Shown here piece by piece: positions 1 through 64,000 of a DNA stretch of 64,000 nt (position 1 is its first letter; the number at the start of each line of letters is the position of its first letter). The translations under genes were made by a program, and so were the position numbers. Origin of the DNA: Chloroflexota bacterium (GTDB lineage Bacteria > Chloroflexota > Dehalococcoidia > DSTF01 > RBG-16-68-14); NCBI GenBank assembly GCA_003228685.1, contig QIFC01000029.1, positions 1,759-65,758 on the forward strand. The letters run 5' to 3'. Below the pieces are notes generated by a model. That model was not told where the DNA came from. It worked only from the letters and a program-made list of their open reading frames with translations, and did no database searches.

Positions 1-983
1 TTCTCTTGCCGAGAGGCCAGGTCTCGAACCTCTCCGCCGGTCTGCTCGATCAAGTATTCGAAAAACAGGCTGCTCGCTTGGTAGTGGCGAGCGCTGCCGC
101 CCACCTCCTCCCAAGCGTTGAGCTGCGTGTCCGGCCGGTCTAGGAACGCTCCGTACGAACCCGAGCTGCCGCTGACCAATGCCGCGGCGAATTCAGACAG
201 GCCTTCGTTGACCCAGGCGGCTTCGTCGCGGTCCAGTTCAAGGTGGCTCAGGTGCTGGAGTTCATGGGCAAGGATGAAGACATACCTGGGCGAACCGGGC
301 GTCGCGGCCAGCGTATTCGCGTAGATCGTCTCGCGTTGGTTGCTATGCGGCGAGACGGCTCTCGGGTAGGTGTCCGCGTCGCTGACGTAGCCGCCGATGG
401 CCTCGCCGAGGTCAGCATGCAGAATCACGATTCTCCCGTCGCCGTCGACGCCCGGCGTTGGCGGAGGGCCGAACGCAGCCGTCACGACAGGCCAGACTCG
501 ATCCTCGAATGCGGCGACGGCCGCGTCGAGGTCCGCCGGCTCAGGCTCGAAGCCGTCCTCGAAGAAGAAGTAGGCGTGTTCCGACACGGCACGGAGGGAC
601 GCTGAGAGGGTCCGATAGCCCGGCTCGTCCTCAGGGGCAGCGGAGAGGACGAGTACGTCGAATTCCCGCAGGTCGCCGATAGCCGGCTGCGGCAGGTCGA
701 CCGTGCGCGGCACGCCGGCCGTCCCCTCGAAGCGCTGGGCTAGGTCGATCAGGTCGCGGGCAGCGGGCTCGTCCGTCCCAGTAGACAACGGAGCGGCGGT
801 TGCCGTCGGAGCCGGCGTTGGCAGCGGTCCATCGCCGCCCCCGCTACAAGCGAGGCCGACGGCGCCCAACAGGATCGCAAGAGCCGCCCCGACAACGTCG
901 AGGCGGCTCGAACTGCTAAGCCTGGTAGCTCTGTTAGCCAGCGCGCGGATGGGCCTTCTCGTAGACGCGGCGGACGTGCTCAT
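1..983 (-). CDS. Partial CDS (3' end lies beyond the left edge): secreted or lipoprotein-like zinc metallopeptidase of gluzincin type
   Basis: Absent from the ORF track because it runs off the window. I checked by hand most of the reverse frame from 983 down to 1 (1-300 and 600-983 codon by codon, 300-600 by continuous translation) and found no stop. ATG at 983-981. N-terminus is MSTSAASTRRPIRALANRATRLSSSSRLDVVGAALAILLGAVGLACSGGG (signal peptide plus Cys). Contains FILAHELQHL (HExxH encoded at 266-252) followed by WVNEGLSEF, as in MA-clan gluzincins. The start overlaps the recombinase 3' end by 50 nt, so it is uncertain. Confidence 0.5.
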   Translation of the reverse strand, partial: MSTSAASTRRPIRALANRATRLSSSSRLDVVGAALAILLGAVGLACSGGGDGPLPTPAPTATAAPLSTGTDEPAARDLIDLAQRFEGTAGVPRTVDLPQPAIGDLREFDVLVLSAAPEDEPGYRTLSASLRAVSEHAYFFFEDGFEPEPADLDAAVAAFEDRVWPVVTAAFGPPPTPGVDGDGRIVILHADLGEAIGGYVSDADTYPRAVSPHSNQRETIYANTLAATPGSPRYVFILAHELQHLSHLELDRDEAAWVNEGLSEFAAALVSGSSGSYGAFLDRPDTQLNAWEEVGGSARHYQASSLFFEYLIEQTGGEVRDLASRQE

Positions 984-1860
984 CCGTGATGCGCGTATAG
1001 ACCTGGGTTGTCGAGATATTTGCATGCCCAAGTAGCTCTTGAACGTTGCGAAGAGGCGCTCCGCCTCTCAGCATGTGGGTGGCGAAACTGTGTCGCAAGG
1101 AGTGCGGCGTCACGGGGCCTTCGATCTTCGCGTCCTTCGCGTACTGCTTCAGGATGAGCCAGAAGCCCTGCCGCGTAAGACGCTCACCACGACGGTTCAC
1201 GAAGAGAGCGCGCTCGCTCTTGTTCTTCACCATGCGCGTCCTGCCATCGTTCAGATAGACAACCAGCGCTCGTAGCGCCTGCGCGTGGATGGGGACCGCA
1301 CGCTCTTTCGCGCCCTTGCCCATACAGCGCGCCATGGGGCTGCGCTTATCCAGCGAGATGCTATCGAGGTCGAGCGATACCAGCTCGGTGACACGCAGGC
1401 CGGTGGCGTACAGCAGCTCTAGCATCGCCTGATCCCGCAGCGCTTCTGTCGTATTTCGCTTGGCCGGCTGCTCCAGCAACTCGTCCACCTGCTGCACCGT
1501 CAGCGGCCTGGGCAACGTCTTGCCAACGCGGGGCGACTCCAGGCTCTCGGTCGGGTTGGTCTTGATCGCGCCCTCCGCGTGGAGGAACTGGAAGAACGAT
1601 TTCACCGCGGCGACTTTGCGCGCGACGGACGCCCCTGCGTAACGCCGGTTCTTCAGCTCGATAACATAATCGACGATCGTGTCCTTGCCGACCCCTTGCC
1701 ACTCGATCGCGTGGCCGTTGCTGTTTGGGCTGGAACCGTTCCCGTTTTTCAGATAGATATCAAACTGAGACAGATCGTTTCGGTACGCGGCGATGGTGTT
1801 CTCCGATGCTCCTTTTTCGGCGGATAGGAAGTGCAGGAAGTGCCCTATGCGATCATCCAT
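934..1860 (-). CDS. Tyrosine site-specific recombinase, XerC/XerD family
   Basis: C-terminal HSLRHSFATHMLRGGAPLRNVQELLGHANISTTQVYT (R..HxxR..Y catalytic signature). N-terminus MDDRIGHFLHFLSAEKGASENTIAAYRNDL is typical of XerC/D. I placed the start at the internal ATG at 1860 rather than the track's 2133. An AGAGG Shine-Dalgarno (SD) lies upstream. Confidence 0.85.
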   Translation of the reverse strand: MDDRIGHFLHFLSAEKGASENTIAAYRNDLSQFDIYLKNGNGSSPNSNGHAIEWQGVGKDTIVDYVIELKNRRYAGASVARKVAAVKSFFQFLHAEGAIKTNPTESLESPRVGKTLPRPLTVQQVDELLEQPAKRNTTEALRDQAMLELLYATGLRVTELVSLDLDSISLDKRSPMARCMGKGAKERAVPIHAQALRALVVYLNDGRTRMVKNKSERALFVNRRGERLTRQGFWLILKQYAKDAKIEGPVTPHSLRHSFATHMLRGGAPLRNVQELLGHANISTTQVYTRITDEHVRRVYEKAHPRAG

Positions 1861-2296
1861 GACGCAGACGTTACCTCTTTTTGGGTATGGCCGGGGTTGT
1901 TTTTGTGTTCCGGGACTTGTGGGTGACCCCATACTACACGCCGCCATGGGCCTTGTCCAGCGATTGCAAGGCAAAGACATAAATCTTTCCGAGAAACTTT
2001 TCCACAACAGGCCGGATGCCGGATCACAACTGTACAGGCGCGTAGCCGGTAGCCGATCTCGCGCCCGGCCGACCCTGCGCCCGGCCGACCCCCGCGCCGC
2101 CAGCCCGGCCGGCGGCGCTGCCCTGGAGCACACCGACGTTGGCCGGGGCCGGAGCGCCAGATCATTAGCCTGCGCCCCGGGTCGCTGGGCGCATTATGGC
2201 GGCTCGACGGGAGCCGGCGGAGACGGGCAACTTGCCCGAGATACTCACCCCGGCTTGAACTGGCGACACGCGAAAAGCGGTCCGGCGCCTCGTGGC

Positions 2297-2325
2297 TTGA
2301 CAAGTAGTACTAGAACATATATTCT
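2297..2325 (+). promoter_or_regulatory. Sigma70-like promoter (TTGACA-17 nt-TATTCT) overlapped by an SOS/Cheo-box-like imperfect palindrome AGAACATATATTCT
   Basis: TTGACA at 2297-2302, a 17-nt spacer, TATTCT at 2320-2325. GAAC-ATAT-ATTC at 2313-2324 differs by one base from GAAC-N4-GTTC. It sits 40 nt upstream of the ATG at 2365. Confidence 0.4.
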
Positions 2326-2364
2326 GTTTCCCGAAGCGAGGATCCTAGCGAAAGGGCGGGACAG

Positions 2365-3057
2365 ATGACCGACAGCAACTTCGACGCAAGCAAGTACCTG
2401 ACCAAACTCAGTGGCAAGGACTACCTGGAGGTGAAATGGCGACTCCTCTGGCTGCGCACGCTGCATCCGGACGCGGTCATCGAGACCGAGCTGGTGAAGC
2501 ATGGAGCGGGCCTTGCCCTCTTCCGCGCGCGTGTCACCATCCCTGGGGCCGGCTCCGCGACGGGCTGGGGGAGCGAGACGGCCGAGGACTTCGGCGACTT
2601 CATCGAGAAGGCGGAGACGAAGGCGCTGGGGCGAGCCCTGGCCGCGCTAGGCTACGGTACGCAGTTCTGCGAGGACTTCGACTTCACTGCGGAGACCAAG
2701 GAGCCGCGCAAGCGGCGCTCTACCGCCAACGGCCAGCGGACTTCGGCCCCTCAGCGGACGTCGACCGCCCAGCGGTCGGGGCGCCGGGTGGTCGACTCGC
2801 CCGTAGCTCGCAACGGCCTGAAGGTGCTCAAGGACGGCGGCGCTATCGCGACGACGGCGCAGGTCAAGGCGATCTACTCCAGCGCGAGGGATGCCGGAGG
2901 AGACGAGGACACGGTTGAGGGACGCTGTCGGGCGGTCTTCAGCTGCCTGCCCGCGGAGCTGACGAAGCAGCAGGCTTCGGAGTTCATCGACCTGCTTCGC
3001 GAGCCTGGAAGCCGCGCGGAGACCAACGGCCGCCAGGCAGTCGCACAGCCAGCCTAG
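2365..3057 (+). CDS. Rad52/DdrA/Sak-like single-strand annealing protein candidate, with a basic low-complexity linker and a C-terminal helical domain
   Basis: The N-terminal ~110 aa ends in GWGSETAEDFGDFIEKAETKALGRALAALGYGTQF. This matches the Rad52-family pattern (G..G....D...KAA.sDA.KR.a..fGiG). The linker is KEPRKRRSTANGQRTSAPQRTSTAQRSGRR. The coding call is firm; the function call is by motif only. Confidence 0.45.
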   Translation: MTDSNFDASKYLTKLSGKDYLEVKWRLLWLRTLHPDAVIETELVKHGAGLALFRARVTIPGAGSATGWGSETAEDFGDFIEKAETKALGRALAALGYGTQFCEDFDFTAETKEPRKRRSTANGQRTSAPQRTSTAQRSGRRVVDSPVARNGLKVLKDGGAIATTAQVKAIYSSARDAGGDEDTVEGRCRAVFSCLPAELTKQQASEFIDLLREPGSRAETNGRQAVAQPA

Positions 3058-3155
3058 CTCCAGCCTGCCAAGCGGCAGCCTGCCAAGCGGCAGGGGGCGC
3101 GTTAGAGCGCCCTACGCTATGATGGTGCCCGCACACGTTCTGAGGAGGAGGCACC

Positions 3156-4169
3156 ATGGCAGCCAAGATCGGCATCAACGGGTTTGGGCGAATTGGACGG
3201 CAAGTATTCAAGGCGATCCGGGATCGGCACGGCGACAGCTTGGAAGTCGTCGCGATCAACGATCTCGTCGACGCCAAGACCAACGCTCATCTTTTGAAGT
3301 ACGACTCCAACTACGGCCGCTTCAATGGCACAGTTGAACCGGCGGACAGCGCTATCGTCGTCGACGGAACGACGATCCCGACCTTCGCGGAGCGCGACCC
3401 GGGCGAGATCCCCTGGGGGGACGCCGGCGTGGAGCTGGTCATCGAATCCACCGGCCTCTTCACAGACGCCAACCTCGCCCGCGGCCACCTGGGTGATACG
3501 GTGAAAAAGGTGATCATCTCCGCCCCAGCCAAGAACGAAGATATCACCGTCGTTCAGGGAGTGAACGCGGACCAGTACGACCCGGCCAGCCACCACGTCA
3601 TCTCGAATGCGTCCTGCACGACGAACGGCCTTGCGCCAGTCGTGAAGGTGCTGCTCGACAACTTCGGCATCGTGAAAGGGCAGATGACGACCGTCCACGC
3701 CTACACCAACACGCAGCGCGTGCTCGACGTGGCGCACAAGGACCTCCGCGAGGGCCGCGCCGCCGCCCTCAACATCATCCCGTTCACGACCGGCGCGGCG
3801 AAGGCGCTCAAGCTGGTCATACCCGAGATCGAAGGCAAGATCGACGGACTGGCGTACCGCGTCCCGACGCCGACGGTATCGATCGTGGAAGTCGTCTGCC
3901 TGACCGAGCAGGACACTACTCCCGAAAAGATCAACGACGCCATGCGCGACGCAGCATCGGAGCGGATGAAGGGCATCCTCGACGTGATCGACGACCCGGT
4001 CGTCAGCATGGACATGAAAGGTGACGAGCACTCGTCCATCGTCCACGCGCCCGTCACGAACGTCGTGGCAGGAAACCTCGTGAAGGTGGCAGCCTGGTAC
4101 GACAACGAGTGGGGCTACTCCTGCCGCACGGCAGACCTCTGCGCCCTGCTCGCCCGCAAGGGATGGTAG
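3156..4169 (+). CDS. gap: Type I glyceraldehyde-3-phosphate dehydrogenase
   Basis: KIGINGFGRIGRQVF Rossmann start, SNASCTTNGLAP active-site Cys motif, WYDNEWGYS C-terminus. Confidence 0.95.
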   Translation: MAAKIGINGFGRIGRQVFKAIRDRHGDSLEVVAINDLVDAKTNAHLLKYDSNYGRFNGTVEPADSAIVVDGTTIPTFAERDPGEIPWGDAGVELVIESTGLFTDANLARGHLGDTVKKVIISAPAKNEDITVVQGVNADQYDPASHHVISNASCTTNGLAPVVKVLLDNFGIVKGQMTTVHAYTNTQRVLDVAHKDLREGRAAALNIIPFTTGAAKALKLVIPEIEGKIDGLAYRVPTPTVSIVEVVCLTEQDTTPEKINDAMRDAASERMKGILDVIDDPVVSMDMKGDEHSSIVHAPVTNVVAGNLVKVAAWYDNEWGYSCRTADLCALLARKGW

Positions 4170-4633
4170 GAGCCGCGGCCGTTCGGCCGTCCCGGCCGGT
4201 CGCCGCTCTCATTGCGGTCCTCGCTTCGGCGCTCATGCTTCTGGCCAGCGCCTGCTCCGGCAGCAACGAGCCGGCCGGCCCCACATCGACCCCCGCCTCG
4301 CCCGCGAACGGAGAGATCACAGTTGTCTCATTCGAATGGGGCTTCGAGCCGGAGGCGATCGTCCTCCAGCTAGGGCAGGAAGTCTCGCTCACACTGGAAA
4401 ACAACGGCGAGATCCTCCACGACTTCAACGTAGACGATCTTGAGGTCGATGTGATCGAGGAGATGAGTTCCGGCGGCTTCTTCGGCGATGACGACGAGTT
4501 GTTCGTCGGCGCCGACTCGGACGACGTTGGGCTGCTTAGGTTCGTACCGCTAGAAGCAGGCGAGTACGAGTTCTACTGCACAATCGGAAGTCACAGGCAG
4601 CTTGGCATGGAAGGCCGGCTGACTGTCCAATAG
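4163..4633 (+). CDS. Cupredoxin (plastocyanin/azurin-like type 1 copper protein), secreted or lipoprotein-like
   Basis: Signal peptide ending LLASACSG. Candidate copper ligands are H in ILHDFNV and C-x4-H-x4-M in YCTIGSHRQLGM. I chose the internal ATG at 4163 (ATGGTAG overlap with the gap stop). Confidence 0.75.
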   Translation: MVGAAAVRPSRPVAALIAVLASALMLLASACSGSNEPAGPTSTPASPANGEITVVSFEWGFEPEAIVLQLGQEVSLTLENNGEILHDFNVDDLEVDVIEEMSSGGFFGDDDELFVGADSDDVGLLRFVPLEAGEYEFYCTIGSHRQLGMEGRLTVQ

Positions 4634-4767
4634 CCTTCGGGCCGCTGAATCCGCAGCTCGCTTGTGTGATCGCCCATACGGGGTCGCCATCACTGAGCGG
4701 CTAGGCTACGTTGAAACGCGTCACTTATGCGCCGCATTATGGTAGGTGAGTCGGGGCGCGTGGTAGA

Positions 4768-7700
4768 ATGCCATTCGGCTGCTTGCCTATGACCAACCAA
4801 GGCCCATTCGGCAACGAACCAGAGCAACCTCGGCCAGGGCAGACGGCGGAACCGCCACGCGCCCCTACGCTGCCGACTCAGCGAGGCGTGATCCCGCCGC
4901 AGTCCGAAGCCAAGCCGGAGACAGCGGCAACGCCAACTCGACCGGGCATCCCACCACTCCACGTATCAGGACCGGTCCTCATCTACGCCATCCTTGCGGT
5001 CATCCTCGTGTTCGCCGGCCTCCTGCGGCTGACGGCTCTCAACTGGGACGACAACAAGCACCTGCATCCGGACGAGCGGCACATCTCATCGACGCTCGGG
5101 CGGCTGGCGGTTCCCGGCAGCCTGAGCGCTTACTTCGATACCGACACCTCGTCGCTCAACCCCTACAACCGCGAGACGACCAGCTTCGTCTACGGGACCG
5201 CGCCCGTCTTCGCGGCGAAGATCGCCGGCAACCTGAGCGGCCCGCTCGGGTTCGGTGACAGAACTAGCTACGACGCCGTGACGATCGTCGGGCGTTTCCT
5301 CAGCGCGATGGCCGATATCGGCAGCGTGATCTTCGTCTTCCTGATCGCCCGCAAGCTTTTCGGAGCGCGGGCCGGCCTGCTGGGAGCACTCCTCTACACA
5401 TTCTCCGCGCTGCCGATCCAGCACGCACACTTCATGGTCGTCGACCCGTTCGCGACATTCTTCGGCGCTGGGGCGGTCTTCTTTGCGCTGCGCATCGTCA
5501 AGGATGGCCACTGGTCTGACTATGGCTTCGCGGGCCTCATGCTGGGGCTGGCCACGGCCTCGAAGCTCACGATGGTGTCGCTACTGCCGGTCATCATGCT
5601 GGCGGCCGGCATCCGCGCCTGGCCAACGCTCTATCAACTAGGACTCGATTACGTCAGACCAGACCGCGAGAAGCCGGAGACGCCAGCCCAAACAGGCCAC
5701 CCGATCGCCCGGCTCGTGCTTGGCCTAGGCTTGGTCCTGCTGGTGTCGTTCGTCATCTTCCGAGTCGCACAGCCGTACGCGTTCCAAGCGCCCGGCCTGA
5801 GCGACTTCGCCGTCTGGCAGGATGACTTCGACTGCGAGAGCTGCGGCACGTTCACCGAACTGGCGGGGCGAACACTGAACCTGAACGAGCAATTCGTCCT
5901 GGACCAAGCGAACCAGAAGGAGCTGCTTAGCACAGGATCGTGGCCGCCGAACGTCCAGTGGATCGGCAGGACGCCTCTCTTGTACCCAGCCAACCAGATG
6001 CTCCAGTGGGGCATGGGCCCAGCGCTTGGCATTGCCGCCGGACTGGCTGTGCTGTTCTACGCCTGGCGCGCGTTCGCGCGAAAGGAGCTGATCCTGCTGG
6101 TGCCGCTGGCTTGGGTGGCCGGCTACTTCTTCGTGATGGGGACCCAGTTCTCGCTCTACATGCGATATTTCCTGCCGCTCTATCCGATGCTAGCCGCGTT
6201 CGCCGGAGGGTTCCTGCTCGTAGTCTGGTCATGGGCGCAGAAGGGAGAACTGCCCGCGGCCGTGACGCAGCGATTCCAGAACCTCGCTAGACCGGCCGCC
6301 CTGGCGGCCAGGGGCGCCGTGGTCGCCGCCGTCCTGCTGACGGTACTCTGGGGGCTTGCCTACTTCAACATCTACTCTCAGCCCGTCACAAGAGTCGAAG
6401 CGTCGGCCTGGATCTATGCCAACATCCCTGCAGGCGCGACGATCTACGGCGAGCACTGGGACGACGATCTGCCTCTCAGCCTCGCCGGGATCGGGAGCAT
6501 CGGCCAGTACGAGACGGGAAACTTCGAGAACTTCAACATCGATAACAGGGAGAAGGTCGACAAGCTCCTGAGCAACCTCGACGCGGCGGACTACATCATC
6601 CTTGCCAGCGACCGGCTTTCACAGACGATCCCGCGAGCGCCCGCCAACTTCCCCGTAACGACGCGCTACTACGACGCGCTCTTCTCGGGCGAGTTGGGCT
6701 TCGAGCTGGTTGCCAAGTTCACGTCCTACCCAGAAATCTTCGGGATTGCGTTCCCCGACGGCGGCGCTGAGGAGGCGTGGACGGTCTACGACCATCCACC
6801 CGTCCACATCTTCCAGAAGGACGCCTCCGTCTACTCGCGCGACCGAGCGGTGTTCGTGCTGGGGGCCGACGCGTTTACAGACGGCCTCGGTATCCCGCCC
6901 TACCAGGCGGGGACGAACGGCTTGCTCCTGAGACCAGACGACCTGCAGGTGCAGCAGGAAGGCGGCACCTTCAGCAGCATTTTTGATGAGGACAGCGTTC
7001 AGAATAAGTTCCCGCTCTGGACGTGGCTCCTGGTCGTCGAGCTGATCTCACTCGCGGCGCTGCCGATCGGGTTCCTGATCTTCCGCGCCCTGCCCGACCG
7101 CGGCTATCTGCTGTCGAAGCCGCTCGGGTTCCTGGTGCTCGGCTACATCGTCTGGCTGGGCGCGAGCCTGAAGCTCTTCGACTTCAGCCGCACGAGCATC
7201 GGCGTGACGCTGCTGCTCATGCTGCTCGTCTCCGCCGGCGTCGCCTGGCTGACTCGCAATAGCATCCGTGACTTCGTGAAGCAGCACTGGCGCTCCATCC
7301 TCATGTGGGAGGCGCTCTTCCTGGGAGCGTTCCTGCTCTTCTACATGATCCGCATCAGCAACCCGGACCTCTGGCATCCGGCCCGGGGCGGCGAAAAGCC
7401 GATGGACTTCGCCTATCTGAACGCGATCATCCGCAGCACGTCCATGCCGCCCTACGATCCGTGGTTCTCGGGCGGCTATCTCAACTACTACTACTTCGGC
7501 CAGTTCCTCACGGCGACCATGATCAAGTTCACGGGCATTTTGCCTGAGGTTGGCTATAACTTGGCCGTGCCGCTGTTCTTCTCCCTTGCCGTGGGAGCGA
7601 CGTACTCGCTCGTCTACAACATGGCCGAGGGCGCGCGCCGGTTCATCCGCTGGCGCCCATCCGGCGGACGGATCGGACCTGCCGGACCGATCCTCGCGGG

Positions 7701-9816
7701 CTTTGGCGCCGTCTTCCTCGTCATGATCGTGGGAAACCTGGGTGGCATCGACCAATTGATCGCCAACTTCTCCGCGATCTCCCCGTGGCACGTTAACGCC
7801 AACTTGTCGTCGATTATTCCCGGCGTCGACGTGCCCATCCCAATAATCGGCGGAGCGGTCGCGACATTAGGCGGGATGAAGGCGATGTTGATCGATGGCG
7901 CCGACCTCAACCTGCGCACCGACTGGTACTGGGCGCCTAGCCGCATCATCGGGTCGCCGGACGGGCAGACAGCGCCGATCACGGAGTTCCCGTTCTTCAG
8001 CTTCCTCTTCGCCGACCTGCACGCACACATGATGGCGATCCCGTTCGCGATTACGTCGCTCGCCGTGGGCGCGGGTATCATCCTCAACGCGACGAAGTTG
8101 ATGCGAGAGAGCCCGGCGTACCGACAATGGGCCGGCTGGGGCATGGTCGTTGTGCTGGCGCTGGTGATCGGCGCGCTGCGATGGATCAACTCGTGGGATT
8201 ACCTCCCGTTCCTCATCATGGGTATCGTGGCCATCTTGGTCGCGGAACGCTTATCGGAGCGCACCTTCACATGGGCGATGGCAGGGAGGGCTGCGCTGAA
8301 GGCCGGCGCGCTCGTCGTGCTCACGGTCCTTCTCTTCCTGCCGTTCCAGTCCAACTACCAGCTGCCCGCCACGGGCTTCATTCGTCTGCACGAGCGGCAA
8401 ACCACGCCCTTCCACCAGTACCTGGCCCACTTCGGGGTGTTCCTGTTCCTCATTACCGGGTTCGTCTACTTCCTGGTGGCAAGGGGCGTGAAGCTGATGG
8501 GCGGACGCTCATTCCTGACGTCGCTTGCCGGCATCTTCATCGGCCTGACCATCCTGTCCGCGCTGATCGTCGGGCTCATCGGCCCGTTCCTGGACGCCGT
8601 GCCACTCTCGATCACCGTCAACGGCCTCTCCGGGACCGACTTCCTGCGAGATATGTTTGCCGGCATCTTCGCGCCGCTGCCGGGCGGCTCGCCTATCGAA
8701 CCCTCAGTCGACGGCGTGGGCAATCGCTACGCCACGCCCGTTGTGCCGTTCGCGCTCTTCGGACTGTCGCTGATCGTGCTGCTGGGCTGGCTCAGCCTGA
8801 GACGCCGCCCGAATGGGACTACAGCGGTCCAGCTCATGATGCTGGGCATGGTCGCGATGGCGCTGATCCTGAGCTTGGGAGTGGAAGTCGCCGTCCTCAA
8901 CCCGGACATCCAGCGCATGAACACCGTCTTCAAGTTCTACCTGCACGCCTGGATCCTGCTCGCGGTTCCGGCCGCGTTCGGGGCCTGGTACGTGCTCGAT
9001 GTGATCCGGCCAAGTGTGCCGTTCGCCCTATTCGAGGCGAAGCCGGAGCCAGAGCCTGTCCCCGCAGTCCTCACGCCCGCGCCCCAGGTGCCGGTGACAG
9101 CGGCCGAGGGCGAGCCTGAGGCGCCGCCGCTCGTAGCAGCGCCCGCGGCCGCAAGCGGGTTTGGGCTGCGCCTGACGGGCGGCTTGGTAAGACTCTTCGC
9201 GTTCGGAGGCGCCGCGCTCGTGCTCGCGGCACTGGTCTATCCGATCGTGGCCACGCCGCAGCGGGTCCAGGACCGCTTCGAGAACCAGGGCGCGATCAAG
9301 GCGACGACCGACGACGGTTTCGCTTACTTGCTGGGCGCTGAGTACCTGGATGATGGCCGACCGCTACAGCTCGTCGAAGACTATGCCGCCTTCCAGTGGA
9401 TACGCGAAAACGTCGAGGGCTCGCCCACGATCATCGAGGCCGTCACGCCGTCGTATCGCTGGGGCAACCGCTTCGCGATCAACACCGGCCTCCCCGCCGT
9501 GGCCGGCTGGGACTTTCACCAAACACAGCAGCGGGAAGGCCTGTTCTCGATCATCGGCGAGAACCTGATCAGAGCCCGGTTCGCCGAGGTCCAACGCTTC
9601 TACAACACGACCGACGCGATCGAGGCGCAGCTGATCTTGAAGAAGTACGACGTGCGCTACGTGATCGTCGGCGAGCTGGAGCGCATCTACTTCCCAGAGG
9701 GCATCGCCAAGCTGGAGCAGGGCCTCGGCGGCATGCTACGCCTGCGCTTCGATTCCGGCAGCACGCGCATCTACGAAGTCGAAGAGAGCACAACGTTCGT
9801 CGCAACAACCTCTTGA
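4768..9816 (+). CDS. Giant polytopic membrane protein: N-terminal GT-C/GT39 (PMT_2-like) region fused to a DUF2298 / Chlor_Arch_YYY domain
   Basis: 1682 aa with many TM helices. The first-loop motif is [15 protein letters not shown] (a GT-C acidic motif). The diagnostic [14 protein letters not shown] matches the YYY signature of TIGR03662/DUF2298. The start could be 4768 or 4789. Confidence 0.75.
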
Positions 9817-9852
9817 CAACGCTCCGCCCTGGAGCTAGCCTGCGAGTACATA

Positions 9853-9970
9853 CGACTAGTGCGGGAGCTGGGGATCCGCCACGGAGGCGGACGGCCCGGC
9901 TGAGAGGTCCCATCCGAGACGGGACGACCGCTAGACCTGATCTGGGTAATGCCAGCGAAGGGATCGACAA
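9853..9970 (+). promoter_or_regulatory. TPP (THI-box) riboswitch
   Basis: Contains the invariant elements GCUGAGAG (about 9898-9905) and ACCUGAUCUGGGUAAUGCCAGCGAAGGGA (about 9934-9962). It lies directly upstream of thiD. A possible promoter, TTGACA (9813-9818)-17 nt-TAGCCT, precedes it. Confidence 0.9.
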
Positions 9971-9978
9971 CTCCTGAC

Positions 9979-10004
9979 GCCGCCGGCAGCCCGGCGGCCG
10001 TTTT
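9979..10004 (+). terminator. Intrinsic terminator hairpin serving as the riboswitch expression platform
   Basis: GCCGCCGG (9979-9986), loop CAGC, CCGGCGGC (9991-9998), then CGTTTTC. It sits between the aptamer and the thiD start. Confidence 0.6.
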
Positions 10005-10073
10005 CATAGTCGAGCCGCCCGCTGCAGAAGAAGCGGCCTCTCCCCAAGAGGCCCGCTCAGGAAGGCCGCACGC

Positions 10074-10952
10074 ATGAGCCGACGTGTGCCATCCGTCCTG
10101 ACGATCGCGGGCTCCGACTCCGGCGCGGGCGCCGGCATTCAGGCCGACCTCAAGACGTTCGCGGCCATGGGCGTCTTCGGCACGACCGCCATCACGGCCA
10201 TCACCGCCCAGAACACACTTGGCGTGCAGGATGTCCTGGCGTTGCCGCCGGAGTTGATCGCGGCGCAGATCGACGCCGTGGCGGGCGACATCGGCGCCGA
10301 CGTCGTGAAGACCGGCATGCTCGCGAACGTCGAGATCGTCGATGTCGTCGTCGCGAAGGTGACCGAGCACGCGCTCAGCCCGCTTGTCGTCGACCCGGTG
10401 ATGGTGTCGAGCAGCGGCGCCCGCCTCTTCGAGGACGACGCCGTGGACGCGATCCGGGAACGGCTCCTGCCGCTCGCGACGATCATCACGCCCAACCTGC
10501 GGGAGGCTGAAGTCCTGCTCGGACGCAAGCTGACTTCGTGGGAGGAGATCCGGGCCGGCGCGGAGGAGCTGGTCGCGATGGGCGCGGGCGCGGCGATTAT
10601 TAAGGGTGGCCACCCCGCAGTCGAAGGTAGCGAAGGCGCCGCGACCGACCTGCTCTACGACAGCGAGGGCCTGCGCGAGTACACCACCACCCGCATCGAC
10701 ACCAACAACACGCACGGCACCGGCTGCACGTTCGCGTCGGCGATCGCGGCGGCGCTGGCGCGCGGGACCAACCTGCGGGGGTCGGTCGCGATGGCGAAGG
10801 CCTACGTTACGAAGGCGCTCCAGAGCGCGTATCCAGTCGGCCAAGGGCACGGGCCCGTTCATCACTTCTTCAGGTTCTGGCAACCAGGCCTGTACGACAC
10901 TGCGCAAGTAGCAGCCCAACAGACAACGGCGCAGCAAGCAGCGGACAACTAG
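10074..10952 (+). CDS. thiD: Hydroxymethylpyrimidine/phosphomethylpyrimidine kinase
   Basis: LTIAGSDSGAGAGIQADLKTF and NTHGTGCTFASAIAA motifs. Downstream of the TPP riboswitch. Confidence 0.9.
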   Translation: MSRRVPSVLTIAGSDSGAGAGIQADLKTFAAMGVFGTTAITAITAQNTLGVQDVLALPPELIAAQIDAVAGDIGADVVKTGMLANVEIVDVVVAKVTEHALSPLVVDPVMVSSSGARLFEDDAVDAIRERLLPLATIITPNLREAEVLLGRKLTSWEEIRAGAEELVAMGAGAAIIKGGHPAVEGSEGAATDLLYDSEGLREYTTTRIDTNNTHGTGCTFASAIAAALARGTNLRGSVAMAKAYVTKALQSAYPVGQGHGPVHHFFRFWQPGLYDTAQVAAQQTTAQQAADN

Positions 10953-10955
10953 TAG

Positions 10956-12302
<1,347 letters not shown>

Positions 12303-12356
12303 GTGCGACCAACACCGCCGACTGAAGCCGGCGGCATAAGGACAGCAGAGAAGTAG

Positions 12357-12378
12357 GGACAGACGTTCAAGTCTGTCC
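12357..12378 (+). other. Perfect 8-bp stem hairpin at the left junction of the lower-GC island
   Basis: GGACAGAC-gttcaa-GTCTGTCC. It is preceded by a second hairpin, CCGCCG-actgaagc-CGGCGG (about 12314-12333). There is no U-tract, so it is not a canonical terminator. Confidence 0.3.
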
Positions 12379-12409
12379 AGCAAACGAAACGGAACGAAAG
12401 AAGCGTGCG

Positions 12410-13270
12410 GTGAGCATAGACATACTGGAAATCCTGGGGCTGCGGGGCTTCGATACGAATCGTCGCATTAAGCTTGTACGTCATCAAGACGCACGCTACG
12501 ACGTCCTTGACCTACAGCGGCACGGTTGGCTCGAAACATACCAAGCCTTCCAGGCACCGGGCGTTTTCGACAAGGTGGACTGCTTCATCTGCTTCGTAGG
12601 CGTAGGTGGTACGAGGGCACGGCTCGTGGGGATCTACGACGTCTTAGGGCGCAAGCCAGGCCATGAAGGGATATTGCCCGCAGGATGCCCCTTCCCAGAG
12701 GATTGGAAAGAGTCATACTACTACGAACTGCGCCGAGAGCCGGGCTTCGAAGACCTTGAGAATCGCGTTGTAATCGAGTGGGGTCGTGCGACCAGGGCTT
12801 GGCATCAGTGGCTAAAGAACAAGGAGGTCGCAAACAAGGAAGTCGTGGAAATCCTGTCAAGCGGCGCAATCCTTCCACCGTTTGACGACTACCTCGGGTT
12901 TACTCTGACTCACTCCGAACTCAAGGACGTATGCTCACAGCCCGATGTGAACGCAGAGTGGCGTGCGCGCCTGAGCGCTATTGCCGGCGTCTACCTCATA
13001 CTGGCGACAACGACAGGACAGCAATATGTCGGATCGGCAACTGGCGTCGAGGGAGTCTGGGGGCGGTGGACTGAATACGCCAAAAACGGACATGGCGGAA
13101 ACAAGCTGTTGAAGAAGCTCATCCAGAACGACGCTGCATATCCAGACGCCTTCAAATATTCGATCCTTCAGATTCTCCCGCCGACCTTTGCTCGAAGCGT
13201 TGTGTTGGATTCCGAACGCCTTTACAAGGAGAAGCTCGGCAGCCTCGCAACAGGCCTCAACGAGAATTGA
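12410..13270 (+). CDS. GIY-YIG nuclease-domain protein (unknown ~180-aa N-terminal domain, C-terminal GIY-YIG)
   Basis: C-terminal IAGVYLILATTTGQQYVGSATGVEGVWGRWTEY...YKEKLGS fits the GIY-(x10)-YVG core. GTG start. GC is clearly lower than in flanking thi genes (hand count 53% for 12421-12480 against 75% for a thiC line). Confidence 0.65.
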   Translation: MSIDILEILGLRGFDTNRRIKLVRHQDARYDVLDLQRHGWLETYQAFQAPGVFDKVDCFICFVGVGGTRARLVGIYDVLGRKPGHEGILPAGCPFPEDWKESYYYELRREPGFEDLENRVVIEWGRATRAWHQWLKNKEVANKEVVEILSSGAILPPFDDYLGFTLTHSELKDVCSQPDVNAEWRARLSAIAGVYLILATTTGQQYVGSATGVEGVWGRWTEYAKNGHGGNKLLKKLIQNDAAYPDAFKYSILQILPPTFARSVVLDSERLYKEKLGSLATGLNEN

Positions 13271-13271
13271 C

Positions 13272-13499
13272 ATGACCTTCCTCATCCGCAAACTGGCCGG
13301 AAGCTGGCGCTCCGCGACGCGGGCGCGGCTGCTCTACATCGTGATGGCGAGTGCCTTCTGCGGGCTCGCTGTGGTAGCGGCGGTGCGCGGCAGCGGTGGG
13401 GTCGCCAGCATCGCGGCGATCGTCGCGATCGTAACGCTGGGCGTGGCCGTCATCGCACCGCGGCTCTCCGCAGCAACGCGAGGGAGCAGAAACACCTAG
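13272..13499 (+). CDS. Possible small membrane protein (75 aa, two hydrophobic segments)
   Basis: ATG at 13272, immediately after the GIY-YIG stop. Hydrophobic stretches are LLYIVMASAFCGLAVVAAV and IAAIVAIVTLGVAVIA. This is a high-GC patch, so it could be a spurious ORF. Confidence 0.3.
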   Translation: MTFLIRKLAGSWRSATRARLLYIVMASAFCGLAVVAAVRGSGGVASIAAIVAIVTLGVAVIAPRLSAATRGSRNT

Positions 13500-13539
13500 C
13501 AGCTTCGCTAGAATGGAGTTGGGCGACGATTGGAGGTGA

Positions 13540-13962
13540 ATGGTTATGGTAAGAACATGGGCTGACGAGATGGCAGACTGTCAACAAGTAGTTTACCCCT
13601 TGCTGGAAGAACTGCGCGACGAGATTGGCTCCGATCTCAAATGGGAGTTCGTCCCCGAACTCGGATTCGAATTTGATGCTGTAGCTCTGGAACTCACCCG
13701 CGAGACCGGGCGATTGCGGGTGTTTGTGACATTCGAAGCTTGGGTCAACGCGTCAAGCGATCCAGGCGACATGCAAGACAGGCTCCGGCAGGTGGTGAAG
13801 AAGATCGGCACGACCAAGAATGCCGGCTATGTAATTACAAGCACCGGCGTGATCGAGAAGCCGCCCCGAGCTTCTACGCAGCAACTCCTCGACGACGCAG
13901 CAGCAATTGAAGCCGACGTTGAAACAGAGCGATTTCGGAAGTCGCTGAAGGCCCCAAGGTAG
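13540..13962 (+). CDS. Hypothetical protein (140 aa) in the antitoxin position upstream of the RelE/ParE-like gene
   Basis: GGAGG SD upstream and lower GC (53% hand count for 13561-13620). I recognise no family. Its stop lies 7 nt before the next start. Confidence 0.5.
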   Translation: MVMVRTWADEMADCQQVVYPLLEELRDEIGSDLKWEFVPELGFEFDAVALELTRETGRLRVFVTFEAWVNASSDPGDMQDRLRQVVKKIGTTKNAGYVITSTGVIEKPPRASTQQLLDDAAAIEADVETERFRKSLKAPR

Positions 13963-13968
13963 GACCTC

Positions 13969-14217
13969 GTGCTCTACATCCTCTTTCGCCCAGCAGCTGG
14001 CGTGCGCCTCATGAGCCTACCTGGGTGGAACCGCGAGAGAATTGCTGACGCGATCATGCTTCTGGCTGAATCGCCACGACCACGAAACGCTCGGAAAATA
14101 CCGGGAGGAGGATACTCGTTTGACATCTGGGTCGGGCAGACGCGCGTCCTGTATCGAATCATCCGCAATGATCGAGATAAGGAAGACATCGGCATCATCA
14201 TTCTACGAATTGCTTGA
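13969..14217 (+). CDS. RelE/ParE-superfamily toxin-like protein
   Basis: Pattern YILFRPAAGVRLMSLPGWNRERIADAIMLLAESPRPRNARKIPGGGYSFDIWVGQTRVLYRII...IGIIILRI. This matches the RelE/ParE layout (A..dL..L......i...i..L...P.p...k.l.....y.irvG.yRviY.i). The stop is 10 nt before the thiG ATG. Confidence 0.5.
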   Translation: MLYILFRPAAGVRLMSLPGWNRERIADAIMLLAESPRPRNARKIPGGGYSFDIWVGQTRVLYRIIRNDRDKEDIGIIILRIA

Positions 14218-14226
14218 GGACTTGAC

Positions 14227-15033
14227 ATGAACGACAACCTAGTCATAGCGGGCAAGGAGTTCAGCTCGCGCCTGATCCTGGGCACGGGCAAGTACGACAG
14301 CCCGGAGACCTGCCTGGCGGCGCTGGAGGCGTCCGGGACGGAGATCGTCACCGTCGCGATCCGGCGGCTCGACCTCGATAACCCGGACAAGCCGACTGAG
14401 CTGGACTACATCGATTGGAAGAAGTACACGATCCTGCCGAACACGGCCGGCAGCAAGACCGTCGAGGAGGCGCTGCTGACGGCCCGCCTCGGCCGCGAGC
14501 TGACCGGCTCAGAGTGGGTCAAGCTGGAGGTGATCCCCGACGCGAAGTACCTCCTGCCCGACCCCATCAGCACGCTGGAGGCGGCGCAGACGCTGATCGG
14601 CGAGGGCTTCACCGTGCTGCCTTACATCCACGCCGACCCCGTCCTCGCGGGCAGGCTGGAGGAGGCCGGCTGCGCCACGGTCATGCCGTTGGGCTCCGCG
14701 ATCGGCTCCGGCCAAGGGATCCTGACGCTGGACGAGGTGAAGATCATCGTAGAGGAGGCCCACGTGCCCGTCGTCGTCGACGCAGGCATCGGGGCGCCGT
14801 CCGACGCCGCGCTCGCGATGGAGATCGGTGCCGACGCCGTGTTGCTGAACACGGCCGTCGCGCTGTCCGAGGACCCGCCGAGCATGGCGGAGGCCATGAG
14901 GCAGGCGGTCGAGGCCGGACGCAAGGCCTATCTGGCCGGCCGCATTCCGAAGAAGGCGTACGCTTCCGCCAGCAGCCCGCTCGAAGGCGTTGTCCGCACG
15001 ACCGAGGGGCCACGCCGGATCCCGGTCTCGTAA
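14227..15033 (+). CDS. thiG: Thiazole synthase
   Basis: SRLILGTGKY, NTAG and GSAIGSGQG motifs. 268 aa, a typical length. Confidence 0.95.
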   Translation: MNDNLVIAGKEFSSRLILGTGKYDSPETCLAALEASGTEIVTVAIRRLDLDNPDKPTELDYIDWKKYTILPNTAGSKTVEEALLTARLGRELTGSEWVKLEVIPDAKYLLPDPISTLEAAQTLIGEGFTVLPYIHADPVLAGRLEEAGCATVMPLGSAIGSGQGILTLDEVKIIVEEAHVPVVVDAGIGAPSDAALAMEIGADAVLLNTAVALSEDPPSMAEAMRQAVEAGRKAYLAGRIPKKAYASASSPLEGVVRTTEGPRRIPVS

Positions 15034-15070
15034 CGACGTGGGCCAAGAAGCCGGGCTTCGGCAGGCGCGC

Positions 15071-15715
15071 ATGACGCGCTGGCCGGCGCCCTGCCTGATG
15101 TTGATCACGGACCGCTCCCGACTGCGTGGCCGCCAACTGGATGAGGTCGCCTCGCAGGCCGTGGAGGGAGGCGTACACGCCGTACAAGTTCGCGAGAAGG
15201 ATCTATCTCGCGCCGAACTGTTCGAACTCGCCGTACCGCTTCACGCCGCCCTGCGCGGCCGAGCATTGCTGCTCGTCAACAGCCGGATCGATGTCGCGCT
15301 CGCGGTCGGGGCTGACGGCGTCCATTTTCCGGAGCGAGGCCTACCGCCTCAGCAGGCCCGCAACATGGCAAAAGACGTCTGCTGCACTATTGGCCGTTCC
15401 GTCCACAGCGCCGAGGCCGCCGTCGCTGCTGAGGCGGACGGCGCCGACTATGTGCAGGTCGGGACGGTGTTCGAGACGGCCTCTAAGCCGGGGCGCCCCG
15501 CCGCGAGCCTCAGCCTTGTCCGCGATGTCCGTGACGCCGTCGGCATCCCGATCATCGCCGTCGGTGGCATCAACGCAAGCAATGCGGCCGGCGTCATCGC
15601 GGCGGGCGCGGATGGCGTCGCCGTGATCGGCGCGATCACGGACGCGGACGACCCACGGCAGGCCGCCCGCGACCTCCGCAGAGAGATCGACGCCGCATAC
15701 GCGGGCTGCCGATGA
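15071..15715 (+). CDS. ThiE/TenI-family protein, TenI-like (possible thiazole tautomerase)
   Basis: TIM-barrel family pattern with [33 protein letters not shown]. To my memory this resembles B. subtilis TenI (GHVFETDCK) more than ThiE (GPIYPTxTK). Its position between thiG and thiS matches the tenI operon context. Start moved to the ATG at 15071. Confidence 0.7.
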
Positions 15716-15927
15716 TCATCCTCACGCTGAACGGCGAATCCCGGACGTTCGACGACGACACGACGATCGCCGCGCTGCTCGAGACCATCGACATCGGCCA
15801 GCGCGAGGTCGCGGTCGCTGTGAACGGCGAAGTCGTCCCGAGGACGGAGCACGCAAGCACCCTACTGCGCGACGCGGACGCCGTTGAGATCGTACGCATG
15901 ATTGGCGGAGGCAGTCTGGAAGCTTGA
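15712..15927 (+). CDS. thiS: Sulfur-carrier protein ThiS, with a 4-aa tail after the GGG terminus
   Basis: About 70-aa beta-grasp pattern ending [14 protein letters not shown]. Overlaps both the upstream and downstream genes. Confidence 0.8.
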
Positions 15928-17063
15928 AGCTGGAAACTTCACCATCGAACCAGGACGGCGCCGATGTGGTGATCGTGGGCGCGGGGATCATCGGCTGTGC
16001 CATCGCGTACGAGCTGTCGCGGCGCGGAGCTTCCTGCATCATGATCGACAGCCGGCTCGCGGGCATGGCCTCCACCAACGCCGCCGCCGGCATTCTGGCG
16101 CCGCTGGCGGAGTTCCAGCGGCCAGGCGCGCTCGTTCAGCTAGGCATGGAGAGCCTGCGGCTCTACCCGCAGTGGGTCGAGCGCCTCGCCGAGGAGGCGC
16201 CGGACATCGACGTCGAGTTCCAGCTCAACGGCGTGCTGCGAGTCGCATTCACCGAGGAGGAGCTGGCCGAGCTGCGCAAGGGTCTCCGCTATCAGGATGA
16301 GGCCGGTCTGGAGCTGGTCGATCTGGATCAGACTATAGTTCGTGAGGTCGAACCCAGGCTCAGTAGGAACGTCGTCGGAGGGCTGCTCTGCCCCGACGAG
16401 GGCCAAGTGAGCAACCAGCTATTCACGCTCGCGCTCTCCCGCGCGGCCAAGCAGCGTGGGGTACGCTTCTGCGAGCGCAATCCAGTGACAGGCTTTCGGC
16501 GCTCTCAGGGCCGCGTTACGGCGGTCCGCACAGCGATGGGCGAATACGCCTGCGACCAGATTGTGCTAGCCGCCGGCCCGTGGACGAGGCCAATCGCGAA
16601 AAAGCTCGGAGCGGACGTGCCGACGCGCCCGATACGGGGCCAGATGGTAGCGCTGGGCGGCATGAGGACGCCGATCCGCCACGTCGTGTGGGGGCCGCGC
16701 GGCTACCTGGTACCACGAGCGAACGGGCTGGTCTTCGCGGGCGCGACGGTCGAGGACGTGGGCTTCCGCTTCGGCACGACGCAACGCGGCCTCGCCCAGG
16801 TACGACGCGCGGCGAAGGAACTGGTCCCACAGCTCAGCCAGGCACAGGACCAATTCACCTGGTTCGGCCTGCGCCCCGGCTCGCCGGACGGCCTGCCGAT
16901 GCTCGGCGCGCTGCCCGGATGGGAGAACGTCACGCTCGCAACGGGCCACTTCCGCAACGGCATCCTGCTCGCCCCTATCACGGGCGAACTGATCGCCGAA
17001 GAGATCCTCGCAGGCCGGCCCAACGAACGTCTGGCGCCGTTCGGTCCAGACCGGTTCGAGTAG
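15924..17063 (+). CDS. thiO: Glycine oxidase (FAD-dependent)
   Basis: [22 protein letters not shown] dinucleotide fold, DAO-family length, thi operon context. Confidence 0.85.
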
Positions 17064-17100
17064 AGGACGCTATGAGCGAGGGGCGTTCAGTTGAACGCGC

Positions 17101-17982
17101 CTACCCCGCATCCTCTGGCGAGGCGGCGGGCTCGTGTCGCCCGCCAACGCCGGAAAGCGCGTCCCACAATTGCTTCGTCCAGGCGCCACTCGCGACACCG
17201 ATATCGCGTCGCTGGAACATCAGCGCGGCCAGGCCCGTCGCGACGATCGCCGTTCCCAGAAGGACCGCAGCGCCGGCCACGTCCACGCCATTCGTCACGA
17301 CTTGGTCTGAATGGAAGTAGTAAAACAGCGAGGCCGGCCGCAGCACGTCCAACACGTCCGAAGCCTGGCCGAGCGTGTTGACGAAGAAGCTGACCACGGC
17401 AAGCACGGTCATCGCGCTCGCCGCGTCACGTCTCGTGGACACGACCGTCGCCGCAAGGAGAGCGAGCGCAGCGAAGGCGAGCATAAGCGGGACCATAGCG
17501 ATTGTCGCGACGATCAGCCGGCCGAGGCTGACGTCGATGTCCACGGAGCCATAGGGAATCAGCCAGCCGGGCAGTATGAGCACGATGATCGCGAACGTTC
17601 CCACGATGATGGACGCTGCCTTCTCAAGAAACAGCCGCCCTCTGCTGATGGGCTGAGCCAGCAGCAAATCGAGCGTGCCGTTGGATTCTTCGCCTGCCAG
17701 CGCACCCGTGCCTTGAATAATCGCATAGACCACCAACAGGATCGGTATCCAGCTAAAGAATTCGGCGGTGATAAAGCCGGACGCGCTGGCGATGTCGACA
17801 TCGCCGATGAACGCCTGCATGGCCGGAGGTATTTCGAAATCCTCCAGCGCTTCCGAATAGCTCGGATAAATCCCCAGGATGAGTGCGGCCATGAGCGCGC
17901 TGCCGAGGCCGAAGCCGAGCACCATCCAGCGCTGGTCCTTCATCGCTCTGAGAAAGATGCTAGGCCTGCTCATGCACCGCAC
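17101..17982 (-). CDS. ABC-2 family transporter permease
   Basis: Six predicted TM segments. Translationally coupled to the upstream ATPase (23-nt overlap). Confidence 0.7.
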   Translation of the reverse strand: MRCMSRPSIFLRAMKDQRWMVLGFGLGSALMAALILGIYPSYSEALEDFEIPPAMQAFIGDVDIASASGFITAEFFSWIPILLVVYAIIQGTGALAGEESNGTLDLLLAQPISRGRLFLEKAASIIVGTFAIIVLILPGWLIPYGSVDIDVSLGRLIVATIAMVPLMLAFAALALLAATVVSTRRDAASAMTVLAVVSFFVNTLGQASDVLDVLRPASLFYYFHSDQVVTNGVDVAGAAVLLGTAIVATGLAALMFQRRDIGVASGAWTKQLWDALSGVGGRHEPAASPEDAG

Positions 17983-18883
17983 CCTCCTCCTCTGAAGTCT
18001 CCTCGTAGTAGGCCAGGAAGATTTCCTCCAAGCTCGCTTGTTCTGTCCGCAGATCCGTTACTCGGTAGTCTGCGATCGCCTTGATCAGGTCGTCCAGCCC
18101 TTCTCGCACCTGTAGGCGGACAGTGTTGTTCTCTCGTCGCACGATTTCGACCCCGGGCAGGTTCAGTGCGCCATCGAGGGGCGGCTCCGCGAATGTGATC
18201 TCAATGATGCGCAGCTCTCGCTCCTTCAGCTTCGCCACCTCCTCTACAGCGGCGAGCTCACCTTCCCTGATGATGCCAACGCGCCGGCAGATCTTGGCCA
18301 CGTCCGACAGGACGTGTGACGAGAAGAAGACCGTGCGCCCATCGGCAGCCGCCTCGGAAACTAGATTCCAGAGCTCCTGCTTGACCAGAGGGTCGAGGCC
18401 GGCGGCCGGTTCATCGAGGATGACGACCGCGGGACGGTGCATCAACGCCTGCACCAGCCCCAGCTTTTGCCGGTTGCCTGTTGAATACGCCTCTACGTTC
18501 TTGGATGGGTCGAGCTGGAGCCGCTCCAGCAGGCTGTCGAGATAGTGTCCGTCGACTGGTCCTGGGCGGAGCGACGCGAAGAACCTTAACAGCTCACTGC
18601 CCGTGAGCCCTTTGTATAGATTGAGGTCGCCGGGCAAGTAGCCTGTGCGACGCCGCACGTCGAGCGACTTCCGCTGGCAGTCGTAGCCCATCACGGATGC
18701 CCGTCCCGCCGTCGGACGAATCAGGTCCACGAGCACGCGGATGGCGGTCGTCTTTCCTGCGCCGTTCGGGCCCAGGAAGCCAAACACTTCGCCCTCGTTG
18801 ACCTCCAGGTTTAGGTCGTCCACAGCGCGCACGGGTCCGAAGTCGCGCGTCAAGCCCTCGATAAGGATGGCAGGAGCGGTCAT
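17960..18883 (-). CDS. ABC transporter ATP-binding protein
   Basis: Walker [10 protein letters not shown], signature YSTGNRQKLG, Walker B VVILDEP. Confidence 0.9.
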   Translation of the reverse strand: MTAPAILIEGLTRDFGPVRAVDDLNLEVNEGEVFGFLGPNGAGKTTAIRVLVDLIRPTAGRASVMGYDCQRKSLDVRRRTGYLPGDLNLYKGLTGSELLRFFASLRPGPVDGHYLDSLLERLQLDPSKNVEAYSTGNRQKLGLVQALMHRPAVVILDEPAAGLDPLVKQELWNLVSEAAADGRTVFFSSHVLSDVAKICRRVGIIREGELAAVEEVAKLKERELRIIEITFAEPPLDGALNLPGVEIVRRENNTVRLQVREGLDDLIKAIADYRVTDLRTEQASLEEIFLAYYEETSEEEGAVHEQA

Positions 18884-18922
18884 AGCTTCAGCATATGCGC
18901 ATCACGCTTGCGAACGCGAGGG

Positions 18923-19567
18923 TCAAAGAGCACTACCTCGCCCCTGCCGTTCGACTAGCTCTCTCGACGCCGATTGAGGGTCATCCGCGCCGCAGACGGC
19001 GCTGATGACGGCCACGGCGTCCGCCCCCGCCCGCACGACTTCCTCGATGTTGGACGCGTCGATGCCGCCGATGGCGACCACGGGCACGCTTACGGCCGCC
19101 TTCACCTCGCTCAGACGCTCAGGGCTCGCCGCGCGCGTGCGCTCGGGATCTTTCGATTTGGTTGGATAGATGCTCCCTATCGCAACGTAAGACGCGCCCG
19201 CGGACTCGGCTTCCAGCGCTTCGCTGACGTTGTTTGTTGAGGCGCCAACCATGAAGCCGGCCGGGGCGACACGGCACACCTCTTCCACGGGAGCATCGTC
19301 CTGCCCGAGATGCACACCATCCGCGCCCGCAGCCAGCGCCAGATCCGCGTGATCGTTCACGAACAGCAGCGCGCCGTGTTCCGCGCACAGCTCCCGGAGC
19401 GCCTGTACCTCTGCGAGTTGCGCTCGCTTCTCGCGGCGCTTGTCGCGCCACTGAAGCATCGACGCGCCGCCCTCCAATGCCTGCCTGGCGACCTGTAATA
19501 CGTCGCGTCCGAGGCACGCTTCCGGGTCGATGATGACGTAGAGTCCGCTGATCTTCGCGTCTGCCAT
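18923..19567 (-). CDS. thiE: Thiamine-phosphate synthase
   Basis: LYVIIDPE start and the GSIYPTKSK motif typical of true ThiE. AIGGI and GADAVAVISAV follow. Confidence 0.8.
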   Translation of the reverse strand: MADAKISGLYVIIDPEACLGRDVLQVARQALEGGASMLQWRDKRREKRAQLAEVQALRELCAEHGALLFVNDHADLALAAGADGVHLGQDDAPVEEVCRVAPAGFMVGASTNNVSEALEAESAGASYVAIGSIYPTKSKDPERTRAASPERLSEVKAAVSVPVVAIGGIDASNIEEVVRAGADAVAVISAVCGADDPQSASRELVERQGRGSAL

Positions 19568-19632
19568 AGGAACTTCATTCTACGAAGGCGCGGTACACGG
19601 GGACAGGCGACACGCGGCTAGTATCATGAGTT

Positions 19633-20595
19633 GTGCGACCACATCAGTTCGCCATGCTTATCACGCTGAGCATCATCTGGGGCTCAGCGTTCATGCTCGT
19701 TGAGGTCGTCCTGGAGGATGTGCCACCGCTCACGCTCGTGGCCGGGAGGCTCACGGGCGCGTTCCTTTTCTTGGGAGCGGCGTTCGCGATCAGCGGCCGG
19801 CCGTTCCCTCGCGATGCGGCGTCCTGGCGGGCGTTTGTCTTCCTCGGCGTGGTCAACAACGTGTTTCCCTTCATCCTGCTGACGTGGGGGCAAGACCGCA
19901 TCGATAGCAGCCAGGCCGCGATCCTCGTCGCGAGCATGCCGCTTTCGACTGTGCTGATCGCCCACTTCTGGATCAACGAGCGGCTCACGGTCGACCGAAT
20001 GCTGGGCGTGCTCGTTGGATTCGGCGGCGTCTTCCTGCTGGTCGGCGGGGACTTGCGCGACCTAACCGGTTCCGGCACGCTAGGGCAGCTCGCCGTGATC
20101 GCGGGCGCCGTCGGCTACTCCACCGGCACGGTGTTCGCTCGCCGCTACTTGCAGGACGCGGACATCGTCACCACGGCTATGGGCCAAACGCTGGCCGGCA
20201 CGGCGATCATGATCCCGTTGGCGCTGGCCGTCGATACTCCATTCGACCTATCTCTCTCAGGAAAGACCGTTGTCGCATGGGTGGCGATGGGCGTGTTCCC
20301 CAGCGGCGTCGCCTACCTGATCTTCTTCCGCCTCGTCCGCCAGGTCTCGGCGACGCAGGCCTCGATGGTAACCTACCTGATCCCGGTCACGGCGATCCTG
20401 CTGGGCGTACTTGTCCTTGACGAAAGCGTGGCTTCGAGCAGCTTCGCGGGATTGGCGCTGATCATTGCAGGCATCTGGGTCGTGAACGGAGGCGGCGGGT
20501 GGTTCTGGGCGAGGTTCCGGCGTCGCCATGCCGCCATGCCAACGCCAGCCGGCATCGACGACGTCGACACGGACAGCCTTACCAGCGGACGATAG
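19633..20595 (+). CDS. EamA/DMT-family transporter
   Basis: Ten TM segments as two EamA repeats. WGSAF motif near the N-terminus. Confidence 0.8.
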   Translation: MRPHQFAMLITLSIIWGSAFMLVEVVLEDVPPLTLVAGRLTGAFLFLGAAFAISGRPFPRDAASWRAFVFLGVVNNVFPFILLTWGQDRIDSSQAAILVASMPLSTVLIAHFWINERLTVDRMLGVLVGFGGVFLLVGGDLRDLTGSGTLGQLAVIAGAVGYSTGTVFARRYLQDADIVTTAMGQTLAGTAIMIPLALAVDTPFDLSLSGKTVVAWVAMGVFPSGVAYLIFFRLVRQVSATQASMVTYLIPVTAILLGVLVLDESVASSSFAGLALIIAGIWVVNGGGGWFWARFRRRHAAMPTPAGIDDVDTDSLTSGR

Positions 20596-21886
20596 GCACG
20601 AGCGACCTCTCGATGAAGTACGCGATGGCGCGCCGCAGGAGCGGGAGTACGCGCTGGCGCTTCGGCATGGCGCCGCTCTTACCCGTGCGGCAGAACTCCA
20701 CCAGCGGCTCCAGCACGCGCTGCCAACTCATGTCGGCCTTCACCGCCGCCATATTCGACTTGCATTGGTCGTAGAACTCTTGATCTTCGATGAGGCGCAG
20801 GATGGCGTCGGCGAGCGCCTCGTCATCTCCGGGAGCGACCGCCAAGCCCACCGGGTCGCCCGCGATGCGGTCGGCCAGGACATCGCCGCGCGTGCAGACG
20901 GTCGGTAGCTCCGCCCAGAACAAGTCCATGAAACGCGTGCGGAACGAGTACCGAGCCTCAATGTTGTCGAAGCCGGCGCAGACGCCGATGTCGGACTCCG
21001 CCAGGTAGTTGCCAATCTCTGAGTACGGCGCCCAGCCGACGTTGAAGAACACAGAGCGTTCGTAGATGCCGAGCTGTTTGCTGAGATTGATCGCTCGCTG
21101 GACGGGAGGCGCATCGACGCTCGTTAGTTGGTCTGGGTGGTTGGTGCCGAGGAAGAAGAGTTTGACATCGTCCCGCTTCTGGCTCACCTTCGCCATCGCA
21201 CGGATGACCGTGTCCGCGTCGAACCACTCGACGATCAGCCCGTTCCAGATCACAACCTTGTCGTCGGGATTGATGCCGGGGACGACACCTTTGAGCACCT
21301 GACGCTCGTGCTTGGGCGAGCCTTCCTGGACGCCATACGGCGCCACGTCGATCAGGCTCCGCAGGTTGCTGTCGCGGTCGTAGACTCCCGTCGTAACGAG
21401 GCCGAGGGCGCTCAGAACGCCGACCCAGTGGTCGCGCTGCCGATCGTTAGAGCAGATAACGTAGTCCGCAAGCGTAAGCTGAAAGTTCAGATAGTGGCGG
21501 TTCGAGTCCATCCAGAGGTTCCGTTGGCTCCGCCGGCCGATGCGTTTCGAAAGCTCCATCCACTCAATCCAAAACGTCGTGAAGAAGTCGAGCGCCAGCC
21601 TCTTGTTGAGAAAGAGCGCGGCGGCATATGGGCGAAAGTTGCGAGAGATGATGATGTCGTGCTGCATCATTTGCCGGAGTCCGTTGAGCGCGCTTCCAGC
21701 AGCCACGATCTTCATCCGAGGATGCGGTGACTCGATGTCAGGCGTGTTAGGAATTGAAAGTGTGACGCGCGCTTCCGGCAGCTCCTCCGCCAGGACGCGG
21801 GCCATATGATAGGCCCGGATTCCCGGGCTACCCATCTCCCGCCCCACGACGCCGCGGCTAATGACCAGGATCCTAGTCATAGCCAC
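20579..21886 (-). CDS. GT-B fold glycosyltransferase (GT4-like), paralog A
   Basis: RILVISRGVVGREMGSPGIRAYHMARVLA at the N-terminus and a C-terminal E..(F)RTRFMD.FWAELP acceptor/donor motif. GTG at 21886 or ATG at 21880. Confidence 0.75.
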   Translation of the reverse strand: MAMTRILVISRGVVGREMGSPGIRAYHMARVLAEELPEARVTLSIPNTPDIESPHPRMKIVAAGSALNGLRQMMQHDIIISRNFRPYAAALFLNKRLALDFFTTFWIEWMELSKRIGRRSQRNLWMDSNRHYLNFQLTLADYVICSNDRQRDHWVGVLSALGLVTTGVYDRDSNLRSLIDVAPYGVQEGSPKHERQVLKGVVPGINPDDKVVIWNGLIVEWFDADTVIRAMAKVSQKRDDVKLFFLGTNHPDQLTSVDAPPVQRAINLSKQLGIYERSVFFNVGWAPYSEIGNYLAESDIGVCAGFDNIEARYSFRTRFMDLFWAELPTVCTRGDVLADRIAGDPVGLAVAPGDDEALADAILRLIEDQEFYDQCKSNMAAVKADMSWQRVLEPLVEFCRTGKSGAMPKRQRVLPLLRRAIAYFIERSLVPIVRW

Positions 21887-23279
21887 CTGGGCTCCCAGGG
21901 TCCAACCGCTTGCTGATGAAGTCCGCGATTCCTTTCACACGTAATGAAACTGACGGAAAGAGACCATCATCGTCCAAGCTTGCGATGCCTTGGACCTCCC
22001 GGATCAGCCAGCCACGCAGGTATTCCGCAGTGTGAGACAGCACCGGACCGAACCGCTCTTGCCGAGGCATGGCAGACGAGCGGCCTTCGCGGCAGAAGCG
22101 CACGAGCGGCTCCAATGCGCGTTCCCAAGTCAGCTCTGGCTTGATCTTGGCAAGGTTGTCCCGGCACTGCTGGTAGAACGCGCGATCATCGATCAGGCGG
22201 CGCAGCGCAGCGAGTACGGCATCCGTGTCCTTAGGCGGCACGACGACGCCAAGTGTACGTTCTTCAACCATGGACGCTAGGACATCGCCGCGTGTGCAGA
22301 TCAGGGGGAGTTCAGCCCAGAACACGTCCATGAAGCGCGTTCGATAGGAGTAGCGAGTTTCCATGTTCTCGAAGTACGTGCAGACGCTCAGGTCGGACTC
22401 GAGAAGGTAGTCCTTCACATCTTCGAACGCTACCCAGCCGGTCTCGAAGAAGACGGAGCGCTCATAAAGACCCAGCTCTTTGGAAAGATCGAGGGCGGAT
22501 TGGAAGCGAACGCCTTTACCGATTCCGGCGATGCCTGGGTACGCCGCCCCGAGAAAGAGCGCCTTGATATCGTCCCGTTCCCGGCTCAGTATGTGCAGGG
22601 CCCTCAGCAGCGGTTCGGGGTCGTACCAGTGAACCGTGCCGCTGTTCCAGAGCACCACGGTGTCAGTTTCGCGAATGCCTGGGATCACGCCCTTCATGAC
22701 GCGGCGCTCGTGCACGAGATCGTCCGGCCTGACGCCGTGCGGAGCGACATCGATGAGCCGCCGCAGGCTGTCGTCCGAATCATACTTGGAAGGGGAGATC
22801 AGGCCCATGGCGCTCAACATGCCAACGTAGGTGTCGCGCTGACGCTCGTTAGCGCAGAGGATGAAGTCTGCCAAGGCAAGCTGCAGACGGAGGTAGGCCA
22901 GGTTCTGGTTCATCCAGAACGTCCGCCGCGCCCCCTGGGCCTGGCCCTTTGTAACTTCCATCCACTCCATGAAGTACTGACTGAAGAGGTCGGCAACGAA
23001 GACTGTGTTGGGGAACTGTAACGCGAACTGGGGAGCGAATCCGGACGAGATGACGATGTCGCTCTCGGCAACGAGGCCGTACGATGAGACCATCCCACAG
23101 GGCACCACTCGGACGTTAGGGATCTCCCCCGGAAGTTCTTTGCGATTGGGAATCCCCAACGTGATCTGCGCGTCTGGCAGGGCTTTTGCCAGCACCTGCG
23201 CCATATAGTAGGCCCGAATGCCCGGGCTGGACATATGCGTACCAACGTTGCCTCTGCTGAGAATGAGGATCCGCTTCAC
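21873..23279 (-). CDS. GT-B fold glycosyltransferase (GT4-like), paralog B
   Basis: Collinear similarity to 20579..21886 (KRILILSRGNVGTHMSSPGIRAYYMAQVLA; YSYRTRFMDVFWAELP). I set the start at GTG 23279 because an AAGGAG SD lies upstream of it. Confidence 0.75.
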   Translation of the reverse strand: MKRILILSRGNVGTHMSSPGIRAYYMAQVLAKALPDAQITLGIPNRKELPGEIPNVRVVPCGMVSSYGLVAESDIVISSGFAPQFALQFPNTVFVADLFSQYFMEWMEVTKGQAQGARRTFWMNQNLAYLRLQLALADFILCANERQRDTYVGMLSAMGLISPSKYDSDDSLRRLIDVAPHGVRPDDLVHERRVMKGVIPGIRETDTVVLWNSGTVHWYDPEPLLRALHILSRERDDIKALFLGAAYPGIAGIGKGVRFQSALDLSKELGLYERSVFFETGWVAFEDVKDYLLESDLSVCTYFENMETRYSYRTRFMDVFWAELPLICTRGDVLASMVEERTLGVVVPPKDTDAVLAALRRLIDDRAFYQQCRDNLAKIKPELTWERALEPLVRFCREGRSSAMPRQERFGPVLSHTAEYLRGWLIREVQGIASLDDDGLFPSVSLRVKGIADFISKRLDPGSPGGYD

Positions 23280-23475
23280 GTCCGCTCCTTGAGCTAGCCT
23301 ATGCAACTCAGCTTCGCAGGTGAACATAGAGCAAACCCGCCTGGGTAGGGCAAAGGCCTCTCCCTAGCGGGCCGCTCATGATAGCAGCCTGCCTACACTC
23401 GTCCAACGCGATAGCTCCCGAATGTATGACACGATGCGTCCCGCCGATATACTCTAATGAAGGAGGAACACGGTA

Positions 23476-24132
23476 TTGGCGATTGACAGGAACACGGACG
23501 GTGCAGAGTCCGCCCGTGAATTTCGAATAGACTTGGGCTGCGGCAATCGGAAGGTCAAGGGCACATACGGGGTCGATAACGTTGCCGTTCCGGGCGTGAA
23601 CGTCGTGGCAGACCTCGACAGTGGGCTGCCGTTTCGCGACGGTTCAATAGATGGCGCGTACGCCTACCACATTCTCGAGCACGTGGAAGATTTCCTAGAT
23701 ACGATGAATGAGATTTGGCGCGTCTGTAAAGACGGCGCCCTCGTCCACGTCAAGGTCCCGCACTCGGCATCCCCGTACGTGACGTGGAAAGATCCCACAC
23801 ACCGCCGGGGGCTTTCGATCGCCACCTTCGCCTACTTCGATGACACGTACTTCGACGGCGCAGCGTTCGCTTACTACGCGAAGGCGCGCTTCCGCATCGA
23901 ACATGCGCAGCTTAACTTCAACCTGAGCGGCAGGGATGAAAACGTCAGGCTGTCTTGGCCGCGAAGACTGATGGGGGCAATGGTTCATCGATTAGCGAAT
24001 CGCAATCGCCGATGGCAATACGTCTGCGAGCGCTTCTGGGGGCCGATCGTTGGAATAGAGGAGGCGGTCCTCACGATGCGAGCGCAGAAGCCTTCGGACA
24101 TCCGCACGTCCGCCGGAGCGGCTGAGAGCTGA
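23476..24132 (+). CDS. Class I SAM-dependent methyltransferase
   Basis: IDLGCGNRK motif I and ILEHVED. AGGAGG SD with a TTG start. A possible promoter is ATGACA (23426)-16 nt-TATACT (23448). Confidence 0.75.
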   Translation: MAIDRNTDGAESAREFRIDLGCGNRKVKGTYGVDNVAVPGVNVVADLDSGLPFRDGSIDGAYAYHILEHVEDFLDTMNEIWRVCKDGALVHVKVPHSASPYVTWKDPTHRRGLSIATFAYFDDTYFDGAAFAYYAKARFRIEHAQLNFNLSGRDENVRLSWPRRLMGAMVHRLANRNRRWQYVCERFWGPIVGIEEAVLTMRAQKPSDIRTSAGAAES

Positions 24133-24138
24133 CTAGAC

Positions 24139-24996
24139 CTAGGCCGCGTGGCCTTTCGCCTCTAGATACGCGCCCAGCGCTTCTTCCCACGACCGCAGCT
24201 TCTGCAGCCCGGCGTCAACTAGTGCCCTGTTCTCGAGCACGGAGAAGGCTGGCCGTTGCGCCGGCGCGCTCAGTTCGTCGCTGCTGATTGGCGTGAGGCT
24301 GGGCGCGAGGCCCATCAGTTTGAAGATCTTCTCCGCGAATCCGAACCATGACGTCTGGCCGCTGTTGGTGATGTGGTAGAGGCCGTAGCGACCCGTCCCT
24401 GCCAGTTCTTGTAACTTCGTCGCGAGGTCAGCGGTGAAGGTCGGTGACGAAACCTGATCGTCCACCACACGCAGCGGTTCGCCAGCCTTAGCCTTGCGGA
24501 TCATCGTCTCAACGAAGTTTCCGCCCTTGCCGCTTGCACCGGCGACGCCGAACAGGCTGGAACTGCGCACGACGTAGTGCTGAGCGTTGCTCTGCCGAAC
24601 CAGGTGCTCTCCAGCCAGCTTGGAGACGCCGTAGAGGCTCAGGGGGCGCGGTAGGTCACCTTCAACATAGGGACTCCCTTTGAGGCCATCCTGGACGTAG
24701 TCCGTGCTGATGAACATCACGGCAGCGTCCACCTCTCGCGCAGCGTCGGCGACGTTCTTCGCGCCCAGCGCGTTCACCTCAAGAGCAAGCGCCCCGTTTG
24801 TCTCACAGTCGTCGACGCGATGATACGCGGCGGTGTTGATGACGAGTTCCGGCTGCTCGCGGACGATGACTTGACGAGCTTGTTCGCGATTACAAACGTC
24901 GAAGTCTTGGTGAGAGAAGGCGACGAGGTCGCCGCTCCAAACGTCAATCAGGTCGCGTCCTAACTGGCCTCCGCTGCCAATTAGAAGCGTACGCAA
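24139..24996 (-). CDS. rfbD: dTDP-4-dehydrorhamnose reductase
   Basis: LLIGSGGQLG, the Y...K region in TDYV, and typical RmlD length and collinearity. Confidence 0.85.
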   Translation of the reverse strand: MRTLLIGSGGQLGRDLIDVWSGDLVAFSHQDFDVCNREQARQVIVREQPELVINTAAYHRVDDCETNGALALEVNALGAKNVADAAREVDAAVMFISTDYVQDGLKGSPYVEGDLPRPLSLYGVSKLAGEHLVRQSNAQHYVVRSSSLFGVAGASGKGGNFVETMIRKAKAGEPLRVVDDQVSSPTFTADLATKLQELAGTGRYGLYHITNSGQTSWFGFAEKIFKLMGLAPSLTPISSDELSAPAQRPAFSVLENRALVDAGLQKLRSWEEALGAYLEAKGHAA

Positions 24997-24997
24997 G

Positions 24998-26101
24998 CTA
25001 GAGGCGCGCCTGGGCGACTGTCTGCGCTGGCATGGCGGGCACCCTGCCCTGCTCCTTGAGGAGTTCCATCCAGCGAATGTTGTAGAAACGAGGGTTGTCG
25101 AAGGCCATGTATCCGTTGCTGCGGATCCAGCTTATCATGTAGGCGATGGCCATCGGAACAGTGCGCTGGGGCGTGTAGCCGACAACGCTTGTCAGCTTGT
25201 CATTTGAACACTCGTAGTCGCGTACCCGAGGAGGCGCCGGCACGAACCTAAGGTCAACTTCGTAGCTCTCAGTCTTAAGGGCGCCAGCAGCAAGCTGGGC
25301 GAGTTCCTTCACCTGGTAGTTCTTTTGGACCACGTTGAACGTCTCACCACGCACCGCGTCTTCGGGTGCTTCCAAACACGCGATGTGGGCCTGCGCAACA
25401 TCCGCGACATCAACCAACGGCCGGCGGATCAGACCGTCACCGTGGATCTGGAGCTTGCCTGCCTGCATTGCGTCCTTCACAAACGTGTTGACGACAAGAT
25501 CGTAGCGCATACGAGGGCTGAAGCCATACACAGTAGCCTGGCGCAGGATCACCGGACTGAAGTTATCGTCAGCTAATTCCCTGAGGCGCGCTTCGGCGTA
25601 GAGCTTGCCTTCGGCGTACGCGCCCTTCGGGTTAACCGGGGCCTCTTCCGTGTAGACTTGACCATTCGGGAGACCATCATAGACGGAGCAACTTGAACCG
25701 AACGTGAAGCGGCGAACGCCTACGCGCTTCGCTACCATTGCGACGCGCTCCGTGCCCAGCGCGTTCATCTCCCAGTTAGCCTGCGGGTCGTACTCGGCCG
25801 TTGGGTCGTTGGAGAGGCCCGCGAGGTGAACGACGCCGTCAACGCCCGCGATCCAACTGTCTTCCACGTCGCGAATGTCGCCTTGAATCAGCTCGATGCG
25901 ATCGAGCACGTCCGCCAGGGGCTTCTTGCCCCAGTAGAGGGCATCCAGAACGCGAACTGCATACCCTTGGTCGAGCAACTGCCTGACGAGGACCGCGCCA
26001 ATGTAGCCGCCGCCGCCGGTAACGAGCACACGTTTCACGCTCGCGCCGCGGCCCTTCTCGACAAGTTCGGAACCATGTTGGCTGTCAGATTGTTTGGCCA
26101 C
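24998..26101 (-). CDS. NAD-dependent sugar epimerase/dehydratase (SDR family)
   Basis: VLVTGGGGYIGAVLV glycine motif and YAEGK (YxxxK). Confidence 0.85.
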   Translation of the reverse strand: MAKQSDSQHGSELVEKGRGASVKRVLVTGGGGYIGAVLVRQLLDQGYAVRVLDALYWGKKPLADVLDRIELIQGDIRDVEDSWIAGVDGVVHLAGLSNDPTAEYDPQANWEMNALGTERVAMVAKRVGVRRFTFGSSCSVYDGLPNGQVYTEEAPVNPKGAYAEGKLYAEARLRELADDNFSPVILRQATVYGFSPRMRYDLVVNTFVKDAMQAGKLQIHGDGLIRRPLVDVADVAQAHIACLEAPEDAVRGETFNVVQKNYQVKELAQLAAGALKTESYEVDLRFVPAPPRVRDYECSNDKLTSVVGYTPQRTVPMAIAYMISWIRSNGYMAFDNPRFYNIRWMELLKEQGRVPAMPAQTVAQARL

Positions 26102-26248
26102 GCCGAATCATCTCCTGCTTGACCCCCACTAGCGGATCATCCGCAGCGGACATCGATAACCAAACGCCGAGAAGCCAATCTTTGGCCTCCCGTCGGCGGG
26201 GAAAGGCGGGGCAGGTTCTCTACTGAGGCCACCAGCCGCAGTGGAACC

Positions 26249-26277
26249 TATATAGCATAGGGTCGAACGATTGTCAA
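26249..26277 (-). promoter_or_regulatory. Sigma70-like promoter TTGACA-17 nt-TATATA for the epimerase-rfbD unit
   Basis: On the reverse strand, TTGACA runs 26277-26272 and TATATA runs 26254-26249, with exactly 17 nt between them. Confidence 0.4.
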
Positions 26278-26307
26278 CCGAAATCGTTTCGCTCGCCCAA
26301 TGCCGAG

Positions 26308-27327
26308 TCAGAAGTCCGGGCGGGTCTCTTCCGTGAGCTTCAACCCAGGGCTGCCGGCTAGTTCCTCGCTGGACGGGTGCCCGCGTTCTACGGTCTTCCC
26401 CATCCTCCCACGCCAGTAATCCGCCATCCCTGCGGTTATAGCTCGAGCTAGGTCAGGCCTACCACGCAGGACCAACGTGATGGTGCGCACTAGGCGGCTC
26501 GTAATGAAGTACGTCCAGAAGAACGCGCGCCGGAGAGGCGAGCGTACGTGTTTGCTGATCAGGTACGGACGGTTCCGGGTCAGATAGTACAGACCAAAGG
26601 CTGTCTCCGAACCACCAATCGTGGCGCCCTTGCGATGATGGATCACGGCATCCGGCGCGAACCAGAGCCGATATCCGGCGTCATGGGCGCGGCGCACGAA
26701 GTCTGTGTCGTCATAGTAGATGAAGAAGTTGTTATCCAGGAGGCCTACCTTGCGTAGAGCACCCGCCGGCACGAGCAAGCACGAGAGGTTTGCCGTTTCC
26801 ACGAGTCGCGGCTGGTCGAAGTCGTCGGTTGGGCGCTTGCCAAGGATCTGGTGCTTCCACGTCCCTCTCGTCCAGTCGAACTGCCCCACCGAGTCGTCGA
26901 GCGTTCCAGGGTGGTGGTAGAGGTAGGACTTGGGTGCCGTCAGCGTCCGGTCGTCGCTAGCGTCAACCAGGCGGTCTAGGAAGTCGGGCTCGACGAGCAC
27001 GTCGCCGTTGAGAAACAGCACGTAGTCGAAGCCCTGTCCTAGGCAGTACTCGATTCCGCGATTGCAGGCGCCTGTGAAACCGAGGTTAGCGTCGTTCTCC
27101 AGAATGACCGACTGCGGATGCAAACGACGCAAGATATCGAGAGAGTCATCGGAGGACGCGTTATCGACGACAACGAGTTGGAAGTTCCGATACGAGACGG
27201 CAGTCAAAGACTCCGCGAACTCCGCCATGAACGCGGCGCCGTCGGTATTTACAGTCAACACCGCAACCGAGGGAGCGGTGCGCTCCTCGCCTACCTTCGA
27301 CAACGTTCTCCCCGCCTTTTTTACCAC
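26308..27327 (-). CDS. Family 2 glycosyltransferase
   Basis: VVVDNASSDDS, a GFTGACNRG motif, and DDTDF (DxD-like). Confidence 0.85.
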   Translation of the reverse strand: MVKKAGRTLSKVGEERTAPSVAVLTVNTDGAAFMAEFAESLTAVSYRNFQLVVVDNASSDDSLDILRRLHPQSVILENDANLGFTGACNRGIEYCLGQGFDYVLFLNGDVLVEPDFLDRLVDASDDRTLTAPKSYLYHHPGTLDDSVGQFDWTRGTWKHQILGKRPTDDFDQPRLVETANLSCLLVPAGALRKVGLLDNNFFIYYDDTDFVRRAHDAGYRLWFAPDAVIHHRKGATIGGSETAFGLYYLTRNRPYLISKHVRSPLRRAFFWTYFITSRLVRTITLVLRGRPDLARAITAGMADYWRGRMGKTVERGHPSSEELAGSPGLKLTEETRPDF

Positions 27328-27490
27328 AGTGCCTCAATCCAGCTAGGGTCCTCTGCCCTACCTTCCCCAACGGCACCGTTGGATTGATCATAACACACTG
27401 TGGATAGCCCTTCAGCGTGAAATAGCAGCATTGGCTTCTGTGTTAACATTAACGGCCAAGCTGCCACGATTGTGAACCAGAAGGGCTTCG

Positions 27491-28192
27491 ATGGGCATGC
27501 GAAAGACGATCAAGAGCGCTCTCCTCGCACTTCCAGGGGGGACTCACCTGCTTGAGGGTTATCGCACTGTGAGCGGTCGTGTACGCGGGAACACCGCCGC
27601 CCACCGTGGCTATGTTGGCGCCATGTGGAATGAGATCGGACAGGTTCAGATCGATTTTATGGTCAACAGAGGCCTGAAACCGCATCACGTCTTCGTCGAT
27701 GTAGCATGTGGCAGCCTGCGCGCAGGGCGGCACTTCATCTGCTATCTGGATGCAGGGCACTACTTGGGACTCGACCATCACCAATGGCTCATCGAGGCGG
27801 GGCTGAGGCACGAGGTCTCCGAGCAGGTGCGCAAGGAGAAGCAACCTGAGTTCGTCATTGCGGAAGGTTTCCAGTTTCAGAAGTTCAGCAAGCGGCCAGA
27901 TTTTGGAATCGCTCAGTCGTTATTCAGCCATCTGACGAAGGACGACATCCGCCTTTGTCTCACGAATCTCCATGCCGCGATACAGCCCCAAGGCCGCTTC
28001 TTCGCGACGTTCATCCCAAAAGGATTTCTGCCCCCCGGATATGAGAACCCCGGCGAATCGGCAGACGACCTTGGGTTTGAATATGATGCGGACGAGATTC
28101 TGGAGATCGGGTTGGATACGGGCTGGCAAGCAAGCTACATCGGCGATTGGGGCCATCCCCGTGGTCAAGAGATGATCGAGTTCGTTGCGTGA
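27491..28192 (+). CDS. Class I SAM-dependent methyltransferase-like protein
   Basis: VDVACGSLRAG (motif I) and YLGLD (post-I acidic residue). Confidence 0.6.
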   Translation: MGMRKTIKSALLALPGGTHLLEGYRTVSGRVRGNTAAHRGYVGAMWNEIGQVQIDFMVNRGLKPHHVFVDVACGSLRAGRHFICYLDAGHYLGLDHHQWLIEAGLRHEVSEQVRKEKQPEFVIAEGFQFQKFSKRPDFGIAQSLFSHLTKDDIRLCLTNLHAAIQPQGRFFATFIPKGFLPPGYENPGESADDLGFEYDADEILEIGLDTGWQASYIGDWGHPRGQEMIEFVA

Positions 28193-28295
28193 GCGGGTAT
28201 CAGCCACCGCAACGAATTGCCACGCCGCTCGTTCGCATGAGTAGGATGGACGCAACTATTCGATCGGCGCCAGCTACCGCCGGAGGCCAGAGCAC

Positions 28296-29177
28296 GTGAC
28301 CTCAACTTCAGCCGGCGCCCGAACGCCAAGCACGTCTGGCAACTACGTGCGCTTCATCATCCTAAGCGGCCCCAGAACCGGATCCAACATGCTCGCGGAG
28401 GCATTGAACTCTAGCCCAAGCGTCAGGTGCTTCCACGAGGTGCTGAACTTCGTGCAGGACTTCATCATGTACGACGTGTACAATGCCGACCGCGCGGAGG
28501 GTTCGGCCGAGGACGACATGGCCTTTCGTGAGCGAGACCCCATCGGCTTTCTTGAGCAACGCATTTTCGGCGAGTACCCGGACGGCATCCGTGCCGTTGG
28601 GTTCAAGTACCATTATGGACAAATCTGGGGGTTACCAGGTGTCTTCGACCACATTGTCAAGGACGAATCGATCCGCGTGGTGCACCTGAAGCGACGGAAT
28701 CGACTGCGCACGTTGCTTTCGCTCAAGGCCGCAAGAGAGACGGGGCGCTGGATGGAAGTACCAATGACGCCAGCCCGCGCGCTCGGCGCCTTACGCCACC
28801 CGTCTCGCCTGGTTCGCAAGGTAGCTGAACTGGCGCGGCGTCCCGATGCACCAACCACTGTTCCGGAGCACGGCCTGACGATCTCGCACCAAGAATTGGA
28901 TGAGTTCATCATCTCAGCGGAGATGACCGAGAGCCACTTCGAAGAGGTGTTCGCGCAGCACCCAAGCATGACGGTGTACTACGAGGACATCCTGCACGAA
29001 CGCGATGTGGTGTACGAATCGACGCAGTCGTTTCTTGACGTAGAGGCCTATTCGCTAAGCGTAACGCTGACGAAACAGCACCCGGAGCCCGCCCGCCAGT
29101 TGCTGAGCAACTTTGAGGAGTTGCACTCGGCCTTCAAGGGCACGAAGTACGCCGCGTGGTTCGAAGAGGAAGGTTAG
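28296..29177 (+). CDS. PAPS-type sulfotransferase (Stf0-like)
   Basis: N-terminal FIILSGPRTGSNML resembles the 5'-phosphosulfate-binding loop. A RVVHLKRRN region may be the 3'-PB motif. Confidence 0.65.
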   Translation: MTSTSAGARTPSTSGNYVRFIILSGPRTGSNMLAEALNSSPSVRCFHEVLNFVQDFIMYDVYNADRAEGSAEDDMAFRERDPIGFLEQRIFGEYPDGIRAVGFKYHYGQIWGLPGVFDHIVKDESIRVVHLKRRNRLRTLLSLKAARETGRWMEVPMTPARALGALRHPSRLVRKVAELARRPDAPTTVPEHGLTISHQELDEFIISAEMTESHFEEVFAQHPSMTVYYEDILHERDVVYESTQSFLDVEAYSLSVTLTKQHPEPARQLLSNFEELHSAFKGTKYAAWFEEEG

Positions 29178-29187
29178 CGCCTCACTC

Positions 29188-30006
29188 ATGGCAGTAGCAG
29201 CCAGTCGACGGCCCAACGTGGCGAACCTGGCCAAGTCCGCCTCCACGGGATGGGACCTTCTCGCCGCGATAACGGCCCGGGATATGCGTGTCCGCTATCA
29301 GGGGACGCTCCTGAGCTACGTCTGGTGGATCGCTCGGCCCCTTGCCCTCGGCGCGGTACTCTACTTCGCGCTGGGACAGGTGCTCAAGGTGCGACTCGGG
29401 GTAGACGCGCCGCACTACTCCATCTTCCTGCTATCGGCGCTGTTTCCCTGGTTCTGGTTCTCGGCTGGCATCCTGCAATCCGCAGGCAGCTTCACCGCAA
29501 ACGCGGGGCTGCTGAAGAAGGTGCAGTTCCCTAAGCCAATCCTCCCCCTTTCGGCGATCTTCTACAACACCGTCCAGTTCTTGCTCACGTTGCCTGTCCT
29601 GATCGTGTTTGTGTTGCTCGCCGGCATCGACCCGAGCTTGACCTGGCTCGTCGGCATTCCCATGCTGCTAGCGCTCCAGTTGCTCCTGATGATCGGACTG
29701 GGCACGCTGCTAGCCACGCTCGACGTCTTCTTCAAGGACTTGGGACCGTTGCTTGAAATCGTTATGTTGCTGATGTTCTACATGTCGCCAATCATCTACC
29801 CGCTGGACAGCGTACCCGACAGCTTCAGGCCCATCCTGCTGGCAAATCCTGTCGCTCCACTCCTCGAGGGATGGCGCGAACTGTTCCTGGACGGCACTCT
29901 CTCGGTCTTCAGTTTGTGGCCATCAATCGTCCTGACGGCGGTCACCCTGGCCCTCGGCTTGGGCGCGTTCCGCACTGGAGAGAAGCACTTCGCAGATGTC
30001 CTCTGA
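29188..30006 (+). CDS. ABC-2 polysaccharide export permease (Wzm-like)
   Basis: Six TM segments. N-terminal [17 protein letters not shown] is typical of Wzm/TagG. Start moved to the ATG at 29188. Confidence 0.8.
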
Positions 30007-30871
30007 CGACCGCATCGCCGTCCGGTTGGAGGGGGTCTCCAAGCGATTCACGCTGAACCCTAACAGGCGTCTGAATGTCCGCGACCTCTTGTTGCGGCCA
30101 CATAGGTTCGTTCGCCAATTCAGAGAGCAGCAGCCGTACTGGGCGCTCCGCGACGTCTCGCTGACGATCAACAGGGGTGAATCAGTCGGCATCATCGGAC
30201 CAAACGGTGCGGGCAAGACCACGCTTCTGCAGGTGCTGGCCGGTCTATCGTCACCAACCGTGGGCAAGGCTGAGGTGTACGCGCGCTGCGCAGCGCTGCT
30301 GGACCTGGGCGCCGGTCTCCACCCGCAGGCGACGGGTCGCGATAACGCATACGTGAACGCCCTCTTCATGGGCCTCTCCAAGGAAGAAGCACGCGAAAAG
30401 ATGCCGGACATCATCGAATTTTCCGGTCTGGGGGCGTTCATCGATCAGCCGATGCGGACCTACTCTTCCGGCATGTACCTCCGGCTTGGCTTTGCTGTGG
30501 CCGCACACGTCCGGCCCGAGATACTCCTCATCGACGAGATCATTGCGGTGGGTGATGCCGCGTTCCAACGGAAGTGCCTGAATCACTTCGATAAGCTGCG
30601 GAACGACGGGACAACGATCGTTCTCGTCACGCACAACTTCGAGTTCCTGGAGAACGTCGATCGTGTGCTCCTTCTAGAACAAGGCCGCGTAACGGACGAC
30701 GGCAAGTCAGAGGAAGTTGTCCTTCGGTACATCGTGCAGATGCTCGAGGAATCGCCCGCCACTAGGGCGGACTTCGAGCGGGCGCTGAAGCGAGTCTGGA
30801 TGCCAACCCGCCGAGACGGGCAGGCGAGCCGCCACCAAGCGGGCGCGGCGAGCCCAACGCCGTTGAACTGA
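29996..30871 (+). CDS. Polysaccharide export ABC ATP-binding protein (Wzt-like)
   Basis: Walker [21 protein letters not shown] signature, LLIDE Walker B. Overlaps the Wzm-like gene. Confidence 0.9.
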
Positions 30872-30887
30872 GCGAAGGTCAGCATAG

Positions 30888-32207
30888 ATGCGCGATAGCA
30901 TGCTCCAACTCCTCCCGATGCTCTCCCAGGAGCTGCGCCTCGAAGGGCCTGCTCTCGAGATCGGCGCACTGCAGACTGAAGGGCAGGAGGACTACGCTGA
31001 CGTACGTGCGTTTTTCCCAGGCGCGCTCTATGTGGGAGGCGACATGCGGCCCGGGCACGGCGTCGACTGCGTGATCGACGCACACCAGCTCGCAGTGCGC
31101 GAGTGCGCGGTGGCGACGGCCCTGCTCATCGACACGCTCGAACACGTCCAGAGCCCGTTCGTGGCGGTAGAGCAGGCAGCGAGAACGCTCAAGCCCGGCG
31201 GGGTGTTGGTGATCTCTTCCGTGATGAACTTCCCGATCCATGCCCATCCTTCGGACTACTGGAGGTTTACGCCAGCGGCGTTCGACTACCTCCTGGCGGA
31301 CTTGTCACCGCGCATCGTTCTTACGCAGGGTGACGCGGAGTTCCCCCAGAACGTCATCGGCATCGCGATGAAGCCGGCGACGGACCCGGAACGCGAAGTG
31401 CGATTCGATGAAGGCGTGCAACGAGTGCTGTCTGCCTGGCCCGAGGACGCGCCGGCCGGCCCGCTCTACACCTGGCGGCCCTCTGTGGTCGCGCTGTCCC
31501 AGCGACAAGCTGAACGCCCGCTCCTCGTTCTGGAGTCGGGCGTCACAATCGGCCAGAGCTTCGTCTGCCCAATGGACGGCCTTGAGCGCATCGATGTCAA
31601 GATGTCGACGTTCGGGCGCTCCCACAACTGCCACGTGCTGTTCCGCCTCTTCGACATCGACGACGGACGCAAGGAGATAGCAGCCTACCGTCTGTTCGGT
31701 CCACACGTCTTAGACCAGGGCTGGACGCTGGTTCCCATTCCGCTGCAGCCCAAATCGAAAGGCCGGCGCTACCTTCTGACACTGGAGTCACCAGACGCCC
31801 TGTTCGGAGAAGGTGTAACCGCCATGGCCAGTTCCAAGACGGTCTACGAGGATGGACAGCTCACGATCACTGGAGAAGCTACGACCGGCAGCTTAGGCTT
31901 CCAAGCCCACTGCCGAGCAGCGGACTGGGGCGTTTCGCAGGGCGCGCGAACTGAAGCGGCGCGTGCAGCAGCAGGTGGCGCCGCGGGGAGCGGGCAGGCC
32001 AACGAGATGGGATGGGAGCAAGTACGCTACCTAACTGCGAAACTGAACGCGGAACTGGACGCGTTCCGCGCCGACCAGGTCAAGGCGCAGGTGGGGCTGG
32101 ACATGAGGCTGGAGGCGCTGCTCGACGAGAGCAGGGAGGCCGCGTCGCTGGCCCGCGCCGTGAAGCGCAACCCGCTGGCCCGGATCTGGAACCGGCTGCT
32201 CGGATAG
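30888..32207 (+). CDS. SAM methyltransferase-domain protein with a middle domain and a C-terminal coiled coil (WbdD-like terminator candidate)
   Basis: The N-terminus has LEHVQSP...LKPGGVLVISS methyltransferase motifs. The C-terminal ~60 aa (LTAKLNAELDAFRADQVKAQVGLDMRLEALLDESREAASLA) has heptad-like character. Confidence 0.65.
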   Translation: MRDSMLQLLPMLSQELRLEGPALEIGALQTEGQEDYADVRAFFPGALYVGGDMRPGHGVDCVIDAHQLAVRECAVATALLIDTLEHVQSPFVAVEQAARTLKPGGVLVISSVMNFPIHAHPSDYWRFTPAAFDYLLADLSPRIVLTQGDAEFPQNVIGIAMKPATDPEREVRFDEGVQRVLSAWPEDAPAGPLYTWRPSVVALSQRQAERPLLVLESGVTIGQSFVCPMDGLERIDVKMSTFGRSHNCHVLFRLFDIDDGRKEIAAYRLFGPHVLDQGWTLVPIPLQPKSKGRRYLLTLESPDALFGEGVTAMASSKTVYEDGQLTITGEATTGSLGFQAHCRAADWGVSQGARTEAARAAAGGAAGSGQANEMGWEQVRYLTAKLNAELDAFRADQVKAQVGLDMRLEALLDESREAASLARAVKRNPLARIWNRLLG

Positions 32208-32267
32208 CCCGAGTCGTTTCGCCTGGAACCGCCACGTAGAGCGTGGTAAGAACGTAGCCTCGCCGGA

Positions 32268-33518
32268 CTAGACGTGGGCAGTTCGTCCGTGCGTCTCTGC
32301 CTTGCCGCCGCCGTCTTCCGATGCTGCTCTCACTTGCTGGAGACCGATAACGTCGCCTCCGCCAGTCTTCTTGGTTGGCCGCCGTTCGAAGAAGTAATTG
32401 AACCAATCGTTCGTCGTAGAGCCCGGCTGGAACGAGTCCTTCGAGTTGCCTTGAGCTACATGTTGTTGGTAGTTCTCCCAAACGACCGTGTACGGACAAT
32501 CGTGGCAGATAAGGTCCTTCGCGTGCTGTGGCGCATTCGCTCTCGATCTGAATAGCCAACGGGCGTCCTGGAACTGTTGGTTGTTCCACACCTCCTTGAA
32601 GGACTTGTCAACGATCGAATCGTAGTCATCCTCGCGGTAGAAGGCTGCCGCGCACGGCGCCACACCGCCGTCGTTGTTCACAATCGCGTATTCCCAGAGG
32701 TATTTGCAGCGCTCTGCGGAGGGGTTGCTGTTGGGAGGGAAGGTAATCTCGCTGCCGGATTCCCACTCATCGCCGGCCACCCACCCCTTCGAGGCGAAGA
32801 AGCTGATTCCGAGTTCAGCGGCGGCCGCTCTCGCCTCGTCAACCTCGTGCTGATTGTGTTCAAAGACGTGAAACGACCAGCAGATGTCTGGTGTGGTCGA
32901 CTTGAGTTTCCGCTTTGCTTCGACGAGCAGCCTGATGTTTTCCATGACGAGGTCGAAGTTCGCCCCCACCCGGTACTGCTCGAGGCTCTGCTGGCGCGCA
33001 CCGTCGATGCCAGCGCCGATGGCGGCCAACCCGGAAGCCACCAGTTTCTCTGCCCGCTCGCTATCAAACGGAACGCTGAAGTTGCTGCTAATGATGGTAG
33101 AGAGGCCCTTATCGCTGGCAAGCCGAATCATCTCGTAGATGTTCTTATTGAGGAGCGGCTCTCCCCAGTTGTAAAAGTCGATCAGGAGAGCATGGTCGCC
33201 CAATTCGTCTATCAGGCGCTGGTACATGTCCATGGGCATCATCGTGCGCTTACGCCCTACTTCGCCATCGCCTGTAAAGCAATACGGGCAGTTGAGGTTA
33301 CAGACGTTGGTGGCCTCGAATGTGAGCGAGATGGGGAATCCTAGGACCTTGATGTTGCCACGAGCGCGCTGAACCTTGACGAGGTAGTAGTTGAGGAACC
33401 GCCTTGCCGTGAGCTTGAGCCCGGGGTATCGAGGTGGCCTCAAAGCCAGGTAGGCCCTGTGTGCACCAGTCCGCCTGAGGAGCACACTCCTTAGTTGTGC
33501 CGCACGCTGCTTTAGCAT
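32268..33518 (-). CDS. Radical SAM protein with a SPASM/twitch-type C-terminal domain
   Basis: CNLNCPYC (CxxxCxxC) and a C-terminal CKYLWEYAIVNNDGGVAPC ... CHDCPY. Start set at MLKQ (33518), which has a GGGAGG SD. Confidence 0.85.
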   Translation of the reverse strand: MLKQRAAQLRSVLLRRTGAHRAYLALRPPRYPGLKLTARRFLNYYLVKVQRARGNIKVLGFPISLTFEATNVCNLNCPYCFTGDGEVGRKRTMMPMDMYQRLIDELGDHALLIDFYNWGEPLLNKNIYEMIRLASDKGLSTIISSNFSVPFDSERAEKLVASGLAAIGAGIDGARQQSLEQYRVGANFDLVMENIRLLVEAKRKLKSTTPDICWSFHVFEHNQHEVDEARAAAAELGISFFASKGWVAGDEWESGSEITFPPNSNPSAERCKYLWEYAIVNNDGGVAPCAAAFYREDDYDSIVDKSFKEVWNNQQFQDARWLFRSRANAPQHAKDLICHDCPYTVVWENYQQHVAQGNSKDSFQPGSTTNDWFNYFFERRPTKKTGGGDVIGLQQVRAASEDGGGKAETHGRTAHV

Positions 33519-33727
33519 TGCGCCTCCCATCACCTTCCACAACGTGACTACGTCCCGCACATATCGTCGTGATTACGGAGTACGTCGGGCCGCGGAGAAG
33601 CACATCATCTGCTAGGCGTCACGTCCAGCTAAATATAGCGTATCAACCAGCGTCCATGCGGCTGCCGGGGCTGCTTGAGGTCGCCACTACGCGACACTAC
33701 ACTTAGATACGCGTACCTGGGGGATCT

Positions 33728-34666
33728 ATGCCACGAATCCGAGTCGGCGTCACGCATACGTTGGAGCAGGCAGATTGGCCGGAATTTCTCAGGTTCTGGC
33801 AGGGTCTAGATCGCGAAACACTGATCGACAGCCTCTGGACCTCGGACCACCTTATCCCTCTGGCCAGCGAAACCGGGATGGACGGGCCATGCCTTGAAGG
33901 CTGGACCGCCGCCGCCGCCGCGGCACAGGCGACCGAACGGCTAAGAATCGGGTGTGTCGCGACGGCCGTCACGATGCGCCATCCATCGATCGTAGCGAAG
34001 ATGGCCGCCACGCTCGATCACATCTCCCTCGGCAGATTGGAGTTCGGGATCGGTGCCGCTTGGCACGGCGGTGAGCACGCCGCTTACGGCGTCGAATTTC
34101 CGCCGGTGGCGCAGCGCGAAGATATGCTCGAGGAGGCGGTGCAGGTGATCAGGCTGCTCTTCCGTGCGGAGGGCCCCGTCGATTTTGATGGTACTTACTA
34201 CTCGCTACGCCAGGCGCCCTTTGCGCCTGTTTGCGTTCAGCGGCCTCATCCGCCCATCACGGTCGCCGGTGGCGGCGAGAAGCGCACATTACGCACCGCC
34301 GCGCGCTACGCCGACGCCGCGAACGTCATCGGAGGCGTATCAACGGCTCGACGAAAGATGGCGGTCCTCGATGCCCACTGTGAAGACGCCGGCCGCGACC
34401 CCCGCGAGGTCGCCAGGTCTGCTGTAAGTCCGATCTGGCTCACCAGGAGCGAGAGCGAAGCCAGAGACCGGCGTGACGCAATGGTGCTATACACAGGTGG
34501 GGACGGCGCGGAGGACCTTGCCATGGGCGATGCAGATCACATCAGAGACGTAATCGACCGGTTCTTGGAGGCCGGTGTTAGCCAGCTAGTGACGGTCGCG
34601 TTGCCACCGTTTGACCTCGACCAGTACCAGCGCCTCTCAGATGAGGTACTCATAGCCTACGAGTAA
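33728..34666 (+). CDS. Luciferase-like monooxygenase (LLM) family, probably an F420-dependent oxidoreductase
   Basis: Typical LLM pattern: SLWTSDHL, HPSIVAKMAATLDHISLGRLEFGIGAAW. Confidence 0.8.
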   Translation: MPRIRVGVTHTLEQADWPEFLRFWQGLDRETLIDSLWTSDHLIPLASETGMDGPCLEGWTAAAAAAQATERLRIGCVATAVTMRHPSIVAKMAATLDHISLGRLEFGIGAAWHGGEHAAYGVEFPPVAQREDMLEEAVQVIRLLFRAEGPVDFDGTYYSLRQAPFAPVCVQRPHPPITVAGGGEKRTLRTAARYADAANVIGGVSTARRKMAVLDAHCEDAGRDPREVARSAVSPIWLTRSESEARDRRDAMVLYTGGDGAEDLAMGDADHIRDVIDRFLEAGVSQLVTVALPPFDLDQYQRLSDEVLIAYE

Positions 34667-34736
34667 GCGCGGGCAGTAACCTTCGAGACCGTCAGCCCAG
34701 GTCCTGTACTGCCACTTCCTGACCATGGTGGAGTGA

Positions 34737-35567
34737 TCAGCCTTGTTCTTCAACTGCGACACTCTCTTCCGCAGCCACCGCAGGCTGCCAGACGAACACG
34801 GCCACATCGGCCAGCCGGGGGACGCGCCGGGCCAGCTTGTCCAGGCCGCTCACAAGGATGGTGCCGAACCGGACCGGAAGGAATGAGAGGAATCGACCCC
34901 ATCCGGGGAAGCCAAAGAGGAGCGACACCCCGTAGGTCCGCACCACTCGGAAATACGGCTCACCTAGCGCTCGGGTATTGTGGAACGTGTACTCCCACGA
35001 ATGGAAGCGGGGCACGGGGCTGTCCCATAGGAGCAGCTTGCTCCGGGCCGGCGGCCAGACGGCGCGAAATATCCAGTAGAGCCAACGACTTACACGGATG
35101 GTGAAACCGCCATAGTTGTTGATGCTAACCACCGCCCGGCCCTCGGGGTGTAGCACCCGGACGAACTCCCGCATCGTCCCCTCTCGGTCGACCAGGTGAT
35201 CGAGGGCCGATTTGCAGATGAGCGAATCGAACACTCCTTCTTTGAACGGTAGCCATTCCGCCACTCCCTGCACCAGATTGATCCGCATCCCCCCCTCGAG
35301 GGCGGTCTTCCTGGCATCGCGGAGTTGCAGGGGCGAGGGGTCAAGGCCCCACCCCTCCCAGCCGGCGTGACTCATGGACGCGATATCGCGCGCATCGCCG
35401 CAGGCGACGTCCAGCACGCGGCCGCCTCCCTTCCCCGCGCCAGCGCTTTCCTGCACGAACCGGTCCCACCAGCCAAACAGGAGGTACGCGTCCAGCGTGC
35501 GGGGCATGATGCCCAGCAGCTCATCTGAGTGCCAGTGTGTCTGATACGCTTGCACATCAACCTTCAT
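34737..35567 (-). CDS. Class I SAM-dependent methyltransferase
   Basis: VLDVACGDARD motif I and LHPEGRAVV. Reverse-strand promoter TTGTTC (35650-35645)-17 nt-TATAAT (35627-35622). Confidence 0.8.
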   Translation of the reverse strand: MKVDVQAYQTHWHSDELLGIMPRTLDAYLLFGWWDRFVQESAGAGKGGGRVLDVACGDARDIASMSHAGWEGWGLDPSPLQLRDARKTALEGGMRINLVQGVAEWLPFKEGVFDSLICKSALDHLVDREGTMREFVRVLHPEGRAVVSINNYGGFTIRVSRWLYWIFRAVWPPARSKLLLWDSPVPRFHSWEYTFHNTRALGEPYFRVVRTYGVSLLFGFPGWGRFLSFLPVRFGTILVSGLDKLARRVPRLADVAVFVWQPAVAAEESVAVEEQG

Positions 35568-35828
35568 CGGATCCTCCGGTCGCAGAAACGAATGCCAGAT
35601 TTGAGATGGATGCTGGGCGTTATTATACTGGCATCTTCTTGGGTGAACAACGGCGTGTACTCCTCAGGCACATTGATGACACGCACGTCTCCCCGTGCCG
35701 GTGGGAGCACTACATCCGCAGGCTGGAATCGCCACGTCAACGTGGCGTTCGCGCCGTAAAGGGCAACCCGCCGGCCCGGATCTGAGACGGCTGCTGGGAG
35801 AGCCTGAGCCAGGGCTTAGAGCAGCAAC

Positions 35829-36452
35829 CTAGAGCGTCGTGTCCGGAACGCTCTCGATAATCTTCGCCGGAACCCCGCCGACTGTCTTGAACGCCGGCAC
35901 GTCCTTCGTGACCACGGCGTTCGCGCCAATCCGCGCACCAGGACCGACCTTCACATTGCCGAGGACCTTGGCACCGGTGCCGACGAACGTGCCATCGCCA
36001 ATCTCGGGCCCGCGGAAGTCGTCTTGGACCAAGCCTATTCCCACTCCCCAGGCCACAAAACACCTACGGCCAACCAACGTTACGCCAAAGATGCCGATGT
36101 TCCCGTGGGCCAGACAGACCCCTTCTTTGAGCACCGCTGTATCGCCAATCCGAAGGTTGAAGAACAGACTGCAAATGTGGTCGAGCAGACGAGGAATGAT
36201 CGGCACGTGGTGAGCCTGCAACGAGGCGCGCACCCGGTACAGCGCGAGTCCCAGATAGTCGTTGGCCATCCACAACAGCCGCAGCACGTTCATCCACTTC
36301 TGCAGCTTGTTCTTGAAGTCGTATGGTTCGCCGCGGTGTGCGCAGTACATCTCCGCGTCCTCGGCCAGGGCGAGGAGCAGCGAAGGACGAAACTTGCTCA
36401 GTTCTTCGAAGCGTTGGTAAACCAGGGCTGCTCTGTGAGGAAGATCATCCAA
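35829..36452 (-). CDS. Hexapeptide-repeat (LbH) O-acetyltransferase, serine-acetyltransferase-like, paralog A
   Basis: IGDGTFVGTGAKVLGNVKVGPGARIGANAVVTKDVP hexapeptide repeats. TTG start. Confidence 0.8.
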   Translation of the reverse strand: MDDLPHRAALVYQRFEELSKFRPSLLLALAEDAEMYCAHRGEPYDFKNKLQKWMNVLRLLWMANDYLGLALYRVRASLQAHHVPIIPRLLDHICSLFFNLRIGDTAVLKEGVCLAHGNIGIFGVTLVGRRCFVAWGVGIGLVQDDFRGPEIGDGTFVGTGAKVLGNVKVGPGARIGANAVVTKDVPAFKTVGGVPAKIIESVPDTTL

Positions 36453-36553
36453 GGGGCACCCCTCTCAGCGGTGGTCTCGCATTAGAACTGTCTTGCAAGA
36501 GTATCGACCAAGACTCATGACGCGATAAGACTGACGCTTCACTCTTGTCATAG

Positions 36554-37189
36554 CTATCCCGTTTTCGATACGACGCGGGCGGGCACCCCGGCCACAGTCG
36601 CGCAGGCGGGGACATCCCGTAGAACGACCGCGTTCGCGCCAACCTGAGCACCTGCGCCGATCTTCACGTCACCCAGGATCTTCGCGCCGGTTCCCACAAA
36701 CACTTCGTCACCCAGTTCCGGACCGACGACGTCGCGTTGCAGCACACCAATGGTCGTCCACGGCGCCAGCACGCACCCATGACCGACTATCGATATCCCG
36801 TCCAACACTACTTGGCCGTGGGGGATGTAGACACCCGCTTTCAAGACCACCAGGTCTCCTATCCGGATACCAAAAAAGAACGTGCAGGCGAAGTGCAGCA
36901 GCCGCGGCAGAATCGGTACGCCCATGGCGTGGAGCGAGGCGCGGACACGATACAGAGCCAGCCCTAGATAGTCGTCGGCGGACCACAGCAGGTGCAGAAC
37001 ACCCAACAGCGTTCCGCCCTGCGTCCTTGGGCCGCTCCCCTCCCCGCGGTGCGCGCGGAAGACGGCCGCATCAGCAGCCAGCGCGTTGAGCAGGGGCGGA
37101 CGCTGCGCGAGAACGTCCTTCAGGAACGCGTCAAAGCGCTCTTCGGGTGTGGGGGTGAACTCGTCGGGCTGATCCATCCCTGCCATCAT
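36554..37189 (-). CDS. Hexapeptide-repeat (LbH) O-acetyltransferase, paralog B
   Basis: LGDEVFVGTGAKILGDVKIGAGAQVGANAVVLRDVP, collinear with paralog A. The track's 294-aa form was trimmed to the MMAGMDQP start region (37189/37186/37177). Confidence 0.75.
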   Translation of the reverse strand: MMAGMDQPDEFTPTPEERFDAFLKDVLAQRPPLLNALAADAAVFRAHRGEGSGPRTQGGTLLGVLHLLWSADDYLGLALYRVRASLHAMGVPILPRLLHFACTFFFGIRIGDLVVLKAGVYIPHGQVVLDGISIVGHGCVLAPWTTIGVLQRDVVGPELGDEVFVGTGAKILGDVKIGAGAQVGANAVVLRDVPACATVAGVPARVVSKTG

Positions 37190-37388
37190 TGATATCCCTG
37201 TCCCAGCGCGGGACCTGAGGGCGCTCCATGCCGTAGGGCATTGTAACAGGGCGCCTGCACTACGTATGAGCGCAACGAGATGCCAGCGATGAGCATCATG
37301 CGAATGAGAGCCTTGGACGAGATTGCCTTCACGCGTGGCCAGCCGTGGCCGATGATGCTTGTGTTTGAGGACCGCGGATTGCGGCCAC

Positions 37389-38600
37389 TCATTGTGTGCG
37401 GGGAGCCCTAGGCGCCTTCGCGTCTCGCACGGGGGCAACAGTGTGCGTTAATTGCTGCTCGACACCAAGCAGTTCGGAGAAGAGCCGCTCGTAGTACTCG
37501 GCGGTCCTGCGCGAGCTGAAGAGTTCACGTATCTCGTCCGCAGGCCGAACATAACGTTCCGGCTCTTTGATTACGGCCGTGATAGCGCGGGCTAGTGCTA
37601 CGTCATCGCCGGGCGGAACCAACTCGCCCATGCCCGTGACTCGCACGGTCTCACGGACACCCGGCAGGTCTGTCGCAACGACAGGCGTGCCCATCAGCAT
37701 CGCCTCCGCCTGCGTCATCCCGAACGACTCAGTCGAATTCACGCTGGGCAAGACGAGGACGTCTATCATGTCGAAGAACGCCGCCAGCTCAGCGTCCGAA
37801 AGGATGCCAACGTGGGTCAGCCGGGAACCCAATCTCTCCATGTCCTGCCGAACCTGTTCATAGACGCGCTCGCCCAACACCTGGTCAGTGGGTCCGGCGA
37901 GTACGTAGCGCACGCCGGGTACCGCCTCTTCGACCAACGGAACGGAACGAATGAGACTGGGAATCCCCTTTTCCTCGGCGAAACGGCCGACGAAGCCCAC
38001 GAGGGGTCCGTCGCCAAGGCCGTGACGCCGCCGCAGCTCCAAGCCGCTCAGCGAGGCATCTTCAAGCTCGATCGGCGGGTAGACGCAAGAGACTTTGGCG
38101 TTGAAGTGACGTGGCAGACGCGCCCTCTTGCCAAATTCTTCAGCGTTGACGACGATGCGGTCCGCGAATTTGCCTGACAGATAGTGAGACACACGAATGG
38201 CAGGTGTAAACACGTAGCGGGGCGGCCCGTTCGGCAGTTCAATGTCACAGTGGTAGGTCATGACAACGGGCTTACGCAGCAGCTTCCCGACGAACGCCGG
38301 CCAGCTTGCTTCTAGCTGTGGCAAATGGATGTGGACTAGGTCATGTGACGCGACAAGCTTGGCAGCCTGCCAGGGAAACAGCGGCATGAGGGCGCCTTTG
38401 CTCACCTGCATGAGCACGCTGGAGCGGATGACCTTCACGCCGTCCAGTTCTTCGGTTTTGGGAAGGTCTGAGTCGTAGCGAGAGGTGAGGACCGTGACCT
38501 CATGGCCGCTGGCGATAAGACGTCTGTACAGTCGCTGAGCGTAGACGGTCAGCCCGCTAATGTGGGGCGCGTAGTACGTCAACACGGCGAGGATGCGCAT
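37389..38600 (-). CDS. Family 4 (GT-B) glycosyltransferase
   Basis: MRILAVLTYYAPHISG start with a GGAGG SD. C-terminal SVNSTESFGMTQAEAMLMGTPVVATD (EX7E region). Confidence 0.85.
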   Translation of the reverse strand: MRILAVLTYYAPHISGLTVYAQRLYRRLIASGHEVTVLTSRYDSDLPKTEELDGVKVIRSSVLMQVSKGALMPLFPWQAAKLVASHDLVHIHLPQLEASWPAFVGKLLRKPVVMTYHCDIELPNGPPRYVFTPAIRVSHYLSGKFADRIVVNAEEFGKRARLPRHFNAKVSCVYPPIELEDASLSGLELRRRHGLGDGPLVGFVGRFAEEKGIPSLIRSVPLVEEAVPGVRYVLAGPTDQVLGERVYEQVRQDMERLGSRLTHVGILSDAELAAFFDMIDVLVLPSVNSTESFGMTQAEAMLMGTPVVATDLPGVRETVRVTGMGELVPPGDDVALARAITAVIKEPERYVRPADEIRELFSSRRTAEYYERLFSELLGVEQQLTHTVAPVRDAKAPRAPRTQ

Positions 38601-38691
38601 GCTGCCTCCAACGTTAGTCGCGAATGCTCGTCTGAATCTAACGCTCTGCACCAGAGCACGTTGCTCCCACGCGATCGTTGAGCAACAGGCA

Positions 38692-39768
38692 TCATGTGGG
38701 GTGATGTCTTTCGCTCACCCCACCTAGATCAGCCACACGCACTTGGCCCAAGGGCGCTGACTCATGCATGTCCGCGTCTTCGGGCCCACCGCCTTCCCCC
38801 CGCCGCCGAGCACGGCGAGATTTCAGTTCACGCCAGAGAAGGTAGCCAGCGCCCAGAATGGTAGGCGGGAGCAAATACAGCGCATGAGCAACCAGAGCGT
38901 ACGTTGCGGCCGGTTCTTGAGCAACAGAGAACACGATAGTTAGCGTCTTGATGCTGATAATGTCATAGACACCCACCGCGCCGGGTGACGATGGGATGAA
39001 GAAGCCAAACGTTGTAGCGACAAGGAGGAATGGGGCAGCCGTCAGGGGCACATCAATCGAGAACGCCTGCAAGACGAGGTAGATAATGGTAGCGGAGCTG
39101 GCCCAAGAAAGAACCGTCCACATCAAGACAAGGGCCACGACGCGAAGGTGGGAGAGCGCAGAGAGGCCTTCAAGCGCGGAAACCGCTATAGGGCGAAGTC
39201 TTGGCGCAGCCCACGCAGGGAGCAAGGTCAGAATTCGCTCGAGGAGGGCGCCCGCGCGCTGCCGGTCTACGACTGCGAACACGACTACAGCTATAGCCAC
39301 AATTGCCACGATCAGTATCAGCACAGCCGAGAACAGGGCAGCGCGAGGAAAGTCGACGAACGGAATGAGCAGGCCAAGGATCGAAAGCAAGACCACAATA
39401 TCGATGAGGCGCTCTACAGCGATGGTGGAAAGCACGTGCGCTTTGGAAATTCCTTCGTCCTCGCCCAGCACGTATGCCCGGGCCACTTCTCCCAGTTGCA
39501 ACGGCAGAACGTTTCCCGCCATATAGCCCACGCTCAGCGCGCCGAATGTGGAGGAGAGAGCAATGTCCTTGCGCGGATAGAACAGCAAACGCCACCGTTC
39601 AGCTCGCATCGCGATCATAGCCAGCATGATAGGAATCACGGCCAACACGAGCAGGTAGTTGGCCTCAGCAAGAGACGTGCCAACCTGCCGCCATTCGACG
39701 CCGACGAACGCGACGTAGAGGGCGACCGCGCTGATAACCAGACCTACGAGCCAGCGGAGGTGCCGCAT
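38692..39768 (-). CDS. Flippase-like / LPG-synthase-TM (UPF0104) family membrane protein
   Basis: About 8 TM segments. RWRLL and GEVARAYVL motifs are typical of UPF0104. Start at MRHLRW (39768) behind a GGGAGG SD. Confidence 0.65.
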   Translation of the reverse strand: MRHLRWLVGLVISAVALYVAFVGVEWRQVGTSLAEANYLLVLAVIPIMLAMIAMRAERWRLLFYPRKDIALSSTFGALSVGYMAGNVLPLQLGEVARAYVLGEDEGISKAHVLSTIAVERLIDIVVLLSILGLLIPFVDFPRAALFSAVLILIVAIVAIAVVVFAVVDRQRAGALLERILTLLPAWAAPRLRPIAVSALEGLSALSHLRVVALVLMWTVLSWASSATIIYLVLQAFSIDVPLTAAPFLLVATTFGFFIPSSPGAVGVYDIISIKTLTIVFSVAQEPAATYALVAHALYLLPPTILGAGYLLWRELKSRRARRRGEGGGPEDADMHESAPLGQVRVADLGGVSERHHPT

Positions 39769-40025
39769 TGTGCCTCCCATTCGATTCGGGTCACTAGTTT
39801 GTAACGGTGGTAGTCCAGTGCGTGTTACCATAAGCAACACGAGAAATGAGGCCCACCCCGTTATGGTCGCCCGACTATGGGAGCACAGTATACTACATGA
39901 CGTATCTGAGACTCATCCACCTAGAGCGCCTCTCCACGGGTCACTCCAATTTGGAGCGCACCAGGCACGGAGTTGGATTCTCCATGTCTGGGTGTGGGCG
40001 GTAGCTGCTAGGAGGCGGACGGCGA

Positions 40026-40820
40026 ATGGGGCTCGCGAATACGATTCTACGGTCACGTCTCGCCAGATGGGTGCTGGCCGCCGGCGAGCGCTCCCCGTTA
40101 CGCCGGCTGCTGACAAGCGCGGTCTACGACTCACAAGTAGGCCTGCACACCGGCAGCGGCGACATGGAAGAAGATTGGAACAGTCGCGCGCGCCGCAACG
40201 CTCGCTTTTATGTCGCAGGCTTCGATTGGCACTCCGAGGAAGAGTTCCGCCGCTCTGGCAGGCGCGACCTGGACGGCATCATCCTCAAAGGGCTGGAGCT
40301 GCCGCAGGGAGCGATCGTTCTGGAGATCGGCTGTGGTCTCGGGCGGCTCTTGCGACCTCTTTCAGCGCGCGTGAAAGAGGCACATGGCGTCGATATCTCC
40401 TCGGAGATGGTCTCGCAAGCTGCCGAAGCGCTCGCGGATTGTCCCAACGTAGTGATACGGCAGACGGACGGGACGCTAGGCCAGTTTTCGAGCGAGTATT
40501 TTGACTTCTGCTTTTCGTATACGGTGTTCCAGCACATCTCAGATAAGGCAGCCGTATTGCGATACATCCAAGACTCTGGGCGAGTGCTTAAGCCCGGGGG
40601 CCTATTCCGCTTTCAGATCTGCCGCGGCGAGCCTGACAGCCCTCGCAACAGGGCCGGCGGCACGTGGCTGGGCGTTGTCTTTACGGAAGCGGAACTGGAG
40701 GAACTGCTGGAGGAAAGCGGCTTCGCGGTCATGGACATCGTTGAGGAGTTGACGCCGGCCGACGCCAGCCGGTGGGATTCCATTATCCTTACGTGTCAGA
40801 AACGTGAGCGGCGGCGTTAG
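40026..40820 (+). CDS. Class I SAM-dependent methyltransferase
   Basis: VLEIGCGLGRLL motif I and LKPGGLFRFQ. Confidence 0.8.
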   Translation: MGLANTILRSRLARWVLAAGERSPLRRLLTSAVYDSQVGLHTGSGDMEEDWNSRARRNARFYVAGFDWHSEEEFRRSGRRDLDGIILKGLELPQGAIVLEIGCGLGRLLRPLSARVKEAHGVDISSEMVSQAAEALADCPNVVIRQTDGTLGQFSSEYFDFCFSYTVFQHISDKAAVLRYIQDSGRVLKPGGLFRFQICRGEPDSPRNRAGGTWLGVVFTEAELEELLEESGFAVMDIVEELTPADASRWDSIILTCQKRERRR

Positions 40821-40825
40821 TACGG

Positions 40826-41584
40826 ATGCACAATAAAGCACCGGTAGAAGGTAGGGATGCCACCAACATGGACGAGCCGTACGACGAGGCCTACTACGAT
40901 CCCGGTCGCTACGGCGGGAAGTACAGCCAGTACTGGTGGGCACGCCGCTTCTACGCCGCTCTCATCAAACGATTCCTTGAAAAGGGAAAGGTATTGGAAA
41001 TCGGCTGCGGACTGGGACACGTTCTGGCGCGGTTGGAGAACGACTACGAGACATTTGGAATCGACGTTTCCGAGTACGCAATCGAGCAGGCACGGACCAA
41101 CTCGCCGAAGTCTGATCTCCGTACCGCCGCGATGGAGGAAGCCGGCTCGCTACCAGGACCTTTTGACCTGATTGCCACATTCCATGTGGTCGAGCACCTG
41201 GATGACCCCGGGAGGGCGCTGGAGCACCTCTGGGAGATGACGAGGCCCGGCGGCCTGCTGTGCTTCGCAACGCCGAACACCGAAGCTCCTTTCGCTCAAA
41301 GCAAGGGCGCCCAGTGGTACGCGAATCAGGACCCCACACACATTTCGCTCAAGTCTCCCCGCGAGTGGAAGGAGCTGACCCGGCGAGCTGGTTACGAGAT
41401 CCAGCAGACATTTGGCGACGGCATGTGGGATGTGCCCTACGTCCCGTTCGTACCGCCGCGCATCCAGCTCCTCTTCTTTGGCCTGCCCGCAGTCCTCCAG
41501 ACGTTGACATGTGTGCCGCTGATCCCCACTCGGTTCAGTGAGAGTCTCATCCTGGTTGCAAGGCGACCACTGCAAGAGGCCTGA
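40826..41584 (+). CDS. Class I SAM-dependent methyltransferase
   Basis: VLEIGCGLGHVLARL, HVVEHLDDP, TRPGGLLCFATPN. An alternative start is the ATG at 40868. Confidence 0.8.
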   Translation: MHNKAPVEGRDATNMDEPYDEAYYDPGRYGGKYSQYWWARRFYAALIKRFLEKGKVLEIGCGLGHVLARLENDYETFGIDVSEYAIEQARTNSPKSDLRTAAMEEAGSLPGPFDLIATFHVVEHLDDPGRALEHLWEMTRPGGLLCFATPNTEAPFAQSKGAQWYANQDPTHISLKSPREWKELTRRAGYEIQQTFGDGMWDVPYVPFVPPRIQLLFFGLPAVLQTLTCVPLIPTRFSESLILVARRPLQEA

Positions 41585-41616
41585 CCCTTGGCGCCATCCT
41601 CGCGGATCCGTCCCGC

Positions 41617-43227
41617 ATGTTAGGCCCACGGATCACAGCCTTACGTGTTGACCAGCGGGTCGTGTTGGCATTGATCGTGCTCGCGGGGCTGGTCCTGAGG
41701 CTCATCCTTGCCTGGCAAGACATTGAGTCACTCGCGATCAGCGTTACCCCGGACGACACGTACTACTACCTCCAAGTTGCACGCACCATCGTCGAGGGCA
41801 ATGGCCCGTCGCTTGACGGTATCAACATTACGAACGGATTCCATCCGCTCTGGCTGGCCTTGCTTCTACCCTTCGCCAAGTTGGGCGACAGCGCGTTCGT
41901 TCACACGGCGACAACACTTGGTGCGATCATCGACACGGCAGCGATTGTGGCCCTCTGGTGGGCGCTGGCGCCGCTGACCAAGCGCGTGCTGGTCCGTGCG
42001 ATTGCTGTCTCGTTCTACGCCTTCAGCCCACCAATCATCTTCAGCGCGGCCAGCGGCATGGAGACCGGCCTGTCGCTCCTTCTGCTGATCCTGCTCTTCG
42101 GCTTGCTGCTCCGCTCGCGAGAGCGGGATCCGGCCGACTATGGCTATTGGGTACTCTTCGGCGTTGTCAGCGGCCTGGTGGTTCTGGCGAGAACGGACAG
42201 CGGGATCATTGTTGCGGTATTACTGCTGTTCATGGCCGTCCAGCGGGTTCGCGATCTGCGTCCAATCCTCCTCGCCGGCGCCTGCGCTGGGGCCGTCACG
42301 CTGCCGTGGTTCGTCTGGAACATCGCTACATTCGGCACGCCCGTCCAGGGAAGTGGAGAGGCGATGAGCCTCTGGCGGCACGGCGGCCTCTACCCCATGG
42401 GGACGGGATCGCTGAGCAATACTTTGTCCGCAAGCTGGAATCAACTCAGTTTCGCATTTCGTAACGAGGTCCCTAACACGTACTTCTTTTCGAAGCACTA
42501 CTTGACCGCCCTAGTAGGTGTATGGGCGGCAGGTACGCTCATTGCCGCCAAGCAGTCCGCCAATGCCAGGCTCGCGATCCAAAAGCATCTTTTCCTCTTA
42601 CTCGCGCCCGCGGTTGGTCTCGCCTTGCTAATCAGTTTCCATGCTGGCGTCCGCTGGTTTCTCCGCCCTTGGTATTTCGCCGTCGCGATACCTATTGTCT
42701 CGTTGTATCTGGCGTCGGGCCTGGACGTGATCCTGACCTGGCTGGCCGAGCAACGCCAGAGGGGGCGTCAATTACAGTATGTGGTGGTACCGATCTTGCT
42801 GGGCGTCATGATTACCACGATGTACGGCATGGCCGATAAGGGGATGGACAAATGGCGTCCAGGCTTCCAGCCCTGGGGCCCGGACATGCTCGCCGGTGCG
42901 CGCTGGATAAACGAAGAGACGCCGGAGGACACCACCGTGGCCGGTCTGAACGTCGGCTTCCTTTCATACTTTGGGCACCGGCCGACGATTAACCTAGACG
43001 GCGTGGTCAACGATGGCGCACTGGACGCACTCAGGAAGCGTGAACTACTCGCATACGTTCAGGCTCAGGGCCCTACCTACATCGTCGAATACGACCTCTA
43101 TCTCTTCAATTTCTATCGCGTTTTCTGGGGGGCAGACCTCCAACCGTATTTGCGATTGGAACAGGAGTTCAGAGATGCGGTCCAAGGCTTTCCTTACCGC
43201 GTATACTCTTTCGACTCTGACCAGTAG
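41617..43227 (+). CDS. GT-C fold integral membrane glycosyltransferase-like protein (ArnT/GT39-like)
   Basis: About 12 TM segments. The first periplasmic loop carries PDDTYYYLQVARTIVEG, a GT-C acidic motif. A C-terminal soluble domain follows. Confidence 0.55.
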   Translation: MLGPRITALRVDQRVVLALIVLAGLVLRLILAWQDIESLAISVTPDDTYYYLQVARTIVEGNGPSLDGINITNGFHPLWLALLLPFAKLGDSAFVHTATTLGAIIDTAAIVALWWALAPLTKRVLVRAIAVSFYAFSPPIIFSAASGMETGLSLLLLILLFGLLLRSRERDPADYGYWVLFGVVSGLVVLARTDSGIIVAVLLLFMAVQRVRDLRPILLAGACAGAVTLPWFVWNIATFGTPVQGSGEAMSLWRHGGLYPMGTGSLSNTLSASWNQLSFAFRNEVPNTYFFSKHYLTALVGVWAAGTLIAAKQSANARLAIQKHLFLLLAPAVGLALLISFHAGVRWFLRPWYFAVAIPIVSLYLASGLDVILTWLAEQRQRGRQLQYVVVPILLGVMITTMYGMADKGMDKWRPGFQPWGPDMLAGARWINEETPEDTTVAGLNVGFLSYFGHRPTINLDGVVNDGALDALRKRELLAYVQAQGPTYIVEYDLYLFNFYRVFWGADLQPYLRLEQEFRDAVQGFPYRVYSFDSDQ

Positions 43228-43378
43228 CGGTTTCGGCGTGTGTGATGATATCCACCAGTGTTCCCAGCCAGCGTTCCCAGCCAGCCACTCTTCTTGGTAG
43301 CAATGCTGTTGAATCGATCCCCTTGCTGAACTTCAGAAGCAGGCCTACACTTAAGCGATCAGTCTTGGAGGTGTATCG

Positions 43379-45055
43379 ATGCGCGTTGCCAAACTCTTGC
43401 TGAAGCCCCTCATACTCTTGGCCGCTGTCGTAGCAGGCTCTGTTGCTACGTCCTTGTTGGCGACCGATGTCAGGACCGTCGGTCTCTTCCTGAACGATAC
43501 AGCAGCATATGACGGCTATACGTTGTTCGCGCCCAATGATGGCAACACTTACCTCATCAATAACGACGGGCAAGCAGTCCACACCTGGGACTCCAGCGGT
43601 TGGAATGGCGTGACTCCTTATCTGCTGGATGACGGCAGCATCATTCAAGTCACAGCGTTTCCCAACGAGGGCATCCAGCGTCGTGCGTGGGACGGAACGG
43701 TCTTGTGGAGCTATCGTATCGCTGGAGCCCACCATGACATTGAAGTGTTGCCGAATGGCAACATCTTGATGATTGTGAACGAATTTAAGACCGCCGCCGA
43801 GGCGACACAAGCGGGCAGGGACCCTGCATCCCTCAATCCAGCCAGGTCGTTTCCTCTCATGATCGAAAAGATCATCGAAGTTGAGCCCGTGGGAGCGTCG
43901 GGCGGCAACATCGTGTGGGAGTGGAACGTGTGGGACCATCTAATCCAGGACTTTGATGCTTCGAAGGACAATTTCGGCAGCGTTGCTGACCATCCCGAAC
44001 TGGTGGACGTTAACTTCGGCGACCCGCCGTTTTTTGCTTTTAATGACGCGGACTGGCTGCACGCCAACGGCATCGACTACAATCCTGAGTTCGACCAGAT
44101 CATGGTTAGCGTCCGGCAATTCAATGAATTCTGGGTTATTGACCACAGCACATCGACGGAGACGGCGGCAAGCCACAGTGGCGGCAACAGTGGTAAGGGG
44201 GGTGACTTGCTCTATCGCTGGGGCGACCCCCAAGCGTATGACGCTGGAGACGAGAGCGACAAGATGCTATTCGCTCAACACGACGCCCAGTGGATCGTGC
44301 CCGGCCTGCCAGGGGCGGGTAACATCCTCGTCTTCAACAACGGAGTACGCCGCCCGAGCGGAAAATACTCCTCGGTCGACGAGCTGGTGCCGCCAGTCGA
44401 TGCGTTTGGTGACTACTCCCTGTCCCCTGGCGAGGCATACGGGCCGGCAGATCTCGCTTGGTCCTACTCGAGTCCCTCCGATTTCTACTCTTCGATACTC
44501 TCAGGCGCAAGCCGCCTCCCGAATGGAAACACGCTCATTGATGCCGGCGTCCAAGGGACGTTCTTTGAAGTGACGGTCGAGGGTGAGACGGTCTGGAAGT
44601 ACGTTAATCCGGTCACTGCAGCCGGGCCGCTGCGGCAGGGCGAGCCCCCTCCCGTGGCCATCGCTCCACCGAATCCCAACGCGGTGTTCAGGATTTATCG
44701 CTACCCGTTGGATTATCCGGCGTTCGAAGGGAGAGACTTGACCCCACAAGGCCTACTCGAACTTCCGAAACCAACACCAGTGATCACCGCGACGTCTACT
44801 GCCACTCCTACGGCGCCAGCAACGGCCACGCCAACGAGCACCCCTGTTCCAGCGGGAGTGCTGGGCGACGCTGACGGAGATGGCAGCGTTACAGCTATCG
44901 ATGCTGCGCTTCTCTTACAGTTTACCGCCGGCCTCTTGGCTGAACTTCCTGACCCGGTCAGAGCTGACATGAACGGCGATGGCTTGCTGAACGCGATCGA
45001 TGCCGCGCTCATCCTGCAGACCACGGCCGGATTGTTCGCAGCGACGCCGGCATAG
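43379..45055 (+). CDS. Secreted arylsulfotransferase (ASST)-like beta-propeller protein with Pro/Thr linker and C-terminal dockerin, paralog 1
   Basis: GGAGG SD and a signal anchor. Motifs HHDIEVLPNGNILM, GGNIVWEWNVWDHLIQDFD, WVIDHSTSTETAASHSGGNSGKGGDLLYRWGDPQAY and NGNTLIDAGVQGTFFEVT. The C-terminus GDADGDGSVTAIDAALLLQF...ADMNGDGLLNAIDAALILQ gives two dockerin Ca-loops. Confidence 0.6.
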   Translation: MRVAKLLLKPLILLAAVVAGSVATSLLATDVRTVGLFLNDTAAYDGYTLFAPNDGNTYLINNDGQAVHTWDSSGWNGVTPYLLDDGSIIQVTAFPNEGIQRRAWDGTVLWSYRIAGAHHDIEVLPNGNILMIVNEFKTAAEATQAGRDPASLNPARSFPLMIEKIIEVEPVGASGGNIVWEWNVWDHLIQDFDASKDNFGSVADHPELVDVNFGDPPFFAFNDADWLHANGIDYNPEFDQIMVSVRQFNEFWVIDHSTSTETAASHSGGNSGKGGDLLYRWGDPQAYDAGDESDKMLFAQHDAQWIVPGLPGAGNILVFNNGVRRPSGKYSSVDELVPPVDAFGDYSLSPGEAYGPADLAWSYSSPSDFYSSILSGASRLPNGNTLIDAGVQGTFFEVTVEGETVWKYVNPVTAAGPLRQGEPPPVAIAPPNPNAVFRIYRYPLDYPAFEGRDLTPQGLLELPKPTPVITATSTATPTAPATATPTSTPVPAGVLGDADGDGSVTAIDAALLLQFTAGLLAELPDPVRADMNGDGLLNAIDAALILQTTAGLFAATPA

Positions 45056-45245
45056 CTCTCTCCTCGGAGGAGTCATACTACATTCTGAACTGGCCGCCCC
45101 TTGCCAATATGTACCGAGATTATGTAAATTGGTTTGCTGAAACGAACGCTCGGCTACAGGCGTTTCTCTGTATAGGCCGCGGGCGTTCGTGGCCGGATGA
45201 GGGTCGTTTCGACGGTTCTCGCCTCGCTGGAAGGAGCGATGCTAC

Positions 45246-46955
45246 GTGATAAAGATACGCTGGATTCTCGTGATCATCGGATTTATGGCCCTCGCCATTG
45301 GCGCAACGTCGATGACAGGAGCCACCGCCGAGCAGACGGTCGGTCTGTTTCGGAACGACCCAGGCGCCTTCGACGGCTACACGCTGTTCGCACCGAACCG
45401 CTCGAACGTAACATATCTCATCGATAACGACGGCCAGATCGTGAACACTTGGACGAGTTCGTACGGGCCTGGGGTATCTGTCTACCTGAAGGAGAACGGC
45501 AATCTCATCCGCACCGCGAACATACGCGAACTCAATAACACGTTCGGAGCACTAGGCGGTGGCGGTGGGCGAATCGAAGAGTACGCATGGGACGGTACCC
45601 TCATCTGGGGCTACAACTACTCAGTCGGCCTAGAAGAGTATCTAGCAGACCCCGTCTTCCAGCACCACGACATCGCGGTCCTGCCGAACGGCAACGTGCT
45701 GATCCTCGCTTGGGAGTACAAGTCCGGCGCCCAGGCCATCGCAGCTGGCCGGGACCCAGCACTGATGGAGGACGGAGTCGTATTCCCGGAACACATCGTC
45801 GAGGTTGAGCCGGTAGGAGAGACGGGCGGCAACATCGTCTGGGAGTGGTACAGCTGGGACCACATGATCCAGGACTTCGACGAGACGCAACAGAACTTCG
45901 GCGTGGTCGGCGACCATCCAGAGCTGATCGACATCAACTACGGCAATACCATCGATGACTGGCAGCACGCAAACGCGCTCAACTACAACGAAGAGCTTGA
46001 CCAGATTATGATCAGCGTTCGCGCGTTCGACGAACTCTGGGTGATCGACCACAGTACCACGACGGAGGAAGCGGCGAGTCACAGCGGAGGCGACAGTGGC
46101 ATGGGCGGCGACTTGATCTACCGCTGGGGCAACCCCCAGGCCTACGACCGCGGGGACGAGAGCGACCGACAGTTCTTCATGCAGCACGACACACAATGGA
46201 TCGAACCCGGCCTGGACGGAGCGGGGAACATCCTCGTCTTCAACAACGGGCAGGAACGCGAGCCTGAAGAGTTCTCTACAGTCGTCGAAATTGTGCCGCC
46301 GGTCGACGCGTCCGGAAACTACATACTCGAGGACGGCGCGGCCTTCGGGCCTGCGGCTCCCACATGGAGCTATCAGGCTCCCAACCCCACGGACTTCTAC
46401 TCATCGTTCATCTCGGGAGCGCAGCGTCTGCCGAACGGCAATACGCTGATCGATGCCGGCGCCCAGGGCCACTTCTTTGAGGTCACTTCAGAGGGCGACA
46501 TCGTTTGGGACTACATAAGCCCGGTCACCGCAGATGGGCCGCTCGCGCAAGGCGTGGTTCCGGAGACTCGCGCCAACATCGTGTTCCGAGCGACGCGCTA
46601 TGGAAAGGATTACCCTGCCTTCGAAGGCAAGGACCTCGTACCCATGGGCGTCATCGAGCTACCGAAGCAGGAAGGAACGCCAGATCCGACCGACACACCG
46701 GAACCCACGGAGACGCCGGAGCCGACGGACACGCCGGAACCGACGGCAACGCCGGTGCCGGTCGTGGCGGGCGACGCGAACTGTGACGGTACGGTCAACG
46801 CGATCGACGCGACGCTTGTGCTGCAGTTGTCCGCGGGAGTCGTCTCTTCACTGGAGTGCGAAGGGAACGCGGACGTGAACGGCGACGGCGCAGTTACGGC
46901 TGTTGATGCCACGCTGATCTTGCAGTTCATCGCGGGCCTGCTTCCTGAGCTGTAA
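45246..46955 (+). CDS. Secreted ASST-like beta-propeller protein with PT/PE linker and C-terminal dockerin, paralog 2
   Basis: Same motif set as paralog 1 (HHDIAVLPNGNVLIL, GGNIVWEWYSWDHMIQDFD, WVIDHSTTTEEAASHSGG). Linker DPTDTPEPTETPEPTDTPEPTATP. Dockerin GDANCDGTVNAIDATLVLQL...ADVNGDGAVTAVDATLILQF. Confidence 0.6.
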   Translation: MIKIRWILVIIGFMALAIGATSMTGATAEQTVGLFRNDPGAFDGYTLFAPNRSNVTYLIDNDGQIVNTWTSSYGPGVSVYLKENGNLIRTANIRELNNTFGALGGGGGRIEEYAWDGTLIWGYNYSVGLEEYLADPVFQHHDIAVLPNGNVLILAWEYKSGAQAIAAGRDPALMEDGVVFPEHIVEVEPVGETGGNIVWEWYSWDHMIQDFDETQQNFGVVGDHPELIDINYGNTIDDWQHANALNYNEELDQIMISVRAFDELWVIDHSTTTEEAASHSGGDSGMGGDLIYRWGNPQAYDRGDESDRQFFMQHDTQWIEPGLDGAGNILVFNNGQEREPEEFSTVVEIVPPVDASGNYILEDGAAFGPAAPTWSYQAPNPTDFYSSFISGAQRLPNGNTLIDAGAQGHFFEVTSEGDIVWDYISPVTADGPLAQGVVPETRANIVFRATRYGKDYPAFEGKDLVPMGVIELPKQEGTPDPTDTPEPTETPEPTDTPEPTATPVPVVAGDANCDGTVNAIDATLVLQLSAGVVSSLECEGNADVNGDGAVTAVDATLILQFIAGLLPEL

Positions 46956-47166
46956 ACAGCTCCCGGAACGCGAGCGCCTCGCGGTACTCCGAAGGTTACG
47001 CCCATGGCCGGTGAGGCGTGCCTTCGCGCTATCGCTGGTAGGATCGGTGGCGGACTATGCTTCCCGATGAACCAGGATGTCGCATAGCGCGGGTACTGGC
47101 AGTGCAAGACTATGAGCAGTTCTGAATCTGCGTCTCCACGGTCAGAAAAGCGCTAGGGTGGTCAAA

Positions 47167-48687
47167 ATGAGTAGATCGCAGCAGACTCCGGTCACCGATC
47201 GTGTCGATTCTATCACGTCCAGGCTGGCTGAAGTCGTAAGACCGGTAGGCCGGCTTCTGGCAAGACAGCCTCTCCTCATACTAGGTCTGATCCTCGCGCT
47301 CACCTTCGGCATTTATGCCCAGGCGATCAACGACTGGTTCCAGACCGACGACTTCCTCCTCCTCAGAGGCGCAAAGGCCGTTCCGTTCCTGACCTACGTG
47401 CGGGAGGCTTTCGATTTTCGCGACTTTGAGCCCCTACGGCTCTTCGCATACCGGCCGCTGGCGTTCATCACGACCGATGTCCTCTACATCACCTTCGGTC
47501 TAGACCCGGCGCCGTATCATCTGCTCCAGATCGCCGCCCACATGCTCAACGTTGTGCTGGTCTGGCACATCGCTCGCCGCATGACGCGGTCGCTCCTGGT
47601 CGCTAACTTGGCCGCGCTCGTGTTCGCCATCCACCCGATCTACAGCCAGACTGTCATTTGGATCGCAGCCAACAACTCGCAGCTAGCCCTGACGGGCCAA
47701 CTGCTGTCATTCGTCGCGTTCTTGGAGTTCTCCAGGCGCAACTCGTGGCCATGGCTCGGAGCTTCGGTCGTCTTGTACGCAATCGCGATTCTCTTTCACC
47801 AAGAAGGCTTCCTGCTCCCGTTGGTGCTCGCGATCTACTGGTGGTTCGAGCGAGGAGAGCTATCTCGAGATTCGATCCGGTCCGCAACCGGCATCTTCGC
47901 GCCGTACGGCATTGTCCTCTTATCGTTCCTCGCTATCCAGTCGTTCAACGCCAACGAGTCGGGGTTTGACAGTTTCTTCAAGCCGGAGTTCGCTCTCGCC
48001 GAAACCTACGCGGGCGCGCTGGCGATGTCCGCGTTCCCCTTCTTGCTCGCCAAGATGCAATGGTTCCACGTGCTGGCGGCCGTCGTCGGTGTCCTCTCGG
48101 TTGGCTTCGCGTTCGTCGTCAACCCGCAGCGACGCTCTGTGATCATCGTCGCCGTCGTCTGGTACCACGTTTCGCTCCTGCTTACCTTGCTCTTCTACAC
48201 CAACCTCGTGGTTGCCGTCGTCCCGTTCATGGCTCGAAAGCTCTATCCTGCTGGGCCTGCTCTTGCGATCTTGATCGCCCTCGTCGCGGAGGCCTTCTGG
48301 ATCGTCGTCCGGCCGCGGCTGCCTGCTATGGCGCCGCAAGCGGCTCTCGCAATCGTCGTCGTCCTCTCGGCACTCGTGGTGTTTCGAACCGATGAGATGA
48401 TAGACGAATTCAACGTCTTGGCGGAGGATAGCCAGGCGTTCATTAACGGGTTGCAAGCCGAGCACCCGACGCTGGCGGAGGGTGACACGCTCTACGTAGC
48501 GAACGCACCGCTTGCGCTCGTCGTTTTCTGTACGCCCGGCGTCCTGTGTTACCTGGAGGACGCGATCTATATGTACTATGGCGAGGTCCGAGTGGAGCGC
48601 GTGTCCGTGGCCGAGCTGGATTCGCTCCAGCTGGGCGACGACGAACGCTCGTTCTGCTGGCTATGCGCGCCCGCCAGGTCTGACTAG
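47167..48687 (+). CDS. GT-C fold membrane protein, PMT_2/TMTC-like (DUF1736-type)
   Basis: FQTDDFLLL acidic loop motif, then YRPLAFITTDVLYITFGLDPAPYHLLQIAAHMLNVVLVWHI and FAIHPIYSQTV. This pattern is typical of bacterial TMTC-like O-mannosyltransferase homologs. ATG at 47167 (GTG at 47158 is possible). Confidence 0.55.
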   Translation: MSRSQQTPVTDRVDSITSRLAEVVRPVGRLLARQPLLILGLILALTFGIYAQAINDWFQTDDFLLLRGAKAVPFLTYVREAFDFRDFEPLRLFAYRPLAFITTDVLYITFGLDPAPYHLLQIAAHMLNVVLVWHIARRMTRSLLVANLAALVFAIHPIYSQTVIWIAANNSQLALTGQLLSFVAFLEFSRRNSWPWLGASVVLYAIAILFHQEGFLLPLVLAIYWWFERGELSRDSIRSATGIFAPYGIVLLSFLAIQSFNANESGFDSFFKPEFALAETYAGALAMSAFPFLLAKMQWFHVLAAVVGVLSVGFAFVVNPQRRSVIIVAVVWYHVSLLLTLLFYTNLVVAVVPFMARKLYPAGPALAILIALVAEAFWIVVRPRLPAMAPQAALAIVVVLSALVVFRTDEMIDEFNVLAEDSQAFINGLQAEHPTLAEGDTLYVANAPLALVVFCTPGVLCYLEDAIYMYYGEVRVERVSVAELDSLQLGDDERSFCWLCAPARSD

Positions 48688-48738
48688 GAAGGCGTGGTAA
48701 ACTCACGCGTACGCTCGGCCTACAGTTGGAGGTACTAC

Positions 48739-50403
48739 GTGCTTACGAGACGTCTCATACTTTTGGCTCTGTTCTTGGCCGGCATGGCTGTAAGCATGGT
48801 GGTATTTTCAGCTAGTGCCACGGAGCAGACTATGGGCCTGTTCCTCAACAACCCGGGCTCTTTCGACGGCTATACCCTGTTTGGAACGCTTGGCACCGAC
48901 ACCGCCTATCTGATTGACAATGATGGCAGGCTCGTTCACTCCTGGGACGAAATTAGCGGAAACGGCATCGAACTTCTAGAGGATGGCAGCCTGATCCGTG
49001 GCCCAAACCAAGAAACATTCGGAGCACCGCAAACGGTGACGCGGCTTGATTGGGATGGAACTGTCATGTGGGAGTTCGAGTACTCCGTTGCTGACAGGTC
49101 TCTTCATCATGACATTGAAGTTCTGCCCAACGGCAACGTGCTGATAGTCTCCTGGGAGATTTGGCCGTCCGCGGCCGCAATTGCGGCCGGCAGGAACCCC
49201 TCCTTGTTGGAAGAAGGCCAGCTTCGATCGTTCAGCCTTATTGAGGTCGAACCAACGGGATCCAGTGGCGGGAACATTGTCTGGGAATGGCGTTCTTGGG
49301 ATCACCTCGTACAGGACTTCGACCCGACCAAAGACAACTTTGGTGTCGTCGCCGAACACCCCGAACTCATCGACATCAATTTCATCGAGTTCACGCAGTC
49401 TCCTGGTGGACAAGCGACCTGGCATCGCGCAAACTCCGTCGACTATAACGAGGAACTCGACCAGATCATTGTGAGCATCCGCAACTTCAGCGAGATCTGG
49501 GTGATCGACCATAGCACGACGACCGAGGAAGCAGCGAGCCACACTGGGGGCGACAGCGGCAAGGGTGGGGACCTTCTCTACCGTTGGGGCAACCCGCAGG
49601 CGTACGGCGCCGGCGACCAGAATGACCAGCTGAGCTTCTCTCAACACGATGCCCAGTGGATCGAAGCTGGTCTGCCTGGCGAGGGCAACATCTTGATCTT
49701 CAACAACGGACGCGGCCGCACACCGGAGCCGTTCTCCACAGTCGACGAGATCGTGCCGCCGGTTGACGAGTCCGGCAACTACTCGCTCGACCCAGGCCAA
49801 GCCTACGGGCCCACGGCGCCCACGTGGAGTTATCAGGCCCCTAACGCGCCTGACTTCTATTCCTCTTTCGTCTCCTCAGCGCAGCGCCTGCCGAACGGCA
49901 ACACACTGATCAACGCCGGCGCCCAAGGCACCTTCTTTGAAGTCACGCCGTCTGGAGAGACGGTGTGGCGGTACGTTAACCCCGTGAAGCGATGCTGTGG
50001 CCCCATGACGCAAGGTGATCCAATACCACCACAGATTGGCGAGCTGGGAGGTGGGAATACGACCTTCCGAATACTCCGCTACGCTCCGGACTATCCTGGT
50101 CTCCAAGGCAGAGAATTGACCCCGCAGGGCGCGATCGAACTGCCGAAGCCTACGCCCGAGACCACTGTGACGCCAACGGAGCCGCCGACGCCCACGCCAG
50201 TAACCCTCATTCTGGTTGGGGACGCGAATTGCGACGGGGATGTCAACAGCATTGATGCCGCGCGAATTCTTCAGTACTCCGCCGGCCTTACCGATCTGCC
50301 GCCTTGCCCCTTAAACGCAGACGTGAACAACTCAGGCGACATCAGTAGCGTGGACGCCACGCTTGTCTTACAGGCTGTCGCCGGACTGATTAGGTTCGAC
50401 TGA
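48739..50403 (+). CDS. Secreted ASST-like beta-propeller protein with PT linker and C-terminal dockerin, paralog 3
   Basis: Same motif set (HHDIEVLPNGNVLIV, GGNIVWEWRSWDHLVQDFD, WVIDHSTTTEEAASHTGG). Dockerin GDANCDGDVNSIDAARILQY...ADVNNSGDISSVDATLVLQA. Start set at GTG 48739, six nt after GGAGG (the track start is 48694). Confidence 0.6.
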   Translation: MLTRRLILLALFLAGMAVSMVVFSASATEQTMGLFLNNPGSFDGYTLFGTLGTDTAYLIDNDGRLVHSWDEISGNGIELLEDGSLIRGPNQETFGAPQTVTRLDWDGTVMWEFEYSVADRSLHHDIEVLPNGNVLIVSWEIWPSAAAIAAGRNPSLLEEGQLRSFSLIEVEPTGSSGGNIVWEWRSWDHLVQDFDPTKDNFGVVAEHPELIDINFIEFTQSPGGQATWHRANSVDYNEELDQIIVSIRNFSEIWVIDHSTTTEEAASHTGGDSGKGGDLLYRWGNPQAYGAGDQNDQLSFSQHDAQWIEAGLPGEGNILIFNNGRGRTPEPFSTVDEIVPPVDESGNYSLDPGQAYGPTAPTWSYQAPNAPDFYSSFVSSAQRLPNGNTLINAGAQGTFFEVTPSGETVWRYVNPVKRCCGPMTQGDPIPPQIGELGGGNTTFRILRYAPDYPGLQGRELTPQGAIELPKPTPETTVTPTEPPTPTPVTLILVGDANCDGDVNSIDAARILQYSAGLTDLPPCPLNADVNNSGDISSVDATLVLQAVAGLIRFD

Positions 50404-50474
50404 CGCGGCCAGACCGATCCATCCACTCCGACATGTCTGCGACTGCTCATGTTGGGTGAGCACCGGCTGGACGC

Positions 50475-50777
50475 CTACGATTCCGATCCGCCCGACCCGT
50501 GCGGCTCCAACGGCATGATCTTGCCTACGGGGAAGCACTCGATCGTGGCGAGGTCAAGCTTCACGGACGGGAGTTCCGAAAGGGCCTCATTCGCCGCCTC
50601 CAAGCTATCGATCTCGAGCATCAGCAGACCGCCGGGCTTATCCTTGCGGTAGTACATCTCACGCAAGATGCCGGCCGTATGCAGTTTCCATAGCTCGTCG
50701 GCTTCGGCCTTGAATTGTTCTCCGGTAGCTTCCGGCGCTCCCGTTGAGCGAAACGTGATGATGGCCACTACCTTCAT
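50475..50777 (-). CDS. Muconolactone delta-isomerase-like small alpha+beta protein
   Basis: 100 aa. Its pattern (E...W.LH..G.....Y......G..ML.IDS.EAANEALSELP....L..IE..PV) parallels MIase-family proteins. Confidence 0.5.
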   Translation of the reverse strand: MKVVAIITFRSTGAPEATGEQFKAEADELWKLHTAGILREMYYRKDKPGGLLMLEIDSLEAANEALSELPSVKLDLATIECFPVGKIMPLEPHGSGGSES

Positions 50778-50862
50778 GCTCTCTCTCCTCAGGTGCTACC
50801 GAGGCCGCACCCAGACTTGGCCGCCAATGACTTGGGACCAACTGAACTCCAGGGGAGGCGAC

Positions 50863-51009
50863 ATGTCAAACCTACCTACTGCTGAAGGTATCGAGCAACT
50901 GGTGAAGTCCGTCAGTGAGGGCTTCCTCGCGTTCATCGACTCCAGCAACCTGCCAGTGGAGGAGCACTCCCGCGATGCGCTGCCGGAGGAGCGGGAGCCC
51001 TTACCGTGA
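50863..51009 (+). CDS. Possible small acidic protein (48 aa)
   Basis: ATG five nt after GGGGAGG. Product is MSNLPTAEGIEQLVKSVSEGFLAFIDSSNLPVEEHSRDALPEEREPLP. I recognise no family. Confidence 0.25.
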   Translation: MSNLPTAEGIEQLVKSVSEGFLAFIDSSNLPVEEHSRDALPEEREPLP

Positions 51010-51043
51010 GGACGGGGCGACATGGTGTTCTTGGCTGCCGCCT

Positions 51044-51505
51044 CTACTTGACCGGCACGGACCAATCGATGCCGCTCTCTTCGGGCGTCATCCGCTCTTC
51101 GTCAGGATTGTCCTCGTCGTACTTGGACGTGATGTAGTACATCAGGATCGTCTCTTCGTCGCCCATCACCATGTAGCCGTGCCAGACGCCCGGCGGGATG
51201 CTCAGGACGCGGCGTTCGTTATCGCCCAGATAGACCCACTTGTGGTTGCCATCATCGTCCAGCAGCCCGACCTTCAGGTTGCCCTTGATGACGAACCAGT
51301 GGTCGGTCTGCTTCTGGTGGCGATGCCACGCGACGACGCGGCCCGGATAGGCCCACGTGATGTTGATGTCGCCCGCCATCTGCACCTTCTCGTCGCCCGT
51401 GAAGCCAAAGACGTCGCATGCGCGGCGCGCGCGGTCGTCGTCATACAGTCGCGGTACGGAAACGATCGCGTCTTCGACCTTGCTCGTAGCCTTCTTCGTC
51501 ACCAT
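51044..51505 (-). CDS. RmlC-like cupin (dTDP-4-dehydrorhamnose 3,5-epimerase-related)
   Basis: AWHRHQKQTDHWFVIKGNLKVGLLDD ... IPPGVWHGY matches the small sugar-epimerase-like cupin pattern. Confidence 0.65.
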   Translation of the reverse strand: MVTKKATSKVEDAIVSVPRLYDDDRARRACDVFGFTGDEKVQMAGDINITWAYPGRVVAWHRHQKQTDHWFVIKGNLKVGLLDDDGNHKWVYLGDNERRVLSIPPGVWHGYMVMGDEETILMYYITSKYDEDNPDEERMTPEESGIDWSVPVK

Positions 51506-51613
51506 GCTCTTCCCCCTCTTTTGTGTCCAGGGCGTTCATTTGTGTTCAAGGCGTCCAGTATATCAGCGTCTTACGTTGTTCAGGTCTACCGCTCACTGAA
51601 GTGCGCGGCATCG

Positions 51614-52016
51614 TCATCGCTCAAACTTCTCGAGGCGCTCCATCTGCGTTCGGATGCATCGACGAACGGTCCGTTCCGTACCCAGGGCCACCGGCTTCCA
51701 GCCATAGCCGCGCTGCCAGAGATTGTCCGTGTGGCCATCTAACTTCTAACTTCAACGTCTCCAGTTCTTGAAAGACCGTGTGTGCCGACCTCCCTTTTGA
51801 CGCCTTCATCGCCGCTGGCAACTCCTCCGGCGACTCCAGTTCAATCATCACGTGTACATGGTCGACCGCGCTTTTACACTCGTGCAGCCGGATGTCACGC
51901 GAACGAGCTGCTTCCCAGATCGCCCGTTCGGCGATTTCGGCGACGTCTCCCTGCAAAAGCCACTTGCGTCGCTTTGTTGAAAACCGGACGTGGTACAGGG
52001 CAATAATTCCCGCCCA
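51614..52016 (-). pseudogene. IS200/IS605-family Y1 (HUH) transposase TnpA, decayed: no start codon and a 7-bp tandem duplication frameshift
   Basis: The reverse strand reads ALYHVRFSTKRRKWLLQGDV...AVDHVHVMIEL...KGRSAHTVFQELETLK (YH..F.TK.RR and HVH motifs). An in-frame stop lies 7 codons before the YH motif, with no ATG/GTG/TTG between. TAACTTC is duplicated in tandem at 51740-51746 and 51747-51753. Removing one copy restores ...LKLDGHTDNLWQRGYGWKPVALGTERTVRRCIRTQMERLEKFER*, ending at 51614. Confidence 0.7.
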
Positions 52017-52050
52017 TCATGCCGCTGACTTCAGTCCGCGGTCCTTGCTC

Positions 52051-52863
52051 CTACCGTCCCTTGAACTCTGGCGCGCGTTTCTCCGCGAAGGCGCGTGGCC
52101 CTTCCTTCGAGTCATCGGTCGACCGGATGATCGCCATCGCGCGGTTCGCGTCCTCCAGCGCCTGCTCCACGGTGCTGTCGTAGCTGCGATAGACGAGCTG
52201 CTTCGCGGCCTGGATCGCGACCGCAGGCCCGGCGACGATGCGCTGCGCCAGCTCTCGCGTCGCCGGTATCAGGTCGTCAGCGGGCACCGCTTTCGATGCG
52301 TAACCGATGCGGACGGCCTCTTCGGCGTCGACGAAGTCGCCGGTCCAGATCAGCTCAAGCGCCTTCGCCAGCCCGACGATGCGCGGCAGGTAGTAGCAGC
52401 CGCCGTCGCCCGGTACGAGCCCAACCTTGACGTACGACATCGCGACGCGGGCCTCTTCCGAGAAGATGCGGATGTCGGCCATGCTGCACATATCCATGCC
52501 AGCGCCCACGGCCGCGCCGTTCACGGCGGCGATGTAGGGCTTGTCCAGCAGCGCGACGGCGCGCGGCACGTAGTGGACGCTATCGCGCAGCCAGTTGCGG
52601 AAGTCGGCGGCAGTGGTCGGCGGCGGGCCATCGGTCTCGTCCAACGCGTTTTCTCCGCCGCGTAGGTCAGCGCCGGCGCAGAATCCTTTCCCCGCGCCGG
52701 TCACGATCACTACGCCCACGCTGGAATCTACACGCGCATCTTCCAGCGCGGCGGTCCACTCCCGAAGCATCGTGGGCGTGAACGCGTTCCTGCGCTCGGG
52801 GCGGTTCAGCGTGATCGTCGCGATACCGTCCGCCTTCTCGTAGAGAATCTGCTCGAAATCCAT
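52051..52863 (-). CDS. Enoyl-CoA hydratase/isomerase (crotonase) family protein
   Basis: VVIVTGAGKGFCAGADL oxyanion-hole motif and AAVNGAAVGAGMDM. Confidence 0.9.
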   Translation of the reverse strand: MDFEQILYEKADGIATITLNRPERRNAFTPTMLREWTAALEDARVDSSVGVVIVTGAGKGFCAGADLRGGENALDETDGPPPTTAADFRNWLRDSVHYVPRAVALLDKPYIAAVNGAAVGAGMDMCSMADIRIFSEEARVAMSYVKVGLVPGDGGCYYLPRIVGLAKALELIWTGDFVDAEEAVRIGYASKAVPADDLIPATRELAQRIVAGPAVAIQAAKQLVYRSYDSTVEQALEDANRAMAIIRSTDDSKEGPRAFAEKRAPEFKGR

Positions 52864-53074
52864 ATCAGCCTCGATTCTGTGATTCTTCGTGGATCAGCCT
52901 ATTTCAGAGCCACGCAATTGTAGCAGAAGGTACGATTTGGTTGAGAAGCGGCGTACGGCGGCGCGAATCCTGGACGCCAGCGCCGCCGATGTTCTATCAT
53001 TTGTGCGTGCCATCACGAAGTGAGACCCTTTACCGAGTGAAGGCCTGCACACGCGATTCGCCCGGAGGTGCACC

Positions 53075-53608
53075 ATGACAGCCGATACACGCTGGACAGA
53101 CGTCGACAAGCTGCTGCAGCCCGCCCCCAAAGGCCGCGAAGAGCTGCACATGCGGGCCGTGCAGGACATCGCGCAGGCACGCTTCGAGTTCCCGACCACG
53201 GAGAACCCCTCGCTCCGCACGTTCGTCAACATCCCGGAGACCACGCTGCCCGTCACCGACCAAGATGGCACGGTGCTGACGCCGGACATCGTTGTCGTCG
53301 ACACGCCCGGCAACATCCTCAGGATTCTCGCCGCGGTCGAAACCGCCGACACGGTGACCGAAGAGCGCGGCAAAGAAGCGTGGGTGCGGCTCTCGCTGCT
53401 GCCGGACGCCGCATTCTACCTCTACGTTCCAGTCGGGTACGGGGGGCAGGCGAAGAAGATCGCCAGCAAGCTGGGCATCGAAATCTACGGCTACCGCACG
53501 TGGCGCTACGTGCCACAGGGCATCGAGATCAACGAGATCTCAGAGCCGCCGGAGATCATCCACAAACTGATGCCGCCGTTCGTCCGCCGCTTCCTGCGGG
53601 GGCAGTAG
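53075..53608 (+). CDS. Hypothetical protein (177 aa)
   Basis: GGAGG SD and coding-like composition. I recognise no family. Confidence 0.55.
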   Translation: MTADTRWTDVDKLLQPAPKGREELHMRAVQDIAQARFEFPTTENPSLRTFVNIPETTLPVTDQDGTVLTPDIVVVDTPGNILRILAAVETADTVTEERGKEAWVRLSLLPDAAFYLYVPVGYGGQAKKIASKLGIEIYGYRTWRYVPQGIEINEISEPPEIIHKLMPPFVRRFLRGQ

Positions 53609-53684
53609 CTCTAGAAGCTGGACGCTAGAGGCTTGAGGTAGGGACGGCCTTGGGGCCGCCGGCCACGCGTTCGCTTAGTTCGCC

Positions 53685-53707
53685 CATCCTGAGCTTGTCG
53701 AAGGATG
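53685..53707. repeat. REP-like hairpin element, copy A (CATCCT-GAGCTTGTCGA-AGGATG)
   Basis: 6-bp inverted arms with an 11-nt loop, lying between convergent genes. Produces the spurious LRQAQD/SLSKDE-type peptides seen in overlapping track ORFs. Confidence 0.7.
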
Positions 53708-53722
53708 AGACTAGCCACCACT

Positions 53723-54817
53723 CTACCCCGCCAGCGCCGCCTCGATTTCGTCCTTACGCTCCGGGTAGCGCGACGCGTACGCGCGCACGAGCCCAAAGCA
53801 GCCGCCGATCATCATGTCGCCGTGGGGCGTCGCGAAGTACGGCTGAAGCCTGCTCCCACGCAGGCGTCCGCGCTGCGGCCCTGTCACAGAGACCAGCGGC
53901 TTGGCGCCGTTCACCGCAGGCGATTCGGCGTAGAAGACTCCATGCCCCTTGCTGTTGAAGACTTCCTCGTGCTCCAGCGTGCCCGCTACGAGCCGCTCCG
54001 TAAAGTCCTCGATCTGGTCGGTGGTCATCTCGCCAGTGTGGTGCTCGTACAGGCTGTGGATGTGTGTGCCGCGCAGGTGGAACGCCAGCGCGTGCATGTT
54101 GCCTAGGTTGAGCACGAGCTGCGTCTCCCATTCCGCCACCTGCGGGTCCTGGAGCGCCCCCAGGGCCGCTGCGGGGCCCGTGTCGAGGAAGACGGTGGGC
54201 GACGCGACATCGACGCAGGAGAGCATCGTGCGGGCGCGCGTGAGGTAGTCCGGCAGCTCCTCCGGCAGGTAGGCGAAGGTGAGCAGATCGTTCTCGCGCT
54301 CGACGACGCGCTTGAGGTGATCGAAGCGAAACAGCCGGTCCGAATAGTCCGGCGGCGAGTCGCCGTGGTCGAGGCAGCCCAGCGCCAGGCCGTCGAAGTC
54401 GACGTCGACATCAAACGCGGCCAGCGCGGTGCGGATCGCGGCGAGGTCGAGGTCGCGCAATTCGACGCGGTCGACGTCATCGAGCGAGCGGGCCTCGTCT
54501 TCAGAGACGATCCGCACGCCCATCGCCTCGACGCGGCCTAGGTCGTCGTCGAACGTGCGCGCGGCGTCAGGCGTCGCGTACGCCGAGCCTCCAGCCTTGA
54601 GATGATCTTCCAACGCCCAGTGGCAGGGGCCACCGCCCTGCGTCACGCCGGTCAGCAGCAGCGCCCGTCTCGCCTCGGTCGCGCGCCGGATCCGGCCTTC
54701 CGCGATCTTCGTCGCGCTGGGCATGACGAGCTTGATGCTGTTCTCGACCGGCCCGGACGAATCGAAGAGCAGGATGTCCTGCGTGCCGGTGCCCATATCG
54801 ACGGCCAAGATGCGCAT
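53723..54817 (-). CDS. ASKHA (actin-like ATPase) fold protein, DUF1786-like
   Basis: N-terminal MRILAVDMGTGTQDILLFD phosphate-1 motif. Length and pattern recall DUF1786 (annotated as putative PFL-activating-enzyme-like). Family assignment is from memory only. Confidence 0.45.
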   Translation of the reverse strand: MRILAVDMGTGTQDILLFDSSGPVENSIKLVMPSATKIAEGRIRRATEARRALLLTGVTQGGGPCHWALEDHLKAGGSAYATPDAARTFDDDLGRVEAMGVRIVSEDEARSLDDVDRVELRDLDLAAIRTALAAFDVDVDFDGLALGCLDHGDSPPDYSDRLFRFDHLKRVVERENDLLTFAYLPEELPDYLTRARTMLSCVDVASPTVFLDTGPAAALGALQDPQVAEWETQLVLNLGNMHALAFHLRGTHIHSLYEHHTGEMTTDQIEDFTERLVAGTLEHEEVFNSKGHGVFYAESPAVNGAKPLVSVTGPQRGRLRGSRLQPYFATPHGDMMIGGCFGLVRAYASRYPERKDEIEAALAG

Positions 54818-54860
54818 GACTGCATTGTATCAGCGGGAGGCGCGCCCCCAGAGACCCAAG

Positions 54861-54902
54861 CACCCGCCGGACGAGGAAGGTAAGTCGATAATCCGGCGGG
54901 TG
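54861..54902 (-). terminator. 11-bp perfect-stem hairpin downstream of the small ORF (possible terminator or attenuator)
   Basis: CACCCGCCGGA (54861-54871) pairs with TCCGGCGGGTG (54892-54902) across a 20-nt loop. On the reverse strand it is followed by CTTGGGTCTCT, a weak U-tract. Confidence 0.35.
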
Positions 54903-54979
54903 GCCTGGGGTCCAACGACCTCGACCGGGCCTTGGTTGATGGTGGGAGAAGCCCGGACGAGTTGGCTACGGCGTTCGAG

Positions 54980-55078
54980 CTAGGATCGCGGCTCCGTTAG
55001 CTCGCCCGTGTACCACTGATGGAAGAGATAGGCGCTCGACATCAAGAGCACGAGCACCAGGATGAATGCGAAAGTCAT
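54980..55078 (-). CDS. Small hydrophobic peptide (32 aa, single TM)
   Basis: ATG at 55078-55076, five nt after GGGGGA. Product is MTFAFILVLVLLMSSAYLFHQWYTGELTEPRS. Too short for the ORF track. It lies downstream of the strong promoter with GAAC-N4-GTTC boxes. Confidence 0.4.
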   Translation of the reverse strand: MTFAFILVLVLLMSSAYLFHQWYTGELTEPRS

Positions 55079-55131
55079 TTGAGTCCCCCTTCAAGAGGTG
55101 GTGGCCGGCACATCTGGCTCAGCCTCGACTG

Positions 55132-55187
55132 GAACGTTCGTTCTTATCGAACATGCGTACTATAGAACATGCATGCTGTATTGTCAA
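55132..55187 (-). promoter_or_regulatory. Near-consensus sigma70 promoter (TTGACA-17 nt-TATAGT) with one perfect and one imperfect LexA/Cheo-type box
   Basis: On the reverse strand, -35 TTGACA runs 55187-55182 and -10 TATAGT runs 55164-55159. GAACGTTCGTTC at 55132-55143 is a perfect GAAC-N4-GTTC just downstream of the -10. GAACATGCGTAC at 55149-55160 has one mismatch and overlaps the -10. Confidence 0.5.
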
Positions 55188-55296
55188 GGGCCTGTTGGGA
55201 GGTTTCTAGAGCGAATCTAGACTGAATCTACAGCGAGTCTGCGGAGTGGTCCGTGTCGCATACATCGGTCAGGGGGGCCAGACTCTTCGCGGAGTT

Positions 55297-55319
55297 CATC
55301 CTGAGCCTGTCGAAGGATG
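55297..55319. repeat. REP-like hairpin element, copy B (CATCCT-GAGCCTGTCGA-AGGATG)
   Basis: 22 of 23 nt identical to copy A. Intergenic, downstream of the fumarase beta gene. Confidence 0.7.
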
Positions 55320-55383
55320 AGCGTCGTAGGGAGTGTAGCTAGATGGCTAGCCTCTAGCTTCAAGCGTCTAGCGTCCAGGCATG

Positions 55384-56022
55384 CTATTTTCCGCCGCCGT
55401 CGGTCTTTGCGGCGCCGATCGGCCCGATCGGCTCGTACGAGCCCAGCTTGTCCGTCTGGCGCCACTGGTCCTTCCCCTGCTGGAGCAGATCGCCGCCGAA
55501 CATGTCGCAACAGAGGATCGCTGGGAAGCCCTCGACCTCGAGCTTCTTCATCGACTCCGTGCCGAGATCCTCGTAGGCGATGATCTCTAAGCCCTTGATC
55601 GCCTTCGACAGCAGCGCACCCGCCCCACCAATCGCGAGGCAGTAGGCCGCCTTGTAGTCCCGAAGCGCTTGCTGCACCGCCGCGCCGCGGCCACCTTTCC
55701 CAATCAGCATCTTGACGCCCAGGTCCAGCATCTGCGGCGTGAACGGGTCCATGCGCATCGACGTCGTTGGGCCGGCCGAACCGATCACCCGGCCTGGCCG
55801 CGCCGGGGTGGGGCCGACGTAGTAGATGATCTGGCCCGTCAAGTCGACAGGCGGCGCCTTGCCCTCCTCGGCGCCCGTGATCAAGCGCTTGTGGGCGGCA
55901 TCGCGGGCGGTGTAGATCGTGCCATAGAAGCGCACGTGGTCGCCCGCCTTGAGCTGGGCAATGTCGTCCTCAGTCAGCGGCGCGCTGATGCGGATCTCAG
56001 AGCCGGTCTTCTCTACTGGCAT
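55384..56022 (-). CDS. Class I fumarate hydratase / L(+)-tartrate dehydratase family, beta (C-terminal domain) subunit
   Basis: LKAGDHVRFYGTIYTARDAAHKRL, GPTTSMRMD, IGKGGRG and AIGGAGAL motifs. GAGGAGG SD. Confidence 0.85.
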   Translation of the reverse strand: MPVEKTGSEIRISAPLTEDDIAQLKAGDHVRFYGTIYTARDAAHKRLITGAEEGKAPPVDLTGQIIYYVGPTPARPGRVIGSAGPTTSMRMDPFTPQMLDLGVKMLIGKGGRGAAVQQALRDYKAAYCLAIGGAGALLSKAIKGLEIIAYEDLGTESMKKLEVEGFPAILCCDMFGGDLLQQGKDQWRQTDKLGSYEPIGPIGAAKTDGGGK

Positions 56023-56024
56023 GT

Positions 56025-56423
56025 CTACTTCTCCTCCTCAGTCAGTTCGACGTTGACGACAATGTTCTTCTGGCCGTTGCGCGCGACAATCATCTCGATT
56101 GGCGTGTCGGGGTCGGGATTGATCTCCTGATGGACGGCCTCTGGCGGCACGAAGACGAAATCGCCGGGGCCCGCGTCAGCCGTGTGCTCCAGCCTCTCCC
56201 CAAAGCGAAAGCGCGCGCGACCGCTGATGATGTAGATCGCGCTCTCCACGTGGCCGTGATGATGCGGGCCGCCCGCTTCGCCGGGCGCCATCGTCACGTG
56301 GCCGACCCAGATCTTCTCGGCGCCCACCGTCGCTGCGGCGATACCTGCCTCGCGGTGCATGCCGGGCGTCTGCGCGGTTCCAGCGTCGCGCTCGTGCGGC
56401 CGTACGACCCGTAGCTCAGCCAT
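56025..56423 (-). CDS. Cupin-domain protein
   Basis: GGPHHHGHVESAIYIISG ... GDFVFVPPEAVHQ (cupin motifs 1 and 2). Confidence 0.75.
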   Translation of the reverse strand: MAELRVVRPHERDAGTAQTPGMHREAGIAAATVGAEKIWVGHVTMAPGEAGGPHHHGHVESAIYIISGRARFRFGERLEHTADAGPGDFVFVPPEAVHQEINPDPDTPIEMIVARNGQKNIVVNVELTEEEK

Positions 56424-56429
56424 CTGTAG

Positions 56430-56732
56430 CTATTGCTCCGGCCCGCTGATCTTCAACAGCACTTCGTCGCCGTCTTCCCACTGCTCGAACGCGAAGAACC
56501 GGCAACACTCGCGCTCCTCATCGACGAACGTGCTCATCCGGCCCCAGATGTCGGGCGTCGCCTCGAAGTGGAAGACCGTGCTGGTTTCGCTCGTGTCCTG
56601 CGAACGCGCCAAGTCGAGGAAGGCGGACGGCGATTCCTTTCGTGCTGCCGCCGACTCTCGATCGAGCAAGCAGACCTGTTCCGCGTTCGGGTCCAACGGC
56701 GCGACGATGCGTGTTCGTGGCTCAGTTACCAT
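56430..56732 (-). CDS. Hypothetical small protein with an ECC(R/P)FF motif
   Basis: AGGAGG SD. C-terminus is FVDEERECCRFFAFEQWEDGDEVLLKISGP. I recall this CC motif from small domains associated with metal or redox regulators but cannot name the family. Confidence 0.5.
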   Translation of the reverse strand: MVTEPRTRIVAPLDPNAEQVCLLDRESAAARKESPSAFLDLARSQDTSETSTVFHFEATPDIWGRMSTFVDEERECCRFFAFEQWEDGDEVLLKISGPEQ

Positions 56733-56742
56733 GTGATGCCTC

Positions 56743-57681
56743 CTAGCTCTCTTGCTCGAAGCTGGCGAGCACTGCGTCCCACATCAACTCGGACGCGATC
56801 GTGCCCAGCCTTGTCACGTTCATGGACTCATCGCGCACTTCATTGGTCGTCACGGTGAAGAGCGTGTCGCCGTCCTGGTCGGTGTGGAACGGCTGGATCG
56901 CGCGCGACATCGAACTGTGCACCATCCGGCCAACCTGCACCTCCTGCCGGTTGAGCTGCTGATTCGTAACGATCACGCTCAGCGTTGTGTTGCCGGTCAC
57001 AGGAGCGCTCTCGCCGAAGCGAATCGGGCCTCGTTCGTTTACCGCTCGATCGATGTTTCCCCGCACGACCTTGCCATCGCGGTCGTGGATGGCCCCCATC
57101 GCGTTCACAACGACGAATGCCGCGATCTTGACGTCGCCAATCTGAACGAACGCGCCGCCTTGACCACCGCGCTCCGGCTTGAGGAAGTTCTCAGCCTTGC
57201 CAACCGTGGCCGCAACGCCTGCTCCGCGAGGGCCCAAAGGGAACTTGCCAGGGTGAGCCGCCTTGACGGCAGCGCGGCCAAGGTCCTTGTCGGGGTAGAT
57301 CGAGTTTTGGCGAGGCCCGAAGTCATAGACGCACGCGCCCGCTACCGGCGCGATGTCCCAGAAGTCCTTCGAGTAGCCCGTCTGGGCAAAGAGCTCTGCC
57401 GCGACTCCTGTTGCGGCTTCAAGGCCATACAAGCTTCCTCCTGCCAGGCAGATCGCCTTGCGGTACATGTGCTCTTCGACCATGAACTGGCCGACTGCCC
57501 CGCCACGGACGTCGGCGGCGATCATCGCGCCGTTGGGGAAGTGGAAGACCGTGCAGCCCGTGGGGCCTTCGTCGTACTCTGCGACGCCGATCTGGAACGC
57601 TGGAAAGTCGAACTCCAGAGTTGGGCCGTCGAACTCCGTCCGCGGCGTCAGGTCAGCCGTGTCGTTCGTGATGGCAGCCAT
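56743..57681 (-). CDS. Peptidase family S58 (DmpA / P1 aminopeptidase-like, Ntn hydrolase)
   Basis: GPTGCTVFHFPNG, ADVRGGAVG, and GNTTLSVIVTN containing the self-processing/nucleophile region. Confidence 0.8.
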   Translation of the reverse strand: MAAITNDTADLTPRTEFDGPTLEFDFPAFQIGVAEYDEGPTGCTVFHFPNGAMIAADVRGGAVGQFMVEEHMYRKAICLAGGSLYGLEAATGVAAELFAQTGYSKDFWDIAPVAGACVYDFGPRQNSIYPDKDLGRAAVKAAHPGKFPLGPRGAGVAATVGKAENFLKPERGGQGGAFVQIGDVKIAAFVVVNAMGAIHDRDGKVVRGNIDRAVNERGPIRFGESAPVTGNTTLSVIVTNQQLNRQEVQVGRMVHSSMSRAIQPFHTDQDGDTLFTVTTNEVRDESMNVTRLGTIASELMWDAVLASFEQES

Positions 57682-57688
57682 GGGGCTG

Positions 57689-58518
57689 TTACAGCTCGGC
57701 TTCCTTCAGCCTGGCGCTGTGGCACTGGATGTTGACGGCCACGGGCATCGCCGTGATGTGCGTCGGGTAGGTCTCGATGTTAACGGCGAGCGCGGTGTTG
57801 GTCCCGCCGACGGCCTGCGGCCCGACGCCGAGCGCGTTCACGCGCTCCAGCAGCTCCTTCTCGAACTCGGCCGTCTCTTCTTCGCCAGGTACATCGCGTA
57901 CTCCGACGAGCCGCCGACGCCCACGCCGACGACGAGCGGAGGGCAGGGATTGCCGCCCGACTCCTCGATTGTGCGCAGGACGAAGTCGACGATCGGCTCC
58001 TTCCCGGCCGAAGGCAGGAAGACCTTAAAGGCGCTCATGTTCTCGCAGCCGCCGCCCTTCGGGAGAATCTTCAGTTTCAGCTTGTTGCCCGGCACGACCT
58101 CGATGTGCATCACGGCCGGCGTGTTGTCTTTTGTATTAACGCGGCTCGAGAACGGGTGGTCGACCATCGAGGCCCGCAGGTAGCCCTCCGTGTAGCCCTT
58201 GGCGACGCCCGCGTTGATCGCATCCGTCAGGGACCCGCCGACGATGTGCACGTCCTGCCCCAGTTCGACAATGACGACCGTGGTGCCTGTGTCCTGACAC
58301 AGCGGCAGCTGCTCGTTCTTCGCGATGTCGACGTTCTCAAGGATCTCGATCAGCACCTGCTTGCCGAGTTCGGCTTGCTCGCTATCACGTGCGCGCTCCA
58401 GCCCGGCGACGACGTCGTCCGGCAGGAAGTGCGTCGCCGCTTGGCACAGCTCGGCGACCGTCGCCGTGATCTCGTCCGCGTTGATCTCGCGGACGGCGGT
58501 AGATGTTTCTGCAGTCAT
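57689..58518 (-). pseudogene. Class I fumarate hydratase / tartrate dehydratase alpha (N-terminal domain) subunit, reading frame broken near 57870-57885
   Basis: The ORF 58518..57838 gives ...LPLCQDTGTTVVIVELG...GVGVGGSSEYAMYLAKK, then out-of-frame RRPSSRRSCWSA*. A shifted frame continues with the conserved C-terminus EETAEFEKELLERVNALGVGPQAVGGTNTALAVNIETYPTHITAMPVAVNIQCHSARLKEAEL*, with its stop at 57689-57691. The combined length of about 276 aa equals a normal alpha subunit. Confidence 0.7.
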
Positions 58519-58596
58519 GATGGTAGAACCTCCTCAAGTTTGAGCAGCTTCAGTATAGCTCCCTGTCCCTACGCCTCAACCGGGCCAGCTCGCCCT

Positions 58597-59397
58597 TCAT
58601 CCGCGCCGCCCCAACGACAGCGTCATCACCAGCGGGCGTGTGATCGCGCCGCCGAACTCGGCGTCGATGAAGGCGCGGACGTGATCGATCATGGCCTCCT
58701 GCTGCGGCGGCTCCATCGCCTGCGTGCCGGAGTAGGAGCGCATCAGGTCGCCGTACTCGCGCGACGTGTAGCGCTGGTCCCAGCGGTACTTGTGCAGTTG
58801 AATCTCGTCGAACAGGACGCTCGCGACCAGGCCGTCGTGATCCGCCGGCACGAGGTGGTCTTCGGGCGGAGGCGCGTAGCGTAGGTCGTTGTCTTGGTGT
58901 CGGTCATAGACGGGCTGCACACGAGCGAAGAAGCCGGCGTCGACCGTCGACGCGATCTGGTTCGTGTGGACGACCGCCAACGCGCCGCCCTCACGCAGCA
59001 GGTCGTAGCAAGGCTGGAACCGGGTCTCTTTGTCCACCCAGTGGAACGAGGTCGCGGCGAGTACCAGATCGAACGCGCCCGCCTCCAGATCCGCGTCCTC
59101 GAACTTGGCAACCACTACATCGAGCTGCGGGAACTGCCCGCCTAGCTTTCGCCTCAGAAACGCGGCGAGCTGCTCTCCCGGCTCGACGGCCGTCACCGCG
59201 ATGCCACGCTCCAGCAACGGCCGCGTCGCCTTGCCCGTCCCAGGCCCGATCTCGACTGCGCGCAGGCCGTCATCGCGCCCCAGATACGAAAACAGCGCAT
59301 CGAACAACTCCGGCGGGTACGCCGGCCGGACGCGGTCGTAGATCTCCGGGACGTTATCGAACCCCAGTCCGTCGTCGGCCCGCACCTTCTCCGGCAT
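58597..59397 (-). CDS. Class I SAM-dependent methyltransferase
   Basis: AVEIGPGTGKATRPLLERG motif I. ATG at 59397 (the track's TTG is at 59439). Confidence 0.8.
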   Translation of the reverse strand: MPEKVRADDGLGFDNVPEIYDRVRPAYPPELFDALFSYLGRDDGLRAVEIGPGTGKATRPLLERGIAVTAVEPGEQLAAFLRRKLGGQFPQLDVVVAKFEDADLEAGAFDLVLAATSFHWVDKETRFQPCYDLLREGGALAVVHTNQIASTVDAGFFARVQPVYDRHQDNDLRYAPPPEDHLVPADHDGLVASVLFDEIQLHKYRWDQRYTSREYGDLMRSYSGTQAMEPPQQEAMIDHVRAFIDAEFGGAITRPLVMTLSLGRRG

Positions 59398-59431
59398 ACC
59401 ATTCAATCCGTGCGACGCGCCTGCGGCGCCC

Positions 59432-60373
59432 CTACTCAATCAGGCCGAACAACTCCTCGGTCGCTTCGGCGGCCGCGTTGATCTTGGCCTTCTCGTCGTC
59501 GCTGACGGCGACCTCGTAGACCTGCTGAACGCCACCGTCTCCAAGCTTCACGATTGTGCCGCAGAACGTGTTCTGGACGCCGTACTCGCCCTCCAAGAAC
59601 ACAGAGCAGGGGATCAGACGGCCCTGGTCGAGGATGAGCGCCTCGACCATCTCCATCGTGGCCGTCGCGGGCGCCTGGAACGCGCTGCCGGTCTTCATCA
59701 GCCCGACGATCTCGGCGCCACCCTTCATCGTGCGCGCCACCAATGCGTCGATCTTCTCCCGCGACAACACCGACGCGATCGGCATGCCGCCGATCATCGT
59801 GTTGCTGACGATCGGGACCATTGTCGTGTCCGTGTGGCCGCCCAGCACGTAGCCGTGGACGTCGCGGACCGAGACGCCGGCCTCGCGCGAGACGAACGTG
59901 CGATAGCGCGCGGTGTCCAGCATGCCACCCTGGCCAATCACGCGCTCGCGCGGGAAGCCGGAGGCGTCCTTTGCGACGTGGCACAGCACGTCCATCGGAT
60001 TCGCGAAGATGATCAGGGTCGCGTTGGGCGACGCCTTGGCCGCGGGCTCGACGACCAGGCGCATGATCTTCGCGTTGGTGTTGAGCAGATCTTCGCGGGT
60101 CATGCCCGGCTTCCTAGCCGCGCCCGCCGTCACGACGATGACGTCCGAGCCGGCCGTCTCCTCCCAGGTGTCGGCCGGGATGATGTTGGCTTCGAATCCA
60201 GCCCAGGCGCCGGACTGCGCTGAGTCGAGCGCCTTGCCGTGGTGTAGCGTCTCGACGATGCTCGGCTCGTCCTTCAGCACGATGTCGCAGATGTTCTTCT
60301 CCGCCAGCCGCTGGGCCATCTCCCCGCCGGTGTTGCCGGCCCCCGCAATCGTAACCTTCTTTCTCGCACTCAT
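59432..60373 (-). CDS. mdh: Malate dehydrogenase (LDH-like family)
   Basis: KVTIAGAGNTGG fold. AGAARKPGMTREDLL carries Arg at the substrate-discriminating position (Gln in LDHs). Catalytic LGGHTD region present. Start at ATG 60373. Confidence 0.9.
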   Translation of the reverse strand: MSARKKVTIAGAGNTGGEMAQRLAEKNICDIVLKDEPSIVETLHHGKALDSAQSGAWAGFEANIIPADTWEETAGSDVIVVTAGAARKPGMTREDLLNTNAKIMRLVVEPAAKASPNATLIIFANPMDVLCHVAKDASGFPRERVIGQGGMLDTARYRTFVSREAGVSVRDVHGYVLGGHTDTTMVPIVSNTMIGGMPIASVLSREKIDALVARTMKGGAEIVGLMKTGSAFQAPATATMEMVEALILDQGRLIPCSVFLEGEYGVQNTFCGTIVKLGDGGVQQVYEVAVSDDEKAKINAAAEATEELFGLIE

Positions 60374-60411
60374 CCGATGTCTCCTCTCAACTGCCTTTAA
60401 GACGCGCACTC

Positions 60412-60451
60412 CATCCTGAGCCTGTCGCTCGCCCTGAGCGAAGTCGAAGGG
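60412..60451. repeat. REP-like element, copy C (composite or partially duplicated)
   Basis: CATCCTGAGCCTGTCG is identical to the first 16 nt of copy B. It is followed by CCCTGAGCGAAGTCGAAGGG, a variant hairpin of the same architecture (CCCT-loop-AGGG). Lies just upstream of mdh. Confidence 0.6.
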
Positions 60452-60678
60452 AAAGACGGAGGACGCACAAGTGGCTAGCTCTCACAGATCGACCCGTCCA
60501 TAGGACGGGCCGTATTCCGATATGCGCTCCATGACGATCTTAGCTTAGCACCGCCGGCAGTGCGCATGTAGGGCCATCTGTCCTATCACAGAACAGGAAC
60601 GTACGTCCGCCGCTACGAGCCGATCGCGCCGACGACATGAGGCTTGTTTAGGAGACGTCGTACGGCTTAGGCTATTCG

Positions 60679-62013
60679 CTAGGTAACAACCGCCCATACC
60701 CGTACTGCGTCCGAAACGCCCTTCAGGTCGCGCTCGCCGCGATCCTCGAACGCAACGCCCGCCGACGTCCGGGCCAAATCGCGAACCGTGCCGGAGACCA
60801 GCGTTTCGCCTGCTTCCGAAGCGTCCGAGATGCGCGCCGCTACGTTCACCGCGCCGCCGAAGACGTTGTTCTCCTCGCGGATCACGTCGCCCGCGTGGAT
60901 CCCCACGTGCAACTCGAGATCGGCGTCCTTACCCGCGGCGTGGCAGGCCTGCGCGCACGAGATCGCCTCGCGGGCCGCGCGGAAAACGGCCAGCACGCCA
61001 TCGCCCAGCAGCTTGCCCTCGATCGCCGTGCCGCCCGAGTTGCCGATCGCCTCACGCAGCGCGGTGTCGAGTTCGCGCGCTTTCTCGCGGAACGCGGCGT
61101 CGCCCAGCTCCTCGGTGAGCGCGGTAGAGTTCGCGATGTCGGCGAACAGAATGATGGCTGTGCCGGATCCGCTAGGAGTTGGTGCGGTGGGTTCGGGTGT
61201 GGCTACGCCCAAGAACTCGCCTGTCGCGCGGATGATGGCGTCGGTGCCTTCCCCAATGTCGCCGCTCCCACCATCAACAAGGACAAGCCGGGCATCCGGA
61301 ATCCGCGAAGCCAGATTGCGCGCGACCTCTAAGCTGGGGTAGACCATGTCTCGCCGGTGCAGCACCAATGTGGGCGCCTCGACGCTCGACAGCAACTCGC
61401 TGACATCGATCTCGGCCTCGTCAACGTTCGTGAGCATGGCTTCGACGGTCTCGGAGGACGTACTGTCGCGCACGAGCCGGGCGTACTGCCGTGCCCTTTC
61501 GCTATCCGACCAACCGGAGATCACGCTCGCCAGCGTTTCTGTAAATAGCTCCCAGTCCTTGTCCGCCATTGCCATGAGGCCTTGGAATTGGGGCGCTTCT
61601 GTCATGTCCTCCGCGCGGATGATGGAGCACCACAGGACCAGCCTAGAAACTCGTTCTGGGTGGTCGACCGCGTACGAAACGGCCACCGCCCCACTGAACA
61701 TCGGCGCCCACAAGGCGAACCGGTCCAGCCCGAGCTGGTCGACCACACTCTCCAGGTCCAGAACACGCGCAGCCGGGGATAGGTCTTCTACAGTACGATC
61801 AGAAAGGCCGCTTCCCCTACCGTCGTAGTGAACCAAGCTCCCGCCCTTGGCGAGCCCTTCGCAGAAGCGCCGGTGCTGAGCGTCCTGCCACTCCAATTCG
61901 ATGTGGCTAAACGGGATCCACGGCATGTACACAAGCGGTTCGCCCTCGCCCATCGTCCAGTAGGCGATGCTCACGCCGTCGGACGTTGTGCAGTACTGGA
62001 TCTCCTGCTCCAT
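60679..62013 (-). CDS. Alpha/beta-hydrolase domain fused to a class III adenylate/guanylate cyclase domain
   Basis: The N-terminal ~270 aa have the alpha/beta-hydrolase pattern (YDGRGSGLSD, nucleophile-elbow-like LWAPMFSGAV). The C-terminus has AIILFADIANSTALTEELGD, GDGVLAVF, HVGIHAGDV and GGAVNVAARI, which are the class III cyclase motifs. Confidence 0.85.
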   Translation of the reverse strand: MEQEIQYCTTSDGVSIAYWTMGEGEPLVYMPWIPFSHIELEWQDAQHRRFCEGLAKGGSLVHYDGRGSGLSDRTVEDLSPAARVLDLESVVDQLGLDRFALWAPMFSGAVAVSYAVDHPERVSRLVLWCSIIRAEDMTEAPQFQGLMAMADKDWELFTETLASVISGWSDSERARQYARLVRDSTSSETVEAMLTNVDEAEIDVSELLSSVEAPTLVLHRRDMVYPSLEVARNLASRIPDARLVLVDGGSGDIGEGTDAIIRATGEFLGVATPEPTAPTPSGSGTAIILFADIANSTALTEELGDAAFREKARELDTALREAIGNSGGTAIEGKLLGDGVLAVFRAAREAISCAQACHAAGKDADLELHVGIHAGDVIREENNVFGGAVNVAARISDASEAGETLVSGTVRDLARTSAGVAFEDRGERDLKGVSDAVRVWAVVT

Positions 62014-62058
62014 TGCGGCCTTAGCTTAGCGGATACGTACCGCGTGAGGCAGGGTTGG

Positions 62059-62307
62059 CTAACGACCGAACAGCTCTTCCGCGACAGCCTCTCGTTCACG
62101 GCCAAGATAGGCCGCCATGTCGGACAGGATCGAGGCGAGCGTTCCCACACGTAGATCCTTGTGGCGCGGGATCGTAACGTGATGTTCCGCGCCCTGCAGA
62201 CGAGAGGTCAGTCGCATGTGACTTCCTGTTTGCCTTGTGGCTTCGTACCCGAACCTGCCTAAGAGCGAAGCCAGTTCCGCACCCGCCAGGTCACGCGGCA
62301 GTCTCAC
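62059..62307 (-). CDS. hicA: HicA-family toxin (mRNA interferase)
   Basis: LLGRFGYEATRQTGSHMRLT...HHVTIPRHKDLRVGTLASIL is the typical HicA/YcfA pattern. It overlaps the upstream hicB-like gene by 4 nt. Confidence 0.75.
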   Translation of the reverse strand: MRLPRDLAGAELASLLGRFGYEATRQTGSHMRLTSRLQGAEHHVTIPRHKDLRVGTLASILSDMAAYLGREREAVAEELFGR

Positions 62308-62516
62308 GCAGAGATGACCTCATCCCGTACCAGGTGTAGTCGAATCAGTTTGGGACGGTCAGCCTCATCGAAGTGGCAACGAACGGCATCCTGCACCATG
62401 GCCTTGAGTTTTTCCATGTCGTCAGCTTCAGTGAAGATCGCCTGACCGAGCGCCCGCGCTTCGTAGCCGCCTTCGGGCGACTCCAACACCTCGAATACGA
62501 TCTCGCTATCGCTCAT
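62304..62516 (-). CDS. hicB: HicB-like antitoxin (UPF0150-type N-terminal domain only)
   Basis: 70 aa. IVFEVLESPEGGYEARALGQAIFTEADDMEKLKAMVQDAV fits the HicB RNase-H-like partial fold. A TATAAT element and GGTGGAG SD lie upstream. Confidence 0.65.
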   Translation of the reverse strand: MSDSEIVFEVLESPEGGYEARALGQAIFTEADDMEKLKAMVQDAVRCHFDEADRPKLIRLHLVRDEVISA

Positions 62517-62581
62517 CTCGGCTCTCCACCTGCCATTATAGCCGCTGCCGCTTCGCGGCGTCTCAGTGAATGGGGCGGTAC

Positions 62582-63664
62582 CTACCCCTGTAGCTTCGCG
62601 ATGATCGCGTCCGCCACGTCAGAGGTGCCGACGGCGCTCGGGTCCTCGCGGTCCGCCTTCAGGTCGTACGTGACCGACGTGCCTTCGCGGATCACGCCGG
62701 CCATCGCTTGCTCCAGCCGGTCGCCGGCCTCCGTCTCGCCGATGTGGCGCAGCATGAGCATGCCGGAGAACATCATCGCCATCGGGTTCACCTTGTTCAT
62801 GCCCTTGTACTTCGGCGCGCTCCCGTGCGTCGGCTCGAAGAGGGCGATCTCGTCGCCGATGTTCGCGCCGGGCGCGACGCCCAGCCCGCCGACGAGCCCG
62901 GCGCAGAGGTCCGAGATGATGTCGCCGTAGAGGTTGGGTAGCACGAGCACGTCGAACTGCTCCGGGCGCTGCACGAGCTGCATGCAGAGGTTGTCGACGA
63001 TCGTGTCCCAAAACTCGATGTCCGGGTACTCCTTCGCGACCTCGCGAGCGATCTCCAAGAAGAGGCCGTCCGAGAACTTGAGGATGTTCGCCTTGTGGAT
63101 GGCCGTCACCGACTTGCGGCCGTTCGCCTTCGCGTACTCGAACGCGTACTTCACGATCCGGCGCGAGCCCATCTCCGAGATCGGCTTGAGCGAAACGCCT
63201 GCGTCGTCTCGCAGCGCGGCCTGCCCGCTCGCCTGGGTCAGTTCGGAGAGCTTCGGTATCCACTCGGAGCCTTTCTCGAACTCGATGCCCGCGTAGAGGT
63301 CTTCCGTGTTCTCGCGCACGATCACGATGTCGACGTCGTCGTAGCGCGTTCGCACGCCGGGGTAGATCTTGCACGGCCGTACGCAAGCGTAGAGGCTCAG
63401 CGTCTTGCGCAGCGCGACGTTGACGGAGCGAAAGCCCGTCCCGACTGGCGTCGTCACGGGTCCCTTGATCGCCACCTTCCGCTCCCGGATCGAATCGAGG
63501 ACGGCGTCCGGCAGCGGCGTGCCGGCCGTCTCCATGACGTCGACGCCGGCCTCCTGTACGTCCCAATCGAAGTCGACGCCCGTGGCTTCCAGGACGCGCT
63601 TGGTTGCTTCCGCAATCTCGGGTCCGGTGCCGTCGCCAGGGATAAACGTGACGGAATACGCCAT
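62582..63664 (-). CDS. Isocitrate/isopropylmalate dehydrogenase family enzyme, probably NAD-dependent isocitrate dehydrogenase
   Basis: [29 protein letters not shown] and EPTHGSAPK motifs. 360 aa. The TCA context (mdh, fumarase) favours IDH. Confidence 0.8.
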
Positions 63665-63852
63665 TCGTATGACTCCTTCTAGTTCCGCATGCCGCTGGGT
63701 CGTGATTCTAGGATGCTCTTGTTCAGTCTAGCAGCTACCTAGGGCTGGCCAGAAGCCTGCCATTTGGCCTGATACTTGCGGCCACATGATGGCCGCCTAC
63801 TAGTGGCCGAGGCCTTCATTCGCGACGCCGATCGACCGATAATTCCTACGGA

Positions 63853-64000
63853 ATGCCAGCTAAACGCGCGACTAAGCCCGAGACGTCACACGGCTTGACG
63901 AAGGCCGAGGCCTGCAAGGCGCTGCAAGTCGCGCCCACGGCTGACGAGGAGTTGATCACGCAGGCCTACTGGCATCAGGCGCGCAAGGTGCGCGTCCTGG
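63853..64000 (+). CDS. Partial CDS (5' end only), possibly a J-domain-like protein
   Basis: ATG at 63853. MPAKRATKPETSHGLTKAEACKALQVAPTADEELITQAYWHQARKVRVL resembles J-domain helices I-II (LGV...A..eEI..AY...a.k). Truncated by the window edge. Confidence 0.3.
   Translation, partial: MPAKRATKPETSHGLTKAEACKALQVAPTADEELITQAYWHQARKVRVL

Follow-up and report, generated by a model that had tools for sequence, protein, structure and literature searches.

Accessory genes at the thiC-thiG junction of a Chloroflexota thiamine operon, including a homologue of the defence protein UzuA

Why do thiC and thiG stand about 1.9 kb apart in this thiamine operon, which belongs to an uncultured member of the Chloroflexota, and did the genes that separate them arrive together? 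The gap is occupied by four co-directional ORFs, which we analysed within the window, meaning the whole 64 kb stretch of DNA under study. The relevant features are the following.

9851..9980, plus strand: TPP riboswitch heading the thiD-thiC-[island]-thiG-thiE-thiS-thiO operon (Rfam RF00059, 56.6 bits)
9979-9998, plus strand: terminator-like hairpin with a T-run after the riboswitch (terminator-like site scan)
10074-10952, plus strand: thiD (ORF list)
10968..12302, plus strand: thiC, left flank of the slot (NCBIfam ThiC equivalogs, E~1e-201; GC3 0.93)
12303..12409, plus strand: UzuA leader, 107 nt, with two hairpins; its last ~30 nt are shared with the related contig L083
12410..13270, plus strand: UzuA, 286 aa, GTG start (PADLOC PDLC03973, E=1.4e-86)
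13272..13499, plus strand: small GC-rich membrane (TM) ORF, 75 aa, two predicted transmembrane helices (homologues in L083, L082, L095 and L096)
13546..13962, plus strand: C140, 138-aa orphan protein, upstream partner of the RelE-like gene
13969..14217, plus strand: RelE/ParE-superfamily-like protein, 82 aa, GTG start (Pfam ParE_toxin, E=0.021, below the cut-off)
14227..15033, plus strand: thiG, right flank of the slot (PF05690 ThiG; 88% identity to L083 ThiG; GC3 0.93)

A low-GC insert in a thiamine operon

Downstream of thiG follow thiE/tenI and then thiS and thiO. L083 and L097 carry the same TPP element upstream of thiD (52 and 46 bits, respectively), and no second one precedes thiG. A sigma-70 scan, which may miss Chloroflexota promoters, found no promoter-like site on the plus strand within the island. 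Transcripts of the thi operon that read through into UzuA would account for its expression, and the gene is here probably under thiamine-riboswitch control.

A sequence-only reading of this locus had described a four-gene stretch of lower and mosaic GC content between thiC and thiG, and the computed profile bears this out. The island has 57.1% GC compared with 67.0% for thiD-thiC and 68.1% for thiG-thiO, and it is composed of UzuA with its leader (55.9%), the GC-rich patch of the TM ORF (68.9%) and C140 with the RelE-like gene (55.0%). The three low-GC genes have a GC3 of 0.57-0.64 versus 0.78-0.93 for the thi genes, and across the 64 kb only 1.7% of windows of island size are equally GC-poor, with one stretch near 42.3 kb being GC-poorer than the island (0.561). 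The discontinuity is present but exaggerated, because the thi genes have the highest GC3 of all genes in the window (window median 0.76, sd 0.076). Values of 0.64-0.67 are found in other genes of the window too, and the C140/RelE-like pair has a GC3 of 0.52-0.72 in every lineage against 0.82-0.95 for the thi genes. We therefore discarded the argument that foreign composition proves recent transfer, as GC3 is low in all lineages, the pair co-diverges with its flanks and the window holds other low-GC3 genes.

Both hairpins that had been proposed for the left junction exist in the leader, one with a 6-bp stem (~12315-12334) and one with an 8-bp stem (12357-12378). As terminators or attachment sites they were rejected, since no T-run follows them, the leader folding barely exceeds that of shuffled sequences (z=-1.75; z=+0.75 for the L083 counterpart) and they are absent as a conserved feature in L083, the closest relative. 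A REP-like element was rejected as well, as the window has a single copy of the GGGACAG..CTGTCC hairpin and the only other one is in L082; the leader motif GTAGGGACAGA..TCTGTCC is seen again only in L082, there downstream of the TM ORF. The 12-nt sequence GA[A/C]TTGACATGA stands at two gene junctions and has no conserved copy in L083. The island boundaries show no target-site duplication and only short direct repeats at chance level, and neither a recombinase, integrase or transposase (among the ORFs of the locus and the Pfam lists) nor a flanking tRNA was found.

Identity, spread and turnover of UzuA

The first ORF of the island aligns with aa 2-286 to positions 2-278 of the 278 positions of PDLC03973, and a second UzuA model matches with E=5.6e-49. 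By its sequence it is a full-length UzuA, a member of the single-gene Uzume defence family, and the small defence-type module that the sequence-only reading had offered as its alternative was right for this gene; no multi-gene defence system was called by PADLOC at the locus. The family is catalogued as a defence system (PADLOC; bioRxiv 10.1101/2024.10.26.620412). A 2026 review (PMC12926258) credits Millman et al. 2022 with Uzume and lists its mechanism as unknown, and no mechanism turned up in the literature that we searched.

UzuA carries its GIY-YIG nuclease domain at the C-terminus (aa ~186-286), behind a beta-rich N-terminal domain (aa 1-185), an order that had already been recognised with a slightly shorter N-terminal part (~180 aa) and as differing from the homing-endonuclease layout. 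As had been suspected, the nuclease belongs to the I-TevI/Seg type: Foldseek matches it to I-TevI (1ln0, probability 1.0; pLDDT of the UzuA AF2 model 88.5) and its closest relatives are I-TevI and phage Seg or intron endonucleases (TIGR01453, E=8e-4; PADLOC HEase, E=1.8e-4). We found 1440 UzuA homologues, and in 36 diverse ones Y195, Y206, R219, H228, N231 and E269 are invariant and N284 is nearly so. The dN/dS of UzuA is 0.10. For the N-terminal domain Foldseek gave weak matches to PD-T4-3/CMoRE, YTH and ASCH (E 0.04-1.6, TM 0.2-0.4); Pfam had no match to it in the 36 members, and a search of the PDB with its profile was also empty. Pfam likewise detected none of the DNA-binding modules NUMOD, HTH and zinc finger in these 36 members. 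We propose that UzuA would work like a type IV restriction enzyme, with the N-terminal domain sensing some property of the DNA of an invading phage, perhaps a modified base, and the GIY-YIG domain then cutting that DNA.

Elsewhere UzuA occurs as a solo gene after thiO (L087), between URO-D genes (L089) and between moxR and DUF58 (L091-93, L139), and it adjoins AbiEii in L094 and Mrr in L138. The homologues in L087, L089, L091, L094, L138 and L139, which are 55-67% identical, come without the TM, C140 and RelE-like genes. Several homologues are promoter-less, co-directional and located 48-107 nt behind a housekeeping gene (thi, moxR-DUF58, URO-D cluster). A catalogued but mechanistically uncharacterised Uzume gene is thus met in a new setting, as a promoter-less passenger inside housekeeping operons. 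In 39 viral contigs with UzuA the commonest annotated neighbours are repressors and regulators, besides a few integrases and methyltransferases.

The search for an empty site in relatives, which had been recommended, was successful. The related contig L096 reads thiC-TM-C140-RelE-like-thiG, with the TM ORF abutting or overlapping the thiC stop and UzuA missing, while the slot is occupied in the window, L082 and L083. Because this empty site exists, UzuA was really inserted. In the more distant L087 thiC and thiG are directly adjacent, and in other distant Chloroflexota the slot carries other cargo, namely AbiU2 (L001) or a nitrilase (L002). The same four genes with the same position and the same low GC are present in L083 (92% ThiC identity), and their order is kept in L083-L086, whereas relatives at 71-73% ThiC identity lack the set, so the conservation that had been named as a refutation of the insertion is only half borne out.

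UzuA differs from its neighbours in its divergence. Nucleotide identity to L083 is ~0.89 for thiC and 0.88 for C140 but drops to 0.57-0.76 over UzuA and the TM ORF, and pS is 0.69 for UzuA against 0.34-0.44 for its neighbours (0.34-0.42 for the pair). As the synonymous divergence of UzuA from L083 far exceeds that of the flanks, UzuA alleles turn over at the site. L082 comes from a more distant host (83% ThiC identity) yet carries a closer UzuA (81%), and the window compared with L082 is mosaic within the gene.

These observations bear on the idea of UzuA as first of all a selfish homing endonuclease of the free-standing Seg/Mob kind, which cuts the empty intergenic site of conserved operons and is copied in by double-strand-break repair, with defence being secondary. 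Its nuclease relatives, the promoter-less solo genes behind housekeeping genes of unrelated conserved operons, the lack of recombinase and target-site duplication, the coexistence of occupied and empty alleles and a mosaic allele older than its flanks would all fit. Nevertheless we regard homing as unlikely, since the domain order is opposite to that of I-TevI and Seg and the DNA-binding modules named above were not found, since strong purifying selection and invariant catalytic residues in the 36 aligned members are at odds with the typically fast decay of fixed homing genes, and since the family is catalogued as defence and has homologues beside Mrr or AbiEii and, in viral contigs, neighbours resembling those of defence morons. 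The occupied and empty junctions provide a concrete substrate pair to tell a homing nuclease from a restriction enzyme.

The same distribution speaks against the four genes being one co-functional mobile cassette, either a multi-gene defence system or a toxin-stabilised island. Such a cassette would explain the shared gene content, order and low GC in L083-L086. However, UzuA is a lone gene in five or more other contexts, L096, L097 and L098 have the C140/RelE-like pair but no UzuA, and L082 has UzuA and the TM ORF followed by a different gene. Their histories differ as well, as seen from the pS values of UzuA and the pair, and besides the lack of a PADLOC call the patterns of presence and absence already contradict such a unit, so that we hold the single cassette to be very improbable. 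Of the mobile insertion proposed in the sequence-only reading there remain accessory DNA in a conserved operon and the insertion of UzuA, but not the unit of four genes. Its stabilisation by a toxin-type gene also has to be given up, because the pair is found without UzuA and the toxin homologue lacks the catalytic tail.

The pair of C140 and a RelE/ParE-like gene

For C140 the ATG at 13546 is preferable to that at 13540 on account of a GGAGG box and the homologues. Only 10 relatives were found among 5.8e9 proteins and 17 by profile among 1.8e9 representatives, and a metagenome scan with an alignment of 6 C140 sequences gave one locus. C140 (AF2 pLDDT 74) has no match in Pfam, NCBIfam, PADLOC, the PDB by Foldseek or a plasmid search, and it shows neither a recognisable antitoxin DNA-binding domain nor similarity to Phd, RelB or ParD. 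The TM ORF likewise has no match in Pfam, PADLOC or NCBIfam, and its dN/dS versus L083 is 0.49.

The assignment of the 82-aa protein as RelE/ParE-like comes from sub-threshold profile scores and one BLAST match. Pfam ParE_toxin matches four of the six orthologues (best 2e-4), a profile search of the PDB reaches E. coli RelE with a sub-threshold E=0.036, and over 79 aa the protein shares 39% identity with a toxin that is annotated as RelE/ParE on an Arthrobacter plasmid (pairwise E=2e-13). The single sequence had no match in the PDB, and a word-indexed homologue search returned only itself. All six orthologues lack the C-terminal tail and end after the last beta-strand (..ILRIA*), where the Arthrobacter toxin runs on with GHRRDIYQH, and in a manual alignment to the RelE sequence the equivalents of K52 and K54 are S and D. 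As this toxin homologue has lost its C-terminal catalytic tail, it is probably no longer a classical mRNA interferase or gyrase poison. We infer that the pair descends from a type II toxin-antitoxin module.

Both genes co-occur in every locus found. The window and the contigs L083, L096, L097 and L098 have them between thiC and thiG, and in L095, where the contig begins inside the TM ORF, the pair abuts thiG; thus C140 has these two genes on its sides in each case where both sides can be seen. Since all loci found have the pair in the thiC-thiG slot, it is older than the insertion of UzuA. The six distinct sequence versions of C140 range from 83% down to 37% identity. With a dS of 0.45-0.61 compared with 0.54-0.66 for the flanks the pair co-diverges with its surroundings, and dN/dS is 0.19 for C140 (dS 0.45) and 0.27 for the RelE-like protein. 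Both genes are under purifying selection, and a retained function fits these values better than a decaying addiction module. The two genes are 6 nt apart in the window and overlap by ATGA in L098, where the thiC stop also overlaps the C140 start. At the other end the RelE-like TGA (14215-14217) is separated from the thiG ATG by 9 nt, not the 10 nt counted previously, and it does supply the GAGGA box of thiG as had been stated, with the stop overlapping the Shine-Dalgarno sequence in TGAGGA. This spacing is 7-11 nt in five of the six orthologous loci.

One might conclude that the pair, perhaps together with the TM ORF, serves the thiamine operon of this clade as a functional accessory, for example by tuning thiC/thiG expression, without being a selfish remnant. 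Its confinement to this junction even at the lowest C140 identity, the translational coupling on both sides, the co-divergence and purifying selection and the conservation of a RelE-like protein despite the lost tail all agree with that. On the other side, comparably or more distant Chloroflexota do without the pair, their slot being empty or taken by AbiU2 or a nitrilase, and the pair's GC3 stays below that of the thi genes in every lineage. Moreover, the RelE/ParE fold has no thiamine-related role that we are aware of. Altogether such an accessory role seems distinctly improbable to us. In any case C140 represents a tiny orphan family that always accompanies a tail-less RelE/ParE-like protein at the thiC-thiG junction and is a candidate for toxin-module domestication.

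A probable layered history and comparison with known systems

The explanation that we favour, and think likely though by no means secured, is a layered accessory insert inside a TPP-riboswitch-headed thiamine operon, comprising three layers and including the UzuA mechanism proposed above. Comparison of the loci shows the C140/RelE-like pair as the first layer, which has been at the thiC-thiG junction since before the clade diversified and is inherited vertically. The small two-helix membrane ORF, which follows thiC in a subclade, is the second. As the third layer, again shown by comparison, the promoter-less UzuA was inserted between thiC and the membrane ORF, and its alleles have since been swapped by recombination. 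The region is thus mostly ordinary with a few curious details, and current views are not overturned by it. A bolder and in our opinion doubtful reading is that Uzume proteins are domesticated but still mobile homing-type nucleases that colonise operon slots by break-induced recombination (thiC-thiG in Chloroflexota, moxR-DUF58 in Planctomycetota) and act against phages via the same cleavage, with C140 and the tail-less RelE being a disarmed toxin module fixed as a thi component.

Compared with the known Uzume system (UzuA in PADLOC and DefenseFinder), the gene described here shares the full-length HMM match, the size of ~280 aa, the solo organisation and the intact C-terminal GIY-YIG catalytic set. 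In contrast, it is located in a riboswitch-headed biosynthetic operon of Chloroflexota instead of a defence island, and it is known here from sequence. CMoRE/PD-T4-3, a type IV 5hmC-dependent GIY-YIG restriction enzyme (PMC12923530; PDB 9U75, 9U7U), resembles UzuA as a single polypeptide with a GIY-YIG nuclease and a non-catalytic sensor domain, which in UzuA is putative (weak Foldseek matches, E=0.04-0.2), but its nuclease is N-terminal while that of UzuA is C-terminal, and the two are not similar in sequence, as the PADLOC PD-T4-3 models did not match UzuA. T4 Seg proteins and I-TevI have in common with UzuA the nuclease fold and the closest sequence relationship, and the UzuA gene, too, is lodged between conserved neighbours and has an empty allele of its site. 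They begin with the catalytic domain and carry a DNA-binding module behind it. In UzuA this order is inverted, the other domain is beta-rich and unrelated, and purifying selection is strong over the long term.

The hallmarks of an integrative island or mobile element (integrase, direct repeats, tRNA/attachment site) are missing at the locus. With RelBE/ParDE toxin-antitoxin systems, e.g. the Phd/YefM-RelE/ParE pair of the Arthrobacter plasmid pNicSoilB8, the pair described here shares two close or overlapping genes with the smaller, RelE/ParE-like protein encoded downstream. It differs from them in that the RelE-like protein lacks the GHRRDIY tail (R81/Y87 in RelE; GHRxxxY in close relatives), its upstream partner is the 138-aa orphan C140, and the pair is chromosomal, embedded in an operon and vertically inherited.

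Layout and composition of the operon

In the window, which corresponds to JGI metagenome contig Ga0212232_1000063, thiC and thiG are separated by four extra ORFs within a co-directional row of thiD, thiC, these ORFs, thiG, thiE/tenI, thiS and thiO. The row is headed by a TPP riboswitch with a terminator-like hairpin downstream of it.

9851-9980, TPP riboswitch heading the thi row
12410-13270, UzuA, GIY-YIG protein of 286 aa
13272-13499, TM ORF, small membrane protein of 75 aa with two hydrophobic helices
13546-13962, C140, orphan protein of 138 aa
13969-14217, RelE-like protein of 82 aa

The window and the related loci L083 and L097 each carry a single TPP riboswitch at the operon head and no second TPP element upstream of thiG, and no sigma-70-like promoter was found on the + strand of the island. 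From this we infer that the inserted genes probably owe their expression to read-through and are repressed by ample thiamine. Downstream of an ABC-2 transporter pair there is a second TMP-TENI (thiE-like) gene (18923-19567, - strand); L083 has the same arrangement, and in the Dehalococcoidia relative L087 this second copy adjoins UzuA. ThiS is a stand-alone protein of 71 aa in the window, whereas the relatives L001 (9208-9954), L002 (10804-11550) and L087 (8089-8835) have a 248-aa fusion of ThiS with a DMT_YdcZ-type membrane domain. In L087 a c-di-AMP riboswitch (93.9 bits, 3216-3357) also precedes a small ORF, at a distance of a few kb from the thi cluster.

The GC drop counted by hand in the sequence-only reading is real, as the island has 57.1% GC against 67-68% in the flanks and a GC3 of 0.57-0.64, compared with 0.78-0.93 for the thi genes. 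The GC-rich patch noticed inside it is the TM ORF (69% GC). The contrast is owed in part to the thi genes, which have the highest GC3 in the window (median over its genes 0.76, sd 0.076); among windows of the same size, 1.7% have a GC content as low as that of the island, and one has a lower one. The lowest-GC 1.9-kb stretch (0.561 near 42351) falls within a tandem array (41617-50403) of three arylsulfotransferase (ASST) + dockerin paralogues (43379-45055, 45246-46955 and 48694-50403) alternating with unknown ORFs of 509-536 aa.

The two hairpins proposed at the left junction, downstream of thiC, do exist. They lack a T-run and fold only marginally better than shuffled sequences, and the nearest relative has not conserved them. 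At the right end the RelE-like stop codon overlaps the GAGGA box of thiG as described, 9 nt and not 10 nt upstream of the ATG. A single copy of the hairpin motif GTAGGGACAGA..TCTGTCC is present in the window (12353-12378, directly upstream of UzuA) and another single copy in the related locus L082 (7829-7854, directly downstream of the TM ORF); the other 135 loci lack the motif, which could mark a module boundary. The 12-nt near-repeat GA[A/C]TTGACATGA (13264-13275 and 14219-14230) straddles the UzuA-stop/TM-start and RelE-like-stop/thiG-start junctions. As L083 does not preserve it, it is probably due to chance.

A layered island

The closest relatives of the window are Chloroflexota MAGs. 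L083 (ThiC 92% identical) carries all four genes in the same position and at equally low GC; this set is missing from relatives with 71-73% ThiC identity (L001 and L002). The empty site sought in related genomes was found in L096, where the order is thiC, TM ORF, C140, RelE-like, thiG, with the TM ORF directly adjoining the stop codon of thiC; this locus lacks UzuA. Both UzuA and the TM ORF are missing from L097 and L098 (C140 47% and 37% identical), which read thiC, C140, RelE-like, thiG, and in L082 UzuA and the TM ORF are followed by a different gene. On these arrangements the island is layered and not a single four-gene cassette. The observation made from the sequence stands, and its interpretation is partly supported. 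Among the distant Chloroflexota, the junction holds a HEPN_AbiU2 abortive-infection gene in L001 (6509-7297) and a nitrilase (carbon-nitrogen hydrolase) in L002 (8331-9338); in L087 the thiC-thiG gap is about 10 nt and UzuA is located at the distal end of the cluster of thi genes. Accessory and defence genes may have landed at this junction repeatedly.

Synonymous divergence between the window and L083
ThiC, dS 0.54
ThiG, dS 0.66
C140, dS 0.45
RelE-like, dS 0.61
TM ORF, dS 0.66
UzuA, dS 1.94 (pS 0.69)

In a sliding profile, identity drops steeply where thiC ends and rises again where C140 begins. Although L082 comes from a more distant host (ThiC 83%), it carries the closer UzuA (81%), and the comparison of this UzuA with that of the window is a mosaic, with pS 0.31-0.46 in codons 1-120 and 0.76 in the nuclease domain. 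It follows from this and from the dS contrast that alleles of UzuA were swapped at one fixed position, whereas the C140/RelE-like pair has come down with the operon. All four island genes are constrained (dN/dS 0.10 for UzuA, 0.19 for C140, 0.27 for RelE-like and 0.49 for the TM ORF).

The C140/RelE-like pair

The 82-aa protein appears to be related to RelE/ParE: Pfam ParE_toxin is matched by four of six orthologues (best E=2e-4), a profile matches E. coli RelE with E=0.036, and a toxin annotated on an Arthrobacter plasmid shares 39% identity with the protein. That toxin has a Phd/YefM partner, and its GHRRDIYQH tail is missing in all six orthologues, which end right after the last strand. C140 gave no family and no fold match and belongs to a tiny family (10 matches in 5.8e9 proteins, 17 by profile in 1.8e9 representatives). 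We interpret the pair as a descendant of a toxin-antitoxin module that has been disarmed and has become fixed in the operon, which would make the rest of the island a lineage-specific, TA-derived pair.

UzuA and related GIY-YIG systems

For the GIY-YIG gene the suggestion of a defence-type module was correct, as the PADLOC model of UzuA covers it end to end (E=1.4e-86), and the main island gene is thus assigned by homology to the already known Uzume defence family. Uzume is catalogued as a single-gene GIY-YIG system (bioRxiv 10.1101/2024.10.26.620412), its mechanism being entered as unknown in PMC12926258. The family comprises 1440 matches, mostly of about 283 aa, and the GIY-YIG catalytic residues are invariant.

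Elsewhere UzuA stands alone, without a promoter of its own, in several conserved operons, where it follows a housekeeping gene in the same direction at a distance of 48-107 nt; a URO-D methyltransferase cluster is one of them. In other loci it lies beside Mrr or AbiEii genes. It also occurs in 39 viral contigs, where repressors or regulators are the commonest annotated neighbours, next to a few integrases and methyltransferases. Its position between moxR and DUF58 in two Planctomycetota lineages is a second example of clade-specific residence inside an operon. In these loci (L091 4924-8486, L139 4291-7500) it sits between moxR (AAA_3) and DUF58 of a Bat-type operon, together with small ORFs, of which one resembles an aspartyl protease. 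Such contexts fit a small mobile defence gene; alternatively, UzuA may have spread by a homing-type route.

Pfam gave only a sub-threshold GIY-YIG match. In the AlphaFold model (pLDDT 88.5) the C-terminal domain matches I-TevI with probability 1.0 in Foldseek, and its matches in a viral library are Seg and intron endonucleases of phages. The β-rich N-terminal domain has no sequence match in PDB or Pfam and weak Foldseek matches to PD-T4-3/CMoRE, YTH and ASCH, with nothing stronger, so that a possible role as reader of modified bases is a lead and not a finding. CMoRE combines a GIY-YIG domain with a sensor domain and is able to act as a type IV restriction enzyme; compared with it, the domain order of UzuA is reversed (PMC12923530).

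Follow-up and report, generated by a model that had tools for sequence, protein, structure and literature searches.

Dockerin-bearing proteins of the aryl-sulfate sulfotransferase family beside an envelope-glycan locus of a Chloroflexota bacterium

Described relatives and layout of the locus

Two characterised aryl-sulfate sulfotransferase (ASST)-type enzymes provide the closest points of comparison for the proteins described here. Cpz4, which acts in caprazamycin biosynthesis in Streptomyces sp. MK730-62F2 (PDB IDs: 9kf4, 9kf6), is a cytoplasmic tailoring enzyme whose antibiotic gene cluster supplies the aryl-sulfate donor as well. AssT of Escherichia coli CFT073 (EcAST; PDB IDs: 3elq, 3ets, 3ett) is extracytoplasmic, and periplasmic enzymes of its type (Cluster I) possess an N-terminal beta-sandwich as well as a Dsb partner encoded in the operon. 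Cpz4 sulfates a sugar hydroxyl; the active site of EcAST has been described as consisting of the sulfo-His436 and the sulfuryl-binding residues His252, His356, Asn358, Arg374 and Thr501; PAPS-independent sulfotransferases have few known natural substrates, and most of the characterised enzymes have none (PMC13426309). For the GT-C enzymes, the described counterparts are the three-component systems of the ArnT/PMT/GT39-GT83 type (ArnC-ArnEF-ArnT, GtrA-GtrB-GtrC), in which a GT-C protein works together with a GT2 enzyme and a flippase.

The window, i.e. the whole 64,000-nt stretch of DNA analysed, encodes proteins with nearest relatives in Chloroflexota. At 41617-50403, at the end of a ~30-kb glycan locus, five ORFs follow each other on the plus strand in the order GT-C, ASST, ASST, GT-C, ASST (Table 1), and Pfam scans bore out this order as given in a preliminary description made from the sequence. 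The ASST and GT-C genes are interleaved on one strand and separated by gaps of 51-202 bp, so their co-expression is possible. A promoter and terminator scan of the 39.8-51.1 kb region returned fewer matches than shuffled sequence and is therefore uninformative with regard to operon structure. For ASST3, the GTG start was preferred over that of the longest ORF at 48694, in agreement with the preliminary description, because GGAGG is located 7 nt upstream of it; the same motif is found upstream of the ASST1 ATG.

Table 1. Features of the window, with positions counted from its first nucleotide.
Feature	Position	Strand	Description	Basis
Envelope-glycan locus, ABC-transporter type	19633..41584		EamA, two GT1/GT4, RmlD, epimerase/dehydratase, radical SAM/SPASM and luciferase-like genes; several methyltransferases, two hexapeptide acyltransferases, GT4	Pfam scans and precomputed Pfam
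GT2	26308-27327			Pfam
Wzm/Wzt	29113-30871			Pfam
LPG_synthase_TM	38692-39840		flippase-like gene	Pfam
GTC1	41617..43227	+	536 aa, polytopic membrane protein, GT-C of PMT_2/GT39/ArnT type
ASST1	43379..45055	+	558 aa, signal peptide, beta-propeller ASST domain, Pro/Thr linker, predicted type I dockerin
ASST1 active site (predicted)	44279-44281	+	catalytic His301; also H119, H228, R246	alignment to AssT
ASST1 dockerin loops	starts 44867 and 44966	+		sequence
ASST2	45246..46955	+	569 aa, architecture as in ASST1
ASST2 active site (predicted)	46185-46187	+	catalytic His314; also H141, H241, N243, R259	alignment to AssT
ASST2 dockerin loops	starts 46773 and 46872	+		sequence
GTC2	47158..48687	+	509 aa, polytopic membrane protein, GT-C fold
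ASST3	48739..50403	+	554 aa from GTG at 48739, architecture as in ASST1, TRRLIL (Tat-like) signal
ASST3 active site (predicted)	49645-49647	+	catalytic His303	alignment to AssT
ASST3 dockerin loops	starts 50221 and 50320	+		sequence

Domain organisation and predicted active sites of the ASST proteins

The three ASST paralogs are 53-55% identical to each other over their full length and, as previously described, share one architecture. The large domain had been assigned to the ASST family, and PF05935 (Arylsulfotrans; cutoff 24.2 bits) indeed matches all three proteins well above threshold: ASST1 with 81.6 bits (E 7e-23), ASST2 with 79.7 bits (E 3e-22) and ASST3 with 92.3 bits (E 4e-26). In addition, ASST2 matches PF14269 (E 4e-9). 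All conserved blocks noted earlier (TYLIDNDG, HHDI.VLPNGN, GGNIVWEW..WDH..QDFD, WVIDHST.TE.AASH.GG, YRWG.PQAY, QHD.QWI and NGNTLI.AG.QG.FFEVT) are visible in the alignment of the paralogs and their homologs. The N-terminal hydrophobic segments, initially described as signal anchors, are present, but look more like cleavable signal peptides because they end in AxA-like motifs (LLA-TD, ATA-EQ and ASA-TE, read from the sequence).

The AF2 model of ASST2 (pLDDT 88.2) consists of an N-terminal helix (residues 2-23), a propeller (34-453) that starts ~10 residues past the signal peptide, a disordered linker (483-501) and three dockerin helices (519-529, 539-542 and 552-562). A Foldseek search with this model identified Cpz4 (9kf6/9kf4, E 1e-17) as the best match in the PDB, followed by E. 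coli AssT (3ett/3elq, E 2e-10), with generic propellers ranking below both. Like Cpz4, the window ASSTs are short, propeller-only proteins (~450-470 aa) lacking the N-terminal beta-sandwich, and both contain the QHD catalytic motif and a PNGN...G.G..E block. Nevertheless, they are only 19-20% identical to Cpz4 in the structure search and differ from it in carrying dockerins, in being probably exported and in having no donor-synthesis genes among the window ORFs scanned. EcAST shares with them PF05935, the propeller fold and, as far as their signals allow one to predict, an extracytoplasmic location, but is only 12-13% identical and has no dockerin. The beta-sandwich and the Dsb partner of EcAST-type enzymes have no counterparts either: the alignment to AssT begins at residue 196 of the latter, and Pfam scans of the window ORFs revealed no Dsb gene.

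A profile alignment to AssT paired His252, His356, Asn358, Arg374 and the catalytic His436 with residues of the ASST family. The equivalent of the sulfo-His436 is the histidine of the QHD motif, invariant in 56/56 homologs. Equivalents of His252 and Asn358 are likewise conserved in all 56 sequences and that of His356 in 55, while Arg374 has a counterpart in 38 (68%); Thr501 aligns with a hydrophobic residue located beside an invariant Ser. ASST1 and ASST2 possess equivalents of His252, His356, Asn358 and Arg374. At the His356 position ASST3 has Arg230 (WHRAN) in place of the family's His, a substitution seen in ASST3 alone on comparison with 56 aligned homologs and ~95 homologs from related loci. 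Membership in the ASST family, the fold modelled for ASST2, the conserved catalytic histidine and the domain order are thus established for the window proteins.

Residue conservation in the clade also bears on the reaction catalysed. Five residues (D268, H269, H279, R293 and R394) are invariant in the clade and absent from AssT, pointing to a modified active site, and the Arg374 equivalent is variable. The proteins might accordingly have kept the ASST fold and histidines while acting in vivo as secreted sulfate-ester hydrolases that use water as acceptor, scavenging sulfur or carbon, or in other phenolic or glycan chemistry. We consider this possible but unlikely: conservation reaches 98-100% for the sulfo-His and for three sulfuryl-binding residues out of the four that could be scored, the nearest folds, Cpz4 and AssT, are both true sulfotransferases, and nothing points to a specific alternative reaction.

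GT-C enzymes and the glycan locus

The two membrane proteins interleaved with the ASST genes had been taken for GT-C enzymes, and several lines of evidence converge on this assignment. Neither protein passes the threshold of a curated GT-C family model in Pfam or NCBIfam, in contrast to members of the curated ArnT/PMT families, and PDB profile searches with either yielded no match to solved structures. GTC1, with ~10 hydrophobic segments, produced sub-threshold matches only (the NCBIfam LA_3751/3752 putative glycosyltransferase model, E 9e-11, and DUF2142), and GTC2 had no direct Pfam or NCBIfam match. Many homologs of GTC1, however, carry PF13231 (PMT_2) and are named as GT39/ArnT family proteins; PF13231 is also present in close homologs of GTC2, the distant ones being TPR-PMT-like. 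Both proteins display an acidic pair just after the first transmembrane segment, as do ArnT/PMT-type enzymes: neither D46 nor D47 varies across the GTC1 family alignment, and of D64/D65 the second is invariant in that of GTC2. Direct comparison of the two families with hhalign gave a probability of 97.5% (E 7e-12). Finally, the AF2 model of GTC2 (pLDDT 78.9, pTM 0.82) retrieved in Foldseek GT-C structures exclusively among the best 25 matches (STT3, ArnT, PglB, AglB, Pmt4, DPY19 and AftA). GTC1 and GTC2 are therefore GT-C glycosyltransferases, as judged from their PMT_2-bearing homologs, mutual family homology and the GTC2 fold model.

As in the ArnC-ArnEF-ArnT and GtrA-GtrB-GtrC systems, a GT2 gene and a flippase-like LPG_synthase_TM gene are present in the adjacent locus, and some of its genes recur, in varying subsets, around homologs of GTC1 and GTC2 in other contigs. 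The two proteins would belong to the envelope-glycan locus and, together with the GT2 enzyme and the flippase-like protein, most likely use polyprenyl-phosphate donors to attach sugars on the outside of the membrane.

Distribution, genomic context and possible roles

The ASST clade is very large: it comprises more than 8,000 protein clusters, with 7,987 of the 8,000 candidates scored passing E<=1e-5, and in a species-level genome collection it occupies at least 599 loci from many bacterial phyla and the archaeal Thermoplasmatota. Its members are ~50% identical across many phyla, and the C-terminal tag differs by lineage, being a dockerin, a T9SS tail or TSP3. The preliminary description knew of no counterpart to the combination seen here. 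This view is not supported: ASST-dockerin proteins are common in Chloroflexota metagenome-assembled genomes (MAGs), often in tandem arrays (four genes at locus L002, three at L008, and three at L087, two of them with a dockerin), and the NCBI pipeline PGAP already names them "aryl-sulfate sulfotransferase". The closest relative of ASST2 is such a protein from a Chloroflexi MAG (83% identity). PGAP-named Chloroflexota proteins (e.g. P0002, P0007 and P0111, and arrays in GCA_029262675.1) are 52-83% identical to ASST2 and resemble the window proteins in signal, ASST propeller, linker, Dockerin_1 module and tandem organisation. A literature search for ASSTs with dockerins or from Chloroflexi returned no paper describing this architecture. 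The window ASSTs are ordinary members of a known, poorly understood family.

To what extent is the association with GT-C genes conserved? Most of the PGAP-named Chloroflexota loci have unrelated housekeeping or other neighbours. GT-C-family genes adjoin ASST genes in only 2/80 related loci and in two of the nine dockerin-clade loci, the window included; the other is L002, where a gene of the GTC1 family (E 2e-22) lies directly beside the four-gene array. Conversely, the four GT-C homolog contexts examined, all of them glycan-gene neighbourhoods, contain no ASST gene within the available sequence. When the ORFs of 86 loci were clustered all-vs-all, no recurring partner of the ASST genes emerged (the top cluster other than ASST is present in 11 loci), and function could not be assigned through a conserved gene neighbourhood. 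The interleaving seen in the window is local and does not reflect a conserved system. The combination of ~50% identity across phyla, lineage-specific tags and lack of a conserved neighbourhood is typical of stand-alone exoenzymes that share a common substrate in the environment and would also suit sulfate-ester hydrolases.

These observations weigh on the earlier proposal of a single extracytoplasmic, cohesin-docked module in which the dockerin-bearing ASSTs act together with the GT-C enzymes to build and sulfate or remodel the glycan of the adjacent locus. The proposal draws on the compact one-strand arrangement with no convincing terminators between the five genes, on the array at L002, on the precedent of Cpz4, an ASST-type enzyme acting on a sugar hydroxyl (PMC13426309), and on the analogous glycan locus L006, which contains a GTC1 homolog together with two genes for PAPS-type sulfotransferases, a hint of sulfated glycans. 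Set against the rarity of the linkage, it appears improbable. Three PMT_2-type genes occur within the 64 kb, and chance adjacency to ASST genes is therefore plausible. Moreover, among the window ORFs scanned there is no cohesin, type III PKS, PAPS-type sulfotransferase or sulfate-activation gene, the last three being needed by the Cpz4 system for its donor. It strikes us as very doubtful that the tethered ASSTs, working with the GT-C enzymes, bring about PAPS-free sulfation of the envelope glycan, or a shuttling of sulfate to it, at the external surface of the membrane. If true, cell-surface glycans would be sulfated outside the cytoplasm by a new route, a pathway without a characterised bacterial counterpart.

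The C-terminal tails are predicted to be type I dockerins, as the preliminary description had recognised. PF00404 (Dockerin_1; cutoff 22.9 bits) matches all three proteins with 36-43 bits (E 3e-9, 6e-11 and 6e-9 for ASST1, ASST2 and ASST3, respectively), and each tail contains two DxNxDGxxxxxD loops spaced 33 residues apart. Such modules could suggest participation in a cellulosome-like polysaccharide-degrading complex. However, no cohesin or scaffoldin was matched among the window ORFs scanned, consistent with the earlier remark, or in the Pfam annotation available for related loci, and the window ORFs scanned include no glycoside hydrolase or CBM gene. Furthermore, related contigs encode a subtilase, a PD40/Tricorn-like protein and a small protein that carry dockerins although they are unrelated to the ASSTs. 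The cellulosomal role was rejected for want of cohesin and CAZyme genes among the ORFs scanned, and we regard it as highly implausible; in this lineage the dockerin would instead be a general tag on exported proteins.

Taken together, the data are best accounted for, in our opinion, by exported PAPS-independent ASST-type enzymes that lie beside an envelope-glycan locus and whose interleaving with GT-C genes is incidental, and we hold this to be probable. From the sequences and the ASST2 model we infer that the three proteins are cell-surface or secreted sulfuryl-transfer enzymes, short propeller-only forms of a large environmental clade. Each would be exported by its N-terminal signal, carry a catalytic beta-propeller, presumably of the six-bladed type, on a Pro/Thr stalk and probably be tethered at the cell surface by the dockerin. 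Catalysis would most likely follow the ping-pong scheme of the family, in which an aryl or other sulfate ester gives its sulfuryl group to the QHD histidine and the sulfo-enzyme then hands it to a hydroxyl acceptor or, possibly, to water. The three copies probably differ in substrate, and the sulfuryl-binding position of ASST3 appears to have been remodelled.

In themselves, the window genes are a matter of routine annotation: they encode ASST exoenzymes whose dockerin is typical of the lineage, and they adjoin an envelope-glycan locus. Characterisation of one short secreted member of the clade would nonetheless annotate thousands of environmental genes, and the clade could add cofactor-free sulfation biocatalysts, possibly sugar-active like Cpz4.

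Different ages or origins of the paralogs had been proposed on the basis of a GC contrast (~48% for one line of ASST1 versus ~58-60% for ASST2 and ASST3). The contrast is not real: whole-gene GC contents are 58.3% for ASST1, 60.8% for ASST2 and 58.3% for ASST3, with a minimum of 54% over 200-nt bins in ASST1, and separate origins can no longer be argued on this ground. No flanking repeats surround the ASST genes, and DNA repeats in the 41-51 kb region correspond to conserved coding blocks only. What does hold is the antiquity of the duplications. Relatives of ASST2 elsewhere are 78-83% identical to it, as compared to ~54% among the window paralogs. Neither a tandem duplication of recent date nor a mobile insertion fits these values, and the three copies go back to old duplications.

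The aryl-sulfate sulfotransferase-like proteins: family, fold and active site

Five ORFs were found on one strand at 41617–50403 in the window ORF listing, encoding three paralogous, dockerin-tagged proteins resembling aryl-sulfate sulfotransferases (ASST1–3) interleaved with two GT-C membrane proteins (GTC1 and GTC2). For ASST3, the GTG start chosen in the preliminary description is retained over the beginning of the longest ORF, because GGAGG is located 7 nt upstream of it; similar Shine-Dalgarno sites precede ASST1 and ASST2. Pairwise comparison showed 53–55% full-length identity among the paralogs, and all motif blocks previously listed were common to the three in the alignment. The GC contrast reported among them was not real: whole-gene values are 58.3, 60.8 and 58.3% for ASST1, ASST2 and ASST3, respectively (window, 62.2%). 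By eye, the ASST3 signal sequence, which starts M/V-LTRRLILL, resembles a twin-arginine (Tat) motif, and those of ASST1 and ASST2 are Sec-type in appearance.

Features of the window (strand given where recorded)
Feature	Position	Details
Phage-type integrase	934–2133 (−)	
PMT_2–DUF2298 membrane protein	4768–9816 (+)	1682 aa
ORF adjoining low-GC segment	9771–11252 (−)	493 aa; no Pfam match
Low-GC segment	11800–14000	GC 58–59%; GC3 0.47–0.64
ORFs within low-GC segment	11822–12250; 12410–13270; 13540–13962	no Pfam match
Glycan locus, ABC-transporter type	19.6–41.6 kb	Pfam scans
Methyltransferase-domain protein	30888–32207 (+)	439 aa
GTC1	41617–43227	536 aa
ASST1	43379–45055	558 aa
ASST2	45246–46955	569 aa
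Cys-bearing part of ASST2 dockerin	46773–46880	DANCDG
GTC2	47158–48687	509 aa
ASST3	longest ORF starts 48694; preferred start 48739 (GTG)	
ASST3 signal sequence	48739–48800	
ASST3 Arg230	49426–49428	WHRAN
Cys-bearing part of ASST3 dockerin	50221–50300	DANCDG

Both domain assignments made earlier held under the curated Pfam thresholds, with Arylsulfotrans (PF05935) scoring 80–92 bits (cutoff 24.2) and Dockerin_1 (PF00404) 36–43 bits (cutoff 22.9) in all three proteins. ASST2 was modelled with AlphaFold2 from an alignment of 56 sequences (mean pLDDT 88.2); the model consists of an N-terminal helix (residues 2–23), an all-beta domain (34–453), a disordered Pro/Thr/Glu linker (483–501) and three short C-terminal helices. 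Its best fold matches in the PDB were to Cpz4, an ASST-type sulfotransferase of Streptomyces (9kf6 and 9kf4; E = 1e-17 and 6e-16), and E. coli AssT (EcAST) was also retrieved (3ett/3elq; E = 2–3e-10); both outranked generic and designed propellers, in agreement with the ASST-type propeller proposed before.

AssT was found by sequence as well, using a profile of the three catalytic domains (E = 5e-4). According to a 2026 review, the EcAST active site includes His252, His356, Asn358, Arg374 and His436 (PMC13426309). In the profile alignment His252 pairs with the second His of HHD (H141 of ASST2, kept in 56/56 homologs), His356 and Asn358 with W-x-H-x-N (H241, 55/56; N243, 56/56), Arg374 with the Arg of SVR.F (R259, 38/56), and His436, the catalytic residue that becomes sulfated, with the QHD histidine (H314, 56/56); the QHD motif also aligns in Cpz4. 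Together, the Pfam matches, the fold matches, the residue alignment and the QHD motif give good support for placing ASST1–3 in the ASST family. Like Cpz4, the clade has a short, propeller-only form, whereas EcAST possesses an N-terminal beta-sandwich and a Dsb partner, both of which are absent here. The sole exception at the His356 position among the 56 aligned homologs is ASST3, where Arg230 replaces the His, which has moved one residue upstream; no second WHRAN-type case emerged from a motif count over ~95 further locus homologs. Arg230 could mean that this paralog binds its donor differently, or that it is regulatory or inactive.

Probably, ASST1–3 are exported enzymes displayed on a flexible stalk. 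They would transfer sulfuryl groups without PAPS by way of a sulfo-histidine at the QHD motif, and substrate preference would differ in each paralog; the dockerin would possibly tether each of them to a partner. A serious rival, which we nonetheless rate as unlikely, sees the clade as having moved towards hydrolysis or some other reaction. Such a shift would be consistent with the low identity to assayed enzymes, the variability at the Arg374 equivalent and the extra residues invariant within the clade in the 56-homolog alignment (D268, H269, H279, R293 and R394).

Distribution of the clade and its dockerin tails

The ASST clade is very large: the homology search scored 8,000 candidates, 7,987 of them at E ≤ 1e-5 and the best 120 at 43–83% identity, and a scan of one genome per species yielded at least 599 ASST loci. 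Among the matches listed, these belong to Chloroflexota, KSB1, Gemmatimonadota, Fibrobacterota, Calditrichia, Bacteroidota, Ignavibacteria, Acidobacteriota, Planctomycetota, Verrucomicrobiota, Actinomycetota, Bacillota, Thermoplasmatota and others. The C-terminal tag depends on lineage. Chloroflexota-like proteins carry Dockerin_1, and other groups have either the T9SS sorting domain (PF18962) or TSP3 repeats. A search of the accessible literature returned no description of an ASST with a dockerin or of an ASST in Chloroflexota; the architecture is, however, abundant and already named in public annotation, several ASST-dockerin proteins being called "aryl-sulfate sulfotransferase" by the NCBI pipeline. 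The remaining value of the finding lies in drawing attention to a huge clade of predicted secreted ASST-like enzymes. A 3546-aa ORF with an ASST-family domain on a Verrucomicrobia MAG contig (L062, 971–11611) would represent a giant, multidomain member of the family.

Tandem arrays also occur elsewhere: a Chloroflexota MAG (L002) contains four ASST-dockerin genes, locus L008 contains three, and in L087 two of three ASST genes have dockerins. ASST1–3 are old paralogs and not the product of a recent duplication: they fall on deep, separate branches of a neighbour-joining tree, relatives in other samples are 78–83% identical to ASST2, and relatives of ASST1 and ASST3 are ~60% identical. DNA repeats in the region correspond to conserved coding blocks only.

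As noted earlier, no cohesin is apparent; none was matched among the window ORFs scanned. Contigs carrying ASST-dockerin genes also encode Dockerin_1 on a subtilase (L069, 12246–14267), a PD40/Tricorn-like protein (L088, 1–576) and a 254-aa protein (L087, 19978–20742), and no cohesin was seen near these three. This suggests that dockerin use on unrelated exported proteins is lineage-wide, and the window dockerin therefore resembles a generic tag for secretion or surface display. In ASST2 and ASST3 the dockerins contain a Cys in the first Ca-binding loop and a second in the inter-repeat linker (LEC and PPC, respectively), both absent from ASST1; from their sequence, the pair could form a disulfide.

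GT-C proteins, the glycan locus and neighbouring DNA

Neither GTC1 nor GTC2 passed curated family models; GTC2 matched nothing, and GTC1 stayed below threshold in its matches to DUF2142 and a putative glycosyltransferase family. Their assignment as GT-C proteins is correct all the same: PF13231 (PMT_2) is frequent in their homologs, which are named GT39/ArnT family; the two families are homologous (hhalign 97.5%, E = 7e-12); and both carry an acidic pair directly after the first transmembrane helix, of which D46 and D47 of GTC1 and D65 of GTC2 are invariant within their respective families. The top 25 fold matches of the GTC2 AF2 model (pLDDT 78.9, pTM 0.82) were exclusively GT-C (STT3, ArnT, PglB, AglB, Pmt4, DPY19, AftA). 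The window holds a third GT-C-type gene, encoding a membrane protein of ~28 hydrophobic segments in which a PMT_2 domain is fused to DUF2298 (E = 4e-110).

The glycan locus contains GT1/GT4 genes, GT2, RmlD, an epimerase, Wzm/Wzt, many methyltransferases, radical SAM/SPASM, two hexapeptide acyltransferases, GT4 and a flippase-like LPG_synthase_TM protein. A GT2, a flippase-like protein and a GT-C enzyme form the classical trio by which sugars carried on polyprenyl phosphate are attached outside the membrane, and the set found here is presumably comparable to the ArnC/ArnEF/ArnT and Gtr systems. Methyltransferases are unusually numerous (at least seven). The methyltransferase-domain protein encoded directly downstream of Wzm/Wzt could, by analogy with ABC-dependent O-antigen systems, be a chain-terminating modifier.

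The preliminary description had proposed a novel glycan-sulfation module coupling ASST and GT-C proteins. The sugar-hydroxyl specificity of Cpz4 (PMC13426309) would favour such coupling, as would the L002 array, which adjoins a GTC1-family gene (E = 2e-22). We nevertheless consider it unsupported and very unlikely, as it lacks conservation and, among the window ORFs scanned, a scaffold and a donor source. When six-frame ORFs of the 80 related loci, taken with flanks of up to 10 kb, were searched with HMMs of both GT-C families, only two loci (L082 and L050) matched, several kb from the ASST gene, and no other recurring neighbour family was found around the ASST genes. A GT-C neighbour occurs in two of the nine dockerin-clade loci, the window and L002; the remainder adjoin serA, a PGA_cap gene, the nuo operon, a dockerin-tagged subtilase and other unrelated genes. 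Conversely, GTC1/GTC2 homologs lie among glycan-synthesis genes in 4/4 contexts, none of which includes an ASST gene within the available sequence. One contig (JGI 3300056388) carries two methyltransferases, LPG_synthase_TM, a GTC2-like gene and GT4; another (L004, 535–6576) a GTC2-like gene, GT4, a GTC1-like gene and two hexapeptide acyltransferases; a third context has methyltransferases and an ABC-2 transporter. Given these three co-localisation comparisons, the GT-C genes form part of the glycan locus, to which the ASST genes have been added locally. Glycan gene sets like that of the window recur in other metagenomes (L004, JGI 3300056388) without ASST genes.

No type III PKS, PAPS-type sulfotransferase or sulfate-activation enzyme was matched among the window ORFs scanned. 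In an analogous glycan locus (L006, 2386–4084; JGI 3300038649), two PAPS-type Sulfotransfer_3 genes adjoin a PMT_2 gene, methyltransferases, a GTC1 homolog and an ABC-2 transporter. These genes also favour the coupled module; by analogy, they hint at possible sulfation of related envelope glycans along the conventional route.

The low-GC segment may be foreign DNA; a phage-type integrase gene is also present in the window.

Follow-up and report, generated by a model that had tools for sequence, protein, structure and literature searches.

A probably repressor-guarded gene for a 32-residue membrane protein in an uncultured clade of soil Chloroflexota

Small membrane proteins under LexA control and the locus analyzed

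Very small membrane proteins controlled by LexA include SidA (PMC4211646), DinQ and TisB (PMC3567139), and YneA (PMC6051672). SidA of Caulobacter crescentus is a 29-aa LexA-controlled division inhibitor of the inner membrane (PMC4211646), and YneA, SosA, ChiZ, and DivS also belong to the class of division inhibitors (PMC6051672, PMC13396833). TisB/IstR-1 and DinQ/AgrB of E. coli are LexA-controlled type I toxin-antitoxin loci (PMC3567139). As to the operators, the LexA motif of Gram-positive bacteria is GAAC-N4-GTTC, and GTTC half-sites recur in the LexA boxes of alpha-proteobacteria (PMC3323433). The cyanobacterial LexA box, RGTACNNNDGTWCB, is closely related to CGAAC-N4-GTTCG of B. subtilis (PMC3091678).

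The locus described here is located in a window of 64 kb, that is, the whole stretch of DNA that was analyzed. The annotated parts of this window encode ordinary metabolism, and no SOS genes were found among them. A preliminary description of the region had listed a promoter, two boxes, a Shine-Dalgarno (SD) sequence, a 32-codon open reading frame (ORF), and a hairpin, all of which are carried by the minus strand. The features of the region are the following:

56022-55384, minus strand: Fumerase_C (fumarase C-terminal domain) gene, on the flank of the unit opposite to DUF1786
55297-55378 and 53611-53709: REP-like repeats, on both sides of the unit
55182..55187, minus strand: -35 hexamer, TTGACA
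55165..55176, minus strand: box A, GCATGCATGTTC, in the -35/-10 spacer; family consensus G-Y-A-Y-N3-T-GTTC
55159..55164, minus strand: -10 hexamer, TATAGT, whose last two bases are the first two of box B
55148..55161, minus strand: box B, AGTACGCATGTTCG, spanning -8 to about +5; the best-conserved dyad
55131..55144, minus strand: box C, AGAACGAACGTTCC, a perfect GAAC-N4-GTTC that follows box B at a distance of 16-17 bp
55079..55152, minus strand: predicted 5' leader of about 73-74 nt, the start site being assumed 7 nt after the -10 hexamer
55084-55089, minus strand: SD sequence, GGGGGA, 5 nt before the ATG
54980..55078, minus strand: 32-codon ORF for a predicted single-pass membrane microprotein, MTFAFILVLVLLMSSAYLFHQWYTGELTEPRS, with a transmembrane stretch (residues 2-20), an HQWYT belt, and an acidic tail
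54923..54958, minus strand: first hairpin of the 3' untranslated region, -20.7 kcal/mol
54855..54909, minus strand: second hairpin, GC-rich and terminator-like, 17-18 pairs, -35.7 kcal/mol, with a conserved CCUUCCUC in its loop
54824..54832, minus strand: extended -10 element, TGATACAAT, a separate promoter that ends 6 nt before the DUF1786 ATG
53723..54817, minus strand: DUF1786 gene (ASKHA fold), the usual downstream neighbor, outside the transcription unit

The flanking REP-like repeats and the GGGGGA sequence (55089-55084) of the preliminary description were both recovered.

The locus resembles the SidA class in that a very small bitopic membrane protein is encoded by a single gene behind a repressor-occluded promoter, with both the transmembrane helix and the occlusion being predictions in the present case, and in that neither has an antitoxin RNA. 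The members of the SidA class are mutually nonhomologous, so that a new, nonhomologous member is to be expected in a new phylum. There are also differences. LexA control, a property of the known class, is a prediction for the present gene, whose product is not known to interact with FtsW/I/N. The genes yneA, sosA, and chiZ adjoin lexA, whereas the present gene does not, a property that it shares with sidA. In addition, the peptide has neither a LysM nor another extracytoplasmic domain, and its gene usually lies beside a gene for an ASKHA-fold protein. With TisB and DinQ, the locus has in common a single-transmembrane product of 27-32 residues, one or several operators that overlap the promoter (dinQ also possesses two boxes), and a terminator soon after the ORF.

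Promoter and operator array

The promoter that had been proposed, TTGACA and TATAGT separated by a spacer of 17 nt, is present. It agrees with the consensus at 11 of 12 positions and was the sole promoter-like match on both strands of positions 53500-56500, for which 0.5 matches are expected. TTGACA was observed in every promoter recovered, both sets of promoters that show this invariance having been selected on parts of the promoter pattern. Across the family, the -10 hexamer follows TA(T/C)(A/G/C)GT; the G at -8 (TATAGT instead of TATAAT) is accounted for by box B, which shares its GT with the hexamer. The alignment of 34-42 distinct promoters resulted in the pattern TTGACA - N12/13 - (T)GTTC - TA(T/C)(A/G/C)GT - AC - N3 - TGTTC. 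The mean pairwise identity among divergent species was 78% from -35 to +12, 73% in the ORF, 50% in the 3' region, and 46% in the leader, the length of which ranges from 18 to 95 nt across the family.

A 20-base promoter pattern had 24 matches in the JGI metagenomes, of which 23 correspond to this gene (22 with the ORF and 1 on a contig that ends just inside a family-like ORF) and 1 is unrelated; no other genes were seen behind this promoter in these 24 matches. In viral contigs, a 16-base pattern of the promoter core had 21 matches, which is about the chance expectation, and a scan for tandem boxes returned at least 120 matches.

The core of box B is GTACGCATGTTC on the gene strand (55160-55149). 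This is the box that the preliminary description gave as GAACATGCGTAC and placed over the -10 hexamer, where we also find it. In box A, G1 and A3 are nearly or fully invariant (41/42 and 42/42, respectively), position 2 is occupied by C in 22, T in 17, G in 3, and A in 0 promoters, and the N4 positions are variable. The perfect GAAC-N4-GTTC box, which the earlier reading had named as a LexA/Cheo-type site, does exist at 55143-55132 (box C, with the core GAACGAACGTTC on the gene strand), but it is the least conserved of the three boxes and is missing from the short-leader half of the family. Box C is confined to long-leader members and is variable among them, following GRAC-N4-RTTC (e.g., GGAC...ATTC in relatives). 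In the short-leader members, which are without box C, an additional TTTGTTC is frequently present 32 bp upstream of box A.

The conserved element consists of two abutting 12-bp dyads of the form G-N-A-C-N4-GTTC, with centers 16 bp apart, which cover the spacer and the -10/+1 region, and the invariant operator core is GTTC-TAnnGTAC-N4-GTTC. Read on the opposite strand, the array appears as two abutting AGAAC-N4-GTAC(T/G) boxes, 16 bp from center to center. The GTTC and GTAC tetramers are constant and the N4 spacers variable, and the constancy of the tetramers was also seen in loci collected via DUF1786 or the peptide, and not only in those collected via the motif. Fixed tetramers in combination with free 4-nt spacers are the signature of a dyad-binding protein and not that of an RNA or coding constraint. 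The position of the operator is suited to blocking RNA polymerase, with box A in the spacer and box B at -8 to about +5 in every promoter recovered. Since the dyads occupy the spacer and the -10/+1 region and a third one follows 16-17 bp downstream, a bound repressor would exclude RNA polymerase. As judged from the alignments, in which its footprint can be read, an operator array with strong conservation is superimposed on the core promoter.

Individual boxes are not beyond chance in 64 kb. GAAC-N4-GTTC was found 3 times in the window (1.1 expected), and 3 or more occurrences were obtained in 7 of 100 shuffles; GTAC-N4-GTTC was found once (0.9 expected). The case for a real pattern rests on the combination of elements and its conservation, and it is this combination, conserved across dozens of related genomes, that exceeds chance. 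In 713 kb of related DNA, nearly all matches to RGWAC-N4-GTWCB were located within this promoter. Other Cheo-like matches, at positions 48642-48655 of the window and in two related loci (L025 and L099), are inside coding sequence and look like chance occurrences.

The 32-residue protein and its transcription unit

The hydrophobic 32-aa ORF with one transmembrane helix was confirmed at 55078-54980, with a hydrophobic stretch comprising residues 2-20. A profile search of 5.8 billion proteins retrieved 177 clusters, all short, all unnamed or hypothetical, and all from Chloroflexota/Dehalococcoidia metagenomes. A full HMMER scan of 1.8 billion representatives returned only ten small relatives, along with spurious repetitive giants. 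No family in Pfam or NCBIfam matched the protein, and a search with 27 members at E values up to 10 resulted in noise only. There is one copy in the window, which is syntenic across relatives.

The preliminary description had made its reading depend on the conservation of the ORF in homologous loci. A homologous ORF was found in 27 of the 80 loci collected via DUF1786, on the same strand and 150-900 nt upstream (1.8 kb in L014). Examples of MAG records in which the locus occurs are OY969567.1, CAWIYS010000009.1, JBBDXS010000011.1, and JAJCYW010000006.1. We compared 15 distinct proteins, all of exactly 32 codons, for which the median dN/dS was 0.19; codon position 3 varied in 28 of 31 columns, as compared to 16-19 columns for positions 1 and 2. 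The family consensus is M-x-F-A-L-x-L-x-L-V-L-x-L-S-S-A-Y-L-F-H-Q-W-Y-T-G-[DE]-L-x-E-P-x-P, in which the tail motif HQWYTGEL is conserved, this extramembrane motif being under purifying selection. The identical peptide is encoded on 10 metagenome contigs with synonymous differences in the DNA, a set that proves little by itself because it was selected by peptide identity. In a second subgroup, MQFAI..SLVL.IS..LLL[YF]QF[WV]T..., the tails comprise 36-66 residues and are rich in Arg and Pro; the basic tails of these long members suggest a cytoplasmic C terminus. On the basis of these data, the ORF is a real and conserved protein-coding gene for a predicted single-pass membrane peptide.

Leaders differ within the family. 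The short-leader half has a leader of 18-23 nt with a plain, exposed GGAGG, and the leader in the window contains a CCUCU able to pair with part of the SD sequence; no conserved leader structure was found in the family. A hairpin follows the ORF in every locus compared. The hairpin with an 11-bp stem that had been noted at 54861-54902 is present, but it is only the inner part of the longer second hairpin (54855-54909). In the stem of the latter, 8 of 17 pairs have both sides changed with pairing maintained in at least one sequence. The anti-SD-like CCUUCCUC in its loop is the only hint of control between the 5' and 3' ends. Rfam returned nothing over this region, either at the gathering threshold or at E values up to 10.

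DUF1786 has its own promoter element. Most relatives have TGCTACAAT (TGnTAnAAT) or TACACT at the equivalent position before DUF1786, and in the window the DUF1786 mRNA is probably leaderless, as TGATACAAT ends 6 nt before the ATG. Furthermore, the module formed by the promoter and the ORF occurs without DUF1786 in L243, L250, L258, and L260; in the sublineage of L243, L250, and L260, the ORF is convergent with a gene for an ATP-dependent DNA ligase. In its anatomy and by its autonomy, the locus is an autonomous one-gene unit.

Proposed mechanism and competing explanations

Taken together, these data indicate that the locus is probably a repressor-guarded microprotein gene of an uncultured soil Chloroflexota clade, which would be tightly repressed and induced by stress. 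In the model that we favor, a near-consensus sigma-70 promoter would drive the synthesis of a 32-residue single-pass membrane protein from a unit that ends at the GC-rich, terminator-like hairpin. A repressor bound to the dyads, encoded elsewhere and most likely the LexA of this lineage, would keep the gene silent. Loss of the repressor, as upon DNA damage, would allow a burst of peptide synthesis from the strong promoter and the ordinary SD sequence, and the peptide would become inserted into the membrane as its site of action. The SOS-induced small membrane effectors serve as the model, and the peptide may be either a division inhibitor of the SidA/YneA type or a membrane-perturbing peptide of the TisB/DinQ type. 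Which repressor binds, which signal induces the gene, and how the peptide acts are inferences, and the proposal as a whole, comprising an autonomous unit, LexA-type repression, and a membrane effector released by damage, is tentative, with a probability that we place slightly below even.

The choice of LexA as the most likely repressor follows from the agreement of the dyads with the LexA consensus sequences published for Gram-positive bacteria and cyanobacteria. Box B fits the cyanobacterial consensus RGTACNNNDGTWCB exactly (PMC3091678), and box C fits the Gram-positive GAAC-N4-GTTC (PMC3323433). Like the operators of these two groups, the present ones are dyads of 12-14 bp in which a G-N-A-C half and a fixed GTTC half are separated by 4 nt of free sequence, and they are placed over the core promoter. 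They differ in being arrayed as two to three boxes with a 16-bp phasing. In addition, boxes A and B have GTAC, GCAC, or GCAT as their left halves and never GAAC, unlike the Gram-positive operator. The LexA of Dehalococcoides reportedly uses the Gram-positive box. Given the resemblance of these LexA-like dyads to known LexA boxes, LexA/SOS control of the microprotein gene is plausible, but LexA is a candidate regulator only, and the chances that the operator belongs to it appear roughly even.

The search for a regulator gene was largely negative. Neither lexA nor recA was detected by tblastn in the window and about 130 related loci, the queries being the LexA proteins of E. coli and B. subtilis and the RecA of E. 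coli, and no other SOS gene was seen in these sequences. Among the matches listed for a plasmid collection with 317 LexA-like records, there were no Chloroflexota. In the contexts read, no genes with a helix-turn-helix (HTH), LexA (LexA_DNA_bind), or S24 (Peptidase_S24) domain were found within 3-10 kb, the sole regulator-type neighbor being a sigma-70 region-2 protein in L099. The small divergent genes of close relatives encode no HTH domain. With the exception of L099, the absence of a regulator gene within 3-10 kb favors a global repressor acting in trans.

The same anatomy could, however, contain the operator of another trans-acting repressor, such as an ArsR/SmtB-type protein, another winged-helix dyad binder, or an RHH protein that reads the 8-bp alternation of GTAC and GTTC. 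In that case, the microprotein would be a response not to DNA damage but to another signal, e.g., metal, redox, or envelope stress. Similar dyads also suit other repressor families; the core of the 12-2-12 operators of ArsR/SmtB is TGAACA-N2-TGTTCA, and arrays with 8-bp phasing are bound by RHH proteins. Such a repressor would agree with the observation that the left halves of boxes A and B are never the canonical GAAC, with the 16-bp phasing of the TGTTC pentamers, to which the short-leader group adds a TTTGTTC located 32 bp upstream, and with the absence, in most contexts, of SOS genes linked to the unit. No particular signal is indicated by the residues conserved at the membrane interface (His, Gln, Trp, and Tyr). 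On the other hand, specialized repressors are normally encoded beside their targets, and none was found in at least five different contexts; moreover, box B corresponds exactly to a published LexA consensus (PMC3091678). We consider a repressor other than LexA somewhat unlikely. The motifs known for CopY/BlaI, PadR, Rex, Fur, NrdR, GlnR, PhoP, and MerR-type regulators do not fit in spacing or half-sites.

A different question is the relationship of the ORF with DUF1786. For the DUF1786 protein of the window, the best relatives are encoded in 80 loci (65-84% identity) of metagenome-assembled genomes (MAGs) labeled Chloroflexota or Dehalococcoidia, and the exact protein has no database record. 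Its fold, predicted from database homologues with a pLDDT of 92, matched the nucleotide-binding domain of Hsp70, ROK kinases, PPX, MreB, and FtsA, all with E values around 1e-5, which makes DUF1786, in terms of its modeled structure, a distant ASKHA superfamily member. The PDB contains no protein related to it in sequence, and the literature searched does not mention it. All contexts that were reached via the peptide show the ORF directly upstream of DUF1786, with differing outer neighbors; those upstream include fumarase, a methyltransferase, giant proteins of 863-3063 aa, and a sigma-factor-like gene. This near-constant adjacency is a point against the LexA-effector model, which leaves it unexplained.

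The microprotein may be a functional partner of the ASKHA-fold protein, such as a membrane anchor or modulator, and the pair a real unit, an explanation that is compatible with control by a repressor. The persistence of the arrangement, on the same strand and immediately upstream in nearly every context, while both upstream and downstream neighbors differ, argues for such a partnership, and the cytoplasmic C terminus suggested by the basic tails of the long members could meet a cytoplasmic protein. However, 53 of the 80 DUF1786 loci do not contain the ORF, four loci contain the ORF without DUF1786, each gene has a separate promoter with a strong hairpin in between, and common descent can suffice to maintain two genes side by side at a distance of about 300 bp. 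As far as these contexts indicate, the linkage is not an obligatory one, although it is suggestive, and a partnership as the main explanation is unlikely. Still less probable is a bolder combination, in which the phased array would be the LexA operator of this uncultured soil Dehalococcoidia lineage, a Gram-positive/cyanobacterial hybrid, and the microprotein its SOS checkpoint effector that acts with or on DUF1786. If this were true, the ORF-DUF1786 pair would be an unrecognized damage-response module in a phylum in which the SOS response is essentially uncharted.

The preliminary description had favored a TisB-like membrane peptide, possibly with an antisense RNA. Spelled out as a model, this is a type I toxin similar to TisB or DinQ, the mRNA of which would be restrained by a small RNA, either antisense or divergent, and by the inability of the primary transcript to be translated. 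Such a model agrees with the small, hydrophobic nature of the peptide and with its LexA-like operator, and the version in the window has a leader of ~73 nt in which CCUCU could pair with part of the SD sequence, as well as the anti-SD-like CCUUCCUC conserved in the loop of the 3' hairpin. The transmembrane helix and acidic tail of the peptide are also reminiscent of Fst. The antisense partner was not borne out. An antisense promoter-like site was found in 0 of 19 loci in a consensus-based scan, which an atypical promoter could escape, and the sequence upstream of the -35 hexamer is not conserved, which speaks against a divergent gene of the IstR/AgrB kind. Neither an inert leader nor a processing requirement is apparent as a conserved trait, in contrast to TisB and DinQ; the leader is the least conserved segment, and the free GGAGG behind the 18-23 nt leader of the short-leader half is at variance with an inert transcript. 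The peptide has no sequence similarity to TisB or DinQ and no match to a toxin family even at an E value of 10, its transmembrane segment is hydrophobic throughout, whereas the TisB helix is charged and amphipathic, and its extramembrane motif is under purifying selection. In the absence of toxin homology and of a conserved SD trap, and with a single, syntenic copy, the sequence data leave the TisB-like toxin without specific support, and we regard it as very unlikely. With no RNA antitoxin, an ordinary SD sequence, and a conserved extramembrane motif, the anatomy is closer to that of the division inhibitors than to that of type I toxins.

The position of the ORF upstream of DUF1786 and the hairpins after it might finally bring to mind a regulatory upstream ORF or leader peptide that attenuates DUF1786, or a noncoding RNA, but the dN/dS of 0.19, the conserved HQWYTGEL tail, the DUF1786 promoter downstream of the hairpin with its leaderless transcript in the window, the occurrence of the ORF alone on some contigs, and the lack of an Rfam match make this extremely improbable.

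The 177 clusters, hypothetical or nameless in their sources, form an overlooked protein family, and the locus provides a precise, testable operator in an uncultured lineage that is abundant in soil. If the operator is not that of LexA, it still marks a tightly repressed microprotein. If it is, the SOS box of these Dehalococcoidia would thereby be defined and their SOS regulon become predictable from MAGs alone, and Chloroflexota would join the polyphyletic class of SOS-induced small membrane effectors.

The DUF1786 gene and the hairpins downstream of the small ORF

The features located between the small ORF, which encodes a 32-codon membrane microprotein, and the DUF1786 gene that usually follows it are listed below.

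54873-54880, anti-SD-like CCUUCCUC, in the loop of the hairpin at 54855-54909
54824-54832, reverse strand, TGATACAAT, its 3' end 6 nt ahead of the DUF1786 ATG

Across 10 sequences, neither the inner stem of this hairpin, CGCCGG/CCGGCG, nor the anti-SD-like CCUUCCUC in its loop showed any variation, whereas the outer stem covaried. For the subgroup of family members with a short leader (L019, L021, L028, L031, L032, L039, L051, and L065), the sequence of the hairpin that follows the ORF was nearly invariant, GAACGGCCGTTCCC-N10-GGGAGCGGCCGTTC, with a perfect GAAC-N4-GTTC inside it, and no covariation was observed in the hairpin among these loci.

Given the position of TGATACAAT in the sequence, the DUF1786 gene (53723-54817, reverse strand) appears to be leaderless. 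Many His and Cys residues are invariant in its product, a protein of the ASKHA fold, for which structure comparison revealed no close structural relative. Pfam describes DUF1786 as a pyruvate formate-lyase activating enzyme, an assignment to which the structural matches lend no backing.

Repeats around the small ORF-DUF1786 unit

An inverted pair of REP-like elements flanks the unit, and shorter repeats adjoin the promoter.

53611-53709 and 55297-55378, REP-like elements, each with a CATCCTGAGC(Y)TGTCGAAGGATGAG hairpin and a CTAG-rich arm
55204-55230, reverse strand, short CTAGA(T/C)TC repeats directly upstream of the small-ORF promoter

The 21-mer core of the REP-like elements occurs at these two sites only in the whole window. 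The CTAGA(T/C)TC repeats are common to the closest relatives (L003-L009) but absent in more distant species.

Other features of the window

934-2133, reverse strand, tyrosine recombinase/phage-integrase family gene near the window start
4768-9816, forward strand, 1682-aa ORF
9851-9980, forward strand, TPP riboswitch (56.6 bits) upstream of thiamine genes
10074-10952, ThiD-like gene downstream of the riboswitch
10968-12302, ThiC gene downstream of the riboswitch
43379-45055, 45246-46955, and 48694-50403, forward strand, three paralogous arylsulfotransferase-like proteins
48642-48655, good Cheo-like box AGAACGAGCGTTCG, within the 3'-terminal portion of a coding sequence and 40 nt ahead of an arylsulfotransferase gene

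Genes for ThiG, ThiE, and ThiO lie farther along, past ThiC. All three arylsulfotransferase-like paralogues carry a C-terminal dockerin domain, and the two proteins of 509-536 aa interleaved with them had no Pfam match. The Cheo-like box is probably a chance occurrence.

Small ORFs and phased boxes in other contexts

In one sublineage (L243, at 2268-3329, L250, and L260), the small ORF is not located ahead of DUF1786; instead, it and a gene for an ATP-dependent DNA ligase face each other in convergent orientation, and no box was found upstream of the ligase gene. A phage collection was searched for L224, a viral contig with three phased boxes, and no match was obtained; a further site was recorded alongside these boxes in L231 (~2275-2305). 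The boxes of L224, at ~1870-1920, are phased by 16 bp and read GAACATCTGTTC-TATA-GCACCTATGTTC-TATA-GTACATATGTTC. This unrelated contig of low GC content (0.42) has the same box architecture as the small-ORF promoter.
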